From Candidatus Thorarchaeota archaeon (GTDB taxonomy: Archaea > Asgardarchaeota > Thorarchaeia > Thorarchaeales > Thorarchaeaceae), in contig JAUWOA010000002.1 of the NCBI GenBank assembly GCA_030612365.1, positions 425 to 64,424 of the forward strand: a DNA stretch of 64,000 bases, read 5' to 3'. The translations under genes and the position numbers were made by a program. The notes under the pieces were generated by a model. The model ran no database searches and was not told the DNA's origin. It saw nothing but the letters and a program-made list of their open reading frames with translations. Shown in pieces: positions 1-64,000 of the stretch. How positions within the stretch are numbered: the first letter of the stretch is position 1; each line of letters opens with the position of its first letter.

Positions 1-587
1 TTCCACAGATGTGCATTGAACAGGGTATCAAGATGGTGGTCGTTGACTCACTGACTGGATTCTTTCGGGCAGAGCTCGGGGGATTGGGTTCACTCGCTGT
101 GCGACAACAGAGGATCAACAGGCTCCTAAACCTTATGCGCCGAGTGGCAATGGCCACTGATGTGATGTTCGTTTACAGCAATCAAGCTATCTCAAGGCCC
201 GGCATATTCTCCGTGCTGAACGCCCCGGTGGGAGGGCATATAGTGGCGCACGCGTCCGACTATCGCTTCATGTCGACAGAGGGAAAGAGCGGGAAGCGCA
301 AGCTGTACCTCAAGGATCATGCTGGGTTACCCAACTTCAATGCTGAATTTAGCATAGGGTGGGGTGGGTTCTATAATAGCGAGGATGAGAGAAAGAAGAT
401 CGAACCCGAAGTAGTAGAGTATCTCAAGAGCAAGGACATATGCGTTGAAATGCAGGAGAAGGGCAAGAAGAAGGAAACAGAGAAGGTCAAGAAGACCAAG
501 GAACCAAAGAAATCGAAGAAGGCAGAAGCCAAGGCTGAAACCAAGGTGAAGCTAGAGGCGGAGGTTGCGCCAATAGCAGAGGGCTGA
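1..587 (+). CDS. RadA/Rad51-family recombinase-like protein, C-terminal part (5' end outside window), with K/E-rich tail
   Basis: ORF 9..587 stays open to the window edge. MVVVDSLTGFFRAE (Walker B strand), RQQ-N-LL, SNQ..RP and GGHIVAHASDYRF follow the RadA/Rad51 core pattern downstream of Walker A, which must lie upstream of the window. The last ~65 aa are lysine/glutamate-rich low complexity. Confidence 0.8.
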   Translation, partial: PQMCIEQGIKMVVVDSLTGFFRAELGGLGSLAVRQQRINRLLNLMRRVAMATDVMFVYSNQAISRPGIFSVLNAPVGGHIVAHASDYRFMSTEGKSGKRKLYLKDHAGLPNFNAEFSIGWGGFYNSEDERKKIEPEVVEYLKSKDICVEMQEKGKKKETEKVKKTKEPKKSKKAEAKAETKVKLEAEVAPIAEG

Positions 588-591
588 GGCG

Positions 592-1032
592 ATGCGCGGC
601 ATGTTTAGAATATACAAATGCCCCTCCTGTGGGGCGATTGCCTACATTAGGGTGGAGAACGAGCAGGAAATCAGCATATGTGGCCTATGCAGAGGTCCAA
701 TCCTTGACGAGCCTGGAATACTCTACTCTGCAACAATCAACCAAGCTGAAGATATTGTCGCAGAGATGGTCCTCCATGATATGTTGGAAAACAAAGCATC
801 AACACCAACAAGCGGCCTCGGTGTGAGGCGCAGAGTGCTCAATATTGTCGAGTGCCTTGTGGAGCTGAACAAGGGACGGCCTGTGAATATTGATAGTGTG
901 CTTAACGAGTGTGTGGGCGCCAAGATCAAGACCGAGAGGGGCCTTCACTTCCTAGATGTGCTTGAGGAACAAGGCTTGGTCATGGTTGATGGTGGCTGTG
1001 TCAGTCTGAGAGAGGGAGGCACAGACCCTTGA
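592..1032 (+). CDS. small Zn-ribbon protein with probable winged-helix C-terminal half
   Basis: CPSC-x16-CGLC four-cysteine ribbon at the N-terminus. The C-terminal RVLNIVECLVELNKGRPVNIDSVL...GLHFLDVLEEQGLVMV looks like a wHTH. Starts 5 nt after the upstream stop. Confidence 0.5.
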   Translation: MRGMFRIYKCPSCGAIAYIRVENEQEISICGLCRGPILDEPGILYSATINQAEDIVAEMVLHDMLENKASTPTSGLGVRRRVLNIVECLVELNKGRPVNIDSVLNECVGAKIKTERGLHFLDVLEEQGLVMVDGGCVSLREGGTDP

Positions 1033-1640
1033 CGCACTTGTATGTCCCCCCCTCATCAAACGATGTGACACCCAGCTCCACGATCAATCTTGTCAATCTA
1101 CTGATGAGAAACACTAACAGACGCGTGACAGTACTCCGAGTAGGAGGAACGGTGGACCCTGACCCAGAGGTGTATGTTGTCACCCGGGTGGACTGGCGGG
1201 ATAAGGATCTAAACAGGCCAATTCTACCCCAATTGCCAAAGGTGCTTTCGATGCTGGAAACCCTTCGAGGCTCTAGGGGTGTGCCCAAGGAGATTCACCT
1301 TGACAGTACCGACGGTGTTGTGTGCTACATACCAACTGGCATCAGAATGTCCCAGCTACCAAGAAGCGCAAAGGCATCAGTTCAATTCATCATGTCCGTG
1401 GTCAACCAGACAGTCAGCCACTTCGATTCGACCCGGTCTGAGGTCGAAGACTGGTTCTGGAGGACAGCACGCAAGAGGGGCTTCAATCCTGAGATTGTCG
1501 AGAGGATCGCCCGAAGGGAGAAGCACTACGATTCGCCATCTCACGAGCATAGGTTCAGCAAGGTCATAGAGGATTACTTCTCTCTCAGATTCAAAGTCTA
1601 TCGCGCAGAGTCATGTTTGAAGCTGGAGGGAGCATACTGA
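1029..1640 (+). CDS. hypothetical protein
   Basis: 203-aa ORF overlapping the upstream stop by 4 nt. Its TGA overlaps the ATG of the XPD gene (TGATG). No motif recognised. Confidence 0.5.
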   Translation: MTHLYVPPSSNDVTPSSTINLVNLLMRNTNRRVTVLRVGGTVDPDPEVYVVTRVDWRDKDLNRPILPQLPKVLSMLETLRGSRGVPKEIHLDSTDGVVCYIPTGIRMSQLPRSAKASVQFIMSVVNQTVSHFDSTRSEVEDWFWRTARKRGFNPEIVERIARREKHYDSPSHEHRFSKVIEDYFSLRFKVYRAESCLKLEGAY

Positions 1641-3616
1641 TGGCTGTGATGCGATGGTTTCCGTACACTCCAAGGCTCCAGCAGGATCGGGCCGTGACGC
1701 ATGCTGCCCATGTATTTCAGGATAAGACAGTGGGCCTGCTATCGGCGGACTGTGGAGTTGGAAAGACAATTGCCGTGCTCTCAGGGTATCTTGCGGCACG
1801 GGCGAAAGATGCATCGTCGCGATTGATTGTACTTACGAGAACGCACTCTCAGTCAAAAGTCTTTGAGGATGAGCTTGGAGTCCTCAGGGAGGAGTCGGCT
1901 GCAATGTCAGCTGGGCTCCAATTGACGGCCACGAGCATGGTTTCGCGGGGGCATGTCTGCCCATTGACCGACGAAATGAACTCGGTGTCATCAATCGGGT
2001 TCCTACGTGCATGCGCACAGATGATAGGCGCAGGAAAGTGCAGCATGTACTGGAGCTTCTACAAACGGGGATCGGAGGGCCGACCTATAATCCGAGACGC
2101 TGCCCGGCAAACTGTTGACGCCCTGCTGAACGAGGGCGTGGTCACTCGGGATGAAGCGGAGGACGTGGGGCGCTCGGAAGGAGTATGCCCGTACGAGGTC
2201 TTGCGCTGGTGTGCGCGCAAAAGTAGAGTAGTGATTGGTCCTTACGGCTACCTGTTCAGGGAGAGAGTCCGGAATGCGCTCCTCGCATCACTTGGAATGA
2301 GCTTACATGAGGTCGACCTGATTGTCGATGAAGCACACAACCTAGCATCACATGTACTGGGCTCGGAAACCGCATGTGTCAGTCTGTCTGATCTTGAATG
2401 GCTGAGAAAGCATAACTCAGAGATAGAGCGTGAAACGCAGGTCGAGTGGCTCCCTGAGGCGGTTGACTTTCTCTGGGAAACCGTGATGACTAACCTTGAT
2501 GATATGCACTCCGAGAAAAATCTTGAGAAGTGGGATGTACTGCCAAGGTTTGTAGATGAGTCACAGATACAGAACCTACTGCTTGGGACAAAGATTGGCC
2601 TGGATGAGTCTGATGGCACAGTGCCCACGGAAACCCCGCTGGACCGATTGGTGGAATTCCTCTACACGGGGCACCGAGCAGTTCAGAGTGAGGACTGGCA
2701 TGTCACGTTAGAGGTTAGGAAGCCTTGGAGGCAAGAGTCGAACAGCCGTGATGCTGATCTGAAGATTAGACCACTGAATGCAGCTGGATTGTCGGCCCCC
2801 GTACTCAGGGGCGCAAGATCTGCGTTGCTCATGTCTGGTACTCTGAGGCCACTGCAGCACTATGCGGACCTGCTGGGAGTGTCAGGTGCCCTGATGGAGA
2901 GCCTGATGAGTCCTTACCCTCATGGGAGTCGTCTTGTGCTCCTTGACAAGGATATCACAACCAAGTACACAGCGCGGGGCGAACAGCTGTGGAGGACCAT
3001 AGCAGGAAGAATCTCAACAGCCTTGACAGCGATGCCCTCCGAGAAGAGCGCCCTGATTGCCTTTCCAAGCTACAGGATAATGGAGGATGTTCTGAGCTAC
3101 GGCATAGATTGTGGATTCAGAGCAAGGCTAGAGGAAGCCCCAGGAGAGCGCATTGAGGTTGTCAAGGACGCACTTGAGGAAGGGCCTCATACGGTGTTTT
3201 GTGTCTACGGAGGCAAATTCTCTGAGGGCGTTGACCTTGTGGAGGGCGGGTCGAGTATGATTGACCTGATTATCGGAGTTGGGATTCCATTCAGCCCTCC
3301 AACCAGCTACCAGAAAGCCCTCCAAGGATGGTACGAGAGAAGATTCGGGAAGGGTGCAGGCTACTACTACTCGTCAATCGTACCGTCTTTTCGGATGGTT
3401 GCACAGCTTGTAGGCAGACTTCGAAGGAGCCCTGAGGATCGGGGAGTGGTCGTGCTTCTCGACAAGAGGTTCCAGCAATACATCAGAGTCTTTGGAGATG
3501 ACATGGTTTCGGACCACTGGCCCTACTCAGGAGTAGACGAGATGAGGGGTGCCATTGACCTATTTGTGAGACAGAGGAACAGAAAGGCGGAGGCGAAGGG
3601 AGAGGTTGGCGTTTAA
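1640..3616 (+). CDS. xpd: XPD/Rad3 (DinG-like) superfamily-2 DNA helicase with 4-Cys Fe-S domain
   Basis: N-terminal FPYTPR..Q, Walker A DCGVGKT, DEAH box (VDEAHNL). Four spaced Cys (VCPL, RACAQ, GKCSMY, GVCPYE) lie between motifs I and II. Later motifs SGTLRP, GKFSEGVDL, RLRRSPEDRGVVVLLDKRF. The ATG at 1640 is preferred over the longest ORF start (1613) because it overlaps the upstream stop. Confidence 0.85.
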   Translation: MAVMRWFPYTPRLQQDRAVTHAAHVFQDKTVGLLSADCGVGKTIAVLSGYLAARAKDASSRLIVLTRTHSQSKVFEDELGVLREESAAMSAGLQLTATSMVSRGHVCPLTDEMNSVSSIGFLRACAQMIGAGKCSMYWSFYKRGSEGRPIIRDAARQTVDALLNEGVVTRDEAEDVGRSEGVCPYEVLRWCARKSRVVIGPYGYLFRERVRNALLASLGMSLHEVDLIVDEAHNLASHVLGSETACVSLSDLEWLRKHNSEIERETQVEWLPEAVDFLWETVMTNLDDMHSEKNLEKWDVLPRFVDESQIQNLLLGTKIGLDESDGTVPTETPLDRLVEFLYTGHRAVQSEDWHVTLEVRKPWRQESNSRDADLKIRPLNAAGLSAPVLRGARSALLMSGTLRPLQHYADLLGVSGALMESLMSPYPHGSRLVLLDKDITTKYTARGEQLWRTIAGRISTALTAMPSEKSALIAFPSYRIMEDVLSYGIDCGFRARLEEAPGERIEVVKDALEEGPHTVFCVYGGKFSEGVDLVEGGSSMIDLIIGVGIPFSPPTSYQKALQGWYERRFGKGAGYYYSSIVPSFRMVAQLVGRLRRSPEDRGVVVLLDKRFQQYIRVFGDDMVSDHWPYSGVDEMRGAIDLFVRQRNRKAEAKGEVGV

Positions 3617-4205
3617 TTCTGCTAGTAGTCAGCTGAGGTATGTCGTGCCTGGAGCTGTTGGCGCAGCTTGGTCACTCAGGATGGCCCTTGACCAGTCATA
3701 TCAGGTTGTTCTTGAGTCGACAATAGGGCTGTTCCTCCTGTTGGTCGCCTTTGTGATATACATGAAGGGATGTGAAAAGAACCTTCTACTCTGGAACAAC
3801 GATACTGCGGTTCTCGCCACTGTAAAACCTCTCACAGTGGAAGTGTGCGCAGCCCGACTCATGACCAGTGTCCCGCTTGGGATTGACCTAAGCTATTCCG
3901 CGGGTAGAGTCCTTGAAACCATGACAATCAGGTTCAATGAGGAAAAGAATGCAGAACTGCGGTTCTTTGTCTGTCGACCTTTGGGACGTGGGGTTACACG
4001 CGTAGGCATGATGGTGGTTCGTCAAGCACCAAACATGCGTAGGTTGGCGTCTGTTGTTAAGAAACTGTCAGAGAAGGTGCTGGAGGATGTAATGGTCTTG
4101 GAGAGTGCTCTGCGCGCAGCCTATGCCCATATGCCCATTGCACGAGCGGAGCTAGATGATATCGCTCTCATAAACTCTGGAGGTGTGGATTTCGTTGTCA
4201 ACTGA
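3606..4205 (+). CDS. hypothetical single-pass membrane protein
   Basis: 199-aa ORF overlapping the XPD stop. One hydrophobic helix (IGLFLLLVAFVIYM). No catalytic motif. Confidence 0.5.
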   Translation: MAFNSASSQLRYVVPGAVGAAWSLRMALDQSYQVVLESTIGLFLLLVAFVIYMKGCEKNLLLWNNDTAVLATVKPLTVEVCAARLMTSVPLGIDLSYSAGRVLETMTIRFNEEKNAELRFFVCRPLGRGVTRVGMMVVRQAPNMRRLASVVKKLSEKVLEDVMVLESALRAAYAHMPIARAELDDIALINSGGVDFVVN

Positions 4206-4482
4206 GGTGCAAGCCCAGATCACAATCCCCACATCGCTACGCCCTCAGGCTGTCATGGACTCTTTGTCAATTGGCCATGGTTACAGTTGGATTGTTCTTG
4301 TTCCTACGCCAATGAGGATAGCTCATGGAAGCACATCGTGCGGGGACATGCCCGAGCTACTGATTGTAGGCAAGACCCTCCTGACGAGCGGGGGAAATGA
4401 AGTTTACATTGGCCGCCTGAGGAGGATGCTTGAGGTGTTGTCGGGCACTGTTGTGAAAGTGCGGAGGGATAGCGATGTCTAA
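4183..4482 (+). CDS. hypothetical small protein
   Basis: Fills the gap between the flanking genes and overlaps both. Alternative ATG at 4255. No motif recognised. Confidence 0.35.
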   Translation: MWISLSTEVQAQITIPTSLRPQAVMDSLSIGHGYSWIVLVPTPMRIAHGSTSCGDMPELLIVGKTLLTSGGNEVYIGRLRRMLEVLSGTVVKVRRDSDV

Positions 4483-6826
4483 GGGCGGCCATATCATGGG
4501 TTCGAAGCCCGAGAGAGACCCTCTGGAGGAGATAAAACAAGCCCAGCTTTGGGTTACGCAGAGCACCGAGCTTAGATGGAGCGATAGAAGTGTTCGTCCT
4601 CCATGGACGAAAGTCTTTCTGGCAACGGCAATGATTATCGTAGGAACATTCTGGATGCCGTGGCTTACAATCACGATGACGGTACTAGCATCCGTCATTC
4701 TTCTGATTCTTCTCAACCTATTCTCGGTGAACAGAACCCTGAAGGAATGGACACGTGTTCCTGAACCCGATCTATCGCTTGAGGAGGATGAGAAGAAGAA
4801 GTACGTCTGCAGCAGGGGAATAGGAGGCGAGCGGCATATCGTGGGCATGAGCCTCAAGTCGGTTTCCTCCGACCTAGGGGGTGATCTTGGAAAACTCATT
4901 CGGGGGGTAGATACTGGGTATGGTCTGTGCCTTACGGTGGCTATGAGTCCTCAGAATCCCAAGACTGTCCTTGAGGGCGATATCCTGCCGGAAGCACTTC
5001 AGACTTACTTGGAGCACATGTCATCAAACGGGCTCAAAGGTTACATGCTTCGCAGAGGCGGCCTGTGGAAAGCAAGCACGTCGGTATATGGACATTCAAG
5101 AGACCGACTTGCACTTCCCAGATTCGAGGCTTCCATCAAGGGAGCAATTCCGGAACCCGGCTGGAAGAGGGACAAGGCTAAAGATATCTTGGAACGAATC
5201 ATGACTCTTCAACTCACTAGGAACAGCGCATTCCATGCCAGTGGGAGCGAGTTGACGGAGTGGCTCGTTCAGCTTAAGAGCGAACTTGGACCGGAGGTTG
5301 GCAGCAACGTACCCGGCGAGTTCATAGCACCTATACGTGACAGGCCGGGCGATTACCGCCTAGGCGTGACAATCAATCCTGAAACTCTCCAGACTGGACC
5401 AATGGCAGGCATGTGTCACAATGATCTAACCGGAGGAATGTTGCTCTGTGGAGGTGATTGGCCGGAACGACGCAGAGTAATGATGCTCTTGACCAAGCAG
5501 CTTCTGGATGCCGGCAAGCGAGTAATGATTGTGAGTTCCAGGTCCGAGGCGATGGAGTTCGCAGCTCTTACAGACTCGGGGATTGGGTTGACTCTGGGAA
5601 AGGACCTCGTTCTCAATCCAGTCGATGCTGAGGACATTCCGAGAAGCCTGTACGTGCCCCAACTGAAGATGGCACTTGAAACCATTGCAGACACAGACCT
5701 GAGTTCCGCCGCAGATTTTGAATTGGCATTAGGGAGGGCGGTTGCCTTGTCGAACGCAACGCTCGCAGATGTCACACTCCCAAGCGCGGACACAGACATG
5801 ATGGATGGCACAGAGGGTCCTACAACGGACAGGACCTCTCGGAAAACAGAAGCAGGGATGGAAGCAGTCAAGGTGCTTTACCAAGGGTCAGGTTCAAGAG
5901 CTTTCTACGGGCACCAGACTGTTAAGCTATCTAAGCTAGCAGAACAGCAGCTGAGCGTCACGGTCATATCATTGGGGTCAATCATTCTCGATACATTCGG
6001 GTGGGACCTCTTCAGCATGAAGCTAGCCGGCCTGCGCAGTGATTCCGATTTAGTTGTGATCATTGATGGTCCCTTCAATCTCAAGCTCTATGGACCATAC
6101 GATTCCAGGTACAAGAGACGCGTCCCTTGGACTGATCAACTCACACGCGACTTGACAAGAAGAGGACCTCTGATTGTGAGCATTGAGAGACCATCGGGTC
6201 TTGCCACGGAGGTTGTGGCTAGGTTATCATCGTGCATATCCCTACGGCTTCGCAACAATTGGGATATCGGTGTTGCTACAGACATTCTCGGGTTGACAGT
6301 CATTGGCCATGGTTTGCACAGTAAGGCCCGCCAATCCTCCAGAGAGTCATCATATCTTAGAGTGATGGAGAAGGGAATTGCGCTAATGGTACATGACGGT
6401 GCAGAAACCTGCCAGCCAATACAACTTGATGACGCCCCTGCCTTGCTACCACCATCGACCGATGAGTTGTCGAACAGGGCAGCAGGGGTTTCCAATGGTA
6501 TAACCAGCGACGATGGAAATACAGGCCATACGACTCTGATAGGTCATGTAGCTGGAAGCGAAACTGACTTGGCTGTGAGTGTGCTCAGATTGCTTCAGCG
6601 ATACGAACCCCTCACAGAGGAGGCACTTCACAGGTTTATCATCTCAAGCAGTGGACGGGAGGATATGGATGTCGAAGCAGTGCTTGTCAGGCTAGAACAT
6701 GCCAGTATGATCCTGCGGGGCCACGAGTCACATGGCGGAGTGTCCTACGCGAATTACAGACTAACCATGAAAGGCACGATGGCACTACACCAGATGGCGG
6801 GAGAAGAAGCCACAGCTACAGGATGA
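4475..6826 (+). CDS. membrane-anchored HerA/FtsK/VirD4-like P-loop-fold protein with degenerate Walker motifs and C-terminal wHTH
   Basis: Two N-terminal TM helices (FLATAMIIVGTFWMPW, TMTVLASVILLILLNLF). The core has HerA/DUF87-like order, but Walker A reads GGDWPERR (nt 5450..5473) and the Walker B position reads LVVIIDGPFN. ISLRLRN..D follows. The C-terminus (LRLLQRYEPLTEEAL...YRLTMKG) looks like a winged helix. Confidence 0.6.
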   Translation: MSKGGHIMGSKPERDPLEEIKQAQLWVTQSTELRWSDRSVRPPWTKVFLATAMIIVGTFWMPWLTITMTVLASVILLILLNLFSVNRTLKEWTRVPEPDLSLEEDEKKKYVCSRGIGGERHIVGMSLKSVSSDLGGDLGKLIRGVDTGYGLCLTVAMSPQNPKTVLEGDILPEALQTYLEHMSSNGLKGYMLRRGGLWKASTSVYGHSRDRLALPRFEASIKGAIPEPGWKRDKAKDILERIMTLQLTRNSAFHASGSELTEWLVQLKSELGPEVGSNVPGEFIAPIRDRPGDYRLGVTINPETLQTGPMAGMCHNDLTGGMLLCGGDWPERRRVMMLLTKQLLDAGKRVMIVSSRSEAMEFAALTDSGIGLTLGKDLVLNPVDAEDIPRSLYVPQLKMALETIADTDLSSAADFELALGRAVALSNATLADVTLPSADTDMMDGTEGPTTDRTSRKTEAGMEAVKVLYQGSGSRAFYGHQTVKLSKLAEQQLSVTVISLGSIILDTFGWDLFSMKLAGLRSDSDLVVIIDGPFNLKLYGPYDSRYKRRVPWTDQLTRDLTRRGPLIVSIERPSGLATEVVARLSSCISLRLRNNWDIGVATDILGLTVIGHGLHSKARQSSRESSYLRVMEKGIALMVHDGAETCQPIQLDDAPALLPPSTDELSNRAAGVSNGITSDDGNTGHTTLIGHVAGSETDLAVSVLRLLQRYEPLTEEALHRFIISSSGREDMDVEAVLVRLEHASMILRGHESHGGVSYANYRLTMKGTMALHQMAGEEATATG

Positions 6827-9081
6827 TGCGATATGACGAGTCTGAAGACCAAAATGCAACAGCAGGAGGAACAAGCTTGACATCCGCCATGGATACCACC
6901 ACATACGTGAAGGGCATTCTCGCAGGCGTGGGGCTCACTCCTAGGGGTATCCAGAGCAAGGCAATAGAGGCAGGACTGCTTGAGGGCAAGAGTATCATGG
7001 TATGTTCCCCTACAGGTTCGGGCAAGACGCTTGTTGGAGAGATGGCGCTCCTTAGAGGGGTCAGCGACATTTGCAAAGGCATCTACCTCGTTCCCCTGAG
7101 GGCGCTGGCCACGCAGGTTGTCAGTGTTCTCAAGGAGCGCTATGCTGACCAGGGAATCAGGATTGAGGTCTCCACAGGGGACTTTCAGACCGATGGCTCC
7201 GACCTAGCAGAGGCTCAGATACTTGTGACGACCTACGAGAGAGCAGACTCCCTCGTGAGGCACAAGGTTGACTGGCTCAACAAGGTTGGAGTGTTGGTCA
7301 TTGACGAGGTACAGAATATCGGGCACACGTCAAGAGGCGCGCGTTTAGAGAGCGTCATTATGAGGATGCGGAAACTGACTGAGGACCTCCAGATAGTTGC
7401 CCTATCTGCTACTGTCGGAGAGCCCTACATGCTAGCTGATTGGCTAGGGTGCCATCTAGTGGAATCTGATGTCCGTCCTGTGCCGTTGACGTGCAAGCTG
7501 GTTCCAACAACAGATCGTGAGAAGACTGTGCAGCAACTTGTGATGGCCACTGTGCAGGCTGACGGTCAGGTGATTGTATTCCACAGGACAAGACGCGAAA
7601 CTGAGGCTGAGGCTAACCGTCTGAAGGATAGTGTGGGGCGACAGCTGCGCACCAATGAACGGACGACCCTTGACAGGGAGATGGACTCCTTAGAGAACTG
7701 GAATGTCACAATACCCTCGGAAATGCGGCCATTTCTGCACGATGGTGTTGCATACCACCATGCTGGTCTTGGAGCCCGCACGAGAAGGCTTGTCGAAACC
7801 ATGTTCGATCGTGGACTGTTGAGGGTGGTCTGTGCAACTACAACACTGGCAGCTGGGATGGATCTACCTGCACGAACAGTGGTACTCACATCAGCAAGGT
7901 CCCCCCAACATCACAAACGGTTCCTTCCCGCCAATCAGGTCCATCAAATGCTGGGCAGGGCGGGCAGACCGGGAAAGGATGTTAGGGGTTTTGGAGTGAT
8001 TCTCACTGGTAGCCAAGGCGAGGTCAAGATGCTGACAAAGGAGTACTTTACGAATGAAGTCAGTCTTGATACTGGAAAGATAGTTCTGACGCCAAAGTAC
8101 GAGCCAGTGACTAGCGAGCTTGGGACATCGAACAGCCTTACAGAACAACTGCTAGTAGCACTCGATTTTCTAGGAGAGGCATCCCTTGAAGAGGTCGAGC
8201 AGGAGTACCTTGGAGAGTCATATTTGTTCTACTGTGGCAGATGGCTAACGAACACCCCCATGAGGATTGTGCAACTCGGTGAGGTGACTGCGCAGGCCGC
8301 AATCGAGCGCCACGCCAATCCGAATATGGTCCGTTCTGCAAGAGAAAATATACTGGGTACGGTCAAGATTAGAGAGCGTGGTGATACAGTCATCGGGGGG
8401 ATTGTTTCTGTGCTGAGGAGTGGACAACAGACATGCAGGTTCTCAGCAAGGATGACATCTGATGGTACGCTGGAGGGTCCGATGTGCTCATGCGGAAGCC
8501 CCATGAACAAGCATGGCTTTCTGTGCAACCATCTTGTTGCGCTTGGCATGGCAGCATCATCGGAGATGATTCAACTGGCCAATTATGTAATCCCTCTCGC
8601 GCTGAGTGAAACAAGTCCGAGTGGCCTTCTGATACGCCTTGGACTCTTGGAGGGTGGTGAGGGCGGCAAGTTGCGACCCACAACCCTCGGCAGGACTGTG
8701 AACAGACTCTACCTCAAGATTACTACCTTCAAAGAGATGATGGCTCTTATTCCGACAATTGGGAGTAACACAGTCCTAATGTCGGTGCTGAGGCATCTGG
8801 TATCACTTGAAACAGGGCAGAAACAGGGTGAAACCTTTGAGGCCCTCATCGGCTCTGTCGCATCAACCAATCTCTCGATGAGAGAAATGGCTCGTATGAC
8901 TAACCTTGCCGTAGGCGACATAAAAGCCCTACTTGACAAGTCACGCTTGCTTCTATACTCGATTGTAGCAGTGGCAGACAGGGGCAACATGGAGCGGGTG
9001 TCTGAGATGGTGCAAGACCTTCTCTCGATTATAGATTCAAGATTACATCACATGGAGAGCGAAAACAATGACAGTAACTGA
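6823..9081 (+). CDS. Ski2/Hel308-like superfamily-2 helicase with embedded SWIM-type zinc finger
   Basis: Motif I SPTGSGKT, motif II VIDEVQ (Q replaces the usual H, nt 7303..7314), SAT, HHAGL, TTTLAAGMDLPA, QMLGRAGRPG. C-x-C-x10-C-x-H (CSCGSPMNKHGFLCNH, nt 8485..8532) lies in the C-terminal third. ATGA overlap with the upstream gene. Confidence 0.85.
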   Translation: MMRYDESEDQNATAGGTSLTSAMDTTTYVKGILAGVGLTPRGIQSKAIEAGLLEGKSIMVCSPTGSGKTLVGEMALLRGVSDICKGIYLVPLRALATQVVSVLKERYADQGIRIEVSTGDFQTDGSDLAEAQILVTTYERADSLVRHKVDWLNKVGVLVIDEVQNIGHTSRGARLESVIMRMRKLTEDLQIVALSATVGEPYMLADWLGCHLVESDVRPVPLTCKLVPTTDREKTVQQLVMATVQADGQVIVFHRTRRETEAEANRLKDSVGRQLRTNERTTLDREMDSLENWNVTIPSEMRPFLHDGVAYHHAGLGARTRRLVETMFDRGLLRVVCATTTLAAGMDLPARTVVLTSARSPQHHKRFLPANQVHQMLGRAGRPGKDVRGFGVILTGSQGEVKMLTKEYFTNEVSLDTGKIVLTPKYEPVTSELGTSNSLTEQLLVALDFLGEASLEEVEQEYLGESYLFYCGRWLTNTPMRIVQLGEVTAQAAIERHANPNMVRSARENILGTVKIRERGDTVIGGIVSVLRSGQQTCRFSARMTSDGTLEGPMCSCGSPMNKHGFLCNHLVALGMAASSEMIQLANYVIPLALSETSPSGLLIRLGLLEGGEGGKLRPTTLGRTVNRLYLKITTFKEMMALIPTIGSNTVLMSVLRHLVSLETGQKQGETFEALIGSVASTNLSMREMARMTNLAVGDIKALLDKSRLLLYSIVAVADRGNMERVSEMVQDLLSIIDSRLHHMESENNDSN

Positions 9082-10888
9082 GGAAGAAATGCCAATACAT
9101 AAGGCTGAGGAGTCCAAGAGTCCCAAAGGAGAATCGAAGACTTACGATATAGTGGAGGTCCTAAAGGCTACTGACCACCTAACCCATGTTTCCCCCAATG
9201 GGCTGGTGTTGGGAGTAAGGGTCTCGGGGATTTCAGGGGCAAGAGGGGTCCACGTTGAGATTGTTCATATACTGGACCTTAGGAATGCGGTCTTTGGCAA
9301 GGGTGGTTTTGCCTTGCAGGCATCGGTTCTTGAGAGTGTTAACAGGGGACTCCCTAGCCTCTTGAAGGACGTTGGGCTTCGAGAACGATTGGAGGCGACA
9401 TCACCGTTGACCCCTTGGGGACGAGTGCCCATGCGTACTCTGCGTTCTGCGTCTGGCAAGCGAAAGTCCTTGGTTTATGAAACCAGACTTGTCTACGTTG
9501 TGACTCAGGATGTCCGATCCTCGGCAGACCTGAGCTGGTTGACTGCAAATGAACGGGTGGTCAGTGTGCACGACTTTTCCCTTGCTAGAAAGAGCGACGC
9601 AAGAACCATTCTGCCCGACCTCGAGAAGAGCCTAATCGTGGATAAGTGGGATGGTTTCTCAAGGGCTATCCGGAATGGATGGTACGGAGTGCTAGCGGCT
9701 GGGGCCAGTGTACTCGGGGGTGTGACATCCCTCATGGTCCTGTTATCGAACTCAGGCAACCTCACTGTACCATTGGCCTTTATGGGGGTGTGTGGAGCGG
9801 GAGCAGCATGGCTACTCAAGCAGTCCCACAATGGGCTAAACGAGTTCCGCAAAATAATCGAGAGTGAACAAGCAGGAGTTGCATCTCTTGGAGATAGGAA
9901 ACGTGTAGCGGCTTCGATAAAGAATAATGAGAAGAAAATTAGGCTCATTGGCGACCTGAGCTTTGTGATATCCCCCTTAATGGCGTCAGCATCGAATAAC
10001 CTTGAAGATAGCGACGTTAACGGTGCCGTAGTGCTTGCAGAAAGGGTCTTGGATGAACTCGTAAGGCTCGCTCCATCTGATGAAGCCAAGAAGGGCATTG
10101 TGACCGGGGACGCTGGGATTGAGAGATTCATTGGCGTCTTCCGAAATGTAGGCGCAGACCTGACAGAGACGGAGGAGGTTTCTCTAGCCCTTGCTTACAC
10201 CGCAGTAACAGGACATGTCACTACGCCGCTAGGGGTAGAAGAAGCCCTGACGCATATGGCAGTCTTGAATACAAGTCTGTTCAATGCAGGTGTATTGAGT
10301 CCGACAGTTAGGGGCTCCATTGATGATATGTTCATCTCGAGGGCATTTCATGTAATCATTGACGAGTTCGGTGCAGATCTTGCCAAGCCAGAAGAGGAGA
10401 TTGTGCAGACCGTTGAGGGGGATGACTCTGGCATGGAGGAGCTAATTGGGGACATTGCAAAGTCCGGTCCGGTTTCAGAGGAACACGAGGAGGAAGCTAA
10501 CCCCGAGGTGGAAGAAACCCCTGAAGAAGAACTGCCAGTAGGAGCTCCCGCTGAGGTGGAATCCACAAAGGATGAAACTGAAACCGATTGTGTTGAGGCA
10601 GTCGAGGTCGAACTCGCGCCTCCGAGCAAAGCGGAACCCGACGGGACCCAGAATGATACTGATAGCAAGGAGAAGCGAGAGGAAGAGGCAATTCCTGAGG
10701 TCTCAGACGATGTGACTGTTGCAGAGGAATCAGAAGCGCTTGTGGTGGCGCAGTCTTCACTTGATGAGGTAGAGAACGAAAAGGACCCCTCTACGGGGCC
10801 TGAGGCCATCAGCAGGAGGAAGAAGAAGCAAGCCAAGCAACGTGCTATGGGTCGAACGAAGCGGGAGCGTGGTAAGGTCGCAGCTTGA
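9068..10888 (+). CDS. hypothetical membrane protein with acidic low-complexity C-terminal region and basic tail
   Basis: Two TM helices mid-protein (GVLAAGASVLGGVTSLMVLL, LAFMGVCGAGAAWLL). About 130 aa of E/D-rich sequence, then RRKKKQAKQRAMGRTKRERGK. Overlaps the upstream stop. Confidence 0.55.
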   Translation: MTVTEEEMPIHKAEESKSPKGESKTYDIVEVLKATDHLTHVSPNGLVLGVRVSGISGARGVHVEIVHILDLRNAVFGKGGFALQASVLESVNRGLPSLLKDVGLRERLEATSPLTPWGRVPMRTLRSASGKRKSLVYETRLVYVVTQDVRSSADLSWLTANERVVSVHDFSLARKSDARTILPDLEKSLIVDKWDGFSRAIRNGWYGVLAAGASVLGGVTSLMVLLSNSGNLTVPLAFMGVCGAGAAWLLKQSHNGLNEFRKIIESEQAGVASLGDRKRVAASIKNNEKKIRLIGDLSFVISPLMASASNNLEDSDVNGAVVLAERVLDELVRLAPSDEAKKGIVTGDAGIERFIGVFRNVGADLTETEEVSLALAYTAVTGHVTTPLGVEEALTHMAVLNTSLFNAGVLSPTVRGSIDDMFISRAFHVIIDEFGADLAKPEEEIVQTVEGDDSGMEELIGDIAKSGPVSEEHEEEANPEVEETPEEELPVGAPAEVESTKDETETDCVEAVEVELAPPSKAEPDGTQNDTDSKEKREEEAIPEVSDDVTVAEESEALVVAQSSLDEVENEKDPSTGPEAISRRKKKQAKQRAMGRTKRERGKVAA

Positions 10889-11564
10889 GAACGATTCCAT
10901 GTTCGGGCTTAACGGTCTGATACATCTCTCTGGAGTGGCTGGTTCTGGCAAGACCCTCTTTGCAGTCGCCTTGGCATCCAAGGCTACGCGGAGTGGGAAG
11001 GTGCTATGGATCAACACCGATGCGAAGACAGCATTTGTCAATCATCTGAAGGTCAACATTGATTCAGTGGGTGGCGACAGGATAGCAATCTCTATTCTCC
11101 CAATCATGGGTCATAAGCGCGTCCGAGAAGCCATTCTGAACCTTCCAGGCAGTCTTGACGAGGACACGGTGCTTATTGTAGTCGATCCCGTAACGCGAGC
11201 CTTGGACATGTCCCACAGAGAGGATGTGATGTGGGGTAGAGAGATGTTCGAGGAAGTGATGCCCACCCTTGCAGGTCTGATTGCTAGAGGATTGAATGTG
11301 ATTATTGTGTCTGAGAGCAGGAGCTTTGACCGCGAGCCTGTTGCCGTGTTTCATAGGTCGATAAAGGGGTGGGCTGATCACGACTTGGTGCTTTCTAGGC
11401 GGTATGGCACATCAGTCACCGACGTAACACGCTATCAGACTGAAGGTAAAGTTCCTTTCGTGCAATTCACACTAGCAGAGGAGGGGGTTGTGAAGGTGAC
11501 AGAATACAATGAAGGAGACAACTCGGAGGTGTCGGATTGTTCGGGAAGTCGATGCTCCGCATAG
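10842..11564 (+). CDS. RecA-superfamily ATPase (RadB/KaiC-like short RadA paralog)
   Basis: Intact Walker A GVAGSGKT (nt 10932..10955) and Walker B-like LIVVDPVTRAL. No N-terminal HhH domain. The ATG at 10899 (MFGLNGL) is an equally plausible start 10 nt after the upstream stop. Confidence 0.75.
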   Translation: MLWVERSGSVVRSQLENDSMFGLNGLIHLSGVAGSGKTLFAVALASKATRSGKVLWINTDAKTAFVNHLKVNIDSVGGDRIAISILPIMGHKRVREAILNLPGSLDEDTVLIVVDPVTRALDMSHREDVMWGREMFEEVMPTLAGLIARGLNVIIVSESRSFDREPVAVFHRSIKGWADHDLVLSRRYGTSVTDVTRYQTEGKVPFVQFTLAEEGVVKVTEYNEGDNSEVSDCSGSRCSA

Positions 11565-12508
11565 TGGGACTGGTAGTTGCTGGTGCCGTGGCACTTGCCT
11601 TGGGAGCCAGCCTGCTGAGTTCAGTTGTGGGAGTTGTAACTGCTCTAAGATCTGGGGATATGGTCCCGTTCATTGTTGTGGCAGTGACCACAGTCATCTT
11701 CCTCAGACTGTCTGCACGACCCTATGAGAAACGAACACCTGTTCACGTTTTGCTAGAAGTGCTCGGATGGACCTCTGCAATCTACTTGTTCGTGGTTGTT
11801 CTAATGTGGGTGCTTCCATTCGGAGTGGTGCCGGCAATCCTTGCAGCAGGGGTCACAGCTGTGTTGTGCGGGTTCGTAAGAGACCCAACCGGGCTCAATG
11901 AGAAAATGAGTCGAATTGCAGATGTTTCATCATCATTAGGTCTGAGTCCTACTGGGTTGAGCATCACCTCGCAATTAGACAGCACTCAATCGATGTGGGC
12001 GAGAATAGAGAATCTCCGGTATAAGGTCATAATCATTCCCCACAATCATTTTGACACAGTGATTGGCCTCCTCAAGGACCGCCCCAAACTTCCAGTATCC
12101 CTCACACGACTGGAGGATACAGATGCTCTGATAGTGAGAGATGAGGAGTGGACTGACAGAGTCCTTGAAGTGTTGAGAGAGAGTGGCGTTCCTGACGCAC
12201 ATATTGCCTCCCCTCTTCTTGAAAAAGCGATACTTGCACACCCCCTGTTGGAGCAGGATCACGGGGTCAAGGTCAATGACTATCAATTCACCTGTGACGC
12301 TGACACCGTGGAAAAATTACTAGCAATTCAACCGCTGCGAATGACCGTGTATCCCGATCCCAAAGGACTGGTTGTGATGGTTTTCAGTGACAGCGTACCC
12401 GGACTCAACCTTGAACCCCTTCCGATGGGAAGAGCGGCATCAGCAGTTATGGCCCGTGATATATCACACCTACCCAGAGGTGAACCTACTATTGGCAATT
12501 CCACTTGA
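11537..12508 (+). CDS. hypothetical polytopic membrane protein with soluble C-terminal domain
   Basis: Four or more hydrophobic helices in the first ~110 aa, then a ~200-aa soluble region. Overlaps the upstream gene. Confidence 0.55.
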   Translation: MFGKSMLRIVGLVVAGAVALALGASLLSSVVGVVTALRSGDMVPFIVVAVTTVIFLRLSARPYEKRTPVHVLLEVLGWTSAIYLFVVVLMWVLPFGVVPAILAAGVTAVLCGFVRDPTGLNEKMSRIADVSSSLGLSPTGLSITSQLDSTQSMWARIENLRYKVIIIPHNHFDTVIGLLKDRPKLPVSLTRLEDTDALIVRDEEWTDRVLEVLRESGVPDAHIASPLLEKAILAHPLLEQDHGVKVNDYQFTCDADTVEKLLAIQPLRMTVYPDPKGLVVMVFSDSVPGLNLEPLPMGRAASAVMARDISHLPRGEPTIGNST

Positions 12509-13205
12509 TTCAATTGACATAGCAACAGAGCCAGTGACGAGGCTGGTGCCACGACAACTTGACAGGGTGTTAGGACAACTACTGATTCCAGGTCAGGTCA
12601 GCCTTATTCACGGCCCTGACAGGTCTCCACTGACGACTATTGCGCATGCTGTTGCGGTGGGTGCTGTCAAGTCTGGCGGACGGTCCGCATACCTGGATTC
12701 TGGTAGCAACTACAGCTCCGCCTTGACGAGGGTGCTGTGCAACAGAAGTGGTTCTCCGGAGGATTTGCTAAAGGAGATTTCAGTGGGACCGGTGATGAGT
12801 CTTGCAGATCTTGAGGGGATGGTCCTTCAGGTGTCCTCCATGGAAGGAATCACAATGGTTGTGGTGGATAGTCTGACGGGAGTGCTGAACCTAACGGGTG
12901 CCCCGAGGAGCAAGGGCAGACAGAGGAAACTCTTCGCCACCCTTGAGGTTCTGAGGGGTGTCGTGAATGACAATAATATCCATCTATTCATCACAGACCA
13001 CTCGACAAGGAACTGGAACAGCGGAACACCCAGCCCGATTGGAGGCAACGTCATCGCTCATGGGGTTGACTCTCTCATCAGAGTGGACCGCCTTGCTGTC
13101 AAGGAGGGTATGTTCAGGCTTGAGGTGGAGAGAAGTCCGGTCAATCCAGCTGACAAGGGAGTGATTATACAAATTGGACTGAATGGAATCAGGTCGATCA
13201 AATAG
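12387..13205 (+). CDS. RadA/RadB-like RecA-fold paralog with degenerate Walker A
   Basis: RQLDRVLGQLLIPGQVSLIHGPDRSPLT occupies the position of LD.LLGGG....i.G..GsGKT, so the P-loop is lost (nt 12612..12635). Walker B strand MVVVDSLTG and GGNVIAHGVDSLIRV are retained. The true start is uncertain; a GTG at 12534 would avoid the 122-nt overlap. Confidence 0.7.
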   Translation: MTAYPDSTLNPFRWEERHQQLWPVIYHTYPEVNLLLAIPLDSIDIATEPVTRLVPRQLDRVLGQLLIPGQVSLIHGPDRSPLTTIAHAVAVGAVKSGGRSAYLDSGSNYSSALTRVLCNRSGSPEDLLKEISVGPVMSLADLEGMVLQVSSMEGITMVVVDSLTGVLNLTGAPRSKGRQRKLFATLEVLRGVVNDNNIHLFITDHSTRNWNSGTPSPIGGNVIAHGVDSLIRVDRLAVKEGMFRLEVERSPVNPADKGVIIQIGLNGIRSIK

Positions 13206-13211
13206 GAGGAA

Positions 13212-14204
13212 TTGGGGGTGGGTGCAAAGAACTGGAACTTCGTGCCTTGGGAGTGGGCTAGCATTGACGAGCTTTCTCCAAGGACAATCGCTATAGACGC
13301 CCCGAACTATCTTATCCGCAGACTGTCTACCATCCGGAGGGGTAGCAGGTTCAATCGAGTTCCCTTAAGTCATATTCATGTTGTTCTCGGTATAATCCGC
13401 GCAGCGCTTCGCACTCATGTCCTTCCAGTACTGGTGTTCGATGGCCCTCCTGAGACACTGAAACGTGCTCCCAATCCCGAGCTCATCATTGCGGCACACG
13501 ATCTATACCGCACCTTCTACTCTGAGAGAGACCCCTACAACCACAAGCTGGTCAATGACCTGCAGGAAAGTCCTGCACTGAGGATGTACTTTGCAGCGTT
13601 TCACATCAAGGATCTCTGCAAAAGCCTGGGTATCCCATGTATCAACTCGCCCTCTGAGGCTGAGATGGCGGCTGCAGTCATGTGTCGTGATGGGTTGGTT
13701 GGCACGGTTGTGTCGAATGATGCTGATGCGCTATTGTTCGGAAGCCCGCATGTCACAAAACAGCTCCATCTCACAAAGAGGGAAATTTTCAGGGTCACGC
13801 AGAGTGAGCTTGAGGCCAAGATGGACCTAGACCTAGAGCATCTGAGGGACCTTGCTATTGTGTGCGGGTGCGACTTCCACAAGCAGGGTGTGAAGGGAGT
13901 GGGGCCTCGCAAGGGGGTGGTCCTCCTTCAGAGGCACGGAGGTCTTGTAGGACTTCTCAAGGCGCGTGGCTATACTGCATTTCAGAGAGAGGATTACATT
14001 CTCGCCCGAGAGGTCTTTGATGAGCCTAATCACATGTCCAGCAATGGGTTTGATATCACTCTCAGACCTCCAATGGTCCCAATGGCAGTCAGGCTGCTCA
14101 GCGCTGTTATGGGAACGGAGAAGGCCAAAGAAACCGTGGCGAAGATAATACGACTGTGGAAAAATTTCGGTGAACAGCAGACAACACTGGAGCAATTTGC
14201 ATGA
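13212..14204 (+). CDS. fen1: flap endonuclease FEN-1 (XPG/Rad2 family)
   Basis: MGV N-terminus, IAIDAPNYL, VLVFDGPPETLK, SPSEAEMAAAVM, SNDADALLFGSP, H3TH region CGCDF..GVKGVGPRKG. The extreme C-terminus QTTLEQFA is PIP-box-like. AGGAGGA at 13204..13210; start at TTG 13212 or GTG 13218. Confidence 0.85.
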   Translation: MGVGAKNWNFVPWEWASIDELSPRTIAIDAPNYLIRRLSTIRRGSRFNRVPLSHIHVVLGIIRAALRTHVLPVLVFDGPPETLKRAPNPELIIAAHDLYRTFYSERDPYNHKLVNDLQESPALRMYFAAFHIKDLCKSLGIPCINSPSEAEMAAAVMCRDGLVGTVVSNDADALLFGSPHVTKQLHLTKREIFRVTQSELEAKMDLDLEHLRDLAIVCGCDFHKQGVKGVGPRKGVVLLQRHGGLVGLLKARGYTAFQREDYILAREVFDEPNHMSSNGFDITLRPPMVPMAVRLLSAVMGTEKAKETVAKIIRLWKNFGEQQTTLEQFA

Positions 14205-14247
14205 CGAGAAGCGAGGGGCATATCCCGAGAATAGGAGGACGATAGGA

Positions 14248-14979
14248 ATGAACAGTCTACTGGATGAGAATACACAAGGCCCAATCCTTACAAGTCGTGA
14301 AGTCAGGGAGCGGTACATCGAACTGGAGAAAGCCATGAAGGAGCTTAAGGAGGAGTACAGGTCATTCATCCATACAATGGCTCATGACATCAGGGGGTGC
14401 TTCAATGCGGTCCTTGGCTATGCACAGCTTCTCAAGGAGGTCCACAATCCAGAGTACGCAGATACGATTGTTGAGAGTGTCCATAGGATGACGCGGTTGC
14501 TGGACCGGTCAGTACGACTAGTGGACATGGGTGTACCCGTGAGCTGGCTCTCAGAGGTTGATCTGAACAAGGTGATTCCAACAGTTGCTAGTTCGGTGTT
14601 GCCCGCGGAGGTTGAATTCTTGCATGATAGACTTCCGATTGTGCTTGGAGATCCAGACAAGTTAGCACAAGCCTTTCAGAACCTGTTCGCAAATGCTGTC
14701 GAACATGGAATGGCACACAGGGTTGAAGTCCGCAAGAGGAGCGCAGAGGGTGGGATTGCGATTCTATTCCGCAATGATGGACAGCCAATTCCCGGTGAAC
14801 TCCGCTCATTAATATTCAGCGAACGGGTAAGCTCCAAACCTGGGGGCGGAATGGGGCTTGGTATTGTGAAGAAGATTATTGAATCTCATGAATGGAGTAT
14901 TAAACTGGATCCTGTTGAGATGCCGACCTTTAGATTATATGTGCCTGCGTCTAGCATTGTTAATGGGGCTGCATGGTGA
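14248..14979 (+). CDS. soluble sensor histidine kinase (HisKA + HATPase_c)
   Basis: H-box HTMAHDIRG, N-box NLFANAVEH, G-boxes RNDGQPIP and GGGMGLGIVKKIIESH. No TM segment. The ATG at 14248 is preceded by GGAGG (14234..14238). The longest ORF starts at 14170 inside fen1. Confidence 0.8.
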   Translation: MNSLLDENTQGPILTSREVRERYIELEKAMKELKEEYRSFIHTMAHDIRGCFNAVLGYAQLLKEVHNPEYADTIVESVHRMTRLLDRSVRLVDMGVPVSWLSEVDLNKVIPTVASSVLPAEVEFLHDRLPIVLGDPDKLAQAFQNLFANAVEHGMAHRVEVRKRSAEGGIAILFRNDGQPIPGELRSLIFSERVSSKPGGGMGLGIVKKIIESHEWSIKLDPVEMPTFRLYVPASSIVNGAAW

Positions 14980-15515
14980 ACTACGTTGAGGTTGCGCAAA
15001 TTCTTGTAGTTGCGTGGAGCCTAGTTCTATCCGTCGATTTTCTTCAGTCGAGAGATATGGGGCCGCTTTGTTTTCGGAAATCTGCCGGAAGAGTATTCAT
15101 TCTTACTGGCCTAGCTTGGTAATTTATGAAACTCTGTTCATTGTGTCCTACGGTCTTTCCTTCTACTACTGGTTTCTTCTAGTAGTACCACCGCTTCCAA
15201 CGCTTTATCGCTTCAATCCTATATTGAATGGCCATTAACATATGTAATTGGAGTAGTTTTGGTCTGGGGGATAGTGCGCGACAGGACCGACGAAACGGCT
15301 GCAATCAAGAGAGAAATTACGGAGGGCTTATGGGCAGCGGATAGCTTTGAGCAGTACCTAGAACCGATTCTGGAGCGGATATCTGCCAATCCCGAATTAG
15401 AACATTCCAAATACACTTTTGAGTGTTCTAGGAAGGATGGTGTCAAAATGCGACTCGAGGGGCGCAGCAATCAGGAAATTGCTTGAAAAACACGGACTGT
15501 GGTGAATAAAAATCC

Positions 15516-17402
15516 CTACCCAGAATTGAGGAATCGTGATTCATGTGTCCATGGATCTCGCCAGCCCTTTTCACCGTGCAGCCTGTGAAGGAGGGTCATG
15601 CGATAGGTCTTCTGCTTGTCAATCAACCCTGTGATAAAGTTCACACCTAGATCGTTCATGTACTCTCTTGCTGGGCCAAGAAAGATGGTGCTTTGAAGGT
15701 CTGGAACACGAACAATAGCAAAGAGACCCCTCCCGCCCTCCGTCCTCAGAGCGCGGACATAGGGGGCGCCACTCAGCAGATAGGACCAGACGGCTTCCAC
15801 CTTCTTTGGACTGGAATCATGGATTATGACGTACACACCCTCGGGAATTGCACTGTACTCCAACGATGGATGATACAGAACAGATAGAAGGGATCTGGCA
15901 ATGAGCATCTCCACTCTTTCCTTAGCGCTCTGATTGGGGATTCCCATTGCACGGACTAGCCTCAGTCTGTCCTGGAACCCGCCGTGGTGTGCACATAGTA
16001 TCCCAAGCAGGTCCCTGTCTCTCTGTGAAACTGCCCACGGTGCAACCTCAATTTTGGGTGATTCGCAGTATAGCCATCCCGGAGTGTCTTTGGGGATCAT
16101 ATCTTCAGCTTGCCACGGTTTAACGGTCCACTTGGGCTCACCGGTTTCATTGCTGAAGAGATCCATTCTCATGGAAATTACCTCGGAATCAGCAATGACC
16201 TGCACTGAGCCAGCAATCAAATCCTTCTCATGTGGTCCGACCGAGCTGACTGGTTCAGCATAGACGACAATCTCAAGGAATTCACTACTGCTGAAGGTCG
16301 TGTCTTTGCATACGTACTTCTCAGCAGCTCCCTCGGTCGGGACCTCACTCCTGCGTCCTGGAGTTGCAATCACTCGATGCCTCAGGCCTATCCCAGTCAT
16401 TGAAGGAATGAATCTCTCCGTGAGTAGGGTTTCCACATCTTTGGTGACGCGTCGTGCAATCTTACCGCCCGAGCCCAAGAGCTTCTGAACTAGCGGCATT
16501 GTGATTCTGATGGGTTTCTGCGCGTCAGCAAGGTGTAGAGTCATCTTTCTGATATAGTCCGAGTTGAGGGCACAAACTCGGCTTCTGAACCTGTTGAGAA
16601 ACTGAGTCCACTTGGAGGCAGTGACTCCGTCAGCCCTCAGCGTTAGTGTCTGCCACTCTGTCAGGTGCCCAGCATCCTTCGTCTCTCTGCAAGCGGTTTC
16701 AATCCATGATATAGGGGTGCGGGCTCTCACCGCCGCCATCTGAATAGTGAAGAGAGCTGACGTTAGGTAGTCGAGCCCTTCATAGAATCCCTGCCACTTG
16801 TTAGGGGGTGGCAAATCGCCAATGACTATTCTCGATATCGCATATACGAACGCTTCTCTGATTTGATTATCCTGAGGGAATCTTCCGACCTTATCTGGAA
16901 GCAGGGATGTGATCTGTTCAAGCAGGGTATCACCATCAGGGTTCTTGTAATCAAGCGCTGAAGACTTCTTGTATGCCAAGGCGTTGTTAATCAGCTCGTT
17001 CCCTAGAGCGCAATCGGGTAGCGGCAATAGGTCGAGGGCTGCTTCAAAGACTCTGGGTCTAAGAGTTGGTGGTGCCTTGTAGCCGAGCATCCGAGCTGCG
17101 ATATCACGGAGTAAGCCCTCATCATCGTACCTGTAAAGGTCGGGGCCCGCAGCTCTTCTTAACCAAGCGGCGTCAACCTTGGCGTCGTACCTCAGTTTGA
17201 CTAGCTCCACCGGGACCTTTGGAATCAACGATATAAGCATCTCCCAATGCGTGCTTGAGGCTGAAGGAAAGGTTCGAGATAGGGTACAGATTTTAACGGT
17301 ACGCGAGTAGAATCTCCCCTCATAGACCTTATTCCACCAATATCTCACTTCTTGCAAACCATTAAGTATTCTAACGGCACAATATAGGCTTTGAGCACGC
17401 AT
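15516..17402 (-). CDS. hypothetical 628-aa protein, paralog of 26084..28081
   Basis: Long ORF with coding-like composition. Its C-terminal ~250 aa align by eye with the 665-aa protein (IVRVPD/ISRLPD, AREY/AQEY, terminal HGEKGWRDPW / MEDGSWDDDV). Probable wHTH-like segment DLLGILCAHHGG...RVEMLIARSLL. Confidence 0.6.
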   Translation of the reverse strand: MRAQSLYCAVRILNGLQEVRYWWNKVYEGRFYSRTVKICTLSRTFPSASSTHWEMLISLIPKVPVELVKLRYDAKVDAAWLRRAAGPDLYRYDDEGLLRDIAARMLGYKAPPTLRPRVFEAALDLLPLPDCALGNELINNALAYKKSSALDYKNPDGDTLLEQITSLLPDKVGRFPQDNQIREAFVYAISRIVIGDLPPPNKWQGFYEGLDYLTSALFTIQMAAVRARTPISWIETACRETKDAGHLTEWQTLTLRADGVTASKWTQFLNRFRSRVCALNSDYIRKMTLHLADAQKPIRITMPLVQKLLGSGGKIARRVTKDVETLLTERFIPSMTGIGLRHRVIATPGRRSEVPTEGAAEKYVCKDTTFSSSEFLEIVVYAEPVSSVGPHEKDLIAGSVQVIADSEVISMRMDLFSNETGEPKWTVKPWQAEDMIPKDTPGWLYCESPKIEVAPWAVSQRDRDLLGILCAHHGGFQDRLRLVRAMGIPNQSAKERVEMLIARSLLSVLYHPSLEYSAIPEGVYVIIHDSSPKKVEAVWSYLLSGAPYVRALRTEGGRGLFAIVRVPDLQSTIFLGPAREYMNDLGVNFITGLIDKQKTYRMTLLHRLHGEKGWRDPWTHESRFLNSG

Positions 17403-17498
17403 TCGGGACTATCCTATCCTAGAGCCCTCTCTCCAATAGTCTAAGTATATTGTGTTCATCCTTACTGCAAGGATAACCCACGTTGAGAGGATGAAGGA

Positions 17499-18098
17499 AT
17501 GCAGATTGACTTGGCAGCTGCACTGTTTGCAAATCTAGTGTTCTCCGTCAAGATTGCACCTGGGATACTGGTGATTGTGACAGTCGTCAGAGGACTGATA
17601 CTCCTCAGTGGACAGAAGCGAGAGTTCGAGGACTGGACACGCAACACGCTGATGTCAGCCCTATCGATCATATTCCTCCCCGGTACACTAGCCTACATCG
17701 CGATAAGATACACAGTGAGCAGAGCCTTTGGCATAGATGTGGAGAACATCGGTACCTCAACAACCTATGGGGAGATCAACCTTTTCCTGAAAGTGGAACG
17801 TCCACCTCGGGTAGCGATTGTGCTATCTGCCCTGTACATGATAGTGGTGATGTCGGTGTTTGTCGCACTATCGTTGATTCTCCTTCCAGCGTTACTGTTC
17901 TTCCAGAACATGCCAGCGGTGCTGCTCTGCTGGTACGTGGCGGTAGGTGTTCTCTTCAACAACTCGTTGAGGAGCGGGGATATTTCCCTGGTGGTTGCAT
18001 CCCTGCGCAGAAGGCCGCGTACTGGTGCGCTTGAGTTCATCGCTGTGATGGCGGCGCTTGTTCTTCTCTATACGCAGGTTATGGGGGTGCTCGTTTGA
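17499..18098 (+). CDS. hypothetical polytopic membrane protein
   Basis: 199-aa ORF with 5-6 hydrophobic helices, divergent from 15516..17402. Confidence 0.55.
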   Translation: MQIDLAAALFANLVFSVKIAPGILVIVTVVRGLILLSGQKREFEDWTRNTLMSALSIIFLPGTLAYIAIRYTVSRAFGIDVENIGTSTTYGEINLFLKVERPPRVAIVLSALYMIVVMSVFVALSLILLPALLFFQNMPAVLLCWYVAVGVLFNNSLRSGDISLVVASLRRRPRTGALEFIAVMAALVLLYTQVMGVLV

Positions 18099-18234
18099 GC
18101 AGCAAAACAAAGTCCCTGGCTCGGATCACAGGTCCTGGTATTTGCCCTATTTTATTCCAAGACCTATCTCTGCACGGAATACCCCCTTCCTTCCGAGCCA
18201 TGGACACCCTTTTCAATCAGGAGGCAGTTGCTAG

Positions 18235-21200
18235 ATGAAACGCAGGAATAGACTGACCCTACTTGTTGTATTTGGACTTATGTTGCTATGTTCAACGCCA
18301 CTCCTCGCAACCTTGCACTCATCGCTTGAGCCGCCGGGAGGACAGATAGCGACTCGACTTGAGAATTCATTCACGCGGTCAGCAGACTCCAGTGTACTTG
18401 TACAGCTGGGCTCCTACGTAATAGTGAATCTTCCTAGTGCAACCATTCCAGATAGGGGCATGGAGATTGAGAGCCTGCTGGCATCCTTCGGGGTTCATAC
18501 TCAGTTGACTACAGTCAGCGACACACTCAGCAACCCTGAAGTGATTGAGAGTGCTCATGTCGTCGTCCTTGATGCCAGTCTTGGGTCTGAAAACGGGAGT
18601 TTTGTGCCGTCGGAGTTCATTGCACTTCTTCTAAGGCACGATAGACCCGTTGTTCTAATCGGGCGCGCGGCCTGGTTATTGCACAGACTTAGAGGGCTAG
18701 GTTCACCCTCGCAGACCGCTTCCATCAACGCCCTTTTGCAGACATCTGAGGGTCACGATGGAGCGGTCTTTCTTTCCTTGCCTGAGAGCCTAACACTGGG
18801 CGCCAGTCTCACATCTGAAACTGGGGTGTTGCTTCCAAATGACCGGGTGCAGACTGAGCGTTCAAGGCTAGAGGACCTGACCGGCAAAGGTGTGTCTGGT
18901 CAGCTTGCCCCCCTGAGACATGACGCGTGGCCTCTTGATGCATTCCTCTTCGGACCCGAGGACCCATCCCTTCTGACTACTAACGGCAGGGGACTCCTGC
19001 TGAACACCATTGCCTATGCAACAGCGATAGGCGAATCACCCACATCGCAGATGCTGATTGACTCACAGATTCCTAAAAGTGAGTTGCTTGCAGGAGGTTT
19101 CCATTACCAGCATGAGTCGATGGTTGAGTTCACGTACTATGCAGTACACTCCATGAGATCGGTGCTCGACGCAACCGCATGGACACAGTGGAGGACTGAC
19201 CATCAATCGAAAGTGCAGAGCATCCTGTCCAGTCTGTACGTTGAAACCGGTTCAGACGCTTGTTTCATGGACTCTGCGTCAGGAAGCAAGGTGAATCTTA
19301 AGACAACTGCTTGGGGGCTCTGGCTAGTTGAGGTCATGGGCCTCTCATCCCAGTTCACAGTGTCAAAGCTTGTAGCCAATCTGAGTGCCGGGCAGGATGT
19401 GTCCGGTGGCTTTAGCGATGACATGACAGCAACATTCCATATCACCGAAGCATTATTCGAGACAGGTGAGCTGTCAGCAATCAACACAGGTACTCTTGAG
19501 TCTTGGCTCAGGGACTGCGTTGTAACGGGATCGGATGCTCCCTCGAACCCAGAATACTGGGGAGGGGTATCAAAGAATCCGTCGAACATCATTCCAAAGA
19601 ACTCCTACTCGGTACAGTACGTACTGGCTCTTGAAATGCTTGAGGAATCACATCACGATCCCAGCAAACTGACAGAATGGATACATGAGGATACATCCAA
19701 CGGTGATGGCTCGTTCAATGATGTTGTGGGGCAGAGCTTTGAAACCGTCACAGGAACGTCCTCCGCACTCACCACACTCTCAGTTCTGGGAACACTCAGT
19801 AGCTCTAACAGAACTGCTGGGCTTGCATGGCTATCATTCAACCAGTTGGACTCTGGCGGGTTTGGAATGCGCGACAAGGCTTTGGATGTCGTTGCTAAGT
19901 CGCGAGAAACCGAGAGAGTCGCGCTGTGTCTGAAAGAGCTGGGAGAAACCACTGGTGACATTATCGGTGGTGTATCAGATTATTTCGCACTTGTGGAAAC
20001 CAACATGGGGTTCGAAACCATGGAGCCCCTCCCGACCCTAATGTGGAGCTACTGGGTCACCGATATCGCAAGGCTTACGCATGGCACGATTGACCATGAG
20101 CAAGCAGTTGACTACTTGGAGTCCTTCGGTGAGTGGAGAATGTATCCCTTCTGGAGCAATATGACCACCTATGCGGGGGCAGAGTACAAATCTACACAGT
20201 ACAGGACCAAGAGTGTTTGGTCACAGTTCTTCGGAGTAGGGCTTGCTGCGTCTTTGAGTGTGCAGCTCCCAGCAGGTATGGTGTCTGGAACATCCAACTA
20301 CATCAGTCAAGCACAGGACTCATCAGGCCACTACAGGAACGCTCCATTGAGCGGAAGTCCGCATATACAGTACAGTGTGGCTGCTGTCGAAGCGCTGTAT
20401 CTCATTGATGAACTTGACACAATCACATACAGGACTCAGCTAGAGTCCGCACTGCTATCGGAATACTCCTCCGGCCAATGGTCCACAGACGGATGGACCC
20501 TGATGCCCTTTGCAAGCCAACAATCTGCGATAGACTTGTTGTGTACGAGGGCAGCATTCCGACTTGGTCTGATAGATCCCACAATGGCGTCAGAGATTGC
20601 TAGTAGCATAGAGGCGAGGATTCAGTACGCTGATCTGGGGGCACTGAGCCAAGACGTAGCTACTCTTTCTCTTCTCAACTCCTCGTTCTCTATTAGTGTA
20701 AGTTCCATCGACCGCGACAATGTACTTGGTGCCCTCGGGTCTTCATCCTTCCCTGATGGTTGGTTCAACTCCACTGACCTATGGCAGCCTGCTCTTACAG
20801 CAGGGGTCTTGAAGATGATATCTGCTCTGGGACTGAGGACCCTTCTCTATGATACATCAGGAGGCTCGATATCAGCTACTGTCCAGTCAGTACCGGATGT
20901 AGGACAGATTCTGAGCCTCGATGTTGTTATCATCTCATCTCTCACTACGCACACAGTCTATGTGCAAGCCTTTGACGAGTGGGTGCGTTTTGATAACGTT
21001 GCCAACACGGACACTCTGGAAGTTCCGATCCCGAATGACGAGTCAGCCCTTGGCCCTGCAAACGTGTCAGTAATGCTGTGGGACTGGGGCGCATCCCGCG
21101 CCTTTGACGGCATCACAACGCAGGTGAGTGGTACACTTCAGGGAACTCTAGACCTTGAAACCCCAACAGTGTTTCTGAATGAGTGTGTCAATGGTACAGT

Positions 21201-24200
21201 GACATGGTCACTCACCAGCGGTGCAGACGCAGGGCTCACTGAAATTGTAATTAGACTTGGCGACCCGCCAACATATCAGGAGTGGACCTACAACGATGTG
21301 AGTCCATTCCACTTCTCTGTGCCTACAACGAGCTTCGACACAGGGACGTACAATCTCACAGTCACCCTGAACATAGAGTACTGTGATGCCCTCGTCCTCC
21401 GTGACGAGGTAGAAATTGCATCCCCTGATCTAACCTACATGCTGGCGCCAGCAGCACTCTCTGGCGATGTGGGACAAGTGATGGTCATTGATTGGTCCTT
21501 GCACTTCTTGGAGAACGATAGCCTGGTTCCAGGTCAGCTCGTGTCACTGGAGGTCAGGGATGACAACGAGTTCATCGTCCACACAGACACCAGTATCTCA
21601 ACAACAAGCCCTGGTCAGTTCCACTGGACACCATCAACGAGGGGCATCTTTGCATTCAAGGTGTTGTTTGAGCGCAATGGCACTCTTCAGTCCTCTGAGG
21701 CCTTAGGATCGGCAGACGTATTTGAGAGCATGGTCCTTGAGTGGATTGACGCAGGGACATTTGACCAACACACCACGGTATCCGTTTCTGTGCAGTTGAG
21801 GACAGGAACAGGAACGCCTCTTCCAGGACAGTCGGTCCATATCACCATAACAGCACCCTCATCCACAGTCTTGCTGGATGCCACGTTTATCACCAACAGT
21901 ACCGGTCATGTACAGGTCACATTCACATTGAACGAGAACGGAGCCTATTCCCTCGAAGCCTCGTTCGCAGGGCAAGGGTTCCTGAAGGCTTCCCAGACGA
22001 CAAACGGTCTCATATCATGGTCCGATAGCGTACTCACACTAGGTGGAGTGCCTCCTGAAGGACTGACTGAGGAGTCATGGACCTTTTGGGCTCTTCTTGA
22101 GGACGCTGCACTACTTCCCCTTGAGGGAGAGTCTGTCATAATGAGGGTCGTTCTGTTACCCTCGACAGTAGTATTTGAGCAGACTCTGCTCACCAACGCA
22201 ACAGGTTATGTGTCAGTCATGTGGTCAACCAGTACGGCAGGCTCCTACCTAGTTGAGGCTGAGTACGAAGGCACCATTTCAAGACAGGCACAATTCGATT
22301 CATCTCCCCTCCATGTGCGGATCTCCGTTAGTCTAGGAATTGAGATCTCATCGGACCCAGAAGTGAGCATGCCCGGCTGGGTCCGGATCTACGCCGAGGA
22401 GAACTGGGGTTCGCCAATAGTCGGACTGATCGTGACGCTGGTAATTAGAAACCCCGCTGATGTCGTGATCTTTGAACAGACAGCCATTACAGGTGGCTCT
22501 GGTTACGCCAACTTCTCATGGACCCCATCAGTGAGAGGGGTGAACATGATAACTACCACATCTGACAGACAGGCATGGTATGAGGCGTCTGAGGCGAACA
22601 CTACCGCGGGAGTGATGGAACAGCCCACAATCACCATAGACATTGACGAGCTCCTTGCGCCCGCCAACAGCTTTCTGACAGTATCTGTTATCGACTCATC
22701 ACTGGCAGGAGTATCAGGGGTCACTGTACGTACCATTGTAACGCTGAACGATGCCACGATACTTGACATGATGAATGTGACTGTCGGTGATGGTACGATT
22801 ATTCTGAACTTACAGCTGACAGAGCCAGGAAACCTCGGTATTGCGGTGAGCATGTCTGAGCAGGGTTGGCTTTTAGCTCAGACCAACAGCACTACTCACG
22901 CAATCCACGGTCTCACACAGATATCCGTGAGCGCACATCCGCAGCCAATAGATCAAGGAACAACATATCCGGTCAAGGCTACACTAATTGGCTGGGACGG
23001 ACAGCCCATGGTCGGTGCCCTTGTCACGATATCCGTGAGTTGGACCAATGGAATACTTGTGGACTCTGCAACTCTTTCAACCGGGATTGACGGAACTTGC
23101 ACTCTAGGTCACATCTTCAATTTGGTGGGCGACTTCATTCTCAACGCGACTTATGTTGGAACCGGACTCAACTGCACGGCCATAGACACCAATGTACAGA
23201 GGGTTCACGTTACACCGTCCCTCACGCTCACTCATGATCCCACAAGCCTTCTGGGCGATGATGTTCAGTTCCTTTGCGGGGTCTATGATTCGTTTGGTCA
23301 GTACGTGACAGGCCGGACTCTCATTCTGTCCATTATGATGAACAGTGCAATTGTCTTTGAAACCCAATTTATCTCTGGCAGCGAGATATCAATGGTGCTC
23401 TGGACACCGGCGGAGCGGGGCCTTGCGACTATCACTCTTATTCACACGGGAGATGCATTCTATCTAGATAACTCAACGGTTTCTACAATGTCCGTTCTGG
23501 AACATGTAAGCGGTACACTTGAAATAGACCCAGCACCGATTGACGTTTTTCAAACAACCACACTCACCTACACACTGGAATCCACAACCGGCCTTTTGGG
23601 GGTTGAGATAGTCTTTGAGATTCTCGGCATAGATCTTGTGCCGGTGTGGACCGAGTCCGCATTCACCAACATCTCGGGAGTCGTGGAGGTTCAGTACATT
23701 GCCAATGACATGCACGGCATCCTGATGGCTCAGGCTGGACCGTCAGAGGACCAGTTCCTCGTGGGCGGGGATGTACAGGAACAGCTGGTCGTAATTGCAC
23801 AGTGTTATGCTACCACGGAATTGGCTCCTCCTCCCGCCTCCGTTGGGAGTGCGGTGAATATCACAATCAACGCAGTGGATGACCTTAGCGAGGCTATAGA
23901 TGGTCTCTCGGTGCAGGTCACGCTCTTCGACCCCTATGGCCAATATGTCAAGTTGGGACTGTGGTCGAACCACATCACAGTTACTTTAGAGGATGGTGTT
24001 GCCTATGCGGAGTTTACACCTGAATACTCGGGACTGTACACAGTCTACCTTGACTCATCAGGTTCCGTGTCAGTGCACTCCTTCCACCACGAGAGCTTTC
24101 ACACTGTCCACACCGCGACCTTCCTAGACTTCGTGGATACCCCCTCGGAGATGGAAGTTGGCGAGTCCTTTGACGTTTCTGTGCTATTCTCTGACTACGC

Positions 24201-26061
24201 AGGCCAACCGCTTGTTGGCATGGATGTGACGCTGCTACTGGAGGGTCCGGGAGGGGTGACAATCGGTCCCGTGAACATCACAACAGATGAGAATGGACTT
24301 GTCTTTTGGAGCACTGTGCTTGACGACGCAGGTCCTTGGCAGCTCACAGCGCAGTTCGATGGTCTTGGAGTGTATCTTGCAGCTCAGGCAGTCCATGACA
24401 TTGATGTGCGAGTGGCCACAGTGGTAGAGGTGGTCTTGCTTGACACTGGCATTATAATCGCAGGAGTGACGCCTGTATGTACAACTGTCTTCTTGACGGA
24501 CTCTCAGGGGACTCCTCTAGAGGGACAGACAATAGGCTACGAAGTCTACCACGAAGCCTATGGTCTGGTGGAGTTGGGCAGCTTCATACAGTTCGGTCAC
24601 GATCCTGAGCCGTTCAACATCACCTTGGTCCGAGGGGGAAATCATACCCTTGTGTTCGTATTCGATGGAACGGAGACCTATCATCCCTCAACCGCAGCAG
24701 TGAATGTGTGGGTGCTTGGTACTAGCAGAATCTCTGTCACAGGGCCGACCAGTGTAGACAGGTCCAATGACTCGGAGCTAGTCATAGCTGTACTGGATGA
24801 AATGGACAATATGTTAGTCCTTGCTGACCTTGGTGTATCGATTACTATGAACGGTCCTGATGGCGCAGTCAACCTAACCGCGTTGGCTGACTGGCATGAG
24901 TTCGAGGTACACATTCCTCTGTGGGCACTTCCCGTGGGAGTTTACATGTTGGACATCACAGTGCTGGAGTCCACCATACGACTGGGGGATGCCTTTCTCC
25001 ACATGCTCAACATGACGGCAGAAACCACGCTAGGGACAGAGGCAGAAGACCTTAACGGTTTTGTTGGCCATTCACACTCTATCACTCTAATTCTGGCAGA
25101 TACACTGGGGGACGGCGTTGATGCCGTGGATGTCTGGGTCAGCCTCTTCGCTCCTGACGGCAGGGAGGTCTATGGGAGCCCGTTGACCTCACAGACGAAG
25201 ATTGGTAGTGTTGATGGACTGATTGAGGTTTCGTGGAATCCGTCAATGACCGGCAACTACACTCTGGAGGTCTGGTTCGAGGGTGACGATTTCAGGGGGG
25301 CCTCATGGTTCACGGTGATTGTGCTAACGCGCCACGCCACGGTGCTAGAGGTGAATTTGCCTGAGGAGGTTACCTTCCCCGCAGAACCGCAGCTCATTCT
25401 GAGCCTCAAGTCTGGGTTTGCCAAGCTAGCGGATGCTGATGTTCACCTATCTATTATGCTTGGGAATGAAACAATCTGGACGACTGTTCTGGAAACTGAT
25501 TTTAGCGGGAGGGCGTTGATAGACATCGAAAGCCTTCTTGCGGGCGAGTACATGGCACTTCTGTTCTATTTGGGGTCTGAGGTCTATGCACCCATCAATG
25601 CCTCCGCAGAGCTCAGGATACTGCCCTGTGTAGCCGTTGCAATTATCACTGTAACAGACGCCTACATCGGTTTCAATTGTTCTGTTGTACTGGGGGTTGC
25701 AGTGCAGGGTGTACCGGAGAACTGGCAGGGGACAATGCAAATCACAGTGTCCGATCCTGATGGCTCTATCATAGCGGTCACAGAAACGATTACATCCGGT
25801 TCCGAATTGAGTCTGCTCTTTGTGCCTAGATTGGAGGGCGCACATGAACTGAACATCACGATTGGCGATCTTCCTGTTATAACGAACTTCACTGATGGCT
25901 TCAGTTTCTCTGTGGTCGATGCTCCACTTGCACTGAAGTTGGATTTTGGTTTAGCGCCTCTTCTTGGTGGAAGTGGGGCTATTGCTGTCATTGGCTATCT
26001 TATCCGCAAGAAGCTAGGTGCCATGATCGACAGTCTGCCAACAGAGTGGGAGTCAACATGA
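18235..26061 (+). CDS. giant (2608 aa) secreted, C-terminally membrane-anchored surface protein: prenyltransferase-like alpha/alpha repeats + ~17 Ig-like beta-sandwich modules
   Basis: Signal peptide MKRRNRLTLLVVFGLMLLCSTPLLA. Repeated Q/D-x-SGGF-type motifs (QDVSGGFSDD, NGDGSFNDV, QLDSGGFGMR, QDSSGHYRN, SSGQWSTDGW) at aa ~290-830. Then ~100-aa repeats of the form P(L/V)xGxxV...TNxTG.a.v.w.p...G.Y. Dozens of N-x-S/T sequons. Terminal TM LAPLLGGSGAIAVIGYLI followed by RKK. Confidence 0.85.
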   Translation: MKRRNRLTLLVVFGLMLLCSTPLLATLHSSLEPPGGQIATRLENSFTRSADSSVLVQLGSYVIVNLPSATIPDRGMEIESLLASFGVHTQLTTVSDTLSNPEVIESAHVVVLDASLGSENGSFVPSEFIALLLRHDRPVVLIGRAAWLLHRLRGLGSPSQTASINALLQTSEGHDGAVFLSLPESLTLGASLTSETGVLLPNDRVQTERSRLEDLTGKGVSGQLAPLRHDAWPLDAFLFGPEDPSLLTTNGRGLLLNTIAYATAIGESPTSQMLIDSQIPKSELLAGGFHYQHESMVEFTYYAVHSMRSVLDATAWTQWRTDHQSKVQSILSSLYVETGSDACFMDSASGSKVNLKTTAWGLWLVEVMGLSSQFTVSKLVANLSAGQDVSGGFSDDMTATFHITEALFETGELSAINTGTLESWLRDCVVTGSDAPSNPEYWGGVSKNPSNIIPKNSYSVQYVLALEMLEESHHDPSKLTEWIHEDTSNGDGSFNDVVGQSFETVTGTSSALTTLSVLGTLSSSNRTAGLAWLSFNQLDSGGFGMRDKALDVVAKSRETERVALCLKELGETTGDIIGGVSDYFALVETNMGFETMEPLPTLMWSYWVTDIARLTHGTIDHEQAVDYLESFGEWRMYPFWSNMTTYAGAEYKSTQYRTKSVWSQFFGVGLAASLSVQLPAGMVSGTSNYISQAQDSSGHYRNAPLSGSPHIQYSVAAVEALYLIDELDTITYRTQLESALLSEYSSGQWSTDGWTLMPFASQQSAIDLLCTRAAFRLGLIDPTMASEIASSIEARIQYADLGALSQDVATLSLLNSSFSISVSSIDRDNVLGALGSSSFPDGWFNSTDLWQPALTAGVLKMISALGLRTLLYDTSGGSISATVQSVPDVGQILSLDVVIISSLTTHTVYVQAFDEWVRFDNVANTDTLEVPIPNDESALGPANVSVMLWDWGASRAFDGITTQVSGTLQGTLDLETPTVFLNECVNGTVTWSLTSGADAGLTEIVIRLGDPPTYQEWTYNDVSPFHFSVPTTSFDTGTYNLTVTLNIEYCDALVLRDEVEIASPDLTYMLAPAALSGDVGQVMVIDWSLHFLENDSLVPGQLVSLEVRDDNEFIVHTDTSISTTSPGQFHWTPSTRGIFAFKVLFERNGTLQSSEALGSADVFESMVLEWIDAGTFDQHTTVSVSVQLRTGTGTPLPGQSVHITITAPSSTVLLDATFITNSTGHVQVTFTLNENGAYSLEASFAGQGFLKASQTTNGLISWSDSVLTLGGVPPEGLTEESWTFWALLEDAALLPLEGESVIMRVVLLPSTVVFEQTLLTNATGYVSVMWSTSTAGSYLVEAEYEGTISRQAQFDSSPLHVRISVSLGIEISSDPEVSMPGWVRIYAEENWGSPIVGLIVTLVIRNPADVVIFEQTAITGGSGYANFSWTPSVRGVNMITTTSDRQAWYEASEANTTAGVMEQPTITIDIDELLAPANSFLTVSVIDSSLAGVSGVTVRTIVTLNDATILDMMNVTVGDGTIILNLQLTEPGNLGIAVSMSEQGWLLAQTNSTTHAIHGLTQISVSAHPQPIDQGTTYPVKATLIGWDGQPMVGALVTISVSWTNGILVDSATLSTGIDGTCTLGHIFNLVGDFILNATYVGTGLNCTAIDTNVQRVHVTPSLTLTHDPTSLLGDDVQFLCGVYDSFGQYVTGRTLILSIMMNSAIVFETQFISGSEISMVLWTPAERGLATITLIHTGDAFYLDNSTVSTMSVLEHVSGTLEIDPAPIDVFQTTTLTYTLESTTGLLGVEIVFEILGIDLVPVWTESAFTNISGVVEVQYIANDMHGILMAQAGPSEDQFLVGGDVQEQLVVIAQCYATTELAPPPASVGSAVNITINAVDDLSEAIDGLSVQVTLFDPYGQYVKLGLWSNHITVTLEDGVAYAEFTPEYSGLYTVYLDSSGSVSVHSFHHESFHTVHTATFLDFVDTPSEMEVGESFDVSVLFSDYAGQPLVGMDVTLLLEGPGGVTIGPVNITTDENGLVFWSTVLDDAGPWQLTAQFDGLGVYLAAQAVHDIDVRVATVVEVVLLDTGIIIAGVTPVCTTVFLTDSQGTPLEGQTIGYEVYHEAYGLVELGSFIQFGHDPEPFNITLVRGGNHTLVFVFDGTETYHPSTAAVNVWVLGTSRISVTGPTSVDRSNDSELVIAVLDEMDNMLVLADLGVSITMNGPDGAVNLTALADWHEFEVHIPLWALPVGVYMLDITVLESTIRLGDAFLHMLNMTAETTLGTEAEDLNGFVGHSHSITLILADTLGDGVDAVDVWVSLFAPDGREVYGSPLTSQTKIGSVDGLIEVSWNPSMTGNYTLEVWFEGDDFRGASWFTVIVLTRHATVLEVNLPEEVTFPAEPQLILSLKSGFAKLADADVHLSIMLGNETIWTTVLETDFSGRALIDIESLLAGEYMALLFYLGSEVYAPINASAELRILPCVAVAIITVTDAYIGFNCSVVLGVAVQGVPENWQGTMQITVSDPDGSIIAVTETITSGSELSLLFVPRLEGAHELNITIGDLPVITNFTDGFSFSVVDAPLALKLDFGLAPLLGGSGAIAVIGYLIRKKLGAMIDSLPTEWEST
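20815..25915 (+). repeat. array of ~17 divergent Ig-like (Big/MG-like) coding repeats inside the giant gene
   Basis: Recurring units, for example PLPGQSVHITITAP...TNSTGHVQVTFTLNENGAYSLEASFAG; PLEGESVIMRVVLL...TNATGYVSVMWSTSTAGSYLVEAEYEG; PIVGLIVTLVIRNP...TGGSGYANFSWTPSVRGVNMI; PLVGMDVTLLLEGP...TDENGLVFWSTVLDDAGPWQLTAQFDG. Boundaries are approximate. Confidence 0.65.
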
Positions 26062-26083
26062 TGAATGAGTAGCTGAATGCTCT

Positions 26084-28081
26084 TCAAGACCGGCCTCGAA
26101 TTTGAGAGAGCATTGCAGAAACGTCATCATCCCAACTGCCATCCTCCATCTGGAGTCGAGTGTAGAAATTCTGCAAATAGCCTTGATATGCAGTAATTGG
26201 CATGCATCGCGCTTTGATTCCGTATTCCTGAGCCCTGGAAGGAAGAATAGATACCAACTCGTGCAAAGTATCATCGGGCAAGCGGGATATGAGGTAACAG
26301 GATGCACCATTTCTTGAAACCCTTGCGGTAGTGGTTGGAGTCTGCAACAAGAATCCTCTTACCATCGAGCAAACATGTTTGGGTTCACCTTGAGCCAGTA
26401 TGAATAATGACGCAAGATCTGATGGCATGGGGTTGTATTGCAGACGAAAATTGAACTTCTTCAACTTGGTTAGTGTTGATTTGAATTGCTCTCTTGTGAT
26501 TCCGTGGAATAGCCAATATCTGTCTGATTCAGGGTCGTCAAGGCTTATACCTCGAGAAACAAGGTCAAGGACTTTTGCTTCATCTTTGCTTGGTCTGAAG
26601 GGTGATTTTCCTTGCCATCCACCAAACTCGTTTCTGAGTCGTCGTATTGTACGTGTTCCGCCGAATGATCTCATGATTCTTGGCAGAGATAGTTTCCATC
26701 TACCTTCTCTAATGTTATACAAACCAAGATTAATCGATCTGCAGGACCATTCAATCTCCTCAACTGAAGGTCTAGCCCTAATGACGCGTTCTGCAGCCGA
26801 CGGTGGCATATGCATCACATGCAGCTTGGGTGGTCTGCCTAGGTCATTGCCTAATCGAGCGGAAAATACCAGATGTTTATGCGGCCACCTGTGAGCGGCT
26901 CCAACATAAATCAGATGTTGAAGTCCAAGGGATTGAGGTTCAATATGCATGTTAAGAAATAGGCCATGAGTCGCGAGAGCTAAACGGTCTCCCCACGCTC
27001 TTCTCGACTGCTTGGCGGTTGCACTAGACACTGGAAGTCCAACAGCCACACTACCGGCTGCATTAAGATTCATGGCATACTTAGTGACCCTTCCAGTCCA
27101 GTCAGGGAACTGCTCGGATATCTTGCGGTATGCCATCGACCAGGGCGTTTCCTCCTCTGACTCAGTCGGGGGTCGACCAAATGGAGGAAGTCTGCCAGTC
27201 ACAGCGAGATTCATTAACCGAACGTAGGGAGGAGGTTGAAGTCCATCCAGAAGACATTGCAAATGCCCAATGTACAATCTAGCGGATTGGCGGAGCGTTT
27301 CCTTAATGCTAATGAACCTCACGGGGTCCTCTTCTGGAAGCCCCTTTCGAGTAGTCCACGCGAGGAACGCCATTATTTCTTCGCGGACCTCGCTTGGGAA
27401 CTCCATGGGAACGAGCTGACTGACCGTTTCCCTCATATCACTGCCAATCATCAGTCCTGGAATCCGAACTTGGGCAGTAAGTGATGCAAGGTCTTCCCAT
27501 GTTGGCGGTGGTCCATCCAGTATTTCCAACGCTCTTTTCACTGTTGATTCAGGTTCCTCTGCGCCTATGCTTTGGTACATCTCATGGTCAGCCTCAACGT
27601 CGTTGGTCAGAGTAATGATGCTGGCCTCGTACTTGTAGATGGCGTGTGATTCATGGACTTCAGCTGTGGCGGCGTTAACAATGGTTAGCCAGTAGCGCTT
27701 ATCATTTTGCAGCTTCTGGACAATATACAGCGCTTCCTCGCCTTTCTCTGTCATCCTTGATGTCCAATCATATGAGGCTGGAGGGTATAGATCATCGGAT
27801 AGTCGCTCTGCCATCGTTGAGTAAGGCCTCTTCGTCACCTCAATAGGTTTCAAAATGATTCTTGCCGCTCTCTTGAGCGAAATATGTTTCGAGACCCCAG
27901 TTTCGTCCACAACAATTTCATCATTGATTTCGTAAGAGTAATCCTTAGTATCGCCTGAGAATGATTCACGTGGTTCCAAAGTGATGTGCGGACCAGTTGC
28001 GTTCCAAGTGAGCTGACCCAAAACGCAGTCACCTGCAGGCGTGAACACCTTGACAGTGATTCTACCGCGCTCTGGTGACAT
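26084..28081 (-). CDS. hypothetical 665-aa protein, paralog of 15516..17402
   Basis: Long ORF convergent with the giant gene (22-nt gap). C-terminal region shares ordered motifs with 15516..17402. Confidence 0.6.
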   Translation of the reverse strand: MSPERGRITVKVFTPAGDCVLGQLTWNATGPHITLEPRESFSGDTKDYSYEINDEIVVDETGVSKHISLKRAARIILKPIEVTKRPYSTMAERLSDDLYPPASYDWTSRMTEKGEEALYIVQKLQNDKRYWLTIVNAATAEVHESHAIYKYEASIITLTNDVEADHEMYQSIGAEEPESTVKRALEILDGPPPTWEDLASLTAQVRIPGLMIGSDMRETVSQLVPMEFPSEVREEIMAFLAWTTRKGLPEEDPVRFISIKETLRQSARLYIGHLQCLLDGLQPPPYVRLMNLAVTGRLPPFGRPPTESEEETPWSMAYRKISEQFPDWTGRVTKYAMNLNAAGSVAVGLPVSSATAKQSRRAWGDRLALATHGLFLNMHIEPQSLGLQHLIYVGAAHRWPHKHLVFSARLGNDLGRPPKLHVMHMPPSAAERVIRARPSVEEIEWSCRSINLGLYNIREGRWKLSLPRIMRSFGGTRTIRRLRNEFGGWQGKSPFRPSKDEAKVLDLVSRGISLDDPESDRYWLFHGITREQFKSTLTKLKKFNFRLQYNPMPSDLASLFILAQGEPKHVCSMVRGFLLQTPTTTARVSRNGASCYLISRLPDDTLHELVSILPSRAQEYGIKARCMPITAYQGYLQNFYTRLQMEDGSWDDDVSAMLSQIRGRS

Positions 28082-28716
28082 AAGATCAATTCCTTCCCGG
28101 GATTGATTCCAACAAGGTAATTAGCCTTGTCCATTGGCGGCTGCAATTGGACTTCTGGCATCATGATCTGTTGCCCGTCCGTGTAACCGTTTTCTCATGG
28201 ATTGAATCGACACTAAAAGTGCGCAAAACGAAAAAAAGGGGATGCAGAGCAGGGAAACCTTCGCGATATGTACCGCTTGAGTGTCCCATGCTCTGAAGTG
28301 TTGCTTATGCACTCCATGGCTCAGGTTTTGGCCGTGAAGGTCCCGTCATCTCATAAGGTCCAATCATGTTAATCATGGTCAAGTAGTTTTGGACCCTCAA
28401 TTATCACCCCGACGATTGATGTGACAAGTTCTGTCAATGTTGAGCTATCAAACTAAGCCTTCTTCACATTTCTCAAGCTCTATTCACTATGAGCCTAAAT
28501 ACAACCTCGGACAATATGATTGGCATCTACCGCCTTTGCAGAGTGAATAACACACACGCTAAAATCTTGGCTAGTAACTCAGAAATTGTTGAGTGGAGAG
28601 GCATCAGGACGGCGGGCTAATTTCTCAACACAACCCTTCACAACCCCCAATTCCCCCCTCCCATAGATACCTGCTGACTCTGCTCTCCGCTCACACCTCT
28701 TTTATCAGCGAATCAT

Positions 28717-28753
28717 AGGAAAAAAAGAATGCTACTTGGCCCAAGCGGACCAA
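28717..28753 (-). terminator. hairpin + T7 tract downstream of rubrerythrin
   Basis: On the minus strand, CTTGGTCC-GCTT-GGGCCAAG (8-bp stem with one G-U, 28734..28753) is followed by TAGCATTCTTTTTTTCC. It begins about 20 nt after the rbr stop. Confidence 0.5.
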
Positions 28754-28775
28754 GTATTGAATTGAATCGCTCAAT

Positions 28776-29360
28776 CTAGAAGACTGCCTGGTGGACCATG
28801 AAGTAGCTCGAGGCATGGTCACAAGCTGGGCATTTCTCGGGCGGGTGTTCACCTTCGTGAATGTAGCCACAGTTCTGACATCGCCACTTGATCTTCTTCT
28901 CTCGCTTGAAAACGCGACCCTTGGCAATGTTATCAGCAAGTTCGATGAAACGGTCATGATGCCAAGTTTCTGCTTTGGCAATCATTCTGAAGACGACTGC
29001 TATCTTTGAGAAACCCTCCTTCTCCGCGACTTCGGCGAAGCCAGGGTACATTTCTGTGAATTCGTATTTCTCGCCGGCTGCGGCTGCCCTTAGATTCTCC
29101 TCCGTGCCACCTAGTGGGCCTGTCGGGAATCCAGCTTCAATTGTGAGCTCCGGAGTTGCCCCACCTTCCTTCAGCAGCTTGAAGAGCCTCTCTGCATGTT
29201 CCTTCTCGTGTCCTGCAGTTTCCTTGAAGACTTCGCTGATCTGAACATACCCCTCCTTCTTGGCAATGCTGGCATCGAATGTGTAGCGATTCCTAGCTTG
29301 GGACTCGCCAGCGAAAGCAGTGAGGAGGTTAATCTCTGTTTTCGTACCTTCCAATTTCAT
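28776..29360 (-). CDS. rbr: rubrerythrin
   Basis: N-terminal ferritin-like diiron domain (TEINLLTAFAGESQARNRY, EHAERLFKLL, second E..H half). C-terminal rubredoxin-like CQNCGY...CPACDH. Confidence 0.9.
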   Translation of the reverse strand: MKLEGTKTEINLLTAFAGESQARNRYTFDASIAKKEGYVQISEVFKETAGHEKEHAERLFKLLKEGGATPELTIEAGFPTGPLGGTEENLRAAAAGEKYEFTEMYPGFAEVAEKEGFSKIAVVFRMIAKAETWHHDRFIELADNIAKGRVFKREKKIKWRCQNCGYIHEGEHPPEKCPACDHASSYFMVHQAVF

Positions 29361-29486
29361 TGTTCTACCTCCATTCTCTCAGGACGGCGGACATGTACAT
29401 CCTTCACCGCCATGGAGTCAAGATACAGCGACTCAAGGCTGGTATCTAATAAGGAATTGCTTAGGACAGTCTAACTTGATGGACAA

Positions 29487-30686
29487 TCACTTGAGTCTAT
29501 CAGCAATCACCTTAGCGAGCTTCTTGCAGTCCTCTATTTCTTGTTCGTTGGGCCTACCTCGTACGCGCACAACTGGCTCAAGTACCTCGCATTTCATGGC
29601 CTCGATCATCTTGCGCAGTTTGAAGACGCCACCGCCCCCCCAGCCAAAGGTGCCGAATAGAGCGATAGGCCGCTTCATGAAGCGCTTACCTTGCATCTCA
29701 TTAACGAAGCTCCAGACCTTGGGGAATGGAAAAGCATCATATGTGGGTGTTCCAATTACGAGGATACCCGCACGCATAGTGTCTGTGATGACCTTGCTCA
29801 ATTCTGAATATGATAGATTGTGCAACTTCACCTCAACGCCGAGGTTCATGAGTTCCTTCTTCAGATTGACCGCGAGTCGGTGAGTCATTCCATACATGGT
29901 GCCGTAGACGATAACAGCGTTCTTCTCCAGCTCGGGGCTGCTCCATTCAAGGTACTTCTTGACAATCCACATTGGGTCCTTGCGATATATCGGTCCATGG
30001 CTTGGAGCAATCATCCTTATTCCGATGCCGAGGTCTTGCACTTTTGCTATGCCCCTCTGCACGAATTTCAGATAGCTTGTGATAATCGCAGAAACGTAGC
30101 GTCGGCTTTCGGATTCAACCATCCCCATGTCAATCTCGTCATCGAAGATTTTGCCGTTCAATGCACCGAAGGAACCGAACGCATCGCAGGAGAACACAAT
30201 CTCGTCTTCAACCAGGTATGTCAACATGGTTTCAGGCCAGTGCAAGAATTGTGCATGCACGAACTTGAGGGTCTTCTCACCGAGTGACAGTTCCTCAAGG
30301 TCCTCTACTATCTTCTCCTTAAGCGGAACATCGTAGAATGATTTCTGCATTGGGGCCGCCTTAGCAGTGTACACCATAGTTGCGTTCTTCGCAATCTTGG
30401 CTAAATCTGGAAGGGCACTCGTATGGTCCGGCTCCATGTGATTCATAACAATGTAGTCGATCTTGGCTGGGTCCACTATCTCTCTGATGTTGTCCAACAA
30501 TTCGTCTACCCACGGATCTTTCACACCCTCTATGAGTGCTATCTTCTCGTCGACAATGAGATAGCTGTTGTACGAAACACCGAATGGTAGTTCCCATAGA
30601 CCCTCAAACAGCTCTGTGTGGTGGTCATCAACTCCAACGTAGTAAACACCCTTTGCTATTTCTCTATGCATTATCACTGGCTCCAA
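29487..30686 (-). CDS. fprA: flavodiiron protein (FprA-type O2/NO reductase)
   Basis: Metallo-beta-lactamase-like domain with HMEPDH diiron motif, followed by a flavodoxin-like domain (AVIVYGTMYGMT...GTPTYD). 399 aa, typical length. Confidence 0.9.
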   Translation of the reverse strand: MEPVIMHREIAKGVYYVGVDDHHTELFEGLWELPFGVSYNSYLIVDEKIALIEGVKDPWVDELLDNIREIVDPAKIDYIVMNHMEPDHTSALPDLAKIAKNATMVYTAKAAPMQKSFYDVPLKEKIVEDLEELSLGEKTLKFVHAQFLHWPETMLTYLVEDEIVFSCDAFGSFGALNGKIFDDEIDMGMVESESRRYVSAIITSYLKFVQRGIAKVQDLGIGIRMIAPSHGPIYRKDPMWIVKKYLEWSSPELEKNAVIVYGTMYGMTHRLAVNLKKELMNLGVEVKLHNLSYSELSKVITDTMRAGILVIGTPTYDAFPFPKVWSFVNEMQGKRFMKRPIALFGTFGWGGGGVFKLRKMIEAMKCEVLEPVVRVRGRPNEQEIEDCKKLAKVIADRLK

Positions 30687-30910
30687 TTCATTATAGTTAT
30701 TTTTGGACGCTCTTCAAACGGGCGGTTTCGTTAAAAGGTCTGCTATCGGTCTCAGTTGGATGCCTTCCACATTGGACGCCACGCTGCATTGACATGCGCG
30801 CGTTGACTGGATGCAGCATTTTCTTGGAACACGTGTTCCAAGGATTGCGACATGGAAATATCTACGCGCAAGCGGAATGTTCAGTTCAATTCCATTCCTT
30901 TTTTCATGGA

Positions 30911-31363
30911 TCACTCTTCTGATTCGGAATCTGGTTGTTCATCTTGGACAGGAACCGCCTTACTGCTTGCTTCGGCAGGTATCAGCTCATCTACCAGTTC
31001 AATTACTGACCTTCCGAGCAAGCCACTAAAGCCACCAAGAAGGGCACCGAGAAGGATACTGATCACGATAACGAGCCAACCCAATCCCGTAAGCCCCAGT
31101 AGACCAATGAAGAACTCCGCAATCACAAATGCTTGAGCCGTCAATGATAGGTAAACGAAGATAGCAGTCCACGCGATTGCCACGCCGATGAAACCCGCGA
31201 AGAATGCTGACCGGTGTCTTCTTGTGAGTAATGCGCCCAGTGCACCAGCGATGAGCATTGTCACCCATGCTCCACTCAACTGCAGTGCTATGGCAATCAC
31301 CGTTAGAACGAGAACCAGTGTCGGGAAGTTGAAATGTGGGAATATATCATCGAGCTTTCTCAT
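30911..31363 (-). CDS. hypothetical membrane protein with acidic C-terminal tail
   Basis: 150-aa ORF with four hydrophobic helices, 11 nt downstream of the acylase gene on the same strand. Confidence 0.55.
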   Translation of the reverse strand: MRKLDDIFPHFNFPTLVLVLTVIAIALQLSGAWVTMLIAGALGALLTRRHRSAFFAGFIGVAIAWTAIFVYLSLTAQAFVIAEFFIGLLGLTGLGWLVIVISILLGALLGGFSGLLGRSVIELVDELIPAEASSKAVPVQDEQPDSESEE

Positions 31364-31374
31364 ACTATCTCCTC

Positions 31375-33972
31375 CTATGGTACAAACGTAATCATCCTCT
31401 CTACAAAATGTTCACTAAGATCAGCAATGGCGAGCGATGTGAGAGTCGGATAGAAGCGCATCAGATGATATCCGTACTGTTCTGTTTCCTCGTCGTAGGC
31501 ATACCAGATGTCGTAGATGTCATCCCAATGCTGACTAAACATGTTGCCACTCTGGCCGCCGGTGTATACACCGTACGCATGCTCGATGTCACCCATGTCT
31601 ATGACCATCCGCCATGAAGGTCCCGCGACAACTCTCCACTGGCCTGCGTCGTTGTCCCAATAACTTACTGCCCGATTGAGAGTGTTCCAGCCGCGGTGGG
31701 GGTCTCCACCTATCACAGTGAGGCTCGCTAGATGATCAAAGTAGGTGACGTGGAAATTGCCGTAATACCAATCCGTCATATTGCTTCCAAGCTTTAGGAC
31801 CATCTCATCCAGAGCGCGAAATAGTGCTTGTGCGAGAATCTCATCACGGGTCTCCACTTCGCCAGTGGAGTGGTCATCCAAGTAGTTGGCCTCATTCTCC
31901 TTGATTACTCTCTCCAGCACGGGGGTGGATGGCGTCCGCAGATTAGCGTCAAGTGTTACGCGCAGCTCGTCGAATATCTCGTACTTCAAGGCGTCGACAA
32001 GGAATCTCCATGTCGTGGGAGCTTGAATGTCTGTTTCCATTGAGAAGTCCCAATCTGACAACCAATCAACCGCAAGCTGAACAGTGGCATTACCGTCCCC
32101 GGCCGCGTTCCACGCATCGATAACGTAGGGCACAATCTCTTGAGCTGAAACATCCACAGAATCAGCTTGCCACTTCTTCATGTCATCCATTGAAATGCTA
32201 GAGCTAGTGTTCAGTAGGTAGTTGATCCGACGTCCTCTGTACCCTGTGGCGTATGGTCCAATCACATCCCACCCGTAGGTTTCGGGATCGTAACTTCTCT
32301 GGTTTGCAGACTGCAGGTATCCCTGTGCTGGGTCAACTGACCTTGGTATGTAGGCGTAAGGGATGTTAGAGACCATTCCCACAGAGTCATTCAGTGCTTG
32401 AATTGGGATGTCTCCTATGTAACCAGTTCTTAATGGATAGCGACCTGCTGCTGTTATTGCGATGTGTCCTTCATCATCAGCATAGATGAAGTTGTGTGGG
32501 GGTGAATCCCACCAGTACAGGGCGTCGTAGTAATCCTCTAGGTTCTTAGCTTTGTTGAGAAGCAAGAGGGCTAGTATCTCGTGAGTGATATCTAATCCAG
32601 TCCAGTTCATCGCAATGTTGGGTGTTTCAGTGCTGTCAAGGTTGTATGTTCCCATCACCGAATCAATGCAGGGTCCATGTACCGACCATTTTACGTCAAA
32701 GATGATGTCCCCCACATCTTTCGTGTGAATCGTTTCATCGACAACCTCGAATTCACGCCATGCACCATTGTACCAGTACTGGGACTCGTTGTCGGGGTTC
32801 ACTTGCTCAACGAAGAAGTCCATAACGTCATAGGCAGCCGCTGTCATGCCCCACGCAATGTGGTCGCCATGGCCAAGCACGAATCCTGGAATGCCCGGAA
32901 ATGAAACGCCCATGACATCTGTTCCAGGGGCCACAAGGTGTGCTTCATACCAGAGGGAGGGTGCTTGGAGTGGGAGATGAGGATCATTGGCAAGGATTGG
33001 AGAACCCGTTTCTGAGAGAGAACTGCTCACAGCCCAACTGTTGCTGCCCATTGCTTCTCTTAGTTCGATGGGTAAAATGACATCATCAATGATACTCAGC
33101 AAAGTCTTTAGCTTGTCAGTCGGTATCAAATCCTCGGAGGGACTTGCACGGCTTGCAGTAGGCGGAGGTGCTGGATCGGCTGGGAAGCCTCCGGCGGAGT
33201 TAGGATACTCGGTCAGACTGAGATTGTGCTGCTCCGGCATTATCGGCACGTTGTAGGGCATTAAATCAGGAAAGAGGTCATCGTACATCGTATTGTTAGC
33301 GATGGTGGCTCTGGCGTATTCTCTATAGAGGTCGTCAGCCCCTGCCACAAGACTCCAGCTCATCATCTTGGTCCAGATGAACACGTCCACGGGTCTCCAG
33401 TACTGCGGTGTGAATCCCAGAATCTTAAACTCAATTGGGGTTGTGGAGCTCGTCATTGAATCAATAAACGCGTTTACTCCTGCTACTTCCGCGTCTATGA
33501 TATCGAGGACATAGGCAACATCATCATTCGTGTCTCTATTTGCAAGATACCATTGGTATGTTTCTTCAGCACCTCTTGCAAGGCCGATTGCACGGTAGTA
33601 TCTGTCTGAGCTGACTGCGTAGGATCCTACGATCTCGCAGATTCTACCTGCAGCCAAGTAGTTCTGCATCACCATCTGGAAGAGTCGTTCCTTTGCGTGA
33701 AGATATCCAAGCGCCATGTAAGCATCCGTCACTGCATCAGCGTAGATGTGTGGGATACCCCACTCGTCAAAGCGGACTTCCACGTTGGCATCAAGACCTG
33801 GAAGATTGATTGTTTGCAAGGCGGACTCTGGATATCCAACATCGAAGACTCCTCCAGTTGGGGCAATTATTCCAAGGCCGCCCGAAAGCGGACCAATCGG
33901 CATTGTCAGCATAACAATCAGTGCAATGGGCCCAACCAAGGAGATGCCCAGATTCAGAATCTTTCTCTTCAT
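31375..33972 (-). CDS. penicillin acylase family (peptidase S45) Ntn hydrolase, secreted or anchored
   Basis: N-terminal signal/anchor KILNLGISLVGPIALIVMLTM. IPHIYA, HAKERLFQM, and the autoprocessing site GSNSWAVSS (Ser nucleophile of the beta chain). 865 aa. Confidence 0.85.
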   Translation of the reverse strand: MKRKILNLGISLVGPIALIVMLTMPIGPLSGGLGIIAPTGGVFDVGYPESALQTINLPGLDANVEVRFDEWGIPHIYADAVTDAYMALGYLHAKERLFQMVMQNYLAAGRICEIVGSYAVSSDRYYRAIGLARGAEETYQWYLANRDTNDDVAYVLDIIDAEVAGVNAFIDSMTSSTTPIEFKILGFTPQYWRPVDVFIWTKMMSWSLVAGADDLYREYARATIANNTMYDDLFPDLMPYNVPIMPEQHNLSLTEYPNSAGGFPADPAPPPTASRASPSEDLIPTDKLKTLLSIIDDVILPIELREAMGSNSWAVSSSLSETGSPILANDPHLPLQAPSLWYEAHLVAPGTDVMGVSFPGIPGFVLGHGDHIAWGMTAAAYDVMDFFVEQVNPDNESQYWYNGAWREFEVVDETIHTKDVGDIIFDVKWSVHGPCIDSVMGTYNLDSTETPNIAMNWTGLDITHEILALLLLNKAKNLEDYYDALYWWDSPPHNFIYADDEGHIAITAAGRYPLRTGYIGDIPIQALNDSVGMVSNIPYAYIPRSVDPAQGYLQSANQRSYDPETYGWDVIGPYATGYRGRRINYLLNTSSSISMDDMKKWQADSVDVSAQEIVPYVIDAWNAAGDGNATVQLAVDWLSDWDFSMETDIQAPTTWRFLVDALKYEIFDELRVTLDANLRTPSTPVLERVIKENEANYLDDHSTGEVETRDEILAQALFRALDEMVLKLGSNMTDWYYGNFHVTYFDHLASLTVIGGDPHRGWNTLNRAVSYWDNDAGQWRVVAGPSWRMVIDMGDIEHAYGVYTGGQSGNMFSQHWDDIYDIWYAYDEETEQYGYHLMRFYPTLTSLAIADLSEHFVERMITFVP

Positions 33973-34105
33973 GTTTCATCAGCGCCCGGAGTGCGATTCC
34001 ACACAGTTACTCTTCCCTCCCTTTAAGCATTAGGTGCCAGTGGAATTGTCCAGTTGGCAAGCTTTTTCTGTGAGATGTGACGCGATGTGGAGATAGTGAG
34101 CGACA

Positions 34106-35152
34106 ATGGTAAAGACGGAAACATTTCGCGGTAGAGATTTCATAACACTCCTTGATTATACTAAAGAGGAGGTCGAAACAATTCTTGATGTTGCCATAGA
34201 CCTCAAGAAAAAATTTGCAATAGGAGAGCCTCACAAGCTGCTTGATGCTAAGACTCTCTTCATGATTTTTTACAACCAGTCCTTGAGGACGCGTAACTCG
34301 TTCGAAGCAGGAATGACTCAGCTAGGTGGTCATGCGCATTTCCTGGACCCGAGCAAGATCTATGCCCCCGCTCTGGAGGGCGACGAAGTGGCTTATGCAA
34401 CTGAGAGAGTATCCGACGTTGCGAGAGTCCTGGCGCGAATGGGGCACGGAATAGCTATTCGCTGTTACGGGGACCCAGTTGGCTGGCAATACGGTCGAGC
34501 AAACGAGATTATCAATAACTTTGCACACTGGTCACATATTCCCATAATCAACATGGAGGATGACAAGTACCACCCCTGTCAAGGCTTGGCTGACGTGATG
34601 ACGGTGAAGGAGAAGTTCGGAACCTTCAAGAATGTTAAGTTCGTGATGAGCTGGGCGTATTCCCCCTCAGTTCACAAACCCCTGGCTGTGCCTCAGAGCG
34701 CAGTGATTGCCGCAAGTAAAATGGGTTGTGAAACCGTCCTTGCACATCCAAAGGGATTGGAGCTGGATGATGAAGTCATCAAACAGTGCAAGGTGTACGC
34801 AGAGGAGAACAATGCGAGCTTTGAAATCATAAACGATATGGAGGAAGCGTTTGAGGGGGCCCATGTCGTCTACCCGAAGGCTTGGACCTGCAAGGACTTC
34901 ATGCCACCTTGGAACGATAAACCTGAGCTCGAGAAGTCACAGGAATTGTTTGACAAGAACAAGCACTGGATATGTGACGATGACAAGATGAAAATTGCCG
35001 GTCCTAGGGCATACTACATGCACTGCCTGCCTTGCGACCGCGGGTTCGAGGTTTCCAACAGTGTCATCGATGGGCCTCAATCTATCGCATTCGACCAAGC
35101 CGAGAACAGACTACATGGTCAGAAAGCAGTCATGGCCTTGACCATGCGCTAG
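34106..35152 (+). CDS. carbamoyltransferase-fold protein, atypical (YgeW/AOTC-like branch)
   Basis: SLRTRNSFE (variant of STRTR), HPCQGLAD, HCLPCDRG, and AENRLHGQKAVMALTM at the C-terminus. Lacks the D..xSMG ornithine motif. The segment WAYSPSVHKPLAVPQS...LAHPKGLELD resembles my recollection of E. coli YgeW. Confidence 0.8.
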   Translation: MVKTETFRGRDFITLLDYTKEEVETILDVAIDLKKKFAIGEPHKLLDAKTLFMIFYNQSLRTRNSFEAGMTQLGGHAHFLDPSKIYAPALEGDEVAYATERVSDVARVLARMGHGIAIRCYGDPVGWQYGRANEIINNFAHWSHIPIINMEDDKYHPCQGLADVMTVKEKFGTFKNVKFVMSWAYSPSVHKPLAVPQSAVIAASKMGCETVLAHPKGLELDDEVIKQCKVYAEENNASFEIINDMEEAFEGAHVVYPKAWTCKDFMPPWNDKPELEKSQELFDKNKHWICDDDKMKIAGPRAYYMHCLPCDRGFEVSNSVIDGPQSIAFDQAENRLHGQKAVMALTMR

Positions 35153-35206
35153 TGACTATCTTCTCTGATATCAAGGGTTCATGCTGGACGCCGTGAAGGG
35201 TTCAGC

Positions 35207-36295
35207 ATGGCCCCTCCGATAGACCTTAAAACAACCTGCTCCGTTGCAGAGATTGTGAACAAGATGAACAGTCTCTACGGACGCGACCTACTCTGCACGC
35301 AAGATTGGAGCATTGATGAACTCGAGAAGGCACTCGACCTGTCATTTGAGTTCAAGGCTAATCGGTTTGATCATGCACTGTATAACTGTCTTGACCGCCG
35401 GACATTTTTCATGTTCTTCTACAATCCAAGTGTCCGCACCAGACAATCGTTCGAAGCAGCAGTGACGGAGCTTGGCGGTCACGCTCAGTTCCTTGAACCA
35501 AAGAGCATGCGACTCAAATCCGCCAAATCCGCAGGAGAAATCATTGAGGATGCAGCCAACGTCATGAGCAGGTATGCATGTGGGATTGGAATCAGAATCC
35601 TAGAAACCGCCCTTGAATACTACGGTCAGGGTCATGAGATGCTTCAGGAGTACGCGAAGTATGCAAGTATCCCAATCGTGTCAATGGCCCACGATCGCTT
35701 CCACCCCTGCCAAGGGTTAGCTGATGTCATGGGCATGAGGATGCATGCCGGCAAGAATCTGAAGGGGAAGAAGATTCTGCAGGTCTGGGGCAAAGGAGCG
35801 CTTGTGCGTTCATGGTGTTCCGTGCAGGAAAGCATCCTGATCAATAGTCGACTAGGCATGGATGTCACGCTCGCACATCCTGAGGGATATGACCTTGATC
35901 CAGAGGTCATCAAATGGTGCGAGGAGAACGCTGCAGCTTCCGGTGGCAACTTTGAGGTTGTTCATGATCTCGAAGAGGGCTACAAAGGAGCGGATTTTGT
36001 CTACTCACGCAACTGGATGACATCCGGTTTCTACGGAATGGCCCAGAGCAATGGAGCCGATGCCGCTAAGAAGAAGGAGATTGCGCTTGCATCCAAGCAC
36101 GACGAGTGGATCACGACCAGTGATTGGATGTCCAAGACAAATGACGCATTCTTTACGCACTGCGGACCAGTCGATAGGAACGCAGAGGTGACCGATGAGG
36201 TCTGTGACAGTCCAAAGTCAATAGTCTACGATGTTGCTGAAAACCGATTGCATGTTCAGAAGGCGATTATGGCCCTGACAATGGCAAAGTTATAG
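35207..36295 (+). CDS. second carbamoyltransferase-fold paralog with altered HCLP motif
   Basis: SVRTRQSFE, HPCQGLAD, GMDVTLAHPEGYDLDPEV, THCGPVDRN (HCGP instead of HCLP), AENRLHVQKAIMALTM. Lies 54 nt downstream of its paralog. Confidence 0.75.
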   Translation: MAPPIDLKTTCSVAEIVNKMNSLYGRDLLCTQDWSIDELEKALDLSFEFKANRFDHALYNCLDRRTFFMFFYNPSVRTRQSFEAAVTELGGHAQFLEPKSMRLKSAKSAGEIIEDAANVMSRYACGIGIRILETALEYYGQGHEMLQEYAKYASIPIVSMAHDRFHPCQGLADVMGMRMHAGKNLKGKKILQVWGKGALVRSWCSVQESILINSRLGMDVTLAHPEGYDLDPEVIKWCEENAAASGGNFEVVHDLEEGYKGADFVYSRNWMTSGFYGMAQSNGADAAKKKEIALASKHDEWITTSDWMSKTNDAFFTHCGPVDRNAEVTDEVCDSPKSIVYDVAENRLHVQKAIMALTMAKL

Positions 36296-36303
36296 ACGCC
36301 AAT

Positions 36304-37176
36304 CTACCAAGCGCCCTCTTCGACGCTGAACGCCTTCAGAATGAGGAACATGATTATAGATATCATGACTATTATCACGCCGAAGCCAATAAGAAATCCG
36401 GTGCCTGACAGCTCATTCCAAAACATCAACGGTCCGTAGATGTCAGTGAAGCTTCCGACTCCTGTGATTTCCGCAACTACACCCAACGCAAATGGCGTAA
36501 GGAAAAAGATCATCAGCGCCAGTGCGATGTATCCCGCACGCTTCATCCACACGCGACTAATACCCGTCTGTGGTTTAACTTCTTTATCTGTCATTAGTGC
36601 AACAGCCTCAATCTCTGATTTCCTTGGCAATCCCCTGAGCAGAAATCGGTCATGCAAACGGTCATACTTTGCTCTCCAGTAGCCCTTGAATCCCGCCCAA
36701 CTTACGTCCGTTGTACGGTTAAGCAATTTGTTCGAGGCTAGAAATGTCAGAATAGTGATTGCTAACCCTCCAAGAAGAGCAGGGGCCAGATCATAATACA
36801 GGAGGACGTTGTAAACGGCGGCACCTACCCTGAAAGCTACAATGCCAGATAGCCACCCAACGCGGCTATCGAATACGGATGACCGTGTGTGGAGGTAGTA
36901 GGATCCAGCTATCATAGCAAAGATTGAGAAGGAAATAACGTTCGCCAAGAACCAGATGAACCAGAGGTCGCTTGTTAGAGCCATGCGAACGAGTGGGTTG
37001 TACTCGTAATCCATGCCAAAGGTGTGGAAAAGAAGAGACGTATAGATTGCATCTATCAGTCCGATAGGGGCGAGCAAGATTACGAGGGTGCGGATCCATC
37101 TCTCATTCCACCACAGTGAGAACATCTGTCTTGAAGTCATCGTGGCGAAGCTTTTTCTTCTAGCGGTAGTTTGCAT
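36304..37176 (-). CDS. hypothetical polytopic membrane protein
   Basis: 290-aa ORF with about 8 hydrophobic helices. No motif recognised. Confidence 0.55.
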   Translation of the reverse strand: MQTTARRKSFATMTSRQMFSLWWNERWIRTLVILLAPIGLIDAIYTSLLFHTFGMDYEYNPLVRMALTSDLWFIWFLANVISFSIFAMIAGSYYLHTRSSVFDSRVGWLSGIVAFRVGAAVYNVLLYYDLAPALLGGLAITILTFLASNKLLNRTTDVSWAGFKGYWRAKYDRLHDRFLLRGLPRKSEIEAVALMTDKEVKPQTGISRVWMKRAGYIALALMIFFLTPFALGVVAEITGVGSFTDIYGPLMFWNELSGTGFLIGFGVIIVMISIIMFLILKAFSVEEGAW

Positions 37177-37277
37177 CTTGATTTCTCTCTAAACATCCTT
37201 TTGCAGAGAAATCTGCTTTAAGCCATTCCATAAACGCCATTTTTGCTAGCCTAGTTTCACCTCACTAGGTTGATGCG

Positions 37278-37313
37278 AAAAAAAAGAGAATTGCAGAGGG
37301 CATTGCCCTCTGC
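37278..37313 (-). terminator. perfect 9-bp hairpin + T8 tract downstream of the substrate-binding protein gene
   Basis: Minus strand reads GCAGAGGGC-AAT-GCCCTCTGC (37293..37313), then AATTCTCTTTTTTTTCG (T8 = 37278..37285). It begins about 30 nt after the SBP stop. Confidence 0.6.
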
Positions 37314-37341
37314 TTCCTTAGTATATTATTCAATACTTCTG

Positions 37342-39204
37342 CTACCCTATTATCTTGTATAGATGGTAGTAGTACGGACCACTATTCATCGGATTGTTTT
37401 CAGCCGCATCGTAGTATCCATACGTGTTCCCATGATATACATGGAAGGTCATTCCCTGGTAACACCAGATGTATGCCACCTGGTCCACGATAGCTTCCTG
37501 GATGTCGAAGTAGAGCGCCTCACGTGTAGCAATGTTCTGCTCCTGTGCGGCATCACTAATCCAACCGTCAACTTCGGCAGCATCCCAACCAGCAGAGTCA
37601 CCAAGACCAACCCTTAGCGGGAAGGTGCCAGTGCTCTTCACGAACGGACCCACGTAGTTATCGGGGTCAGCATAGTCGGGTGCCCAACCGAGGAAGAAGA
37701 TAGGTAGCTGCCTGTTCCTTACTTGGTACAGATAGTTAGACCACTCTAGACCCTGGACCGAAATGGTCAGGCCACCGGTTACTTGGGTGCAACCGTCCAA
37801 TGCCAGCATGTCCGCGATACCGTCTTTCAACAGCATGCAGGATTGCTCACGGACAGTGTTGCCTGAGTTGAAGTACAGGGTAAGCGAGTTGCTCAGGTTG
37901 GTCCAGACATCGTCTAGACCAGCAGCCATGGCTAGGTTCCATGCATCTTTGGCGTCCTCAAGGTCGTATTCGTACATTTCTAGGTCATAGTCATGTCCAA
38001 ACATTCCCTGAGGAATCGGACCTTGAAGCTGTAGACCAAAGCCGCTTACGGCACTAGTGATTAACATTTCATAATCAAGAGCGTACGAGAATGCTATTCT
38101 CGTGTTGATGTCCGTGAAGGGACTCAATGAAATCGACCCTGACTGGTTAATGTACGGGTTCATGTTCATTCCCAGGAACATCACGTTGAAGCTCGGTTGA
38201 CCACAGAATAGCCTGACATTGTCTAGGGTAGACTTCACGAATCCATCACCGTTATCGGCGGTGCGTAGAATAGCATCGTCCCAGATCTGGTCTGCGTGAG
38301 TTGTCGGCCAGTAGGTCATATCCATTTCATCAGCCTGGATATTGAGGAGTCGGGTTGTGACATCCTCGTTGGTGATGATGGTGACGTTCGCTAGGTTACC
38401 TGCGTTCGGGAACATAGCCTTTGCAGCAGCGGCTCTCCAGTAATTGTCGTTCCTGACGAGCTTGATGTGCTGATCAAAGATCCACTCTTCCAGTATGTAA
38501 GGACCTGTACCACATGTGTGTTCGTCCATCCATGCGTTGTGCTCACCAATTACAACACCACCATGTGCCTCTACATAGGTCGGGCTCATAATAGCGCCAA
38601 CTTGGTATGTGATGGCAGCAATGAACGGTGTGTATGCGTAGGCAAGCCTGAATCGAACTGTGTAGGTGTCAACAACGATAATGGCGTCTTCAAGAAGCCA
38701 TGCGTTATAAGCAGCAATGTGCTCTGCGCTGCCCTCACCATGTTCGTAAACGGGATCCTCAACAGCTTGACCGCCGAGGATTGGCTCTGCAAACATCCAT
38801 GCTGGGCCCCAACCATCGAAGAGTGCCATAACACGCTCAAAGTTGTATTTGACGCATGATGCATTGAATGGTGTTCCGTCGTGGAATGTGATACCTTGAC
38901 GGAGTGTGAACGTATAGTTCAGCCCATCTGCGGATATCGACACATCAGATGCAAGCAGTGGTTCTGTTGCATCTGTTACCACACTGCCCCATGGATACGT
39001 ATACAACGTCTCATAGACGTTGAAATGTATCCGTGAGCCAAATGACTCATAGTTCACGTGGGGGTCCATAAACTCCGGATTACCCATGTCTTCTTCGATC
39101 CAACTGCTTTCTGGGTATATGGTTGGTTGAAGCATAAGGTATGCGCCAGCCGCTCCGACGATAATGACGACCACCACGATCGCTATTAATGTATTTTTAT
39201 TCAA
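37342..39204 (-). CDS. ABC transporter substrate-binding protein, family 5 (Opp/Dpp peptide/nickel type), membrane-anchored
   Basis: N-terminal anchor LIAIVVVVIIVGAAGAYLML. Family-5 hallmarks (LYTYPW, ITFHDGTPFNA, NDNYW, PIFFLGWAPDYADPDNY). TTG at 39204 is preceded by GGAGG with a 7-nt spacer. The longest ORF extends to 39288. Confidence 0.85.
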   Translation of the reverse strand: MNKNTLIAIVVVVIIVGAAGAYLMLQPTIYPESSWIEEDMGNPEFMDPHVNYESFGSRIHFNVYETLYTYPWGSVVTDATEPLLASDVSISADGLNYTFTLRQGITFHDGTPFNASCVKYNFERVMALFDGWGPAWMFAEPILGGQAVEDPVYEHGEGSAEHIAAYNAWLLEDAIIVVDTYTVRFRLAYAYTPFIAAITYQVGAIMSPTYVEAHGGVVIGEHNAWMDEHTCGTGPYILEEWIFDQHIKLVRNDNYWRAAAAKAMFPNAGNLANVTIITNEDVTTRLLNIQADEMDMTYWPTTHADQIWDDAILRTADNGDGFVKSTLDNVRLFCGQPSFNVMFLGMNMNPYINQSGSISLSPFTDINTRIAFSYALDYEMLITSAVSGFGLQLQGPIPQGMFGHDYDLEMYEYDLEDAKDAWNLAMAAGLDDVWTNLSNSLTLYFNSGNTVREQSCMLLKDGIADMLALDGCTQVTGGLTISVQGLEWSNYLYQVRNRQLPIFFLGWAPDYADPDNYVGPFVKSTGTFPLRVGLGDSAGWDAAEVDGWISDAAQEQNIATREALYFDIQEAIVDQVAYIWCYQGMTFHVYHGNTYGYYDAAENNPMNSGPYYYHLYKIIG

Positions 39205-39573
39205 TTTTCTTCCTCCTTCTATTCCACTGGACAAAGTCCAGAGGAGATCTCCTTCCGAACAGCGAATGGGTTTCGCATTAGAACGCAATCGTCAAAGAAT
39301 GAGTTCCATCTTGAAACTCAAATTTCAATTCGGGCGGAATGTACTTTGTACAACTACCGATATCCGTGATTGCAGTCTAATATAGCTTACGAATCTTACA
39401 GTTGAGGATTGGCTGCTTATAACTCAAAATCGCGTAAAACCGAACTCTCGTTCGATGATTTCGAAGGTGGGGCGAGTTACTTAATCCCAAAACCTTAAGT
39501 ATATGCCCAAGACCGCCACTCAATTGGTTGGGTCGTTGGCCCCGAAAAAGGCACCCTACGTGAGGTCCTAATT

Positions 39574-40605
39574 GTGAAGCTGAGAGACTTTATACTTAGA
39601 AGAATTGTCCTTGCCATACCCGTTGTATTCGGGGTTGTAACTATAACGTGGTTTCTTGCTTACATCGTAGGCGATCCAGTTTCAATGTATATCACGGAGC
39701 GAACCCCCGACGCTGCCATCCCCGGGATAATCGAATCACATGGGTTTAATGAACCGCTTCCAGTTCAATTCTTCTTGTACATAACTAATCTGTTACAAGG
39801 GGATTGGGGAACCAGCACTTCGACTGCAACGGATGCGCCTGTGCTCGATATCATAGCTCAGAGATTCCCAGCAACGATTGAACTTGCATTGCTGTCTATG
39901 ATTATCGCAATCATTTTAGGCATTCCCCTTGGCATCATTTCTGCGACAAAGAAGGACAAACCGGTAGACCACATCACACGCATCTTTGCCTTAGCAGGAG
40001 TTTCAATGCCAATCTTTTGGTTTGGATTGATGCTCAAGTATATATTATTCTTCCAATTCAAAGCATGGGGTCTCCCGTATCTCCCATCAAGTAACCGGTA
40101 CAACATACAGCTATATGACCATGTTGCAACGACCGGATTCATACTGATTGATTCGCTTCTAGTTGGCGATATCAGGCTTTTCTTTGATGCCCTCCGCCAC
40201 ATGGCGATGCCTGCTTTCTGTCTGGGCTATCTGGTGCTAGCAATCATCACTAGAATGATGCGATCAAGTATGCTCGAGGTATTGAAAGAAGATTATATCA
40301 CTCTAGCCAAGTCAAAAGGTCTAACACAACGTATTGTGGTGTACCGACATGCACTGAGAAACGCATTGATTCCAACGGTGACTGTAATTGGTTTGGCATT
40401 CGGCGGGCTCATGACAGGAGCGGTTCTAACGGAAACGATATTCAATTGGCCTGGACTCGGCCGATGGGCTGTGCGATCAATCCTTCAATCTGACCTCGCG
40501 GGAATCAACGGATTCACATTACTAGTTGCGCTAATCGTTGTAACATCGAATCTCGTGGTTGATCTTATTTATGGAACTCTAGACCCGCGGATCCGATTTG
40601 GATAG
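39574..40605 (+). CDS. Opp/Dpp-type ABC permease (DppB/OppB-like)
   Basis: GTG start. N-terminal FILRRIVLAIPVVFGV, EAA-loop region LAKSKGLTQRIVVYRHALRNALIP, C-terminal DLIYGTLDPRIR. Confidence 0.85.
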   Translation: MKLRDFILRRIVLAIPVVFGVVTITWFLAYIVGDPVSMYITERTPDAAIPGIIESHGFNEPLPVQFFLYITNLLQGDWGTSTSTATDAPVLDIIAQRFPATIELALLSMIIAIILGIPLGIISATKKDKPVDHITRIFALAGVSMPIFWFGLMLKYILFFQFKAWGLPYLPSSNRYNIQLYDHVATTGFILIDSLLVGDIRLFFDALRHMAMPAFCLGYLVLAIITRMMRSSMLEVLKEDYITLAKSKGLTQRIVVYRHALRNALIPTVTVIGLAFGGLMTGAVLTETIFNWPGLGRWAVRSILQSDLAGINGFTLLVALIVVTSNLVVDLIYGTLDPRIRFG

Positions 40606-40617
40606 GAGGCTATTGAG

Positions 40618-42357
40618 ATGGAATCGTACAACGATGATAAGAAAACGAACGGTGAAGATAGCCTCCAATTTACGATCCTTGCATTCCTTCAAATTTTTGT
40701 AGGCATTTTGGTAGCTGTCTTCGGAGGAATCATAATACTGGGCAACTTGACCTACGGTGTTATGGGCGCCTTCGGCGACGTATTACCCCCGGAAACCCTA
40801 GGGACCTACGCTCTGCAGTCAGTCATCCTATTGGTGCTTGGCTTATTGCTCTTCAAGGCTGGACTGGCAATTTTGGAGCTTGACTCATTTGCATTCAGCA
40901 CATCGCTGTACCTCAACATATTCATGCTCCTGATTTCCCTGACAGTCGGAATCATAGGCCTGTTCTTCGCAATGCTTTCCTTTGTCACAATCCTGTTGCT
41001 CTTCACACCGAGCGTGAAGCTCTATTGGTATGATGCCTTCAAGGAGGACATGGTACCGCGCATAAAGGAAACCCGCTACAGCCTGCACTTAGTCCGAAAG
41101 AGTCCACTTGTGGTTCTTGGGATAGTCTTGATTCTAGGCATGGTTTCGCTTGCGTTTATTGCACCTGTAGTGGCTCCCTACGGACCAGAGGAGAGAATCT
41201 GGGCTGATGCTAAGGATCCTCCTGGCTCGCCTAGTGGAGGAAAGAACAAGACCCGCGAGATTTACGATGAACGAAACACGAATCCAGTTCCGAGAGTGAT
41301 TGGCGGAGTAGATTGGCAGGATCCCCCTCCGATACTTATCGCGGAATTCACGGTATATGAAAACGAGACCAATCCCGATCTCGGGCCATGGATCGAATAT
41401 GAAATCGAATTTGAAGAGCTAGGAGATGACAACGTATCATTCTATTTCGCAGTATACGGCCTGAACTTGACCACATATCAGTCCATGGATGAATCAGCCC
41501 GTGCGGCGCACTTATACTATGAAACCACAAGGTTCGGCCCGAGAGATGTTGAAGAGGAGCTCTTCCTATACAACGCGACATACACCTATGTCTATGTGCT
41601 CTGGTTCAGCTGCGACCACAAGTACTCCAATTGGGAAATTGACATTAAGTTTACAATACTCCGCCACGAGAGTTTTCCAGACCACATCTGGGGTACTGAT
41701 GAAATTGGAGGTGATATCTTCAGTCGGATTCTTTGGGGTGCACAGATTGATCTTAGGTTATCACTCACCATTGTGCTAGTCGCGGTGAGTGTAGGCACCT
41801 TCATCGGTGCAGCCGCTGGGTACTACGGCGGCAAGATTGATGAAATAGTCATGAGAGTAACGGATGTGTTCTTCGCATTCCCAGGTCTTGTGCTGGCAAT
41901 GGCGATAGTCATGGCCTTAGGTGAGAGGAGTCTAGACACTATCTCCATTGCACTGATGGTCACATGGTGGCCTACCTATGCCAGACTCGTTCGTGGACAG
42001 GTTCTGTTGGAGAGAGAGAAACTGTACGTCGAGGCTGCGCGCTCTGTGGGTGCAAGTGACATGAGGATTCTGTTTTCACATATAATTCCCAATACGATTC
42101 AACCACTGATCGTTCAGGCGACCATGGATACAGGAGGAGTTCTATTGACAGCGGCTGGCCTTTCCTTCATCGGTTTTGGTCCTCCTGCTGGTGCTGCAGA
42201 ATGGGGTCTGATGATTGCCAAGGGGCAAATGTATCTCACGTCCTATCCTTGGATGACTGTGTTTCCAGGTGTTGCTATCCTCCTAACTGCACTAGGATTC
42301 AACTTAGTCGGAGATGGAATTCGGGACATTATGGATCCGAAACTCAGACGTAGATGA
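40618..42357 (+). CDS. Opp/Dpp-type ABC permease (DppC/OppC-like) with extra N-terminal 3-TM module and enlarged external loop
   Basis: Canonical part: HIWGTDEIGGDIFSRILWGA, AARSVGASDMRILFSHIIPN, GDGIRDIMDPKLR. It is preceded by ~130 aa with three extra TM helices and a ~180-aa loop. GGAGG lies 8 nt upstream of the ATG. Confidence 0.85.
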   Translation: MESYNDDKKTNGEDSLQFTILAFLQIFVGILVAVFGGIIILGNLTYGVMGAFGDVLPPETLGTYALQSVILLVLGLLLFKAGLAILELDSFAFSTSLYLNIFMLLISLTVGIIGLFFAMLSFVTILLLFTPSVKLYWYDAFKEDMVPRIKETRYSLHLVRKSPLVVLGIVLILGMVSLAFIAPVVAPYGPEERIWADAKDPPGSPSGGKNKTREIYDERNTNPVPRVIGGVDWQDPPPILIAEFTVYENETNPDLGPWIEYEIEFEELGDDNVSFYFAVYGLNLTTYQSMDESARAAHLYYETTRFGPRDVEEELFLYNATYTYVYVLWFSCDHKYSNWEIDIKFTILRHESFPDHIWGTDEIGGDIFSRILWGAQIDLRLSLTIVLVAVSVGTFIGAAAGYYGGKIDEIVMRVTDVFFAFPGLVLAMAIVMALGERSLDTISIALMVTWWPTYARLVRGQVLLEREKLYVEAARSVGASDMRILFSHIIPNTIQPLIVQATMDTGGVLLTAAGLSFIGFGPPAGAAEWGLMIAKGQMYLTSYPWMTVFPGVAILLTALGFNLVGDGIRDIMDPKLRRR

Positions 42358-42373
42358 CACCGAGGCGAGAAAG

Positions 42374-43525
42374 ATGACTGAAGATTTTGCATTAAAGGTT
42401 GAAGGACTGGTGACAAACTTCTACACGTATGAAGGTGTAGTACTTGCCTTGGCTGGAGTTGACCTCTTCCTCAGACGCGGTGATACAATGGGCATCGTGG
42501 GAGAAACAGGATGCGGCAAGTCCGTGACAGCTAGATCAATTCTCCGACTTGTTGAGCCCCCGGGGCGGATTGAACAAGGAAGCATCACCTTTTTTGATCG
42601 CGACCGTGAAACCAATGAGATTGCTCCTATCGAGATCTTGGATCTGGAAGAAGCCGAAATGATGGACATCCGGGGCAATAAGATTGCCATTGTGTTTCAA
42701 GATCCGGCAACATTTCCCAACCCTGTATTCAGGATTGGCACCCAGATTGCTGAGGTGATTATGTTGCATCAAGATCTTGGAAGAGCAGCGTTGGAAGTTA
42801 AGATTGAGGAGCTTGAGGTCAATCTCGACAAGACTGAAGGTGACCGCCGAAACAAGATTGAGGAGAAGATTGAGCACTACAAGTCACAGCTTGATACCCC
42901 CCCTGAGCCGGATGACAATGATAAGAAAGCGGCGGCGTGGAAGCTGGCGATTGACATGCTCAAACTAGTCAAGATGCCTGCACCGGAGCAGGTAATTTCA
43001 CAGTACCCGCACGAACTATCGGGTGGGATGCGTCAGAGAGCATTGATTGCCATGGCGCTTTCGTGCAATCCTGCTATTCTCATCTGCGATGAAGCAACCA
43101 CTGCACTCGACGTCACTGTCCAAGCTCAGGTACTGAACCTTCTGAATGAGCTGAAGTCGGAGATTGGTACTTCGATTATGATCATTACGCATGACCTGGG
43201 TGTGGTCGCAGAAACATGCAACTGGGTCAACGTAATGTATGCAGGAAACACTGTTGAAACCGCTGCGACGGAGGAGATATTCGAAACTCCCATGCACCCG
43301 TACACAATGGGTCTGCTCGTAGCAGTTCCAAAGCTGCATGAAACCAAGGAACGTCTTGACCAGATTCGTGGTTCCGTCCCTAATCTCATAACGCCGCCGA
43401 CAGGCTGCCGCTTCCACCCTCGGTGTGATTTTGTAACAGAGATATGCAAGAATGACCGTCCTCGCCTTAGGGAGCTGAAGCCTGGTCATTGGGTTGCATG
43501 CCACAATCCGCAAGGAGGGTCCTAG
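42374..43525 (+). CDS. Opp/Dpp-type ABC ATPase (DppD/OppD-like)
   Basis: Walker A GETGCGKS, signature LSGGMRQR, Walker B LICDEATTALD, H-loop ITHD, C-terminal TGCRFHPRC. The ATG at 42374 follows the upstream stop (42357). A ~45-aa charged insertion precedes the signature motif. Confidence 0.85.
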   Translation: MTEDFALKVEGLVTNFYTYEGVVLALAGVDLFLRRGDTMGIVGETGCGKSVTARSILRLVEPPGRIEQGSITFFDRDRETNEIAPIEILDLEEAEMMDIRGNKIAIVFQDPATFPNPVFRIGTQIAEVIMLHQDLGRAALEVKIEELEVNLDKTEGDRRNKIEEKIEHYKSQLDTPPEPDDNDKKAAAWKLAIDMLKLVKMPAPEQVISQYPHELSGGMRQRALIAMALSCNPAILICDEATTALDVTVQAQVLNLLNELKSEIGTSIMIITHDLGVVAETCNWVNVMYAGNTVETAATEEIFETPMHPYTMGLLVAVPKLHETKERLDQIRGSVPNLITPPTGCRFHPRCDFVTEICKNDRPRLRELKPGHWVACHNPQGGS

Positions 43526-43527
43526 AG

Positions 43528-44550
43528 ATGACAGAACTACTTGTCGAAATTGAGAATCTTAAGAAGTACTTCCCGTTGACCGGCGGTGTTTTCCGCAAGG
43601 TGGTTGGGAAGGTCCATGCAGTTGATGATGTCAGCTTGGATATCCGCGAAGGGGAAACCGTCGGGATTGTTGGTGAATCAGGTTGTGGTAAGACAACTCT
43701 TGGAAGGACTGTCCTTAGACTCCTTAATCCCACTGATGGGAAGATACACTTCCAGGGTCGGGATATCACCGAGTTGAAAGGAACTGCCTTGCGAGAAATA
43801 AGGCGCCAGATGCAGATCGTATTCCAAGACCCAATGGCTTCTCTTGATCCACGGGTCACGATAAAGAACAGTGTCGGTGAGCCTTTGATTGTCAATAAAA
43901 TAGCTCGAGGTCCCCTCTTGCGAAACAAGGTCCTTGAACTTCTTCAAGCTGTAGGTCTAAACGAGGATCACCTCAACAGATTCCCACATGAATTCAGTGG
44001 CGGACAGAGGCAACGAATCTGCATTGCGAGGGCTCTTGCACTGAATCCAAAGTTTGTGGTGATGGATGAACCAACAAGCAGCACTGATGTTTCCGTGCAG
44101 GCTCAGACTCTGAACCTGATGAAGGACCTGCAGAAGGACTTCAAGTTAACGTACATGTTCATCTCGCACAACTTGAGTGTCGTTAAGCACATGAGCGACC
44201 GGATTGCTGTGATGTATCTCGGAAAGATTCTGGAGTTGACACCCTACGATATTTTCAAAACCTCTAAGCATCCCTACACATTCGCTCTAGTATCAGCGGT
44301 ACCAGTGCCAGATCCGCGTTTTGCGGGCAGGGCGCAAATTCTGAAGGGCGAAGTGCCAAGCCCCATAAATCCGCCAACCGGCTGCAGATTCCATCCAAGG
44401 TGCATTTTCGCGCAGGAGAAATGCAAATTGGAGGAACCGGAGCTTAGAGACGTGGGTGATGGTCATCTTGTGGCCTGTCACTTTGCAGGGGAGCTTGACT
44501 TTGGCAAGAGCGCCCAGATGGAATACGCACAGGCTGTCAGTTCATCATGA
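43528..44550 (+). CDS. Opp/Dpp-type ABC ATPase (DppF/OppF-like)
   Basis: Walker A GESGCGKT, signature FSGGQRQR, Walker B VVMDEPTSSTD, ISHN, C-terminal TGCRFHPRC. The ATG at 43528 has GGAGG 9 nt upstream. Confidence 0.85.
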   Translation: MTELLVEIENLKKYFPLTGGVFRKVVGKVHAVDDVSLDIREGETVGIVGESGCGKTTLGRTVLRLLNPTDGKIHFQGRDITELKGTALREIRRQMQIVFQDPMASLDPRVTIKNSVGEPLIVNKIARGPLLRNKVLELLQAVGLNEDHLNRFPHEFSGGQRQRICIARALALNPKFVVMDEPTSSTDVSVQAQTLNLMKDLQKDFKLTYMFISHNLSVVKHMSDRIAVMYLGKILELTPYDIFKTSKHPYTFALVSAVPVPDPRFAGRAQILKGEVPSPINPPTGCRFHPRCIFAQEKCKLEEPELRDVGDGHLVACHFAGELDFGKSAQMEYAQAVSSS

Positions 44551-44588
44551 CCATATCACTGAAGTACTCATGTCCTTGGCCTTTGTAG

Positions 44589-44825
44589 GTGGTTGCGATG
44601 GACATGGACCATGACGAAGAAGACGAAATCAGTCTTGAGCCCAGGCGTGAGGTCGACTGGGACGAGTACGTGTATTTGCAGGAACAAGAGCGATCCCAAG
44701 TTTCCCTTGATGCAAAAGATCTTGTTGCACTATTCGTGGCGGCCCTAACGACCATATTTCTTCCCATAGTCATCCTGATGGTTATTCTTGTAGTCATAGC
44801 TCTTTTGTTTGGGTTCATAGCCTAG
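44589..44825 (+). CDS. hypothetical small tail-anchored protein
   Basis: 78 aa: acidic N-terminal half, then one C-terminal TM helix. Confidence 0.35.
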   Translation: MVAMDMDHDEEDEISLEPRREVDWDEYVYLQEQERSQVSLDAKDLVALFVAALTTIFLPIVILMVILVVIALLFGFIA

Positions 44826-44845
44826 CAGACGTAGGTTGAATATCC

Positions 44846-45184
44846 ATGAAGAAACGAACACACCTTCTATTCAAAGCAATGACGATATCATCCCTAGTGG
44901 CAGTCATCGACATCATCATTGCACTAGCCCTCTCAGTGCTCACACTAACTGCATTCTCGTTTTTCAATGTGGCGACCATCTTAATTCCTGAGTTCGGTGT
45001 GCTGCTCATCGTGGGCTCTTGCCTGATGGCACGTGATCCGTTGGACGATGAGAGAAGGCACAATGCGGATGGGAGTCCCGTCAGGGCGTGGAAATACACC
45101 CTCATTGGTAGAGAAGTGCTCCTTGTGTCAGCCATTCTCTTTATCTTGATGATCCTCTTCACGCTATTGGGTTATGTCGTTTAA
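44846..45184 (+). CDS. hypothetical membrane protein
   Basis: 112 aa with three hydrophobic helices. Confidence 0.45.
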   Translation: MKKRTHLLFKAMTISSLVAVIDIIIALALSVLTLTAFSFFNVATILIPEFGVLLIVGSCLMARDPLDDERRHNADGSPVRAWKYTLIGREVLLVSAILFILMILFTLLGYVV

Positions 45185-45186
45185 AT

Positions 45187-45981
45187 CTACCACTGGCCTA
45201 GTTCGCGTGTCGTGTTAGCGCGTTTCTTCTTTCCTCTCTTTTTCCTGATTGCCATTTGAATAAGCTTGGGCACGACATACATCAGGATTGGCAACACAGA
45301 TGCCATGTAGAGAAGTGCAAGCGGCAACGAGAATTTGGCTATTGCGTGAGTCGGACCCCAGATCACATAGCTAGTGAAAGTCGCGATAGCGTAAGCCAAG
45401 AACCAAGGCAGAAGGTCTCCGACGGGTGCAAGCGTGAGGAATGCCACACCAAGAACGCCGGAAATGATTAACCATTTTCTGATACTTGTAACGGCTAGGG
45501 CAACATAGGAGTAATCTTCTATGTTCAGCATATCAAACTCGGTTTTCTGCAGAGCTTGAAGCAGCTCATCTGACACTTTGGGGTTTCCTGGTCCTAGGGC
45601 AATGAGCGCGCCAAACATGATGATGAATGTTGCTGAGCCGATGGCTACTAGAGATTGGACAAGAATCACTCCGATAATCAGTGAAACTGCCCCTGCAAAA
45701 AAACCAATCCACATCGCCGCAGTGAGTGTATTGTATGTCAAGTGGTCCTGCAGGGCATTTCCGAGTTTACCGTGTTTTCTTCTAACAACATTATCCCGAA
45801 CCCATTCATAGGAAAAGCAATGGGTATACTCAGTATCTCCGGTCAGGTCGATGTCCTGCACATCATGCATGTCCTCGAATTTTCTGCGGAACTCGGAGTA
45901 ACCCCTGAAGTTCCTAGCACGCCACAGAGATACCAGCAAAATGAGCATTCCTGAGAACGCTAAGGATATGGGGATCTCCAT
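45187..45981 (-). CDS. hypothetical polytopic membrane protein
   Basis: 264 aa, about 6 helices, basic C-terminal tail RKKRGKKKR. Confidence 0.5.
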   Translation of the reverse strand: MEIPISLAFSGMLILLVSLWRARNFRGYSEFRRKFEDMHDVQDIDLTGDTEYTHCFSYEWVRDNVVRRKHGKLGNALQDHLTYNTLTAAMWIGFFAGAVSLIIGVILVQSLVAIGSATFIIMFGALIALGPGNPKVSDELLQALQKTEFDMLNIEDYSYVALAVTSIRKWLIISGVLGVAFLTLAPVGDLLPWFLAYAIATFTSYVIWGPTHAIAKFSLPLALLYMASVLPILMYVVPKLIQMAIRKKRGKKKRANTTRELGQW

Positions 45982-46047
45982 GGTCTGTCAACATCCGGAT
46001 TCATGGGGGATTCGTGGAATCTGCACCTGATTCTGAGTCATAAAGGT

Positions 46048-46953
46048 CTATTGCTGTAACAGCAGCCGATTCAAAGCACTGAGCCAGACGTGGAATAGCA
46101 GGGTCGTGCTGGAATCATCTTTCTCTTTGACGCGTTTGCCAAACAGCACCTTGACTTCCCCTCTTAGCTCGTACTCCTTTCCTTTCCCAACACGAAGACG
46201 TACTTGTTCTCCATCTGCTTTGAGTTGAAGGCCATGGTTGTAGAATGCTTTCGGACTCTCAGAGTAAGTATAGTCCACCTTCTTGTCTGGCTCCGGATAG
46301 AGCGTGGTTTTGAGTCCATTCATGCTAATGATGACCCTGAGGTCCTGCTTCTCATACAGCGGAACGAGTCCGACTATTCCTCGATTTCCAGGCAGAAAGA
46401 GAGGCCGAACTCCGGAGTACGGGTCTGCAACTCTGCCCTCAAGAAGCCCACAGAAGTTTCCTCCTATGCCGCTGATGACGATTCTCTTACTGTCTGAGTT
46501 ACCTGTGATTCTGGTCGTCCCATGGTCATGCCTTCGAATGCCTCTTGGATTCCCAGGCGTGACTGCATTTTCTGACCAATGAAACCAGGGGATGGTTACC
46601 ATAGGAAGCATGCAATCCGCGTCCTTAGGCTTTTTCCCCATGATTTTCCACGTTGCCTCGTTCGTAACGAGGAGGGCCATTGAAATTGGCTCGATTGCCT
46701 TGGAGTGTTCCTCAATGAATCCAATAATAGAGTCGGAACTGGGGGTCATCTCTGTCACCAGCTTGTCCATTTGTTCAAGCAGAAGAGATGTGGTTCCGCT
46801 GTCAACCAGACTGTCCTGCTGACTTGGTTGAAGATCTATACTGAATCCATGCTCCTGCTCAAAGGATTCGATGGTTTCCTTTCGGAAACGGAAATTTGTT
46901 GACACAGCCAACCAACTGAAAGTATGAAGAATAGACTTTTCGGTTCGTGCCAT
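46048..46953 (-). CDS. hypothetical protein
   Basis: 301-aa ORF, no motif recognised. Confidence 0.5.
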   Translation of the reverse strand: MARTEKSILHTFSWLAVSTNFRFRKETIESFEQEHGFSIDLQPSQQDSLVDSGTTSLLLEQMDKLVTEMTPSSDSIIGFIEEHSKAIEPISMALLVTNEATWKIMGKKPKDADCMLPMVTIPWFHWSENAVTPGNPRGIRRHDHGTTRITGNSDSKRIVISGIGGNFCGLLEGRVADPYSGVRPLFLPGNRGIVGLVPLYEKQDLRVIISMNGLKTTLYPEPDKKVDYTYSESPKAFYNHGLQLKADGEQVRLRVGKGKEYELRGEVKVLFGKRVKEKDDSSTTLLFHVWLSALNRLLLQQ

Positions 46954-47009
46954 CGCGACTGAGCGAATAGCTTGAAAAAGGCAATGCAGTTCGTAACGCC
47001 GAGCTAATC

Positions 47010-47894
47010 TTGAAGAAGTGTACTGTGCAGGAGCTCTTTTCTGAGAACCTCGATGAATGGGTTAGGGTTTACAATCAAGGTCATCAAATGTACAAAGGGT
47101 TTGTGCCATTCACTGAAGGTGATTTGACACATATGCTTCGCAACAAGATAATAAACGGCTCATCGATGTACTTGGCGCTGGAGGGAGTAAAGCCCGCTGC
47201 AACAGGGCGTCTCTGCTTTCCATCTCGGTCAGACACAGCAATTCTAACTGACTTCAGTGTTGTCCCAGGAATGAATCTAGCTGCCAGTGCACTGATTGAG
47301 CATTGCTTGAAGCTTTCCAGAGAGAAGCACGCCCATGGGCTTGTGAATTGGGTCCCTGAGGCAGCAGTTGCAGCTTCGGACGCTCTGGGTGACTTCACAT
47401 TCGAGCCCTATCAGGTTCATCTCGTTATGAGAAATGCTCTGTTACTGAAGCCGGAGTACACACCAGTAACTAGTATCACTGTCAAAGAAATGACTTCTTC
47501 TGAGAAGAATCCCACAATCCCTGAGTTGCCTCAGCTTCTTCGCGAATGTCTTGACCTTCGAGAGATCCGTGATATCGAGGCAAAGTGTTGGTTACCACGA
47601 ATCACAGCAGTTGACGACGCTGCCCCCAGTCTTGCCCTTATTGGGTTTGTATCGAAATCGAACAGGCGTGAGGCATGGATACAGCTCATGGATTCGGAAG
47701 GTTCTAGCTTTCCTGACATTCCTCCATCGGAGGGCTTGATCCAGGAAGTGCTTGCAGTCTTGTTCAAGAAAGGAGTTCGCGATGTCAGGACGGAGATTCG
47801 ATCGGAATTTCGCGTGAAGTCGCCCTTCATATCAGCGGACTTCGAGGTCATGGAAACGATTTACGAGTTGATTCTTCCTCTCTCACATACATAG
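47010..47894 (+). CDS. hypothetical protein (possibly a GNAT-like fold, tentative)
   Basis: TTG start. AILTDFSVVPGMNLAASALIEHCLKLS loosely resembles the beta4-alpha3 region of acetyltransferases, but the Q/R-x-x-G-x-G/A motif is absent. Confidence 0.45.
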   Translation: MKKCTVQELFSENLDEWVRVYNQGHQMYKGFVPFTEGDLTHMLRNKIINGSSMYLALEGVKPAATGRLCFPSRSDTAILTDFSVVPGMNLAASALIEHCLKLSREKHAHGLVNWVPEAAVAASDALGDFTFEPYQVHLVMRNALLLKPEYTPVTSITVKEMTSSEKNPTIPELPQLLRECLDLREIRDIEAKCWLPRITAVDDAAPSLALIGFVSKSNRREAWIQLMDSEGSSFPDIPPSEGLIQEVLAVLFKKGVRDVRTEIRSEFRVKSPFISADFEVMETIYELILPLSHT

Positions 47895-48074
47895 CATACG
47901 ATTTCGCGCCATAGATTTTATGCGAAGAGATACTGGACAAGATTATAATACTAGGATAATACGTTGTCGAACTCGTCTTTTGCCGGGAGGATAAGACACT
48001 CGAGCCGCGCTAACATACCTAACAGACGCGGACGTTCATCCGACGGTCGGATTGGTAACAGGAAACCCCTTTTC

Positions 48075-48099
48075 GTGGGCGCCCGAGTTGGGCGCTCAC
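48075..48099 (-). terminator. 9-bp GC-rich hairpin just downstream of the orphan ABC ATPase gene
   Basis: GTGGGCGCC-CGAGTTG-GGCGCTCAC (one G-U pair), 13 nt after the stop of 48112..49200. No strong T tract follows, so function is uncertain. Confidence 0.3.
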
Positions 48100-48111
48100 C
48101 CCCTATTCTTC

Positions 48112-49200
48112 TTATATGTCGCCCCAGCGATGACAACGAATCCAATGGTCGGTTTCGACTTCACGGTATTCCGGCATTTCCTCTTTGCAGATATCGATGG
48201 TAAACTTGCACCTTGGATGAAAGGGACAGCCCTCCGGGAGGTTGGTTGGATCAGGCGGGTCTCCGGGAATCCCACGTAGAGTAGGACGTTTGCCTCCAGC
48301 AGCCATTCTCATCATGGCAATTGTGGGGAAACTTGACATGAGCCCTATAGTGTATGGATGACCCGGTTTGTGGAACATCTGAACCGCGGGACCAAGCTCC
48401 ATGAATTTTCCGGCGTACATTACAGCAACTCTGTCAGACAATTCTGCGACGACTCCAGCATCGTGGCTTATCAGAAGTAACGAAACACCAAACTCGTCAC
48501 GAACCATTCGAAGCACGTTTAGAATCTGTCGCTGGATTGTCACGTCGAGAGCGGATGTTGGTTCATCTGCTATGACGAAACATGGCCCAGCTATGAGCGA
48601 CATTGCAATGAGTATGCGCTGCGCTTCTCCTCCGCTGAAACAGCTTGGGCCCATTACAAAACGAGTATCTGAATCAGCAAGCTTCACCAGGTCAAGGAAC
48701 TCGAGGACCTTCCTCTTCAGCTGTATGAGTTTGAAATTGCCTTCATGAATCTCCACGGGTTCTCCGGTCTGCATTCCGACGCTGAATTGAGGGTTCAGTG
48801 CATGGGCAAGTCCTTGGGGCATCATCGATATTTGGGAACCTCGAAGCTTCGCAAACTCCTCTTCAGGCAGCCCCGTCAGCTCTATGCCCTTGAAGTATAC
48901 ATGTCCACGAACCCCTGGCCGTTCTTCCTCCTCATGGCTACGTTTGCCAAACTGTTTGCGCAGTCCGGGAATGTTTGAGCTCCCTGCTGCATACCGCGCA
49001 ATTCTCGTGAAAAGGCCCATTATTGCCAATGCCATGCTGCTCTTGCCGCATCCTGATTCACCGAGCAACCCGACGCACTCTCCCTTTCTGATCTCAAAGG
49101 ATACATCATCAACCGCTCTAACGAGTCCTTTTTTTGAAGCATGGTATGCCTTTAGGTTTTCAACAACGAGAAGTGCCTTATCTTCAGGCATGGAAATCAC
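48112..49200 (-). CDS. orphan OppD-like ABC ATPase (no adjacent permease)
   Basis: Walker A GESGCGKSS, signature FSGGEAQR, Walker B VIADEPTSALD, ISHD, C-terminal EGCPFHPRC. A ~40-aa insertion follows the P-loop helix. Confidence 0.85.
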   Translation of the reverse strand: MISMPEDKALLVVENLKAYHASKKGLVRAVDDVSFEIRKGECVGLLGESGCGKSSMALAIMGLFTRIARYAAGSSNIPGLRKQFGKRSHEEEERPGVRGHVYFKGIELTGLPEEEFAKLRGSQISMMPQGLAHALNPQFSVGMQTGEPVEIHEGNFKLIQLKRKVLEFLDLVKLADSDTRFVMGPSCFSGGEAQRILIAMSLIAGPCFVIADEPTSALDVTIQRQILNVLRMVRDEFGVSLLLISHDAGVVAELSDRVAVMYAGKFMELGPAVQMFHKPGHPYTIGLMSSFPTIAMMRMAAGGKRPTLRGIPGDPPDPTNLPEGCPFHPRCKFTIDICKEEMPEYREVETDHWIRCHRWGDI

Positions 49201-49351
49201 GAGGGCCGAGCAATCATTCCCAGTATTAAATCGTCGTTTTCACGTAATGTCAAGAAACCTGAGCGGGACCCGTTTTCGATGTACTAATAAGACTCCTTGG
49301 TATATCGGCTCCAACTGAGCCCTTCTTCTTTGATGGAGGCTTGACCATAGA

Positions 49352-50401
49352 ATGCCGGTCTTCGAATCCAGCGGCCTAGTGCGTGATATTATCCTAGTGC
49401 TGAATTTCGGCGTTGTCTTCTACACATCACTTTTCGCTGCAGTGCTGATCGGACGATGGATCAAAGACTCGAAGAAGGCTCTACTAGACATCCGGCTTGT
49501 GTGGGGCATATTTCTTGTAGGAATGTCCTTGAATACGCTCCTGTTTGCGATTGGGGACTTCTACTTCAATACTGAACCTGCGCACACATTCTGGACAAAA
49601 ACGGGATACATGGCAATGATGTTGGCGTTGGTTGCATTCTTCTTTGCCATGGAACGGGTGTTGCCCTATCGCACTGGCCATGTTTTCTCAATATGTGGAG
49701 TCATTTCTGCCGCTTTGACTGTTGTGTTCCCGCGTAACCTCATAGTGTATCTGGCTTTTGCAATGTCTCTGGTCACCGTTATTGGTCTCGTGTTGTTCTT
49801 CATTTATGCAAGAAGCGGCACAACTGGCGATGTCAGAAGAGATACAACTCGCATGACTACTGGCTTTCTTTTGGCTATTGTGGGTTATCTGGGGCGAAAT
49901 GACTTCGTTTACTACAACTTCAGTGAATCCCTTTACCTGTTTGGAACTGCATTATTTGTTTTTGGATTGGCATTCTTTGGGTATGTGATGGTGGGTTCTC
50001 CAGCTATGGATGAACTTGACTGGAGGGCGCATCTGATTCGTCTCTATGTTATGAACAAGGGCGGCTTGCTCGTCTACTATCATCAGTTCGTAGATATCCC
50101 GGTTAGAGCACAAGAACTCACAGCGGCAGGGATTTCAGGGATTCAATCACTCATGCAAGAAGCAATGCAAAGCGATGCGGGATTGAACCATCTGTCGATT
50201 GGAGATTACGAAATTCTATTCGCTCATAGCGATGATTTCACTTGCGTCCTTCTCTGCATGAAACCTTACCGCGTACTACTCAACAAAGTAATTAATTTCT
50301 CCAATCAGTTCCAGGATTTGTTTGGCCCAAAATATCGCAGCTTTGGAAGCGACATTACGCCCTTCAAACCCGCATCAGAAATAGTCGATGCCCTATTCTA
50401 G
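49352..50401 (+). CDS. 7-TM membrane protein with C-terminal longin/roadblock-like domain
   Basis: Seven hydrophobic helices in aa 10-215. The C-terminal ~120 aa (LYVMNKGGLLVYYHQF...LTAAGISGIQSLMQEA...GLNHLSIGDYEILFAHSDDFTCVLLC + helix) follow the beta-beta-alpha-beta-beta-beta-alpha pattern of longin/TRAPP Bet5-type domains. Confidence 0.6.
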   Translation: MPVFESSGLVRDIILVLNFGVVFYTSLFAAVLIGRWIKDSKKALLDIRLVWGIFLVGMSLNTLLFAIGDFYFNTEPAHTFWTKTGYMAMMLALVAFFFAMERVLPYRTGHVFSICGVISAALTVVFPRNLIVYLAFAMSLVTVIGLVLFFIYARSGTTGDVRRDTTRMTTGFLLAIVGYLGRNDFVYYNFSESLYLFGTALFVFGLAFFGYVMVGSPAMDELDWRAHLIRLYVMNKGGLLVYYHQFVDIPVRAQELTAAGISGIQSLMQEAMQSDAGLNHLSIGDYEILFAHSDDFTCVLLCMKPYRVLLNKVINFSNQFQDLFGPKYRSFGSDITPFKPASEIVDALF

Positions 50402-50425
50402 AATGATATGACATCGGTCGTGCTG

Positions 50426-51577
50426 TCAGAACTTCGGTAATTCTTCGTACCTATGACAGAAAATCCAATGACCTGGTTCTACTTCCCTGTATTCGGGGAC
50501 TTGCTCTCTGCAGATGTCCTGAGCGTAATCGCAGCGCGGGCTAAACGGGCAACCGGGTGGCAGGTTTGTCATGTCCGGCGGCTTGCCAGGTATACCACGG
50601 ATGCGAAGCCCCTTCTCCCGTATTTTCCTGATGAGCTCCATCGAAGGGTTGCTCATTATTAAGGCCCTAGTGAATGGGTGTCCGGGACTCACGAGCACAG
50701 TCTTGACGTCACCAAACTCCATTATTCTTCCTGCCGACATCACCGCTACACTATCGCAGGTTTGCGCAATCACGCCTTGGTCGTTGCTTATGATCAGGAA
50801 GGCAATCTTCAGTTTGTCGCGAACGAGCATGATTGCATCCAAGACTCTGCGCTGCACCCCGACATCGACGGCAGTGGTTGGCTCGTCTGCAATCATCAGC
50901 ACTGGGTTTGTAATGATTGCCATCGCTATGAGGATTCTTTGGTCCTCTCCCATGCTGAATTGGCTTGGTTTCAGATTCTTTCTGAAGTCGGGGTCTGCCA
51001 ACTCAACCAGGTCCAACGCTTCCAAGACTAGTCTTGCTACTTCACGTTCCCACAAGATGGAATCTTCATCATGTATCCAAACTGCTTCGGCGATTTGAGG
51101 CGCAATCTTGCTGTATGGATTGAGCGACATTGCTGTTCCTTGAGGCACATACGTAATTTCGTTTCCCCGAATCTTGCGGTACTCCTTCTCATCAAGCGTA
51201 ACTAGGTCATTACCTCTGTACCATATGTGACCCTCAACTCCAGGCAACTCAATGTCCATCTCCGCCGATGTAAGACCCTTCTTCTTTGCTTTATCTCTCA
51301 ATGCCCAGAGTTTCTGATTCTCTTTGTCCCCTGAGGTACTAGCATAATATCGCGACATTCTGTCAAAGATGCCAAGAATCGAGAGCGCGACAGATGTTTT
51401 TCCAGAGCCTGACTCGCCAAAAAGCCCGACAGCCTCTCCCTCCTTGATCTCAAACGTGACATCGTTGACGGCTCTCACGAAACCGTGTTTCGATGTGTAG
51501 AATGCGCGAAGGTTCTCAATTCTCAGGATGGATGTATCCTTGCCATCGGACATAGGTGAAAGATTGACTCTCTTCAC
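50426..51577 (-). CDS. orphan OppD-like ABC ATPase with degenerate signature motif
   Basis: Walker A GESGSGKTS, Walker B MIADEPTTAVD, ISND, C-terminal PGCPFSPRC. The signature position reads FSMGEDQR instead of LSGG(Q/M)RQR. The insertion after the P-loop helix is shared with 48112..49200. Confidence 0.85.
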   Translation of the reverse strand: MKRVNLSPMSDGKDTSILRIENLRAFYTSKHGFVRAVNDVTFEIKEGEAVGLFGESGSGKTSVALSILGIFDRMSRYYASTSGDKENQKLWALRDKAKKKGLTSAEMDIELPGVEGHIWYRGNDLVTLDEKEYRKIRGNEITYVPQGTAMSLNPYSKIAPQIAEAVWIHDEDSILWEREVARLVLEALDLVELADPDFRKNLKPSQFSMGEDQRILIAMAIITNPVLMIADEPTTAVDVGVQRRVLDAIMLVRDKLKIAFLIISNDQGVIAQTCDSVAVMSAGRIMEFGDVKTVLVSPGHPFTRALIMSNPSMELIRKIREKGLRIRGIPGKPPDMTNLPPGCPFSPRCDYAQDICREQVPEYREVEPGHWIFCHRYEELPKF

Positions 51578-51641
51578 ACAAATACTCTGCGGCTAAGGCA
51601 TCCAGTCATGATAAGAAGATGATTATAGTGGCTTATGCCTT

Positions 51642-52430
51642 GTGTCCCTACCGATGGGACGGATACAAGTACGGTACACAACATCCGACGGACGTAAAGA
51701 GACCGAGGAGTTTGGCACAAGTGACCAAGTCCTTAAACTGAGCTTCAGAACTATCGCTGCAATTGATATCTCTCCGTTAAGTCAGTGCAGCGATTTGAAA
51801 CTGCTTGACCTATCGAACAACGAGCTTGAGAGTCTTGATGTATCTCCATTGAAGCATTGCTTTGATTTGCAGTTTATCCGGTGTCAACAGAACCGACTAG
51901 AAGAGATAGACCTATCGTCCCTCAGTCAGTGTATCCGCCTTGAACTGTTGAATTTCTCGGGGAATTCATTGCGATGTATTGCATTTCCAGATCTTGGACA
52001 TGACTGTAATCTCAAAGAGATATTTCTCTCGAATAACCAACTCGAATGTATTGACTTCCCACAGTTAAGTCAATGCTCACAACTGAAGTGGCTTAAGATC
52101 GCGCATAACCGTCTATCGAATATTGATCTCTCGACGCTCGGTAGCTGTTCTTCTTTGGAGGAACTTGACTTGAGCTCGAACAGACTTGAAGAATTGAATG
52201 TTGAACCTCTCGGTCTGTGCCCGAATCTCCGCGAATTGTGGCTTCATGACAACGGGATGCAGAGTCTTGATGTGTCAGCACTGTTCGAATGTCCTCGGCT
52301 GACAACGCTTCAGACCGAAGCACCAACATCACAATTCGCACTAACTCTGAGAGCAGATGAGCAGCTAAGTAGCAGGACAGGCATTCCACCTGCTTTGGAA
52401 GACCTTCGAAGCCGAATTCATTGGATCTAA
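51642..52430 (+). CDS. leucine-rich repeat protein (about 8 x 24-aa repeats)
   Basis: Units of the form L(S/G)xCxxLxxLxLSxNxLExIDxSx, for example LSQCSDLKLLDLSNNELESLDVSP, LSQCSQLKWLKIAHNRLSNIDLST, LGSCSSLEELDLSSNRLEELNVEP. No signal peptide or other domain. Confidence 0.8.
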   Translation: MSLPMGRIQVRYTTSDGRKETEEFGTSDQVLKLSFRTIAAIDISPLSQCSDLKLLDLSNNELESLDVSPLKHCFDLQFIRCQQNRLEEIDLSSLSQCIRLELLNFSGNSLRCIAFPDLGHDCNLKEIFLSNNQLECIDFPQLSQCSQLKWLKIAHNRLSNIDLSTLGSCSSLEELDLSSNRLEELNVEPLGLCPNLRELWLHDNGMQSLDVSALFECPRLTTLQTEAPTSQFALTLRADEQLSSRTGIPPALEDLRSRIHWI

Positions 52431-52441
52431 GATTACATTGC

Positions 52442-52765
52442 CTACTGAATCCGCTTTAGCAGCTCCTTGAGGGAAATTGCATACTCTCTGAAAGATGCCG
52501 CCCCTTCTTCGGTGATTTCTATCACGTTGAGCGGTCGCCAAGACAGTATCTTGCGATTTCTAACTAGGCCAGCAATCTCAAGCTTTCTCAAGTGATGGTC
52601 AAGATTCCCGGGTGTCAATCCCAGAAGATCCTTGAGTTCTGTAAATCCTACTCTTCTCTTCAGGAATAGGAGATACATGATAGAGAAACGGGGCTGAGTG
52701 TGGAACGCCTTGCTCTGCTCCTTCAATTCCCCTAGCTCGACCAATTCCACCACCTCTGTTAGCAT
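52442..52765 (-). CDS. winged-helix transcriptional regulator (ArsR/MarR-like)
   Basis: RFSIMYLLFLKRRVGFTELKDLLGLTPGNLDHHLRKLEIAGLV followed by a wing (ILSWRPLNVIEITEEG). 107 aa. Confidence 0.75.
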   Translation of the reverse strand: MLTEVVELVELGELKEQSKAFHTQPRFSIMYLLFLKRRVGFTELKDLLGLTPGNLDHHLRKLEIAGLVRNRKILSWRPLNVIEITEEGAASFREYAISLKELLKRIQ

Positions 52766-52768
52766 CTT

Positions 52769-53401
52769 TCATTCTGTCTTACCGAGTTTCTTTGATGATG
52801 TAGCAATTGCATAAAGCCCACTAAAGACAAAGGCGGCAGAGAAGATTGTCAGCGCAAGATACTGGGCCATGTCTTGTTCACTCACAGCCAATAGAGGAAG
52901 AGAGGTTACTAGTAATGCAATGCCCAGAATGAGAATCCCGTTGTAGTCTTCGTGGCCTGGTGTCAATTTCAGGATTACATAGGTGCAGATGCAAGCCACG
53001 CCTGTGGCCCAGAGCAAGGAAACCTGTGCAAAGGCTTCAGGTAATAGGCCGATTGATAGAAAGGCAACGAACCAGATGAGTCCTATTGCAGCTGCATGGA
53101 GTACACCTCCAGGGGAGGAATCAGTGGACTTCTTGCTCCTGGCCGCTTGGGCTGAACCGAATGAAAGAATGACTAGCCCGAATACAACGATTGCTGTCAT
53201 AGTTGACGAAAGAAGCATGACAGTATCCGCCGGCAGATCAAGAATCTGGGCCAAGAGCTGAGCATTCATGGTAAGGATAAAACCCAGTGGAATCAAAATA
53301 CCAAAGGTAAGGAGCACTCTCCCCCAAGCCCTACGGAACAAGTAATCCTCGTATCTTTCCACTACCTCAAGTGCTTCAGTAACTTTATCGAGTTCTTCCA
53401 T
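52769..53401 (-). CDS. hypothetical membrane protein co-transcribed with the wHTH regulator
   Basis: 210 aa, about 6 helices, ends 3 nt before the regulator gene. Confidence 0.55.
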   Translation of the reverse strand: MEELDKVTEALEVVERYEDYLFRRAWGRVLLTFGILIPLGFILTMNAQLLAQILDLPADTVMLLSSTMTAIVVFGLVILSFGSAQAARSKKSTDSSPGGVLHAAAIGLIWFVAFLSIGLLPEAFAQVSLLWATGVACICTYVILKLTPGHEDYNGILILGIALLVTSLPLLAVSEQDMAQYLALTIFSAAFVFSGLYAIATSSKKLGKTE

Positions 53402-53566
53402 TGTTCATCACCGCAGATAGATTCTTTCTGGAATAAGTTCGTCAGGGGTTTAAAGCATAGCTCGATTTCTGTAACGCAGAACTTCTCCTGCTTATTAGCA
53501 ATTTAGCCAAATTGACCTCTGCGGTACAGAACTCTTCCTCTCTTTAAGTAGACTCACGGTCATCAT

Positions 53567-54583
53567 ATGCACATGCAGAAGCTAATGGATGAACAACAGA
53601 CGGTCGCGATTGCAGTTGACAATGTGTGCAAGAGCTATGATAGTGAGGAAGTTCTCTGTGGAGCGAATCTCCGGATACCGGTGGGTGTGTTCTATGCTCT
53701 GATGGGCCCGAACGGTTCAGGCAAGAGTACGCTCGTTTCTATTATCGCGGGCACCAGCTCTCCTGATAGCGGAGTCGTTGAGGTATTTGGTGCAAATCCC
53801 ACAGATGATGGAATCGAAACGAAGCGTTTCATGGGATATGTTCCGCAGGAGAATTTTTCCTCGCCCCATCTCACAGGCAGAGAAAATCTCGTCTTTTTCG
53901 CTAGGCTTTTTGGCCTATCGAAGTCCGAGGCTGAGGCGGAAACCAAGCGCCTGCTTGATATGATGGAGCTCTCCGACCACGCTGAGAAACGGGTATCTGA
54001 CTACAGTGGGGGCATGAGAAAGAAGCTGGAGGTTGCAACTGCTCTTCTTCCAGGAGTGAGAATCCTCGTTCTCGACGAACCCAATACGGGGCTTGACCCC
54101 TCAGCCAGGAAGGACTTCCTTGATTTTCTAAAACAGATCAACGAAACTGGGACCACGATATTGCTTGTCACTCACATTGGTGAAGATGCAGAGGCTGCAT
54201 CTCTTGTGGGTTTCATGAATTGCGGACAAATCGTCTTGGAAGATTCGCCTGGAAAACTGAAGAAAGCGAGCAAACTCCAGAATACCATATTCATTGATAT
54301 TCATCCAAAGAGTGACCAAGTTGCCATTGCACTTGCAGCCTTGGATGATGATTGCGCGGTTCTAGAAACTCCGGATGGTTTCAAGATGCTCTGCAGTCAT
54401 CCTGAAGATATCGTACATCAAATAGTCTTGGCGCTGAAGAGAATTGGATGCACAGCTACAAGGATTGAAACGGTAACGCCTTCTCTCGAAGATGTATTCT
54501 TTGCTGCCACAAGATACACCGCTGAAGACGAAATCGCTCTGCCCGAGCTTCCTCTCGACTCACAAAGGGGGGCGTCTATTTGA
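53567..54583 (+). CDS. ABC-2 type exporter ATPase
   Basis: Walker A GPNGSGKST, Q-loop YVPQE, signature YSGGMRKKL, Walker B LVLDEPNTGLD, H-loop VTH. Confidence 0.85.
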   Translation: MHMQKLMDEQQTVAIAVDNVCKSYDSEEVLCGANLRIPVGVFYALMGPNGSGKSTLVSIIAGTSSPDSGVVEVFGANPTDDGIETKRFMGYVPQENFSSPHLTGRENLVFFARLFGLSKSEAEAETKRLLDMMELSDHAEKRVSDYSGGMRKKLEVATALLPGVRILVLDEPNTGLDPSARKDFLDFLKQINETGTTILLVTHIGEDAEAASLVGFMNCGQIVLEDSPGKLKKASKLQNTIFIDIHPKSDQVAIALAALDDDCAVLETPDGFKMLCSHPEDIVHQIVLALKRIGCTATRIETVTPSLEDVFFAATRYTAEDEIALPELPLDSQRGASI

Positions 54584-55350
54584 ATACAATAATGGCTTCC
54601 CTGACAAAGTCTCTGAAGGTTTTCTTTAGAGATAAAGCAATAGCTAGTTCGTCGATCATGATTCCTGCAGTGTTCCTTGTACTACTACCTTTCATATTGT
54701 ACCAGGATGTTCCAGCAGAATTCATCGGGGGATTGAAGGGCGCACTGACTGTATCGATGATAACACTGTTGATTATGTCAGCAGGCATTGGAAATCTAGC
54801 CGGGTCGATTGCCTCTGATGCGGGGCGTGGTCTCTATGAAAAGATGCTGTCGATGCCTGTGAAGGCATGGCATGAGGGTTTCGGCAGGGTGCTTTCTGTA
54901 TGGTTCTTTTGCATTGTTGGCAGCACCATCCTGGTTCTTCTTGGCTTCGGCTGTGGTGCAGCATTTACGGGCGGATTCTACGAGATTCTGGGATGTCTAT
55001 TTCTCGGATTAGCGATTGCTGCCTCGTCAACCGGTATGGGCCTAATCATCGCAGCCTTTGTTAAAGGTGAATCTGCTGCAACACACATAGGCGTTGGCAT
55101 CTCGATGATTATTTACTTTACCAGCATTGCGATGCCTTACCGGACAGTCCCATCATACCTCCAAGTGTTCTCAAGGATTAATCCTATCTCTGCAGCAAAC
55201 AATATGATCGTGTTCCTCTTGGAGGGAGAGGTTTACACTGGGTACAATCCGTTCAACTTGGTCGAGGTGTCTGTCGTAGTCTTGCTGTCGCTAGGCATCC
55301 TTGTTGCTGGACTGCTTGCGTACTCCAGATTCTGCTGGAAGAAGAGGTAA
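54580..55350 (+). CDS. ABC-2 type exporter permease
   Basis: 256 aa, 6 predicted helices, 4-nt overlap with the ATPase gene. Confidence 0.75.
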   Translation: MNTIMASLTKSLKVFFRDKAIASSSIMIPAVFLVLLPFILYQDVPAEFIGGLKGALTVSMITLLIMSAGIGNLAGSIASDAGRGLYEKMLSMPVKAWHEGFGRVLSVWFFCIVGSTILVLLGFGCGAAFTGGFYEILGCLFLGLAIAASSTGMGLIIAAFVKGESAATHIGVGISMIIYFTSIAMPYRTVPSYLQVFSRINPISAANNMIVFLLEGEVYTGYNPFNLVEVSVVVLLSLGILVAGLLAYSRFCWKKR

Positions 55351-55456
55351 GAAGAAGGTGCTTCAGGCATGGCAAAGAGATGCCTCTTCACTGGCATCAA
55401 CCAGAATGGTTAATATCCGTCAAGTTTCGGTGCACTGCTAACCGAGCGATTTCTAC

Positions 55457-56650
55457 ATGAAACCTCTGAACAACACCTCTCTGCCAGTCTACCTAGCCTA
55501 TGCCCTTCACTCACTTGGGCTGGCGATATCGTGGCAGTTTGTCACGCACTTCATCAAGTGGGAGCTTGATGTGCCATCGGAGTTCCTTCTTACGGCAGCT
55601 CTCGCCTTTCCCGCACTTGTTACAATGCTCTCTGTCAATGTCTGGGGCGCATTGTCAGATAGGATCAATAAAAGGCGGCCCTTCATGGTGCTTGGTTTCT
55701 TTAGCTACGCGGCGACCTTCCTGTTCACATCTTTTGTTTCTAGTTACGCGCAATACCTGATTGTGGTTTCGATTGGAGCTGCCTTCTCGTCAGCTGCATT
55801 ACCAATGGGACAAGCGTATCTCACGGATCGGACGTCAAGAAAGGGGGAAACTCTTGGCTACTTCTTGATGGCCCAGTCCGCCGGTTGGTTCTTTGGAGCC
55901 CTGTTTAGTGGGTTTGTCTACACTCCGGAAATGATGTTCACCCTCTACAGAGTAGCCGCTCTGCTCAGTGGGGGCGCTGCCATTAGTAGCCTCTTCCTTG
56001 TCAAGGAGCAACCTTTGGAACGCCTGAAAGATGAACCCCATACCGGCTTCTTAGACCTGCTTAGACGCCGCGGTATGATTATTCTAGTTCTAGCAGCTGC
56101 AGTCAGCGCCCTTGGAATGCACTCAATCGCCGGACTCATGGCAATCATGATCACGGATGAGCTTGGCGGCTCGTTCGCATACGTGGGATATGCAAATGCT
56201 GGAGCAACCCTGATAGCGGTTCTGATTACAGGGTACGTTGGCAAAATCGTTGACAAACGCGGCCCAGTACTGGTGCTTGTGGTTGCCTATTTCTCCTACA
56301 TACTATTCGCAATTGGTTTCGCTATGGCAACAAGTCCCGAAATCGCCTTAATTCTGTGGGCACTACCAATCTATCCATTGTCTTCAACGGCCGCGTTTGC
56401 CTTGGGAGCGCGAATTTCCAGAGAGCGTGAGCGTGGTCGCGCGATGTCGTTGGTAAATGGTGCACAAAATCTCGGCATGGTGATTGGCCCTCTCATCGGG
56501 GGATTCTTTGCCGAATTATTGAATCGGGTTCAACCAGTTTCTTGGGTCAATGGGGCTTTCAATTTCCTCGCTCTCTTTCTAGCACTAGGCTTAGTGCGTA
56601 AGCTGGGGTGGAGAACTGAAAGAATCCGCAATCCTGAAATAACGGAGTAG
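55457..56650 (+). CDS. MFS transporter
   Basis: 397 aa, about 12 helices, loop 2-3 motif GALSDRINKRRP (MFS G-x-x-x-D-R-x-G-R-R type). Confidence 0.8.
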   Translation: MKPLNNTSLPVYLAYALHSLGLAISWQFVTHFIKWELDVPSEFLLTAALAFPALVTMLSVNVWGALSDRINKRRPFMVLGFFSYAATFLFTSFVSSYAQYLIVVSIGAAFSSAALPMGQAYLTDRTSRKGETLGYFLMAQSAGWFFGALFSGFVYTPEMMFTLYRVAALLSGGAAISSLFLVKEQPLERLKDEPHTGFLDLLRRRGMIILVLAAAVSALGMHSIAGLMAIMITDELGGSFAYVGYANAGATLIAVLITGYVGKIVDKRGPVLVLVVAYFSYILFAIGFAMATSPEIALILWALPIYPLSSTAAFALGARISRERERGRAMSLVNGAQNLGMVIGPLIGGFFAELLNRVQPVSWVNGAFNFLALFLALGLVRKLGWRTERIRNPEITE

Positions 56651-56664
56651 TTCTCCGTTTTCTC

Positions 56665-57501
56665 ATGACTGGCGGCTGCACAATCGGAGCCAAGATTGTT
56701 GGCGACAGATACCTCCTTTTCAAGAATCGTGACCTTGTCTATGAGAATTACAAAGACCAATGCATCTTCGAGGATGATATCTTCGCGGTCATTGGCATCA
56801 AATTTGGTGCAGGTATAGACATGGGTGCGTCCATTGGTGTTAACCGGTGGGGTCTTGCTGCCTGCAACTCAACCGTTCTGATTAACTCTGAAGAGGCGTA
56901 CGCTGTTCTCATGGAACGCTTATTGCGCAGCGCCAAGACTCTCAACGAGGCCTATGACATCGTAGTGAAATCCTTAGATAACGGAGAGCGATATCAGTGG
57001 GGCAATTTCGTGATTGCTACGCCTGATGAGGTTGGAGCAATTGAGATTGGCGATGGTGTGTGTGAACTCGAGCGCGGCTCATGTCCAGTCACTCGAACAA
57101 ACCATCATCTCATCCTCTCAACAAGAGATGCCCTGCTCAGAGCATCGCTTGAGGAGCGCGAAGCTGGAGGGCCCCTCAGTGCGAGTCAGAACAGAAGGCA
57201 GATTGCAGCAAGGATGCTTGAATCTGCAAGATCCACCCAGGACATAATAGAGATACTTAGCACGCACGCCAAGGGAAAGGGGTATGACTCAATATGTCGG
57301 CACAGAACTGGCGTGCGGGGTGAAGATCCGTGGTTGGGCGAAACGTCCTACAGCTACATCATTGAAGTCGAAACAAAGCCACTTAACTTCCGCATTCATG
57401 TCGCACCGGGAAGCCCATGTAGTACAACCTACCACGAGGTGCAACTTGACTTTCAAGTTTCCAGTGACGCAAAACGACAACTGGTTCGGGACTTCCCATG
57501 A
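56665..57501 (+). CDS. Cys-nucleophile Ntn hydrolase (peptidase C45 / acyltransferase-like)
   Basis: N-terminus MTGGCTIGA, then LLFKNRDL. About 280 aa. This pattern fits the C45/choloylglycine-type Ntn fold. The call rests on weak motif evidence. Confidence 0.55.
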   Translation: MTGGCTIGAKIVGDRYLLFKNRDLVYENYKDQCIFEDDIFAVIGIKFGAGIDMGASIGVNRWGLAACNSTVLINSEEAYAVLMERLLRSAKTLNEAYDIVVKSLDNGERYQWGNFVIATPDEVGAIEIGDGVCELERGSCPVTRTNHHLILSTRDALLRASLEEREAGGPLSASQNRRQIAARMLESARSTQDIIEILSTHAKGKGYDSICRHRTGVRGEDPWLGETSYSYIIEVETKPLNFRIHVAPGSPCSTTYHEVQLDFQVSSDAKRQLVRDFP

Positions 57502-57578
57502 ACACGTGGGTCCCTTTGGTGATCGAAATGCAGGCGGCGGTTGATGCGGTTTCGGCGTGGGGCTTCTAGGCTGAGAAC

Positions 57579-58769
57579 CTACTCTAGGGGCACTTTCTTG
57601 CCGTTGATGAAGACCTGCGTGACTTCACTGTAGAAGTCGAATGGGTCACCAGACCACATCACTAGATCTGCATCTTTCCCAGGTTCAAGAGAACCTACTC
57701 GGTCTTCAATCGCCAAGATCTCAGCAGGATTCATAGTGACACACCTCAACGCATCCTCCCGGCTCATGCCATGCTTAATCGCATACATTGGCAGAAGCGG
57801 GAAGTAGTTCATTGGCGTGAGCGAGTCTGTCTGAAGCGCCACTTTCACACCAGCCTTGTTGAGAATGACTGCAGTCTTGAAGCCACGCTCTTTTGTTTCT
57901 GGTTTGGTGACCCAAAGCATGGTCGGGCCAATAACTGCCGGGACTCCCTTCTTGGCTATATGCTTGGCAATCTTGTGGCCTTCTGTGCAGTGGATGATTA
58001 CGAGCCTCAGATTGAACTCTTCCGCGATTCTAATGATAGTAGCGATGTCATCAGCCCGGTGAGAATGTGCATGAAGGGGTATCTGTCTCTTGAGGACCTT
58101 GGCTATAGTTTCTAGACCCAGGTCTCTCTTCGGCGGCGTCGGTATCGCTTCACCTTTCTCATTCGCTTCTCTGGCTTTCGCACCGAAGGCTTTCCACTCG
58201 TCCAAGTAATTCTGACCATCTGTGAGCGTTTTTCTCAGAAGCGCTGCAACACCCATTCGAGTTGAAGGCATTCTCTTGTTGTCTGCGCCATGTACTCTTT
58301 TTGGGTTCTCTCCAAGCGCGATCTTGAGAGCCGATGGAGACATCACAATCATCTCCTCAACGACATTGCCGCCCATCGGCTTGATAACAAATGCCTCACC
58401 AGAAATCACGTTCCCCGACCCGGGACCCGTATTGATGCAGGTCACACCTCCACTTGTTATCTCCCTGAGTGACGCTTCGAACGGGTTGAAGCCGTCCATT
58501 CCGCGCATCTCGGGAGTGATTGGGGTTGTCATCTCATTTCCGTCCATGCCGGCCCAACCAATCGAACCGTCGAACAATCCATGGTGACAATGCGCATCTA
58601 TGAAGCCTGGCAGTACATACTGTCCCTTGGCGTTAATCTTCTTGGCCTTGGTGGGTATGGTTATCGACTTGCCAACCTTGACGATTTTTCCCTTGTCAAA
58701 CAGAACAATACCGTTCTTTATCACACCCTGTACGGGGCACATTATTGTTGCATTTGTAATCGCAATCAT
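57579..58769 (-). CDS. metal-dependent amidohydrolase superfamily protein
   Basis: GFIDAHCHHG (H-x-H metal site) after a beta-sandwich N-terminus, later HAHSH, HCTEGH, and GSLEPGKDADLVMW (catalytic Asp region). Confidence 0.8.
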   Translation of the reverse strand: MIAITNATIMCPVQGVIKNGIVLFDKGKIVKVGKSITIPTKAKKINAKGQYVLPGFIDAHCHHGLFDGSIGWAGMDGNEMTTPITPEMRGMDGFNPFEASLREITSGGVTCINTGPGSGNVISGEAFVIKPMGGNVVEEMIVMSPSALKIALGENPKRVHGADNKRMPSTRMGVAALLRKTLTDGQNYLDEWKAFGAKAREANEKGEAIPTPPKRDLGLETIAKVLKRQIPLHAHSHRADDIATIIRIAEEFNLRLVIIHCTEGHKIAKHIAKKGVPAVIGPTMLWVTKPETKERGFKTAVILNKAGVKVALQTDSLTPMNYFPLLPMYAIKHGMSREDALRCVTMNPAEILAIEDRVGSLEPGKDADLVMWSGDPFDFYSEVTQVFINGKKVPLE

Positions 58770-58836
58770 GCTCGCTCATCCACTGTATGTACGTCATGGT
58801 GTTGAGAAAAGTCTTCTCGTTTATGAGGGGCTTCTA

Positions 58837-59133
58837 CTACTTGCTTGGTGCGCCCTTCCAATCAAGAATATGCGCCATCCAACCCGCAGTTCGTGCCATG
58901 GCAAACAGTGAGGTGTTGAGTTCTGCGGGTATACCCAGAGTTGCGTAAACAGCAGCATTGTAGAGGTCCACGTTTGGATGCAGTGTCAACCCCTTTCAGT
59001 TCGACCCGGTCCAATCAAGCTGATAAGGCTAGCTATCCTTGGTCACTCACGAATGGCTTCAGGGTATGCAACAGCTGCCAAGAATTCGTGCAATCCTGGA
59101 TATTTTGTAGGTGGTCATAACATGGTGCACAGG
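58837..59133 (-). pseudogene. decayed citrate synthase family gene fragment
   Basis: Minus-strand frame reads ...PVHHVMTTYKISRIARIL..(five in-frame stops)..KGLTLHPNVDLYNAAVYATLGIPAELNTSLFAMARTAGWMAHILDW. The last ~50 codons match the citrate synthase C-terminal signature PN(V/T)D(F/Y)Y...LG(I/F)P...LFA..R..GW.AH. The upstream part resembles GFGHRVYK..DPRA but is broken. Weaker remnants may extend to ~59400. Confidence 0.55.
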
Positions 59134-59405
59134 ATTGAGTTGTGTGGACGTTCAATGCTGATTGCTAGGGCGTGCATGCAATTTGGTCGCCGCCAGTTGG
59201 ACGGAGACAGAAAACGCTTGTGGAGCGGACGTAAGACGTGTGGCAGATTCAGCAGAATCTGCAGAGCAGACCTCAATGAATCAGGAACCGAACATCAGTT
59301 AAGGACATGATGTCCAAGATTGTACAAGTTTCGGGCAACGGTGAACAGTTAAGTTGTGTAGTAAAACCGGAAGCGTCAATGCTTGAAGCGGAGGGATGAA
59401 TACCT

Positions 59406-60440
59406 GTGGTGCGACCCGGTCCAGGCTGTGCTGTTTGGGAGATCACACTGAGGTGCAATCTAAATTGCATGCATTGCGGCTCCGCAGCTGGAAAAGCACG
59501 AAGCGATGAGCTTACCACAGATGAGGCGCTTCAATTATGTGATGACCTGAAGGGCATCGGCTGTCAGGGCGTTGCGATGATGGGTGGCGAGCCACTACTT
59601 AGGAAGGATTGGCCAGTTATCGCAGAACGAGTGCGCAACGTAGGCATGGATTTGTCGATCATCACTAACGGATACAAAATCGCTGAGAGCAAATTCCAAC
59701 AAATCCTTGATATCAACCCTGAATTGGTTACAGTAAGCATTGATGGCGGGCACGCCGCTGTTCATGATAAGATTCGTGGAGTTCCGGGCTCCTTCAAGGA
59801 GGTAGTAGCAACTCTTCGTCGATTCGTGGAATCTGGTTTGCCAACTGGTGTCATCACCACTGTCCACAAGATGAACCTCAGCGAGCTTCCCACTATCCGA
59901 AAACTCTTGCTGGGCACAGGCGTAGCGTGGCAGATACAGATGGCCACCCCCTACGGACGGCTCACATATGATCATGTTCTCTCAAAGGAAGAGTATTATT
60001 CGCTAGCCCTATTCATTGCTGCCACCCGGAAGAGATACTCCAAGAAGGAGATCATGATTGCAGGTGCACACGACATGGGTTACTTCTCACGGGTTCTCCC
60101 CCCCTTGCAAGTGTATCCATGGCAAGGCTGTCAAGCTGGCATCTCAACACTTGGGATTGAGAGCAATGGAAACATCCTTGGTTGTCTTGCATTACCTCCA
60201 AAGTTCGTGGAGGGCAACATTCGCGAGCGGCCTTTGAAAGAGATCTGGAACGATGACGCTTTTTCCTCGTACACTCGCAAAGTTCGGCGGACCGACTTGG
60301 GCAGCAAGTGCGCGAGCTGTACATACAGTAAGATATGCAAGGGTGGCTGTTCTGCCGTCTCTCATTCGATGGCAGGCGGACTTCATCGGGATCCATATTG
60401 CCTTCGTTTGATTGAGGGGGAACTCAAGAAAAGCGACTGA
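59406..60440 (+). CDS. radical SAM enzyme with C-terminal SPASM/twitch domain
   Basis: CNLNCMHC (C-x3-C-x2-C) at aa 17-24, GGEPLL, ITNGY, then GCQAG...ESNGNILGC and CASCTYSKICKGGCSA auxiliary-cluster cysteines. GTG start; GGAGG at 59390..59394. Confidence 0.85.
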   Translation: MVRPGPGCAVWEITLRCNLNCMHCGSAAGKARSDELTTDEALQLCDDLKGIGCQGVAMMGGEPLLRKDWPVIAERVRNVGMDLSIITNGYKIAESKFQQILDINPELVTVSIDGGHAAVHDKIRGVPGSFKEVVATLRRFVESGLPTGVITTVHKMNLSELPTIRKLLLGTGVAWQIQMATPYGRLTYDHVLSKEEYYSLALFIAATRKRYSKKEIMIAGAHDMGYFSRVLPPLQVYPWQGCQAGISTLGIESNGNILGCLALPPKFVEGNIRERPLKEIWNDDAFSSYTRKVRRTDLGSKCASCTYSKICKGGCSAVSHSMAGGLHRDPYCLRLIEGELKKSD

Positions 60441-60484
60441 CGTCTTTGGAAAAACATATCTTCTAAGGACAACTCCATTACATC

Positions 60485-60850
60485 ATGTCATTGGTTGACA
60501 TGATTCCAGTTGGGATTGAGCTACTCCGACTTAGTGGTCGAGAGAGAGTGTACGCTATTCTATCACGGCTGTTTAAAGCTAAGCCGATATCTCCAGCATA
60601 TAGAAGAAGAATCAGGCCACTCGGCGCTAGCGTGGGATTGTCAGAGGCTGAGGTTGACGAGGTTATCAGCGGGAGTCCTAATGTTACGAGCCTTCCATTT
60701 TGGTTGAAGTGGGTTCTTGTTGTTTTCATCATCATTGTGTTGATTCTTGGTGCCATCGGGGTGACCGGGTCGTATGTGCCCTGGTTTACGAATCCGCTCT
60801 ACGTTCCCGGTACCGACTATGCAAGTATCAAGCCTAAGGATTTCTTGTAG
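60485..60850 (+). CDS. tandem family member 1: HTH-like N-domain + single TM + conserved C-terminal tail
   Basis: 121 aa. N-domain LGASVGLSEAEVDEV, TM WVLVVFIIIVLILGAIGV, tail LYVPGTDYASIKPKDFL-stop. Starts 44 nt after the rSAM stop. Confidence 0.6.
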   Translation: MSLVDMIPVGIELLRLSGRERVYAILSRLFKAKPISPAYRRRIRPLGASVGLSEAEVDEVISGSPNVTSLPFWLKWVLVVFIIIVLILGAIGVTGSYVPWFTNPLYVPGTDYASIKPKDFL

Positions 60851-60972
60851 GAATGGCCTATTGAGTTCGTAGCGTATGTCTGAAGATCAAGTGGCATTGC
60901 ACTATTCAACCAATTCCCTCATCCCTTGCGCGTTGCGCAAATATCTTATGCGAGTTAGCCTAATGTTCGTAT

Positions 60973-61305
60973 ATGCTTCTAAATAACCCCTCCTCCGTCG
61001 GACTTGACATCCTCCGCACCCGGGGCGGAGCTCGTCTATACCAATTGGTTCTTCGAATTGCGGGGGTTCCAACAATCAGGGCAATGCCCTCGAAGGAACT
61101 AGTACGTCTTGGAGCCAAGGTCGGGCTTGAAGCGTCGGAGGTTGAACAGGTTGCAGAGAACAGACCTGATGCAAACGTATTCCCCAAATGGTTGCAGCTA
61201 ATTTTGGCAATCATTGTGATTGCTGGCTCGTACTATCTGTGGCGAAGAATGACCTACCTCCCCGGGACGTTGTATGGAGCCATAGGTCCACGGGACTTCT
61301 TATAG
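60973..61305 (+). CDS. tandem family member 2
   Basis: 110 aa, collinear with member 1 (VGLDILRTRGGARLY / VGIELLRLSGRERVY; LGAKVGLEASEVEQV). TM LQLILAIIVIAGSYYL, tail TYLPGTLYGAIGPRDFL-stop. Confidence 0.6.
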   Translation: MLLNNPSSVGLDILRTRGGARLYQLVLRIAGVPTIRAMPSKELVRLGAKVGLEASEVEQVAENRPDANVFPKWLQLILAIIVIAGSYYLWRRMTYLPGTLYGAIGPRDFL

Positions 61306-61398
61306 GACTGGTCCAAAGAGCTCATCTGTATAACTTGGAAACTGGCTTGCATTACGCTAATCAACAGCTTTTATGCTTCGGAACCCGACCATCTTCTC

Positions 61399-61758
61399 AT
61401 GACTTGGAGGGAATCCATTCTCTACGAACTGAACGCAGTTCGCTTTCGACGGCTTGGTGGGCTCAAGGACTGGGTGCGCGGTTTCTTGACAACATCAGTT
61501 CTTGACACGGAGAAAGCCGAGCTGCTAGGCGCTCAAGCTTGTCTGACACCCAACGAGGTTGGAGCCGCCATGGATGCTCGAATGAGCAGAAAAGGCAGTA
61601 TCCTGTTCAAATTAACGGTAGTAGTATTCACTCTCATAATTGTGGGTGCAGTTGTTCTGGCAGACCCACTAGGTGTTTTTGGTCAATACCCCGCCACCAA
61701 TACCACGTACGTGCCGGGTACGCGCTATGGCAGCATCAGCCCAAAGGACTTCCGGTAG
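61399..61758 (+). CDS. tandem family member 3
   Basis: 119 aa. LGAQACLTPNEVGAA, TM LTVVVFTLIIVGAVVLA, tail NTTYVPGTRYGSISPKDFR-stop. Confidence 0.6.
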   Translation: MTWRESILYELNAVRFRRLGGLKDWVRGFLTTSVLDTEKAELLGAQACLTPNEVGAAMDARMSRKGSILFKLTVVVFTLIIVGAVVLADPLGVFGQYPATNTTYVPGTRYGSISPKDFR

Positions 61759-61850
61759 GGATTCGCGCATTAGCATTCGTTGATTATTCAGGACCTGTTG
61801 CGCTACGCCAACCGATAATCTTAACGGCTTTGACCCCATACTATACAACT

Positions 61851-62219
61851 ATGAATTGGATGGAACTCTGTCTGTATCAACTGGATGTGGCTTCTATCCG
61901 GGGGAGCCGCCGCTTCCTTGGGCCTATGCAATGGCTTCGCAGTTTCTTGACAAAACCAGTCCTTGAGTCAGAGAAGATCGAGCAGCTCGGTGCTCAAGCA
62001 GGTCTCACACCCAATGAGGTCCAAGACGCAGTAAGCACGCCCGCAAGCAAGGGTGAGAGCATAGTGTTCAAACTGGTTGTGGTGATTGTGTTTCTTTTCA
62101 TCTTGATTTCAGCTATCATAACGAGCCCAATAGGCGCCTACATCAACCAGGAGCTCTTCAACACAACTTACCTGCCAGGGACACTCTATGGAAGCATCAG
62201 TCCGAAAGACTTCAGGTAA
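61851..62219 (+). CDS. tandem family member 4
   Basis: 122 aa from the in-frame ATG at 61851 (the ORF-track start at 61539 overlaps member 3). LGAQAGLTPNEVQDA, TM LVVVIVFLFILISAIIT, tail NTTYLPGTLYGSISPKDFR-stop. Confidence 0.6.
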   Translation: MNWMELCLYQLDVASIRGSRRFLGPMQWLRSFLTKPVLESEKIEQLGAQAGLTPNEVQDAVSTPASKGESIVFKLVVVIVFLFILISAIITSPIGAYINQELFNTTYLPGTLYGSISPKDFR

Positions 62220-62224
62220 ACACG

Positions 62225-63538
62225 ATGCGAATCCATGTGGGCTGTGGCCCAGTCTACAAGAAGGGCTACATCAACATTGACATACTTGATACTACCGTTG
62301 CCGATCGCATCATGTCTGCATATCATCTGGAATTTCCCGATGATTCAGCTAGTCTTGTGGAGTGCATGCATACTCTCGAACACCTCGGTGCAGCGAAGAG
62401 CATCTATGCATTGGCTGAATTCTTCCGCGTATTGAAACCGGGAGGCGTTCTACTTCTAGAAACCCCCGATATAGAAGCAGCCTTTGCGAACTTCCTCAAG
62501 AATGGGGAAGAACAAAGGAAGCTCCTAATGAACTGGATCTACGGCTTGGATTCGCCAGGGATGGGGCATCGCTACTGCTTCCCCCGGGAACTGCTTAGTC
62601 GCATGTTGAAGGAAACTGGCTTCAAAGATATTCAGTTGAAAAGATTCGCAACTAAATCCGCTCAGCCAACATTGCGAGTCAAATGCAGGAAGCCTGAATC
62701 GTATGTCGCCCATCAGATTATTTCACGCATACGGCGTTCCCTGGTAGATAATGGCCTGATTGATCTTGATGACCAAGTCAGTGCACTTGATCGCGAAACT
62801 CTCATCCAATCTCTTGCATCGCTGACACATCAATTGTGTGCTAAATGGGATGAACTGACGTTGAAGCAAATGACCATAGAATCAGCGGTGCAGAATCCGC
62901 GAATGGGGCTGGCTTTCATCGAGCAACTTGAGAGCCAGATTTCTGAGTCACCTTCTCGGGTGAAGAGGTATGGACGGATTCTCGAAACGCTGGGGTCTCT
63001 TGACTTCCCTGCAGTTCTATTGCATCTCTTCATGCAGGTTCCACTACAAGTCGGAATTCAGAATCAGACGTACCTTACTGTCCGGAACATGGGGGTTGCC
63101 ACCGTCAAGAAGCTTCTTGCAGGAACAGAAAAACAAGCAGTCTTGAAGGAGCTACGACGAACACGTGCGGTGCTGTCTGACGACAAAATCCTGAGCCACT
63201 TCTCTGAAGAAGGAGTGAAGCGCCTTGCAGAGCAGAGTTTCGCTCACGGTGCAAAATCTTTTGCTAATCATGAACTGACTGAGGCTGTTCGCTTGTTCGA
63301 AGAGGCGTTCAGTCTTAATCGCGATGATCTTCTCATTACATGGAACCTAGCGCGCTTGAAGGCGGTCGAAGGAAACGGAGATGCATCAAAGAAGTACTAT
63401 GATATGACTTCGTTACTTGCCCAACGCTACAAGCAACCCTTTCGTCGAAGGATGCTCGAGCGGCTTCGCTCTGAAATCCGCCTTGCATCCGAGGGCCAGG
63501 TGGATGGCCTGACAGCACCAGTCTATCAGGCCCTCTAG
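62225..63538 (+). CDS. class I SAM-dependent methyltransferase fused to a helical (TPR-like) C-terminal region
   Basis: Motif I HVGCGP, LEHLG, post-II LKPGGVLLLETPD. About 250 further aa are largely helical, ending in TPR-like repeats (AVRLFEEAFSLNRDDLLITWNLARLKAVEGNGDASKKYY). Starts 5 nt after member 4. Confidence 0.8.
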   Translation: MRIHVGCGPVYKKGYINIDILDTTVADRIMSAYHLEFPDDSASLVECMHTLEHLGAAKSIYALAEFFRVLKPGGVLLLETPDIEAAFANFLKNGEEQRKLLMNWIYGLDSPGMGHRYCFPRELLSRMLKETGFKDIQLKRFATKSAQPTLRVKCRKPESYVAHQIISRIRRSLVDNGLIDLDDQVSALDRETLIQSLASLTHQLCAKWDELTLKQMTIESAVQNPRMGLAFIEQLESQISESPSRVKRYGRILETLGSLDFPAVLLHLFMQVPLQVGIQNQTYLTVRNMGVATVKKLLAGTEKQAVLKELRRTRAVLSDDKILSHFSEEGVKRLAEQSFAHGAKSFANHELTEAVRLFEEAFSLNRDDLLITWNLARLKAVEGNGDASKKYYDMTSLLAQRYKQPFRRRMLERLRSEIRLASEGQVDGLTAPVYQAL

Positions 63539-63562
63539 CAACACAATGTGTTGATTGACTGT

Positions 63563-64000
63563 TTACAGTTTCTTGGCAATTAGCGCTGCCAAATCAGCTA
63601 GGCGATGTGCGTAGCCTGATTCATTGTCATACCAGCCAAGAACCTTGACCATCTTCCCCTGAGTCATTGTCGCAAGGGAGTCGAAAGAACAGGAATCTGT
63701 ATCGTTAATGAAGTCGGATGAAACAAGCGGCTCGTCAACGTACCCTAGGTACGGCGCCATGTCTCCCTTCTCGGAGGCTTTCTTGAATGCCTCGTTGACA
63801 ACGTCTACAGATACATCCTTCTCAACCTCAGCAACGAGGTCGACCAACGACACGTCCATCAAGGGGATTCTAATTGCCATTCCATTCAACCTGCCGACCA
63901 TCTTAGGATAGACCAGACCGATAGCTTTGGCAGCTCCAGTGGTCGTAGGAATCATGTTCCATGCTCCAGCCCTGGCCCTTCTGAGATCCTTATGCCACAT
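63563..64000 (-). CDS. gap: glyceraldehyde-3-phosphate dehydrogenase, type I (bacterial/eukaryotic-like), C-terminal part; 5' end outside window
   Basis: HKDLRRARAGAWNMIPTTTGAAKAIGLVYPKMVGRLNGMAIRIPLMDVSLVDL and WYDNESGYAHRLADL are the classical GapA catalytic-domain motifs. The ORF runs off the window edge. Confidence 0.9.
   Translation of the reverse strand: MWHKDLRRARAGAWNMIPTTTGAAKAIGLVYPKMVGRLNGMAIRIPLMDVSLVDLVAEVEKDVSVDVVNEAFKKASEKGDMAPYLGYVDEPLVSSDFINDTDSCSFDSLATMTQGKMVKVLGWYDNESGYAHRLADLAALIAKKL

Follow-up and report, generated by a model that had tools for sequence, protein, structure and literature searches.

Does a locus that carries three RadA-like genes on one strand, one of them without a P-loop, hold redundant copies at different stages of divergence, or distinct subunits that work together? 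The original prediction for this 64,000-nucleotide stretch of a Candidatus Thorarchaeota archaeon (the window) described a graded set of paralogues, running from a RadA-like protein (protein 1) through a short one with an intact P-loop (P2) to one that had lost it (P3), and read the set as a heteromeric mediator rather than simple redundancy. We followed this up with profile searches, alignments, AF2 models, phylogeny and genome comparison; the features are collected in Table 1.

Table 1 Features of the operon in the window, with the evidence for each.
Feature	Position	Strand	Evidence and remarks
RadA2 (protein 1), 3′ part with Lys/Glu-rich tail	3..587	+	second, intact RadA-type recombinase
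Protein 1 VVVDSLTG	36-59	+
Protein 1 VRQQ	99-110	+
Protein 1 YSNQ	174-185	+
Protein 1 GGHIVAH	231-251	+
XPD/Rad3-type helicase	1613..3616	+	Pfam DEAD_2, Helicase_C_2, HBB; conserved in L007, L008, L010, L011
199-aa single-pass membrane protein, precedes 783-aa gene	3606..4205	+	hydrophobic segment, residues 31-58
783-aa membrane-anchored protein	4475..6826	+	two N-terminal TM segments, residues 47-89; conserved in four Thorarchaeaceae loci
Hel308/Ski2-like helicase	6823..9081	+	NCBIfam PRK02362 330 bits, Hel308 261 bits, both below cut-off; conserved in operon
606-aa membrane protein just upstream of P2	9068..10888	+	2 TM, residues 207-250; acidic tail; aligned with four orthologues
P2, very divergent RecA-fold protein of RadB lineage	10899..11564	+	ORF open from 10842; Walker A and B intact
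P2 Walker A GVAGSGKT	10932..10955	+	alignment
P2 Walker B LIVVDPVT	11172..11195	+	alignment; D115 invariant
323-aa membrane protein	11537..12508	+	~4 TM, residues 1-115, then 200-aa soluble domain
P3, RadA-type core-only predicted pseudo-ATPase	12480..13205	+	ORF open from 12387; Pfam, NCBIfam, alignment, AF2
P3 degenerate P-loop HGPDRSPLT	12609..12635	+	versus RadA GSFRSGKT: G to P, K to L, RadA-type Arg kept
P3 LDSGSNYS, replacing RadA IDTEGTF	12693..12716	+	DTEG to DSGSN; catalytic Glu to Gly
P3 Walker B VVVDSLTG, retained	12858..12881	+	identical eight letters in protein 1
P3 GGNVIAHG, counterpart of RadA GGHxxAH, base of loop L2	13041..13064	+	alignment
FEN1 flap endonuclease, last conserved operon gene	13212..14204	+	TIGR03674 126 bits, below cut-off

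Phylogenetic placement of the RadA-fold genes

The RadA motifs quoted for protein 1 in the original prediction are all present. Protein 1 is a RadA paralogue, here called RadA2, and not the housekeeping RadA, which sits on contig C80; against the NCBIfam RadA model it scores 193 bits, below the cut-off of 259, whereas the C80 protein reaches 473 bits. The contig start truncates the RadA2 gene, which begins 5′ of the window; the longer open reading frame carries a Walker A motif (GKASGGKT) and an FKSA polymerisation motif. Seven RadA-superfamily paralogues were found in the genome, including a second family without a P-loop besides P3; a separate, more ordinary RadB-like gene lies on contig C61 (125 bits).

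In the tree, P2 and P3 each form a single family (clade support 100/100), P2 grouping with Asgard RadB-like proteins (99/90) and P3 falling on the RadA/RadA2 side (96/94), a split that argues against one graded lineage. The three predicted reading frames and their motifs are real, but the single graded series gives way to a split pair within a larger paralogue set. The data do not reject a shared origin of P2 and P3 (AU p 0.08), and the exact ancestry of the two families is uncertain because their branches are very long, at 2.5-2.6 substitutions per site.

P2 retains an apparently functional nucleotide-binding site

P2 probably starts at ATG 10899 and not at 10842, since orthologues begin MFGLNG, a stop codon lies upstream at 10888 and the model falls below pLDDT 50 over residues 1-17. 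The original prediction credited P2 with GVAGSGKT, VVDPVT and little else; both motifs are there, yet INTDxK, WGRE, PTLAG and SESR are also conserved in the P2 alignment. G31, G36, K37, T38 and D115 are invariant, and a canonical Walker A occurs in 112 of the 115 family members, the remaining three being truncated. With both Walker motifs intact and an Asp at the position of the catalytic Glu, the ATP-binding site looks functional. The RadA Gln sensor and GGH motif are missing, so P2 may not contact DNA as a recombinase does.

Direct sequence matches of P2 are weak, with 22 bits to RadB and 18.6 bits to KaiC. Its profile nonetheless finds RadB-like proteins, and the closest relatives beyond the P2 family itself have RadB as their best-scoring model, in two cases above the cut-off. 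The AF2 model (pLDDT 82) has a Rad51/RecA fold with Dmc1, RAD51 and XRCC2 as best Foldseek matches (TM ~0.7). P2 is a core-only, RadB-derived protein.

These data also bear on whether P2 and P3 could be a KaiC-like signalling pair, an ATPase with a pseudo-ATPase, that regulates the membrane proteins without any role on DNA. Sub-threshold P2 matches to KaiC and AAA_25, the precomputed Pfam labels PF06745 and PF13481 on some family members and the histidine-kinase gene that follows FEN1 would fit such a pair. Yet the KaiC score of P2 falls short of the cut-off of 26.6 bits, the nearest relatives point to RadB, the operon is rich in DNA enzymes, and the 50 best fold matches of each model consist of RAD51, DMC1, RadA, RecA and RAD51 paralogues with no KaiC among them. 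Scores and folds alike set both proteins apart from KaiC, and we regard a KaiC-like pair as very unlikely.

P3 has lost its P-loop and is under purifying selection

The probable start of P3 is GTG 12480 or else TTG 12492, the latter preceded by a Shine-Dalgarno-like GAGGTGA site, and no P-loop lies upstream of the start. The protein scores 36 bits on Pfam Rad51 (cut-off 22), and its best NCBIfam match, end to end, is RadB TIGR02237 (60 bits). Its AF2 model has a pLDDT of 79, with residues 1-35 below 50, and RAD51, DMC1, RadA and RAD51D are the best Foldseek matches (TM ~0.7).

That P3 keeps VVVDSLTG and GGNVIAHG while HGPDRSPLT occupies the P-loop had been read from the letters, and the alignments and the model agree. 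An hhalign alignment onto the P2 motif GxAGSGKT and a 55-sequence alignment with RadA, RadB and paralogues both put HGPDRSPLT at the Walker A position, and in the model it lies between a strand (residues 71-76) and a helix (residues 82-95). GK[ST] was found at this position in none of the 59 full-length family members; the degenerate motif is itself conserved as H-G-P-E/D-R-x-P-L-T/S, and the loss of the P-loop is fixed in the family. In the segment that replaces the catalytic Glu, D104, S105 and N108 are invariant among orthologues. Of 68 family matches, 60 carry DSLTG and the others are fragments or variants; P3 also keeps GRQR in the RQ sensor region. P3 can be described as a core-only, RadA-type predicted pseudo-ATPase in which the Gly-Lys of Walker A and the catalytic Glu are gone. 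Alignment and dN/dS indicate that strong purifying selection keeps its Walker B motif, its RQ sensor region and the base of loop L2 (GG..AH).

The two losses, of the Walker A Lys and of the catalytic Glu, are what a decaying duplicate, a pseudogene or redundant copy without a function of its own, would display. Such a copy is already contradicted by a dN/dS of 0.084, by 37 alignment columns that do not vary even among orthologues with as little as 42% identity, by intact P3 frames in 53 genomes and by the conservation of the replacement motif, and it is hardly credible as an explanation.

P2 and P3 are linked and restricted to Thorarchaeaceae

A P3 gene was found in 53 of 77 Thorarchaeaceae genomes but in none of 224 genomes of other Asgard archaea, and scores outside the family do not exceed 77 bits; P2 occurs in 21 of 23 high-quality genomes and in 15 of 16 genera. 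The two families are restricted to Thorarchaeaceae and fixed there. In 48 of 52 genomes the two genes share a strand, with P2 about 1 kb before P3 and a membrane-protein gene separating them; the remaining cases fall at contig edges. RadA2 precedes P3 by 12.4-12.8 kb in all five of five genomes, from five genera. As separate, conserved and co-located families, P2 and P3 bear out the view that the set is not simple redundancy.

A conserved DNA-repair operon with membrane proteins

The Thorarchaeaceae operon comprises 13 genes, with a conserved one-strand order of RadA2, XPD, 783-aa protein, Hel308-like helicase, membrane protein, P2, membrane protein, P3 and FEN1. Gene order and overlaps are identical in four related loci (L007, L008, L010 and L011), where a gene for a 197-201-aa protein takes the position of the 199-aa gene and XPG_I genes follow P3. 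A histidine-kinase gene stands after FEN1 in the window and in L007. Downstream of the cluster lies a giant surface-protein gene, the same one in the four related loci.

Since it holds numerous unknown proteins along with inactivated ATPases, which some defence systems also do, the cluster might be taken for a defence island or mobile element in which the recombinase-like genes are mere cargo. Its synteny in 15 of 16 genera, the shared surface-protein gene behind it, a level GC content across the window and the lack of any meaningful PADLOC match speak against this, and we consider an island of this kind extremely unlikely.

Each of P2 and P3 adjoins a membrane-protein gene, as originally noted, with TM segments called from hydropathy. 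The 323-aa gene between them shares 28 nt with the end of P2 and 17-29 nt with the start of P3, likewise in the four related loci, and these overlaps suggest that P2, P3 and the intervening membrane protein are made together. Its family has only members of about 320 aa, with no name and no Pfam match; the 606-aa protein gave no Pfam, PADLOC or PDB sequence match, and the 783-aa protein no match in a Pfam search. The profile of the 783-aa protein does match 535- and 547-aa proteins in two other Asgard loci (91 and 86 bits). In these two loci a RadB-like relative of P2 is overlapped by a gene for a multi-TM protein, and RadA2-like, Hel308-like and FEN1 genes lie nearby together with a split, membrane-plus-core form of the 783-aa protein.

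A putative heteromeric mediator

The most likely function, which we favour with moderate confidence, is that P2 and P3 form a putative heteromeric, possibly membrane-tethered mediator. The two would be non-recombinase auxiliary subunits, P2 acting as the nucleotide-binding partner and P3 as a structural partner that binds P2, RadA2 or RadA through its Walker B face and is incapable of ATP turnover. The pair would load, cap or stabilise RadA2 or RadA filaments on single-stranded DNA made by the helicases and nuclease of the operon, and the membrane partners may anchor the assembly to the membrane. RFS-1/RIP-1 and Csm2-Psy3 work in this way, as do the human paralogue complexes at their XRCC2 end. 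RadB is a proposed recombination mediator (PMC5480776), paralogue complexes cap RAD51 filaments (PMC7618403), and RIP-1 and Psy3 retain only a Walker-B-like motif, which they use to bind an active paralogue (PMC4518479).

A recombination mediator would not usually come with four membrane proteins, and their presence in the operon points beyond filament control. P2 and P3 might instead belong to a DNA-handling machine embedded in the membrane, which could serve, for instance, recombination-coupled DNA uptake or exchange between cells, with P2 as a live RecA-type motor or gate for the 783-aa protein and the two membrane partners, and P3 as an inactive adaptor. The conservation of all four membrane proteins and the recurrence of a membrane-protein overlap at the RadB-like gene in the other Asgard loci are consistent with such a machine. 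However, no pilus, pore or secretion-ATPase family was detected, the other Asgard membrane proteins have no detectable homology to the Thorarchaeaceae ones, and every recognisable enzyme is a standard repair or recombination protein, and we consider such a machine rather unlikely.

Comparison with known RadA and Rad51 paralogues

Like archaeal RadB (TIGR02237; e.g., PDB 2cvh), P2 and P3 consist of a core-only RecA/Rad51 fold of ~220-240 aa without the N-terminal HhH domain, and RadB is the best-scoring family for both the outside relatives of P2 and P3 itself. Unlike RadB, both fail its cut-off of 172, the genome has its separate RadB-like gene, and P3 lacks the P-loop, has RadA-like remnants (P-loop Arg, RQ, GG..AH and DSLTG) and falls on the RadA side of the tree. 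To our knowledge, no described RadB is gene-coupled to membrane proteins. The Sulfolobus RadA paralogues (SsoRal1 and the aRadC group), which are likewise core-only archaeal RadA relatives, are known to keep Walker motifs; the present tree contains no sequences of this group. These paralogues are described as modulating RadA filament formation (cited in PMC5480776). A published Asgard RadA phylogeny left out highly divergent and RadB sequences (PMC12722695), and we found no published description of the Thorarchaeaceae live/dead pair in a DNA-repair operon.

Both models match RAD51D, XRCC2, XRCC3 and RAD51C of the human BCDX2 and CX3 (XRCC3-RAD51C-RAD51D-XRCC2) complexes with TM 0.6-0.7 (PMC7614784, PMC7618403), and in both systems several diverged paralogues stand beside one recombinase. 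The association with a Hel308/HELQ-type helicase is shared as well, through the operon in Thorarchaeaceae and through binding of BCDX2 by HELQ in humans (PMC13623763). The human paralogues differ in keeping Walker A, and sequence identity is 11-22%, with no evidence for common descent of individual human and Thorarchaeaceae paralogues. RFS-1/RIP-1 of C. elegans and Csm2-Psy3 of the yeast Shu complex, like the Thorarchaeaceae pair known from its genes, set a Rad51-fold protein with Walker A lost and Walker B kept alongside a Walker-competent paralogue (PMC4518479); they have no counterpart of the membrane partners. The likeness of P3 to RIP-1 and Psy3 would be convergent, since there is no orthology and P3 is confined to one archaeal family, and the Thorarchaeaceae live/dead pair, which resembles the eukaryotic live/dead Rad51-paralogue pairs, appears to have arisen separately.

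P3 has lost the P-loop and its neighbour P2 has kept it

Two ORFs of a Thorarchaeota (Asgard) MAG (2.3 Mb, 88% complete), P2 and P3, both encode a core-only RecA fold; AF2 models and alignment show neither an N-terminal HhH domain nor an FxxA polymerisation motif in them. The models were confident (pLDDT 82 for P2 and 79 for P3), and their best PDB fold matches in Foldseek were RAD51, DMC1, RadA, RecA and the human RAD51 paralogues, at TM scores of about 0.6-0.7. P3 reached 36.1 bits against the Pfam Rad51 model (PF08423) over profile positions 13-241, above the gathering score of 22, as did protein 1, the RadA-type recombinase at the contig start that we call RadA2 (70.6 bits). P2 gave no match to this model, and its superfamily membership therefore rests on profile and fold evidence. 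Profile-profile comparison aligned the P2 and P3 families over 157 columns (probability 95.5%, E 1.6e-8) and set P3 LLHGPERSPLT upon P2 HLWGxAGSGKT.

We compared the motifs by aligning 55 sequences, RadA, RadB and all the paralogues among them. Every motif that the original prediction had quoted for RadA2, P2 and P3 was found in its place, and VVVDSLTG is the same in P3 and RadA2. The P3 P-loop remnant keeps the first Gly, the RadA-type Arg and the final Thr/Ser, while the second Gly has become Pro and the Lys has become Leu; the catalytic Glu has become Gly.

Active-site and loop motifs of RadA, P3 and P2 in the 55-sequence alignment
Motif	RadA	P3	P2
Walker A	GSFRSGKT	HGP(E/D)R(S/A)PL(T/S)	GxAGSGKT
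Catalytic Glu segment	IDTEGTF	LDSGSNYS	INTDxK (Asp)
Walker B	LDS	DSLTG	VIDP
Gln sensor	RQQ	GRQR	WGRE (lost)
Base of loop L2	GGHxxAH	GGNVxAH	absent

The alignment bore out that the motif is truly missing: GK[ST] is missing at the P-loop position in all 59 full-length P3 relatives (68 database relatives in all), and the four matches of the expression [AG]xxxxGK[ST] in the family are AVKSGGKS, beginning 17 residues past the start of the true P-loop motif. A canonical P-loop hidden upstream by a wrong start, which the original prediction had named as a finding that would weaken its reading, was looked for and not found in the discarded extension (12387-12479), which is unconserved, is modelled at pLDDT <50 and overlaps the upstream gene. 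P3 orthologues down to 42% identity share 37 invariant columns, and a dN/dS of 0.084 against the same-genus orthologue rejects a pseudogene. Read from these sequences, the P-loop loss in P3 is real and fixed. Canonical Walker A was found in 112 of the 115 P2-family members, the other three being truncated. Two P2 orthologues carry one in-frame stop each (TGA in G103:C251:24436-25095 and TAA in G257:C6:12566-13219), which could be assembly error, local decay or recoding.

The ORF starts as first given for both genes are too far upstream. P2 likely starts at ATG 10899, because its orthologues begin MFGLNG, the upstream gene stops at 10888 and model residues 1-17 are disordered. P3 likely starts at GTG 12480 or at TTG 12492, the latter preceded by a Shine-Dalgarno-like GAGGTGA; its orthologues begin (M)NLLLxIPLDS or MTIPLDS, and model residues 1-35 have pLDDT <50.

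P2 and P3 stand apart from RadA, RadB and KaiC

The full RadA motif set (HhH N-domain, FxxA, Walker A and B, catalytic Glu, RQQ and the GGHxxAH loop L2) is present in RadA2 alone and in neither P2 nor P3, and P3 scored 27 bits against the RadA models NF003301 and TIGR02236 (cut-offs 259 and 361 bits). Against the RadB equivalog TIGR02237 (cut-off 172.4 bits), P2 scored 22.4 bits and P3 60.1 bits, the latter end to end; two positive controls in the same search set, P0197 and P0200, reached 214 and 232 bits. The RadB trait of intact Walker A and B is seen in P2 (GxAGSGKT, VIDP) and not in P3, where HGPERxPLT replaces Walker A. KaiC was rejected for both proteins: P2 matched PF06745 with 18.6 bits on residues 26-79 only (cut-off 26.6), and P3 matched neither PF06745 nor the NCBIfam KaiC models. 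The top 50 Foldseek matches of either model included no KaiC chain, and the suspicion that the two proteins might fall into KaiC-like clades was thus set aside by score and by fold.

A full-library HMM search with the P2 profile recovered 39 representatives of the family (E up to 1e-30), the last of full length scoring 185 bits; past the family, scores fell to 66 bits and below. All ten next-tier proteins tested scored best on RadB, two of them above the cut-off; the named ones come from MAGs of Helarchaeota, Hodarchaeota, Ranarchaeia and the 'Asgard group'. Within its own genome the P2 profile found a RadB-like protein best (contig C61, 45 bits), and the P3 profile found RadA (45 bits) and RadA2 (42 bits) best.

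An IQ-TREE phylogeny (LG+C20, 55 sequences, 240 columns), which left out eukaryotic paralogues, aRadC and KaiC and took RadB references chosen by NCBIfam score, grouped the P2 clade (100/100) with Asgard RadB-like proteins (99/90) and the P3 clade (100/100) with the side holding RadA, RadA2 and the C17 and C49 paralogues (96/94). The stem branches of both clades are very long (2.5-2.6). Tandem duplication would make P2 and P3 sisters; the free tree separates them, but a single P2+P3 clade was not rejected by the AU test (p 0.082). So the 'graded set' of the original prediction holds as a motif pattern and probably does not as a single line of descent.

The pair is fixed in a Thorarchaeaceae repair operon with four membrane proteins

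The window covers contig C153 from 425 to 64424, and its opening 14.2 kb form a single co-directional gene array, most of whose enzymes were named by Pfam and NCBIfam matches.

Genes of the operon and two downstream genes in the window
Feature	Position	Basis
RadA-like gene (RadA2), 3' end	3-587	
Zn-ribbon protein	592-1032	
ORF without assigned product	1029-1640	
XPD helicase	1613-3616	Pfam/NCBIfam
199-aa protein, 1 TM segment	3606-4205	
Small ORF	4183-4482	
783-aa protein, 2 TM segments	4475-6826	
Hel308-like helicase	6823-9081	Pfam/NCBIfam
606-aa protein, 2 TM segments	9068-10888	
P2	10842-11564	
323-aa protein, about 4 TM segments	11537-12508	
P3	12387-13205	
FEN1	13212-14204	Pfam/NCBIfam
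Histidine kinase	14170-14979	HisKA/HATPase_c
Giant surface protein	18235-26061	prenyltransferase-repeat/Ig-like

Orthologues found with the P3-family profile (at least 186 bits) occur in 53 of the 77 genomes of this GTDB family and in none of 224 other Asgard genomes, where the best score was 77 bits and the open frames were mostly RadA-sized. P2 was found in 52 of 86 family genomes, including 21 of the 23 high-quality ones, and in 15 of 16 genera. Co-location is strict: in 48 of 52 genomes P2 and P3 share a contig and a strand, P2 coming first at a distance of about 0.95-1.0 kb, a gap as long as the gene of the 323-aa membrane protein; the four exceptions are at contig edges. In five of five genomes, from five genera, RadA2 was found 12.4-12.8 kb upstream of P3. 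Four related Thorarchaeota contigs (L007, L008, L010 and L011), whose P3 orthologues are 44-62% identical to P3, share the gene order XPD, ~200 aa, ~90 aa, ~780 aa, Hel308, ~550 aa, P2, ~320 aa, P3 and FEN1, and in them the gene of the ~320-aa membrane protein shares 1-28 nt with P2 and 17-26 nt with P3.

The adjoining membrane-protein genes that had been read from the sequence are indeed there, encoding the 606-aa and 323-aa proteins. Searches with the operon membrane proteins against Pfam, PADLOC and PDB sequences returned no match, and PDB sequence-profile searches with the 323-aa and 606-aa proteins gave nothing below E 0.1. All members of the 323-aa family are about 320 aa long and none is named. 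PADLOC gave no support for a defence system.

A histidine-kinase gene overlaps the FEN1 end; in the closest relative, L007, such a gene (11757-12482) also follows FEN1, which is not so in the three more distant loci. The giant surface-protein gene (~1,800-2,600 aa) lies a few kb downstream of the operon and recurs downstream in all four related contigs (L007:17213-, L008:12910-19773, L010:15259- and L011:14699-), so that synteny reaches past the repair genes.

Related neighbourhoods in other Asgard archaea

RadB-like relatives of P2 on a Helarchaeota contig and on an 844-kb Asgard contig sit in neighbourhoods similar to the Thorarchaeota operon, both with a Hel308-like helicase gene (Pfam DEAD, ResIII, Helicase_C) and FEN1. 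The counterpart of the 783-aa protein is there two adjacent genes (L038:16879-19433 and L039:7382-9924), a ~300-aa membrane protein followed by a ~540-aa core, and these cores score 91 and 86 bits against the Thorarchaeota 783-aa profile. The RadB-like gene is overlapped by a gene for a multi-TM protein of 574 and 495 aa (L038:10001-12420 and L039:409-2594), whose homology to the Thorarchaeota 323-aa protein was not detectable. A RadB-like ATPase may be paired with a membrane protein more widely than in Thorarchaeota. On the 844-kb contig there is, in addition, a RadA2-like gene whose product has a Lys/Glu-rich tail; the shorter contig breaks off immediately upstream of the RadB-like gene. HMM and hhalign searches found no homologue of P3 or of the Thorarchaeota membrane proteins in the two Helarchaeota-type loci, including the 198/195-aa gene beside FEN1. 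It therefore seems that in Thorarchaeaceae a repair neighbourhood of wider Asgard occurrence was drawn together as one operon and that P3 was added to it.

A proposed auxiliary role and its relation to known systems

We infer that P2 and P3 are auxiliary, non-recombinase subunits. P2 would be the nucleotide-binding one. P3, which keeps the L2-base motif and the Walker-B strand, would neither bind nor hydrolyse nucleotide; the Walker B motifs of RFS-1, RIP-1 and the human paralogues mediate contacts between subunits (PMC4518479). Most economically, P2 and P3 would form a heteromer that loads, caps or stabilises RadA2 or RadA filaments, a role akin to those of RFS-1/RIP-1 and Csm2-Psy3, of RadB (PMC5480776) and of RAD51-paralogue end caps (PMC7618403). 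The Hel308-like gene of the operon recalls HELQ binding to BCDX2 (PMC13623763). Four conserved membrane proteins suggest membrane tethering. The main rival to filament control is that P2 and P3 instead serve a membrane DNA-handling machine. A bolder reading, which we regard as improbable, makes the operon one Asgard-specific membrane-anchored recombination machine: the live/dead P2/P3 heteromer would be docked on the 323-aa, 606-aa and membrane-bound 783-aa proteins, and DNA, whether incoming or broken, would be processed by XPD, FEN1 and the Hel308-like helicase and then handed to RadA2, giving recombination coupled to DNA uptake or exchange with a regulatory pair evolved independently of the eukaryotic one.

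In eukaryotes Rad51 is controlled by groups of divergent paralogues, not all of which still bind ATP; the earlier view of archaea was RadA with a single RadB- or aRadC-type helper. Walker-A-less Rad51-fold partners in eukaryotes and RadB-type mediators in archaea are already known; what is seen here is an Asgard live/dead pair built into an operon that also encodes a second recombinase, XPD, FEN1 and a Hel308-like helicase. P3 resembles Psy3, Csm2 and RIP-1 in its Rad51-like fold, absent Walker A and retained Walker-B-like strand, a likeness of kind and not of descent. Those proteins are obligate partners of an active paralogue and stimulate the recombinase; what was shown for the putative P2/P3 heteromer is gene overlap and co-occurrence. 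P3 is not their orthologue, its family having been found in one Asgard GTDB family only, and because of this restriction the likeness to the eukaryotic sets is convergent. Live/dead paralogue partnerships thus appear to have arisen more than once, and P3, being confined to one family, directly says little on the origin of the eukaryotic paralogues. The pair offers a prokaryotic system, with genes that could be co-expressed in E. coli, for the role of a nucleotide-free Rad51-fold subunit, and in view of the four membrane proteins these archaea may organise recombination at the membrane. Literature searches found no published description of the P2 or P3 families; the one Asgard RadA phylogeny found had dropped highly divergent and RadB sequences from its dataset (PMC12722695).

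Seven RadA-superfamily genes in one genome

Six proteins of the genome match PF08423, and P2 brings the superfamily to seven members.

RadA-superfamily genes matching PF08423 in the genome
Gene	Score	Remark
C80	RadA 473 bits NF003301 (cut-off 259), 464 bits TIGR02236	housekeeping RadA
Protein 1 (RadA2)	RadA 193 bits NF003301, 173 bits TIGR02236	contig start cuts gene; all RadA motifs and FxxA intact
C17	RadA-like 123 bits	
C61	RadB-like 125 bits	
C49	69 bits	Walker A and B both lost, FxxA kept
P3	RadB 60 bits	

RadA2 is a second RadA and not the main one. It falls below both RadA cut-offs (259 and 361 bits) when scored on a sequence missing about 60 N-terminal residues, and every RadA motif is present both in RadA2 and in five orthologues, the latter having the HhH segment VPGVGP as well. 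Its C-terminal tail is Lys/Glu-rich (window 390-587). Such a tail recurs on the RadA2-like protein of another Asgard lineage (L038:7749-8921, minus strand), encoded beside the RadB-like gene, and therefore looks like a conserved feature of RadA2.

The C17 paralogue (L003:1153-2133, 326 aa) is RadA-like, with an HhH N-domain, Walker A GPQWAGKT and degenerate L1/L2 regions; it forms a very long branch adjoining RadA2, and five other genomes searched held no counterpart. The C49 paralogue (L005:1435-2205, ~256 aa) represents a second conserved RadA-side family, in which Walker A (FYGxRxxxDDLL) and Walker B (LLIIAGLPDL) are lost and the FxxA-type polymerisation motif (GFSTAD) is kept. Its orthologues were found in all five other Thorarchaeota genomes checked (L027-L031), two genomes holding second copies (L032 and L033), and the seven RadA-superfamily genes of this genome thus include two from conserved P-loop-less families, P3 and C49.

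Follow-up and report, generated by a model that had tools for sequence, protein, structure and literature searches.

A radical SAM/SPASM cassette with four tandem small membrane proteins in a Thorarchaeota archaeon: a candidate tail-modification system related to the bacterial spliceases

Organization of the locus

The window, i.e., the whole 64-kb stretch of DNA that was analysed, carries at positions 59406–63538 a Thorarchaeota (Asgard archaeon) operon of six genes on the same strand. The first gene (59406..60440, +; GTG start) encodes a radical SAM (rSAM)/SPASM enzyme of 344 aa. It is followed by four paralogs encoding precursor-like membrane proteins, all on the plus strand: member 1 (60485..60850; 121 aa), member 2 (60973..61305; 110 aa), member 3 (61399..61758; 119 aa), and member 4 (61851..62219; 122 aa). 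The operon is completed by a methyltransferase gene (62225..63538, +; 437 aa), and the intergenic spacers are, in gene order, 44, 122, 93, 92, and 5 nt. The first-pass annotation had described six tightly packed same-strand genes, with 44 nt between the rSAM gene and member 1 and 5 nt between member 4 and the methyltransferase; the gene coordinates bear this out, and both distances are exact. A mechanical open reading frame for member 4 (61539–62219) was rejected as over-extended, as the orthologs P0002, P0009, and P0026 begin at or near the ATG at position 61851.

Family placement of the rSAM enzyme

The rSAM enzyme has Pfam matches to Radical_SAM (E value 3e-26) and SPASM (E value 2.8e-10), and includes the CxxxCxxC motif at residues 17–24 and a SPASM domain with all seven Cys residues; no RRE/PqqD domain was found at its N-terminus. 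The top NCBIfam matches are TIGR04103 (224 bits) and TIGR03913 (213 bits), both of which are peptide/protein-maturase families, followed by AhbD (164 bits), NirJ (143 bits), MftC (136 bits), and PqqE (97 bits), all of these scores being below the family cut-offs. On these scores an AhbD/NirJ-like assignment was rejected. The same two maturase families were again the top matches for five relatives of the enzyme, with a margin to the next family of 45–70 bits for the archaeal enzymes and of about 2 and 35 bits for two Myxococcota homologs. In tblastn searches against plasmids, annotated members of TIGR04103 and TIGR03913 were best (about 200 bits, 33–36% identity), while MftC and TIGR04053 scored 105–137 bits. 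A neighbor-joining tree united the rSAM clade with the TIGR04103/TIGR03913 maturases in 100 of 100 bootstraps, relative to a small sample of outgroups composed of MftC, TIGR04053, and one other. The enzyme also contains WQIQMATPYG, corresponding to the signature WQ[IV]Q..P.G common to splicease-type enzymes. Based on profile, tblastn, and tree comparisons, its nearest named relatives are the tyramine-splicease families TIGR04103 (PlpX-type) and TIGR03913 (GDL-trio). By NCBIfam, tblastn, and the tree, the enzyme falls outside of the cofactor, lipid, and sulfatase-maturase clades, from which the first-pass annotation had advised that it be distinguished.

The best PDB sequence match is PqqE (E value 3e-20, full length), and the PqqE/PqqA and MftC/MftA systems share with the cassette a homologous enzyme architecture and, as proposed for the cassette, a Tyr-centred chemistry on a short conserved C-terminal segment. 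The small proteins might be scaffolds for a peptide-derived redox cofactor comparable to PQQ or mycofactocin, the cofactor being the modified Tyr-containing tail, either membrane-tethered or released. Such a role would fit the use of Tyr-containing peptides by the homologous SPASM enzymes PqqE and MftC, a tail that, like those of MftA and PqqA, is strongly conserved and close to the C-terminal end, and the presence of a housekeeping-like single locus in many archaea. We regard it as improbable, however: the rSAM enzyme scores below the cut-offs of both families (97 vs. 381 bits for PqqE; 136 vs. 265 bits for MftC), and neither PqqB/C/D- or MftB/D/E-like partners (the PqqD/MftB chaperone among them), nor downstream cofactor-processing genes, nor a conserved peptidase/oxidoreductase were found among the neighbours. 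Furthermore, the candidate substrates are membrane proteins with multiple paralogs, and the presence of 1–4 divergent paralogs per genome, along with tandem-repeat precursors, is more typical of RiPP/protein modification than of precursors of a cofactor.

The small proteins and their C-terminal tails

Each of the four paralogs (110–122 aa) contains a conserved N-terminal element, LGxxVGLxxxEV, a single TM helix, and then the tail. The leader elements are located on the plus strand at 60620–60655 in member 1 (LGASVGLSEAEV; identified from alignments, with the TM helix and then the tail C-terminal to it), 61108–61143 in member 2 (LGAKVGLEASEV), 61525–61560 in member 3 (LGAQACLTPNEV), and 61986–62021 in member 4 (LGAQAGLTPNEV). 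The orthologs of member 1 share 78–99% identity, and its TM helix is predicted by AF2 at residues 72–95. An HTH-like N-domain, as suggested in the first-pass annotation, is unsupported, given that the N-terminal region has no domain match in Pfam or NCBIfam and that the AF2 model is of low confidence with short helices only; a leader-like recognition element is the better reading.

The tail motifs, likewise on the plus strand, are at 60800..60844 in member 1 (YVPGTDYASIKPKDF; proposed X-Y-A site D-Y-A), 61255..61299 in member 2 (YLPGTLYGAIGPRDF; proposed X-Y-G site L-Y-G), 61708..61752 in member 3 (YVPGTRYGSISPKDF; proposed X-Y-G site R-Y-G), and 62169..62213 in member 4 (YLPGTLYGSISPKDF; proposed X-Y-G site L-Y-G). 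Their consensus is TY[VL]PGTxY[GA][SA]IxP[KR]DF, and the 18 alignment columns that are invariant across the four members include the tail residues Y, P, G, T, Y, I, P, D, and F. The motif is not due to chance: the six-frame translation of the window has four matches to the pattern Y..G[TS].Y[GAS][STA][IVL], all within these genes. Among identical tail residues, the codons differ at 5–9 positions per paralog pair, which points to selection on the peptide and not to a recent DNA duplication. In 139 family members, the second tail Tyr (Y7) is conserved in 100%, while motif position 8 is occupied by G (63%), A (26%), or S (10%); across all variants, the residue that is retained is this second Tyr, its context being X-Y-[G/A/S]. 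In all four members, a single residue separates the 15-residue motif from the stop codon. The placement directly before the stop codon noted earlier is thus valid for this clade, but not elsewhere, as one residue follows the motif in 82 of the 139 members and 2–26 residues in the remainder.

Within 15 residues of the TM helix, Lys plus Arg average 2.37 on its N side and 0.60 on its C side. In 109 of 137 proteins the N side carries the greater positive charge, and a mean of 28 residues lies C-terminal to the helix. This distance to the C-terminus, together with the positive N side, predicts a post-translational, tail-anchored-like insertion with the N-terminus in and the tail out. The same geometry implies that cytoplasmic enzymes would reach the tail first; if the tail is outside, the Fe-S enzyme would have to act before insertion. 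With one TM helix that ends about 28 residues short of the C-terminus and an N-terminal part predicted to be cytoplasmic, the small proteins resemble tail-anchored proteins, i.e., Get3/TRC40-type clients, whereas the present cassette has no linked insertion factor, and both topology and route are predictions.

The methyltransferase and related loci

The methyltransferase belongs to the Pfam Methyltransf_23/11 families (Methyltransf_23, E value 1.2e-11), with a weak match to TPR_19 (E value 0.003). Its AF2 model (pLDDT 90.8) consists of a class I SAM-methyltransferase domain at approximately residues 1–160 and an all-helical, TPR-like domain at approximately residues 161–437, and Foldseek searches with this model retrieved generic class I methyltransferases only. 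There are about 60 full-length homolog clusters, and all of those with visible context are found in the same cassette. Four variant loci (L015, L048, L050, and L052) are devoid of the methyltransferase, which is an accessory of the cassette.

Archaeal loci were found via the methyltransferase or distant homologs of the small proteins, and were counted if the flanking DNA was sufficient. In all of them, the order is rSAM gene, 1–4 motif proteins, and methyltransferase, in Thorarchaeota, Hermodarchaeota, and unclassified archaea, and in differing genomic neighbourhoods. The co-occurrence on which the first-pass annotation had proposed to test its reading is thus present at every such locus. Two rSAM orthologs with 47–49% identity occur in other settings: one (L015) adjoins a TM-less precursor with five tandem copies of the motif, and the other (L016) is accompanied by three TM proteins of 85–88 aa and a methyltransferase homolog with 29% identity. 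TM-less precursors P0184, P0199, and P0207 contain 3–5 motif copies in tandem. On Thermoplasmatales-like contigs, tier-2 rSAM orthologs (about 50–55% identity) have one or two upstream proteins of about 80 aa (79 aa) that likewise contain this leader element and a TM helix and have a tail of the form x-Y-[G/A/S/T]...[KR]DF, in which Y1, G4, and T5 are lost while Y7 and KDF are kept. A locus in a Myxococcota MAG (L040) encodes two rSAM homologs, a methyltransferase homolog, and two peptides of about 50 aa with a C-terminal PYSPGT[RY]YG; unlike the Thermoplasmatales-like variant, these peptides retain Y1, P3, G4, and T5. The rSAM placement, the co-occurrence, the tandem-motif precursors, and the Myxococcota peptides support the earlier view of a maturase, a precursor family, and a tailoring enzyme.

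The methyltransferase also weakly matches phospholipid and quinone methyltransferases (E values 3e-4 to 1e-2), as might be expected if there were no enzyme-substrate relationship, the small proteins being membrane regulators or structural components that share no more than an operon with two enzymes whose target is a lipid or small molecule. We consider this highly improbable, because the adjacency of rSAM gene and motif ORF is kept over about 30–50% sequence divergence and across domain boundaries, and outlasts the loss of either the TM helix or the methyltransferase. Moreover, the motif occurs in tandem arrays (P0184), and the rSAM enzyme groups with peptide/protein maturases.

Comparison with the splicease systems

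The spliceotide/tyramine-splicease systems comprise the PlpX-type (TIGR04103, 'nif11-class peptide radical SAM maturase 3') and the GDL-motif 'trio' (TIGR03913, DUF1842/DUF1843 substrates). PlpX-type enzymes cut out tyramine at X-Y-G (PMC11414181, PMC11626197, PMC11002830), and in binary systems a helix in the substrate's N-terminal portion is an activator (PMC11414181). These systems have been called bacterial (PMC10533398, PMC11414181), while the host of the present cassette is archaeal. Substrates of the splicease relatives include a Nostoc Nif11 precursor (...ALYGLPPELF) and the DUF1842/1843 proteins of Burkholderia (MYGVAI and PYGVAI). In Aureibacter (L046), three DUF1843 copies (LYAAGI, MYAASI, and PYGAGI) are followed by an rSAM gene and a class I methyltransferase, which gives at least one natural case of X-Y-A with a splicease-type rSAM and a methyltransferase partner alongside.

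In addition to the relationship of the enzymes, the splicease systems thus resemble the cassette in the X-Y-G or, in Aureibacter, X-Y-A site, in the several tandem precursor genes adjoining the enzyme, in the possibility of whole proteins as substrates (DUF1842, about 200 aa), and in one bacterial example of a downstream class I methyltransferase. In contrast, the candidate substrates of the cassette are single-pass membrane proteins whose TM helix separates the leader-like element from the core; this core is longer and different (TYxPGTxY[GA]SIxPxDF); the 437-aa methyltransferase/helical-repeat partner has no sequence relation to the Aureibacter methyltransferase; and a conserved protease or exporter is absent.

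Several features count against a splicease. At only 33–36% identity, the rSAM enzyme misses the equivalog cut-offs by a wide margin (224 vs. 725 bits for TIGR04103; 213 vs. 592 bits for TIGR03913) and is without the C-terminal 70–120 residues of these families, no PlpY/RRE-like partner is present in the cassette, and Tyr is not strictly followed by Gly, the only precursor at one locus (L011) having Y-D. In the Asgard clade, both tail Tyr residues and G4 are invariant and T5 is nearly so, which exceeds the needs of an X-Y-G splice site and would suit a cross-link equally. The same enzyme-substrate pair might therefore produce a Tyr-centred cross-link or other radical modification within Y-x-P-G-T-x-Y-G-S, with the methyltransferase capping the product. 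Candidates are a C-C/C-O bridge with Y1, T5, Y7, or S/T9, a three-residue cyclophane Y7-x-S/T9, and epimerisation; sacti-, ranthi-, streptide-, and darobactin-type links were ruled out, the core being without conserved Cys, Trp, or Lys. The tolerance of A, S, and D at position 8, the distance of the enzyme from the spliceases, and the Tyr cross-linking known in related SPASM enzymes, with PqqE as the best PDB match, make this a serious possibility, although we rate it as doubtful. Y1, G4, and T5 are lost in the Thermoplasmatales-like variant, the enzymes of which have 50–55% identity, and by three methods the nearest enzyme families are spliceases and not known cross-linkers.

Proposed pathway

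The observed gene linkage, motif conservation, rSAM placement, and charge-based topology prediction provide the basis for the following proposal. With somewhat less than even confidence, and by analogy, we favour a splicease-like tail modification at the second Tyr of the four small membrane proteins by a self-contained cassette; from these observations we infer which proteins are the substrates, where and how they are modified, in what order the steps take place, and what the methyltransferase does. The cytoplasmic rSAM/SPASM enzyme would act on the C-terminal tails, with the N-terminal element LGxxhGLxxxE[VI] as a putative leader-like helix for docking or activation. The invariant second tail Tyr, in its X-Y-[G/A] context, would be the target, and the most likely reaction would be excision of a Tyr side-chain unit, because tyramine spliceases are the closest relatives. 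The methyltransferase/helical-repeat protein may then methylate the modified tail or hold the substrate.

More broadly, the cassette is best read as modifying tail-anchored membrane proteins in the cytoplasm by a splicease-like or other Tyr-directed reaction. While the combination had initially not been recognised as a described system, and the archaeal cassette is indeed uncharacterised, it has recognisable closest known relatives in the bacterial splicease (spliceotide/GDL-trio) systems. After membrane insertion, the modified tail would probably be displayed on the cell surface of the archaeon.

Results

Six genes are closely packed on the forward strand at positions 59406–63538 of the window, an arrangement that the first-pass annotation had noticed and that gene calls, spacers and Pfam matches confirm. 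The first gene (59406–60440) encodes a radical SAM (rSAM)/SPASM protein of 344 aa matching the Pfam models Radical_SAM and SPASM. It is followed by four small paralogs, designated member 1 (60485–60850; 121 aa), member 2 (60973–61305; 110 aa), member 3 (61399–61758; 119 aa) and member 4 (61851–62219; 122 aa), and by a methyltransferase of 437 aa (62225–63538) with a Pfam class I methyltransferase domain and a weak TPR match. The spacers within this cassette are, in order, 44, 122, 93, 92, and 5 nt. The mechanically called ORF at 61539–62219 is too long for member 4, the orthologs of which start on, or close to, the ATG at position 61851. A scan for an operon promoter and terminator gave chance-level results only, having employed a sigma-70 model that is unsuited to archaea.

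Several other features of the window were recorded. The 636-nt gap between an amidohydrolase gene and the rSAM gene contains a 50-aa ORF on the reverse strand (58837–58989) whose sole match is to the C-terminal end of citrate synthase (PF00285, E value 1.9e-15, profile positions 306–346 of 357); this ORF looks like what is left of a gene or pseudogene. A 278-aa protein starting MTGGC, encoded on the forward strand two genes upstream of the cassette (56665–57501), has a sub-threshold match to the acyl-CoA:6-APA acyltransferase/Ntn-hydrolase family (PF03417, 22.6 bits against a cut-off of 23.2); this gene is not kept beside the cassette at other loci. The 2608-aa product of a forward-strand ORF at 18235–26061 has matches to MG2, MG4, Big_1 and a prenyltransferase-like toroid, and is therefore an alpha-2-macroglobulin-like protein, a member of a protease-trapping family.

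The four small paralogs share just 29–38% pairwise identity overall, and two islands are common to all of them, an N-terminal LGAxVGLxxxEV element and the tail TY[VL]PGTxY[GA][SA]IxP[KR]DF, which is separated from the stop codon by one residue. In a six-frame translation of the window the tail pattern is limited to these four proteins. Identical tail residues are frequently specified by different codons, and the conservation of the tail is therefore selective rather than the result of recent duplication. The names borne by near-identical homologs assign the window to Candidatus Thorarchaeota, an Asgard archaeon. A profile built from the four proteins retrieved 70 clusters among 5.8 billion proteins and 83 representatives among 1.84 billion proteins, none of which contains a Pfam domain; viral contigs scanned with the same precursor profile yielded no relative. 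One long match, P0204, proved to be a repeat protein of the Kelch-like type, containing NVPGARYGSISW repeats; its resemblance was judged to be due to chance. Among 139 family members, and counting 15 positions from the first Tyr of the motif, Y1, G4, and Y7 are conserved in all, while T5 (92%), D14 (95%) and F15 (90%) are nearly so. The residue after Y7 is Gly in 63%, Ala in 26%, Ser in 10% and Asp in less than 1% (Y-G in three of the window tails and Y-A in one). Exactly one residue follows F15 in 82 of the 139, and 2–26 residues in the remainder.

The first-pass annotation had assigned an HTH-like domain to the N-terminal part of these proteins. This finds no support, since members 1–4 have no match in Pfam or NCBIfam at E≤0.1 and the AF2 model of member 1, computed from 23 sequences, is of low confidence (pLDDT 62), so that no claim for an HTH fold is possible. 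The model contains four short N-terminal helices, a transmembrane helix at residues 72–95 and an unstructured tail, and in the short variants of the family the entire N-terminal part comprises only ~25 residues. Hydropathy analysis of 137 members placed on average 28 residues C-terminal of a transmembrane helix with a mean length of 21.6 residues. Within the flanking 15 residues, Lys and Arg together average 2.37 N-terminal of the helix and 0.60 C-terminal of it, with the N side being the more positive in 109 of the 137 members. This predicts an N-in, C-out topology. The small proteins would thereby have the features that define tail-anchored proteins, i.e., a single transmembrane helix within ~30 residues of the C-terminus and a cytoplasmic N-terminus. 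The Thr-rich linkers and N-x-T sequons that directly precede the tail motif in many members would fit an extracellular tail.

All fetched loci were annotated by one script, and the methyltransferase was sought in one genome per GTDB species. It was found in 23 loci, from Thorarchaeota, Hermodarchaeota, unclassified archaea and one Myxococcota MAG. In every archaeal locus with sufficient upstream DNA, the order is rSAM, one to four motif-bearing small ORFs, and methyltransferase, the co-occurrence that the first-pass annotation had proposed to look for. The flanking genes vary from locus to locus (e.g., DUF3795/CCG/PFOR, PHP/SCP2/NMO, Sec23-like/acyl-CoA dehydrogenase, or GAPDH). Because the order is constant amid differing neighbours, the rSAM enzyme, the small proteins and the methyltransferase travel as one unit. 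Nor is the family rare, with ~80 precursor clusters at 50% identity, ~60 clusters of full-length methyltransferase homologs and dozens of rSAM clusters in orthologous tiers. On one archaeal contig (L011, JGI 3300056906), a 534-aa Sec23_trunk/VWA protein of a eukaryote-signature type is encoded directly upstream of the cassette (3639–5243); this adjacency is probably coincidental.

The highest-scoring NCBIfam matches of the window rSAM are TIGR04103 ('nif11-class peptide radical SAM maturase 3'; 224 bits) and TIGR03913 ('GDL motif peptide-associated maturase'; 213 bits). Judging from the family name, we take TIGR04103 to be the PlpX subclass. PlpX is described as a subclass of SPASM rSAM enzymes that occurs with Nif11 precursors; PlpX-type enzymes excise tyramine at X-Y-G, and both families count as tyramine spliceases. 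The window enzyme falls outside equivalog membership of either family (224 versus 725 bits and 213 versus 592 bits, respectively), and its alignment stops short of the end of both models, at position 343 of the 412 in one and 353 of the 477 in the other. Five relatives gave the same two top matches in the same ranking, likewise below the cut-offs, making six enzymes in all. A tblastn search of 72,556 plasmids returned annotated TIGR04103 and TIGR03913 members from Nostoc, Burkholderia, Azospirillum and Aureibacter at ~200 bits and 33–36% identity, followed after a gap by MftC and TIGR04053 at 105–137 bits. In a neighbour-joining tree with 100 bootstraps, the archaeal enzymes form a clade (bootstrap 95) that is joined by the Myxococcota enzymes (82), and a super-clade adding the Nostoc, Burkholderia, Aureibacter and Agathobacter enzymes has a bootstrap of 100 against only three outgroups (MftC, TIGR04053 and one other; AhbD, NirJ and PqqE were left out). 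The signature WQ[IV]Q..P.G is common to the super-clade and missing in the three outgroups. These comparisons, in which the tree includes few outgroups, indicate that the window rSAM groups with splicease-type maturases over the other SPASM families compared.

Other identities were considered. Assignment to AhbD or NirJ, which the first-pass annotation had wished to see excluded, is ruled out by scores far below the cut-offs (164 versus 500 bits and 143 versus 515 bits, respectively) and by the lack of heme-pathway genes among the neighbours seen; MftC (136 bits) and PqqE (97 bits) are also far below theirs. A sactipeptide or ranthipeptide maturase was rejected on the grounds that the tail has no conserved Cys and that the StsB, PapB, and SkfB models score 122 bits or less. 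In splicease systems, an activating helix is contributed by a PlpY/RRE-like protein or by the leader of the substrate; searches of the cassette with Pfam and NCBIfam found neither a PqqD/RRE domain nor a gene of that type.

The AF2 model of the methyltransferase is confident (pLDDT 90.8), and consists of a compact Rossmann domain (approximately residues 1–160) and a 270-residue all-helical TPR-like domain. Foldseek searches with this model returned only generic class I methyltransferases (TM-score ~0.27), the helical domain having no informative match. The enzyme occurs solely in cassettes of the Asgard type, in the L016 lineage and at the Myxococcota locus, and is absent in L015 and in the Thermoplasmatales-like variants; we treat it as a tailoring or recognition accessory. 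Two loci without it, L048 (6038–7468) and L015 (6485–7801), have a gene for a B12-binding radical SAM protein on the opposite strand, beside the rSAM-precursor pair, and its product may be an alternative methylating partner.

The architecture of the small proteins varies considerably. P0184, P0199, and P0207 have no transmembrane helix and consist of a short N-terminal IGKxLGLxxxDI element followed by two to five tandem copies, by pattern, of the motif Y-K-A-G-T-x-Y-[GA]-T-[IV]-S-P-K-[DE]-[LI]; for P0184, HMMER reported up to six matched stretches. This is a layout that is classical for multi-core RiPP precursors. The P0184 gene, at locus L015, adjoins an rSAM ortholog with 49% identity, without the methyltransferase nearby; a 442-aa neighbour was rejected as a candidate, not being a methyltransferase homolog. 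Overall, L015 (623–9803, a JGI 3300030616 contig) carries three paralogous rSAM/SPASM genes with 45–49% identity to the window enzyme beside the five-copy P0184, together with genes for a 51-aa single-motif peptide, the B12-binding rSAM, a hydrolase of the alpha/beta type and a CPBP protease resembling Rce1, and gives the impression of a RiPP-type cluster of greater complexity. In an AT-rich archaeal lineage (L016), the rSAM has 47% identity and a whole-length methyltransferase homolog 29% identity to their window counterparts, and the three small proteins of 85–88 aa contain an LGL element, a transmembrane helix and a tail, and nothing more. The rSAM homologs also form a second, large tier (~50–55% identity, ~345 aa) that includes Thermoplasmatales-labelled MAGs. 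In all three of its contexts that were inspected, the rSAM gene is preceded by genes for one or two ~80-aa proteins of the same plan, with the more compact core PGGPVGAYYAGVSFKDF, PGYFYGGGGIRDF or PGYYYSGGSIRDF, and the methyltransferase is absent. The Myxococcota locus (L040; MAG JBFYZU010000239.1, 4028–10428) encodes two ~50-aa peptides that lack a transmembrane helix and end in PYSPGTRYGLSRRENIEG and PYSPGTYYGLAKRSNIE, along with a methyltransferase homolog, two tandem rSAM homologs, a GNAT protein and an M50 (site-2-protease family) peptidase; this occurrence could reflect horizontal transfer or mis-binning. The constants across the variants are the rSAM, a Tyr residue in an X-Y-[G/A/S/T] context, and a short N-terminal element of the LG..GL type, which is kept as LGxxhGLxxxE in the archaeal variants, even the shortest, and is absent from the Myxococcota peptides.

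Discussion

Comparative genomics supports the original reading of the locus as a maturase, a multi-copy precursor family and a tailoring enzyme. The cassette is fairly widespread in archaea, is uncharacterised, and is kin to the splicease systems. The Nif11 precursor beside the Nostoc plasmid rSAM match ends in ALYGLPPELF, and the Burkholderia DUF1842/DUF1843 proteins beside theirs contain MYGVAI or PYGVAI followed by GDL. On the Aureibacter tunicatorum plasmid pAT1 (L046, 1659–4429), three tandem DUF1843 genes with the N-terminal sites LYAAGI (L-Y-A), MYAASI (M-Y-A), and PYGAGI (P-Y-G) are followed by a GDL-type rSAM gene, annotated just as 'radical SAM protein', and by a class I methyltransferase gene. 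Natural Y-A sites and a methyltransferase partner thus occur together in a splicease-type locus. For each of four features, namely an X-Y-A site, precursors in multiple copies, substrates of protein size and partnership with a methyltransferase, there is at least one precedent among the loci beside the closest relatives. The Aureibacter methyltransferase has no sequence similarity to that of the window and was rejected as its relative.

The cassette nevertheless differs from the splicease systems in its archaeal host domain, core motif and partner enzyme, and in having a substrate whose leader-like element and core are separated by a transmembrane helix. Nor is it a canonical RiPP cluster, in which a leader peptidase and/or an exporter would release a peptide. 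It has a precursor-like layout with a maturase next to it, but across the neighbourhoods compared the archaeal cassette has no conserved protease or transporter; among cassette-type loci, an M50 peptidase and a GNAT protein are found only at the Myxococcota locus. The first-pass annotation had not recognised this combination as a described system. That view stands insofar as our literature search came upon no account of an archaeal splicease or the tail motif, the 939 predicted systems of Scott et al. 2022 (Chem) being outside this comparison; it has to be amended in that the splicease (spliceotide/GDL-trio) systems are a recognisable closest relative.

Taken together, an rSAM-dependent modification of the small-protein tails is probable, and we hold this with good confidence. 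As to its chemistry, tyramine splicing at X-Y-[G/A] is a tentative proposal to which we would give slightly less than an even chance, and another Tyr-centred reaction is a somewhat less likely alternative. The position of the transmembrane helix near the C-terminus implies a post-translational, tail-anchor-like insertion, so that Fe-S and SAM enzymes in the cytoplasm would have time to work on the tail first. A more speculative proposal, which we regard as unlikely, is that the transmembrane helix that separates the core from the leader-like element is itself functional, such that the tail would be modified in the cytoplasm and flipped out by tail-anchor-type insertion, and Asgard and other archaea would display a protein-borne electrophile (a ketoamide or other Tyr-derived group) on their surface. 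Were this true, such a 'membrane-anchored RiPP' would require neither exporter nor leader peptidase. The displayed group could, for instance, act on extracellular or viral proteases as a covalent trap or inhibitor, or it could be a tethered cofactor, and if the product is a ketoamide, natural membrane proteins would carry a known protease-inhibitor pharmacophore.

The natural multi-core precursors without a transmembrane helix, of the P0184 type, offer an easy start for heterologous biochemistry. If the proposed modification is correct, a membrane anchor between recognition element and core would constitute a precursor architecture of which no description was found in the literature searched, and splicease-type, or at least rSAM/SPASM, protein modification would extend to the Archaea, including the Asgard lineages that are closest to eukaryotes.

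Follow-up and report, generated by a model that had tools for sequence, protein, structure and literature searches.

Four tandem genes, m1 to m4, near the end of the window (the whole stretch of 64,000 nucleotides from a Candidatus Thorarchaeota archaeon that was analyzed here) probably encode precursors that serve as the substrates within a conserved cassette of three parts, namely a radical SAM (rSAM)/SPASM gene, two to four small-protein genes, and a methyltransferase gene. Gene linkage and architecture indicate that the Tyr-rich tail of the small proteins is most likely the site that the flanking rSAM enzyme and methyltransferase modify. The best reading of the cassette is an undescribed, RiPP-like peptide-modification system that would combine a leader helix, a transmembrane (TM) anchor, and a modified tail, and no description of it was found in the Pfam and NCBIfam models or in the literature on Asgard/archaeal RiPPs, radical SAM/SPASM enzymes, TIGR04103, and the GDL motif. 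The features of the locus are as follows.

59406..60440, + strand: radical SAM/SPASM enzyme, 344 aa, directly upstream of m1 (Pfam Radical_SAM 3e-26, SPASM 2.8e-10)
60485..60850, + strand: m1, small protein type A, 121 aa (ORF calling, TM and motif mapping); leader element LGASVGLSEAEV at aa 46-57, TM at about aa 77-95
60800..60844, + strand: 15-residue conserved motif of m1, YVPGTDYASIKPKDF, aa 106-120
60973..61305, + strand: m2, small protein type A, 110 aa; TM at about aa 67-85
61255..61299, + strand: 15-residue motif of m2, YLPGTLYGAIGPRDF, aa 95-109
61399..61758, + strand: m3, small protein type B, 119 aa; TM at about aa 68-86
61708..61752, + strand: 15-residue motif of m3, YVPGTRYGSISPKDF, aa 104-118
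61851..62219, + strand: m4, small protein type B, 122 aa (119 aa from the ATG at 61860); TM at about aa 71-89
62169..62213, + strand: 15-residue motif of m4, YLPGTLYGSISPKDF, aa 107-121
62225..63538, + strand: class I SAM-dependent methyltransferase, 437 aa, directly downstream of m4 (Pfam)

Conservation of the m1-m4 Tails

The four ORFs lie in tandem on the + strand, encode 110-122 aa, and carry exactly the tails quoted in a preliminary description of this DNA, all of which conform to the pattern Y-x-P-G-T-x-Y-[GA]-[SA]-I-x-P-[KR]-D-F-x-stop. For m4, the longer TTG start at 61539 in the ORF list overlaps m3, and an ATG at 61851 or 61860 agrees with the database orthologues P0019 and P0016. 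Of the 15 motif columns in a four-way alignment, 9 are invariant, as compared with 9 of the 90 ungapped columns outside the motif (binomial P = 2.9e-6), and the pairwise identity of the paralogs was 60-87% in the tail as compared with 22-45% in the remainder. The differences between the paralogous tails are mainly synonymous (pS 0.72, pN 0.18). When seven orthologous loci were compared, pN/pS was 0.05-0.08 in the tails of m2-m4 versus 0.28-0.52 in their N-domain plus TM, and it was 0.32 and 0.37, respectively, in m1; the N-domain of the small proteins is evolving much faster than the tail. These data show that m1-m4 are real genes under purifying selection and that the motif is strongly conserved, in agreement with the earlier view of a tail under strong selection attached to an otherwise divergent protein. 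The possibility, raised at the same time, that the motif is a non-coding DNA repeat lacking conservation at the protein level is ruled out by the pN/pS values against the seven orthologous loci and by the protein-level conservation itself. The proposed pairing of m1 with m2 and of m3 with m4 was also correct, and the split between A (m1/m2-like) and B (m3/m4-like) proteins predates the sampled lineages.

A Family of Small Proteins in Asgard Archaea

A profile search extended the family to 80 representatives, taken at the 50% identity level, in 76 of which the motif could be anchored. The motif had been regarded as less telling if it were conserved only in this stretch; relatives were found in Candidatus Thorarchaeota and in other Asgard MAGs, and the distribution of the cassette family is centered on Asgard archaea. 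A metagenome locus scan with a narrow alignment gave 10 loci, and no relative was found on viral contigs. The family-wide 15-residue core can be written Y0-x-P-G-T-x-Y6-[GSA]-[ST]-[IVL]-x-P-x-D13-F14, where Y0 and Y6 are present in 76/76 of the anchored representatives, G3 in 75/76, D13 in 74/76, and F14 in 69/76. The residue that follows Tyr6 is G in 48/76 (63%), S in 14/76 (18%), or A in 13/76 (17%), m1 being of the Y-A type and m2-m4 of the Y-G type. The wider sampling modified two details of the preliminary description. The motif, placed there at the very C-terminus with the stop codon next to it, is indeed near-C-terminal, but F is never the last residue, being followed by one residue in the window and by 1-26 across the family, and the position next to the stop codon applies to this lineage alone. 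Likewise, the N-T-T sequon described directly before the motif of m3 and m4 is not general: T occupies position -1 in 58/76 representatives and N is found at position -3 in just 18/76, and an N-glycosylation sequon was rejected as part of the motif.

Each small protein of the cassette has a three-part build in which an N-terminal helical region is followed by one TM helix and then by a linker, short and often T/P/N-rich, that leads to the core. The sole N-terminal element conserved across the 80 representatives is [L]-G-x-x-[VL]-G-L-x-x-x-E-[VI], and in short relatives the entire N-terminal part comprises about 30 aa. Three relatives (P0123, P0133, and P0143) have no TM helix and carry instead 3-5 tandem 15-residue units of the form YKAGTxY[GA]T[IV]SPK[DE]L, which stand behind a shared N-terminal GKxLGLxxxDI helix element. 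These TM-less relatives adjoin paralogous rSAM/SPASM genes; the neighbors of P0123 include three of them together with genes for a B12-rSAM, a CPBP protease, an S9-type hydrolase, and a flavodoxin, and the same locus has a 51-aa ORF with the motif at its end. The combination of tandem motifs with the lack of a TM helix is the typical build of a multi-core RiPP precursor.

ToxR-like regulators were among the readings in the preliminary description. In a fuller form of this reading, the small proteins would be membrane-tethered one-component regulators (ToxR-/RodZ-like) with an N-terminal HTH and with the external tail as a sensor or tag, the adjoining enzymes being either unrelated or involved in tuning the sensor. 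LGAxVGLxxxEV does resemble helix 2-turn-helix 3 of an XRE-type HTH, one member is annotated as "cytoskeletal protein RodZ" by the JGI pipeline, and an N-in topology would put the N-domain in the cytoplasm. Nevertheless, scans of the small proteins against Pfam and NCBIfam, distant and TM-less members included, returned nothing meaningful and no HTH family at E values up to 10, and a profile of 40 family members, run against the PDB, had chance matches only, without any DNA-binding protein. The AF2 model of m3, built on a 40-sequence alignment (pLDDT 62), shows long low-confidence helices and a disordered tail but no compact domain; its quality was insufficient for a fold search, and it is of little informative value. 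The rapid change of the N-domain relative to the tail and the approximately 30 N-terminal residues of the short members argue in the same direction. Moreover, because the LGxxxGL element stands ahead of the tandem motif repeats in the soluble, TM-less relatives, it acts like a leader, which counts against an HTH. We consider a regulatory role very improbable.

The Cassette Is a Conserved Unit

The order rSAM, two to four small proteins, methyltransferase is found in Candidatus Thorarchaeota and in other Asgard MAGs, and it is maintained down to 45% identity of the rSAM enzyme and 30% identity of the methyltransferase. An rSAM homologue with 42-96% identity to that of the window adjoins the motif ORFs wherever the flank reaches at least about 1 kb, and in the motif loci without an rSAM match the contig ends within about 300 nt. 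The methyltransferase gene, which in the window starts 5 nt past the stop of m4, is located directly 3' in every Thorarchaeota-type locus with enough downstream sequence and is also found 3' in the AT-rich Promethearchaeota loci L036 and L038 (30% identity); in other lineages, a B12-rSAM gene takes its place. In the reverse direction, a search that started from distant rSAM homologues (51-63% identity) led each time to an adjoining small ORF with the leader-TM-...KDF build (loci L020/L021, L022, and L024). The linkage of the motif ORFs with the rSAM and methyltransferase genes is strict, and since the flanking genes differ among L005, L036, and the window, the cassette itself is the conserved unit. 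The earlier proposal that the tail is post-translationally modified gains from this synteny, the flanking rSAM/SPASM and methyltransferase genes being present in all related loci with enough flank.

Neither a protease nor an exporter gene was found in the Thorarchaeota cassette, and no tRNA or Rfam family was detected within the window. Being vertically conserved, single-copy, chromosomal, and devoid of an exporter, the cassette looks more housekeeping-like than an antibiotic cluster. A scan for sigma-70 promoters and terminators was uninformative, since the host is an archaeon and the counts did not differ from those expected after shuffling.

The Two Enzymes

The rSAM enzyme of the window scores over the gathering thresholds of both Pfam Radical_SAM and Pfam SPASM. 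It contains a CxxxCxxC motif at residues 17-24 (C17/C21/C24) and a full 7-Cys SPASM pattern (C242-x17-C260; C302xxC305x5C311x3C315; C332), and these Cys residues are invariant among 32 homologues. The clade of this rSAM comprises 1559 homologues at E <= 1e-30. The rSAM core begins at about residue 9, and neither an RRE nor a PqqD domain was detected. In NCBIfam, the enzyme comes closest to two families of peptide maturases: TIGR04103, with 224 bits against a cut-off of 725, and TIGR03913, with a nearly full-length match of 213 bits (E 5e-63) against a cut-off of 592. The protein is far under the cut-off of every curated family, so that no chemistry can be transferred from them. An AF2 model (pLDDT 93) has PqqE, SkfB, SuiB, ChlB, and anSME as its nearest PDB folds; PqqE is the top match in both sequence and fold, and it ranks, with SkfB and SuiB, above ChlB (TM 0.71, 18-20% identity). 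An rSAM/SPASM gene with co-located and co-oriented small ORFs is the arrangement of an rSAM/SPASM peptide or protein maturase system (RiPP-like), to which the cassette probably belongs on its sequence features, and the rSAM enzyme is the presumed modifying enzyme of the tails. In the methyltransferase, the class I SAM-dependent domain occupies the N-terminal 160 aa or so, and the C-terminal region joined to it is helical and TPR-like (Pfam Methyltransf_23 1.2e-11, Methyltransf_11 1.2e-7, TPR_19 3e-3).

The small proteins could alternatively serve as membrane-anchoring or activating subunits in a complex of the rSAM enzyme and the methyltransferase that acts on another substrate, e.g. a membrane lipid or a cofactor, in which case the tail would be a contact for a protein or a ligand. 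Several observations can be cited for such an arrangement: the rSAM enzyme lacks an RRE, and its next-best resemblance, behind TIGR04103 and TIGR03913, is to heme-pathway rSAMs (AhbD, 164 bits); the archaeal lipid-modifying rSAM GDGT-MAS is within the fold-search list; the only specific matches of the methyltransferase, weak ones, are phospholipid N-methyltransferases (NF045882, E 2.9e-4; PDB 8ys9, E 0.008); and every cassette partner other than the two enzymes is a membrane protein. The phospholipid methyltransferase matches, however, are far under the cut-offs, and the closest families and folds of the rSAM enzyme are peptide maturases. A set of 2-4 paralogues in each cassette, all sharing a hyper-conserved 15-mer rich in Tyr, is a pattern typical of substrates, and an anchoring role would make no sense for the relatives that lack the TM helix and repeat the motif 3-5 times in tandem. 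A subunit role is accordingly regarded as unlikely, though with a better chance than a regulatory one.

Membrane Topology

A 19-mer with a KD of at least 2.0 is present in 77/83 members and ends 0-31 residues before Y0. In 67/77 of these members, K+R is more abundant in the 15-residue flank before the TM helix than in the 15-residue flank after it, and an N-in/C-out orientation is predicted for the small proteins. The K/R-rich extension that follows the motif in the AT-rich lineage suits a cytoplasmic tail better. Given a predicted N-in/C-out orientation, the tail would be on the side opposite to the cytoplasmic enzymes, and its modification before insertion has to be assumed. The single TM helix near the C-terminus and the predicted N-in orientation classify the small proteins as putative tail-anchored proteins, and they resemble GET/TRC40-type clients in that helix, in the predicted cytoplasmic N-part, and in the short translocated tail; they differ in the length of the tail, which extends about 20-50 residues past the TM helix and is at or above the usual upper length. 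Post-translational insertion would leave time for cytoplasmic modification. Tail-anchored proteins whose luminal or external tail is modified by an rSAM enzyme are not known to us, nor are RiPPs in which a TM helix separates the leader from the core.

The location of the motif near the C-terminus, its P-G dipeptide, and the neighboring TM helix could also suggest a new C-terminal sorting or anchoring signal, whose sortase-like or lipid-attaching enzyme would be encoded elsewhere; archaea do use PGF-CTERM signals with an archaeosortase. In signals of the PGF-CTERM, PEP-CTERM, and LPXTG types, the order is motif, hydrophobic helix, basic tail, whereas in the small proteins the TM helix precedes the motif. 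No sortase-like gene was found in any locus examined, the rSAM linkage is strict, and the motif is tandemly repeated without a TM helix in some relatives. A sorting function is hence highly unlikely, and among the three readings offered in the preliminary description, that of a precursor with a modified tail comes nearest to the present results.

Comparison with Known rSAM-modified Peptides

Spliceases excise tyramine at X-Y-G motifs, the binary types without a Y/RRE protein, and methyltransferases or B12-rSAMs are frequent companions in spliceotide clusters, e.g. in the proteusin type. The cassette resembles the spliceotide systems (PlpX, PcpX, RhaX, and RcsX) in its rSAM/SPASM enzyme of similar size and, as in the binary types, in the absence of an RRE and the presence of a leader helix; in addition, the core has an invariant Tyr with a variable residue before it and a small residue after it. 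The top curated match of the rSAM enzyme, TIGR04103 ("nif11-class peptide radical SAM maturase 3"), is probably the PlpX family. PlpX corresponds to IPR026482 (PMC11002830). The differences are also considerable. The window enzyme is not a member of TIGR04103 (224 bits versus 725), Tyr6 is followed by G in no more than 63% of the representatives and by A in m1, neither a Nif11 nor an NHLP leader was detectable in the small proteins, a TM helix separates leader and core, the host is archaeal, and the 15-mer contains ten further conserved positions, far beyond the needs of an XYG site. One criterion for the identification of spliceotides is by mass spectrometry (PMC11626197).

In triceptides, 3-CyFEs such as ChlB, HaaB, and HtkB join the aromatic residue of an aromatic-X2-X3 motif to the C-beta of X3 (PMC11499958). 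Each ring lowers the mass by 2 Da. The cassette shares with these systems an rSAM/SPASM maturase, short aromatic-centered motifs, and the possibility of repeats, and ChlB is among the fold neighbors of the window enzyme (TM 0.71). Y0-x-P2 and Y6-[GSA]-[ST] satisfy aromatic-X2-X3, a weak criterion that any Tyr satisfies. On the other hand, no cyclophane-synthase family is among the best 25 NCBIfam matches of the rSAM enzyme, which has no RRE domain, the motif is far longer and more conserved than three residues, and the precursor is membrane-anchored.

The second-best curated match, the GDL-motif maturase TIGR03913, takes its name from a short peptide motif whose last two residues, like those of the tail motif, are acidic and hydrophobic in that order, but the window enzyme reaches 213 bits against a cut-off of 592 and the peptide families are not detectably related; no account of TIGR03913 chemistry was found in the literature. 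PQQ (PqqA/PqqE) and mycofactocin (MftA/MftC) biosynthesis provide a further parallel, since PqqE is the top PDB match and the reactive Tyr of both systems is near the C-terminus of a small precursor. The cassette differs from them in having neither a PqqD or MftB chaperone nor downstream peptidase or oxidase genes, in its membrane-anchored precursor with 2-4 paralogues, and in scores far under the family cut-offs. Assignment to the rSAM cyclopropyl synthases was rejected. TvgB/TigE have a strictly conserved GYW, whose Tyr is a ligand to the Aux I cluster, and an N-terminal RRE (PMC10878394); the window enzyme has G225-Y226-F227, with G-Y invariant, but W is absent and there is no RRE.

Proposed Modification of the Tail

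The role of the leader, the topology, and the order of events are inferred from the features described above. The RRE-less rSAM enzyme would use the N-terminal helix of the precursor itself as leader or activator, as is known for binary spliceases, which function RRE-free and are activated by a leader helix (PMC11414181). It would then carry out radical chemistry on the tail, around the invariant Tyr6 and possibly Tyr0, and one or several methyl groups would come from the methyltransferase, both steps being cytoplasmic. The TM helix would afterward insert N-in/C-out, post-translationally and in a tail-anchor-like manner, so that the modified tail is displayed outside the cell, where it would either remain anchored or be clipped off.

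With regard to the chemistry, a Tyr-based C-C or C-O crosslink, cyclophane-like, is a possibility to be taken seriously but no better than that, and splicease-like tyramine excision at x-Y-G is a rather doubtful one; some other reaction has a somewhat higher chance than either, although still below even. G, A, and S after Tyr6 within the reach of a single enzyme are awkward for a strict XYG splicease. A more specific proposal can be made tentatively, namely that the cassette represents an Asgard class of modified, tail-anchored surface peptides with a chemistry not yet described, in which the leader would recruit the RRE-less rSAM enzyme and the methyltransferase in the cytoplasm and the TM helix would export and display the tail (or release it after clipping) without a transporter, the A and B proteins perhaps being paired.

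rSAM-modified peptides yield new enzyme chemistry at a rapidly growing rate, and Asgard archaea are the closest prokaryotic relatives of eukaryotes. As far as we know, nearly all of the rSAM-modified peptides that have been studied are bacterial, soluble, and exported via dedicated transporters. The present family is distinctive in its compact three-part cassette, Asgard-centered and vertically conserved, and in the membrane anchor located between the recognition helix and the putatively modified core. A tail that is both modified and displayed at the surface would represent a new route to a modified cell-surface or signaling peptide and a rare handle on Asgard surface biology. Were the reaction splicease-like, the range of ribosomal beta-amino-acid formation would come to include archaea as well as Y-A and Y-S sites, and a Tyr crosslink would define a new core motif. 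With either chemistry, the family supplies a well-defined 15-residue substrate for biochemistry, and its natural soluble multi-repeat versions should be easy to express.

Constraint on the tails of four tandem small proteins

The preliminary description had pointed to an invariant C-terminal motif in four co-oriented tandem paralogues, m1 to m4:

60485-60850, m1, 121 aa
60973-61305, m2, 110 aa
61399-61758, m3, 119 aa
61851-62219, m4, 122 aa

The start of m4 was set at the ATG at 61851 rather than at the TTG at 61539 of the automatic ORF list, which overlaps m3, because the resulting MNWMEL... parallels the MTWRES... of m3 and database orthologues begin there or at the next ATG. On re-reading, the four tails were identical to those originally quoted, and the observation is thus confirmed. 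Invariant columns in the m1-m4 alignment number 9 among the 15 of the motif (Y0 to F14) versus 9 among the 90 ungapped ones outside it (binomial P = 2.9e-6). Compared in pairs, the tails are 60-87% identical and the remaining sequences 22-45%. The tail DNA differs mainly at third codon positions (pS 0.72 and pN 0.18 among the paralogue tails), and comparison with seven orthologous loci gave pN/pS values for m2-m4 of 0.05-0.08 in the tail and 0.28-0.52 in the other parts, the corresponding values for m1 being 0.32 and 0.37. These data indicate that m1-m4 are protein-coding with the tail under extra constraint, and they rule out a DNA repeat.

Word-indexed searches with m3 and with a four-paralogue profile recovered 70 proteins, all derived from metagenomes or metagenome-assembled genomes, the named sources being Candidatus Thorarchaeota. 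When 1.84 billion cluster representatives were searched with a HMMER profile, 80 matched at E <= 1e-3 (50 at E <= 1e-10), and the motif could be anchored in 76 of the 80. F14 is never final in these 76 representatives, having 1-26 residues after it.

Residues at motif positions (counts out of 76 anchored representatives)
-1: T 58
0: Y 76
2: P 51
3: G 75
4: T 63, S 8
5: variable (R 31, L 23, D 6, others)
6: Y 76
7: G 48, S 14, A 13
8: S 36, T 30, A 8
9: I 51, V 13, L 11
11: P 58
13: D 74
14: F 69

Conservation of the cassette

The small genes are flanked in the window by two enzyme genes, with which they form a cassette:

59406-60440, radical SAM/SPASM protein, 344 aa, ends 44 nt upstream of m1 (Pfam Radical_SAM and SPASM)
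62225-63538, methyltransferase, 437 aa, N-terminal class I methyltransferase domain and helical TPR-like C-terminal part

The radical SAM protein contains C17xxxC21xxC24 and a complete seven-Cys SPASM pattern, and its core begins at about residue 9, which leaves no N-terminal RRE. The spacers between the small genes measure 92-122 nt (60851-60972, 61306-61398, 61759-61850) and the methyltransferase gene starts only 5 nt downstream of m4; each paralogue may have its own archaeal promoter, a point on which a bacterial-type scan is uninformative. The outer neighbours of the cassette are genes for an amidohydrolase and GAPDH. A 50-aa ORF at 58837-58989 (-), within the 636-nt amidohydrolase-radical SAM gap, matches the C-terminal domain of citrate synthase (Pfam Citrate_synt 1.9e-15, profile positions 306-346 of 357). 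Since the orthologous gap in locus L001 is just 189 nt, this ORF appears to be either an insertion or what remains of a gene.

The order radical SAM gene, small proteins, methyltransferase gene recurs on the contigs of relatives. Flanking genes are as in the window in the close relatives L001-L004 and entirely unlike it in L005/L006, which encode two small proteins, a radical SAM enzyme 62% identical and a methyltransferase 45% identical to those of the window; L007-L009 also encode two small proteins (radical SAM enzyme 67% identical). In a scripted check of all loci, a radical SAM homologue adjoined the motif ORFs in every locus with some 1 kb of flank, and the methyltransferase followed the small proteins in all Thorarchaeota-type loci with enough downstream sequence; loci that lack one or the other enzyme are cut off there by a contig end. 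The whole cassette is also present in an AT-rich lineage with a GC content of 33%, in which one member bears the label Promethearchaeota archaeon; identities there are 45% for the radical SAM enzyme and 30% for the methyltransferase. The motif of this lineage (L036 5641-6300; proteins P0128-P0142) reads N-T-Y-P-[SA]-G-T-x-Y-S-T-[IV]-[KR]-[IL]-K-D-F, with P11 lost and G7 replaced by S, and is followed by a strongly basic extension of 5-25 residues; the JGI pipeline calls one of these proteins 'cytoskeletal protein RodZ'.

A GTDB genome scan located eight loci, seven from Ca. Thorarchaeota and one from an 'uncultured archaeon', and a metagenome scan added ten. The distribution is centred on Asgard, a distinctive trait of the cassette. 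An enzyme-first search returned 1559 radical SAM homologues at E <= 1e-30, and the three inspected (63%, 51% and 52% identity, tblastn) each have an adjacent small ORF of the same build. One carries the label 'Thermoplasmatales archaeon SG8-52-4', a type whose small ORF is degenerate (...LQELGKTLGLNEVD, TM, ...GAYYAGVSFKDFQLLFGWFL). Loci of this type (L020/L021 5704-8468, L024 5704-7038) have a 79-aa leader-TM-...Y[AT][GA]VS[FI]KDF protein before the radical SAM gene, not after it as in the window, and lack a class I methyltransferase; the neighbours in L020 are a B12-binding radical SAM protein and an uncharacterised 400-aa protein, the latter a candidate ATP-grasp enzyme from its sequence.

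The tail as a probable enzyme substrate

Three representatives, P0123, P0133 and P0143, are devoid of a hydrophobic segment and consist of a short N-terminal part with the shared GKxLGLxxxDI element followed by 3-5 head-to-tail 15-residue units YKAGTxY[GA]T[IV]SPK[DE]L. The locus of the five-repeat precursor P0123 (L010; JGI Ga0272442_10004558, 623-9803) is a larger gene cluster on an AT-rich archaeal contig and a good candidate for heterologous expression. It has three radical SAM/SPASM paralogues that share 45-49% identity with the window enzyme, and one of these immediately follows P0123. It also encodes a B12-binding radical SAM protein, a flavodoxin, an Rce1-like CPBP protease, an S9/alpha-beta hydrolase and an additional 51-aa single-motif ORF ending ...ELYKAGTIYGTVSPEEIK. 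P0133 (locus L011) likewise lies downstream of a radical SAM homologue. Multi-core RiPP precursors, e.g. those with TIGSVS and TVGG repeats (PMC10878394), are typically built this way, with repeated cores behind a leader and the maturase alongside. Of all the evidence, this arrangement speaks most strongly for the 15-mer as the substrate of the enzyme and for the N-terminal LGxxxGL element as a leader, as opposed to a DNA-binding helix. The tail is thus probably modified by both the radical SAM enzyme and the methyltransferase.

Pfam, NCBIfam and PDB profile searches found no DNA-binding family in the small proteins. The AF2 model of m3 (40 aligned sequences; mean pLDDT 62) shows residues 3-46 and 51-62 as helices, 65-88 as a TM helix and the tail as disordered; in AT-rich members just about 30 residues precede the TM segment. 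Such a segment (19-residue window, mean Kyte-Doolittle score >= 2.0) was found in 77 of 83 members, ending 0-31 residues before Y0. Its 15-residue flanks contain on average 2.4 K+R N-terminally and 0.5 C-terminally (N > C in 67 of 77), which by the positive-inside rule predicts a cytoplasmic N-terminal part and an external tail. The TM-to-motif linkers, often T/P/N-rich (e.g. TTTTTPTY, NTTY), fit an external, possibly glycosylated stalk, although no more than about a quarter of the representatives have the N-x-T sequon itself.

Since both kinds of enzyme, radical SAM and class I methyltransferase, reside in the cytoplasm, a predicted external tail poses a topology problem for the substrate model. 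A TM segment so near the C-terminus should be inserted largely post-translationally, as in tail-anchored proteins, and this would allow the tail to be modified first and the segment inserted second. The K/R-rich post-motif extensions of the AT-rich lineage are a reason for caution about this order.

Possible reactions of the radical SAM enzyme

The best NCBIfam family for the window enzyme is TIGR04103 ('nif11-class peptide radical SAM maturase 3'; 224 bits versus a cut-off of 725), followed by TIGR03913 ('GDL motif peptide-associated radical SAM/SPASM maturase'; 213 bits versus 592) and, further down, heme-pathway radical SAM families (<=165 bits). The folds nearest to its AF2 model (pLDDT 93) are PqqE, SkfB and SuiB (TM 0.76-0.77), anSME (0.72-0.74), the triceptide synthase ChlB (0.71) and also BlsE; the modelled fold places the enzyme with peptide or protein maturases and does not fix its chemistry.

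TIGR04103 presumably corresponds to IPR026482. PlpX belongs to the latter family (PMC11002830), and binary spliceases likewise dispense with an RRE, their activation coming from a leader helix (PMC11414181). A splicease-like excision of tyramine at x5-Y6 would also suit the pattern of a variable x5, an invariant Y6 and a small residue, but the TIGR04103 score under the cut-off, the Y-A (m1) and Y-S variants served by the same single enzyme and the conservation of ten other motif positions speak against it, and it is somewhat less likely than a crosslink. A Tyr-centred crosslink in the tail can be entertained tentatively, with a P-G turn between two invariant tyrosines (Y-x-P-G-T-x-Y) and two aromatic-X-X triplets in the motif (triceptide definition, PMC11499958), and some other reaction on the tail is quite plausible.

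Cyclopropyl synthases have a diagnostic GYW and an RRE (PMC10878394); the window enzyme has GYF and no RRE, which makes such chemistry on the conserved Ile/Val unlikely. The element G220-A-H222...G225-Y226 (residues 220-226, about nt 60063-60083) is invariant in 32 homologues and lies just ahead of the first SPASM Cys at the place of the GYW Tyr ligand, with F or Y replacing W. This element could be an unusual auxiliary-cluster ligand.

Comparison with known systems

The cassette resembles a radical SAM/SPASM RiPP pathway, the nearest being the binary splicease or proteusin-type toolkits. The score of the window enzyme places it outside the spliceotide systems, and GYW and RRE separate it from the cyclopropyl synthases. 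Its own traits are a TM helix between leader and core and a fixed methyltransferase-TPR partner, and the Thorarchaeota cassette is distinctive in having neither exporter nor protease. Pfam and NCBIfam (June 2026) hold no model for the small proteins, and no description of the cassette was found in the literature searched. Taken together, the system is probably a previously undescribed form of radical SAM-modified ribosomal peptide or protein. Among the readings first proposed, a modified tail is upheld by the linkage to radical SAM and methyltransferase genes and by the multi-repeat precursors, whereas membership tests placed the small proteins outside the HTH regulators and the tail outside the sortase signals.

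Paralogue history and other genes

In a crude NJ tree of the small proteins from nine loci, these split into two types. Type A comprises m1 and m2; its linker between TM segment and motif is short, Y-x-P-G-T-L-Y predominates, and the N-terminal helix GLDxIRxxxGxxxY is conserved. In type B, to which m3 and m4 belong, the linker is longer and T/P/N-rich, and T-T-Y-x-P-G-T-R-Y predominates. This split bears out the two duplication rounds suggested from the pairing of the paralogues, the first of which is ancient. Most cassettes carry at least one member of each type, and the A/B pair may be functional, like a two-component product.

Elsewhere in the window, a run of genes with overlapping starts at 1613-10888 (+) may be a repair or defence operon:

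1613-3616 (+), XPD/Rad3-like helicase
4475-6826 (+), 783-aa protein, no Pfam match
6823-9081 (+), DEAD-box helicase
9068-10888 (+), 606-aa protein, no Pfam match

The 2608-aa ORF at 18235-26061 (+), with Big_1, MG2, MG4 and prenyltransferase-toroid matches, encodes a giant alpha-2-macroglobulin-like protein of an Asgard genome, and 31375-33972 (-) encodes an 865-aa penicillin amidase family protein (Pfam 6.9e-185).
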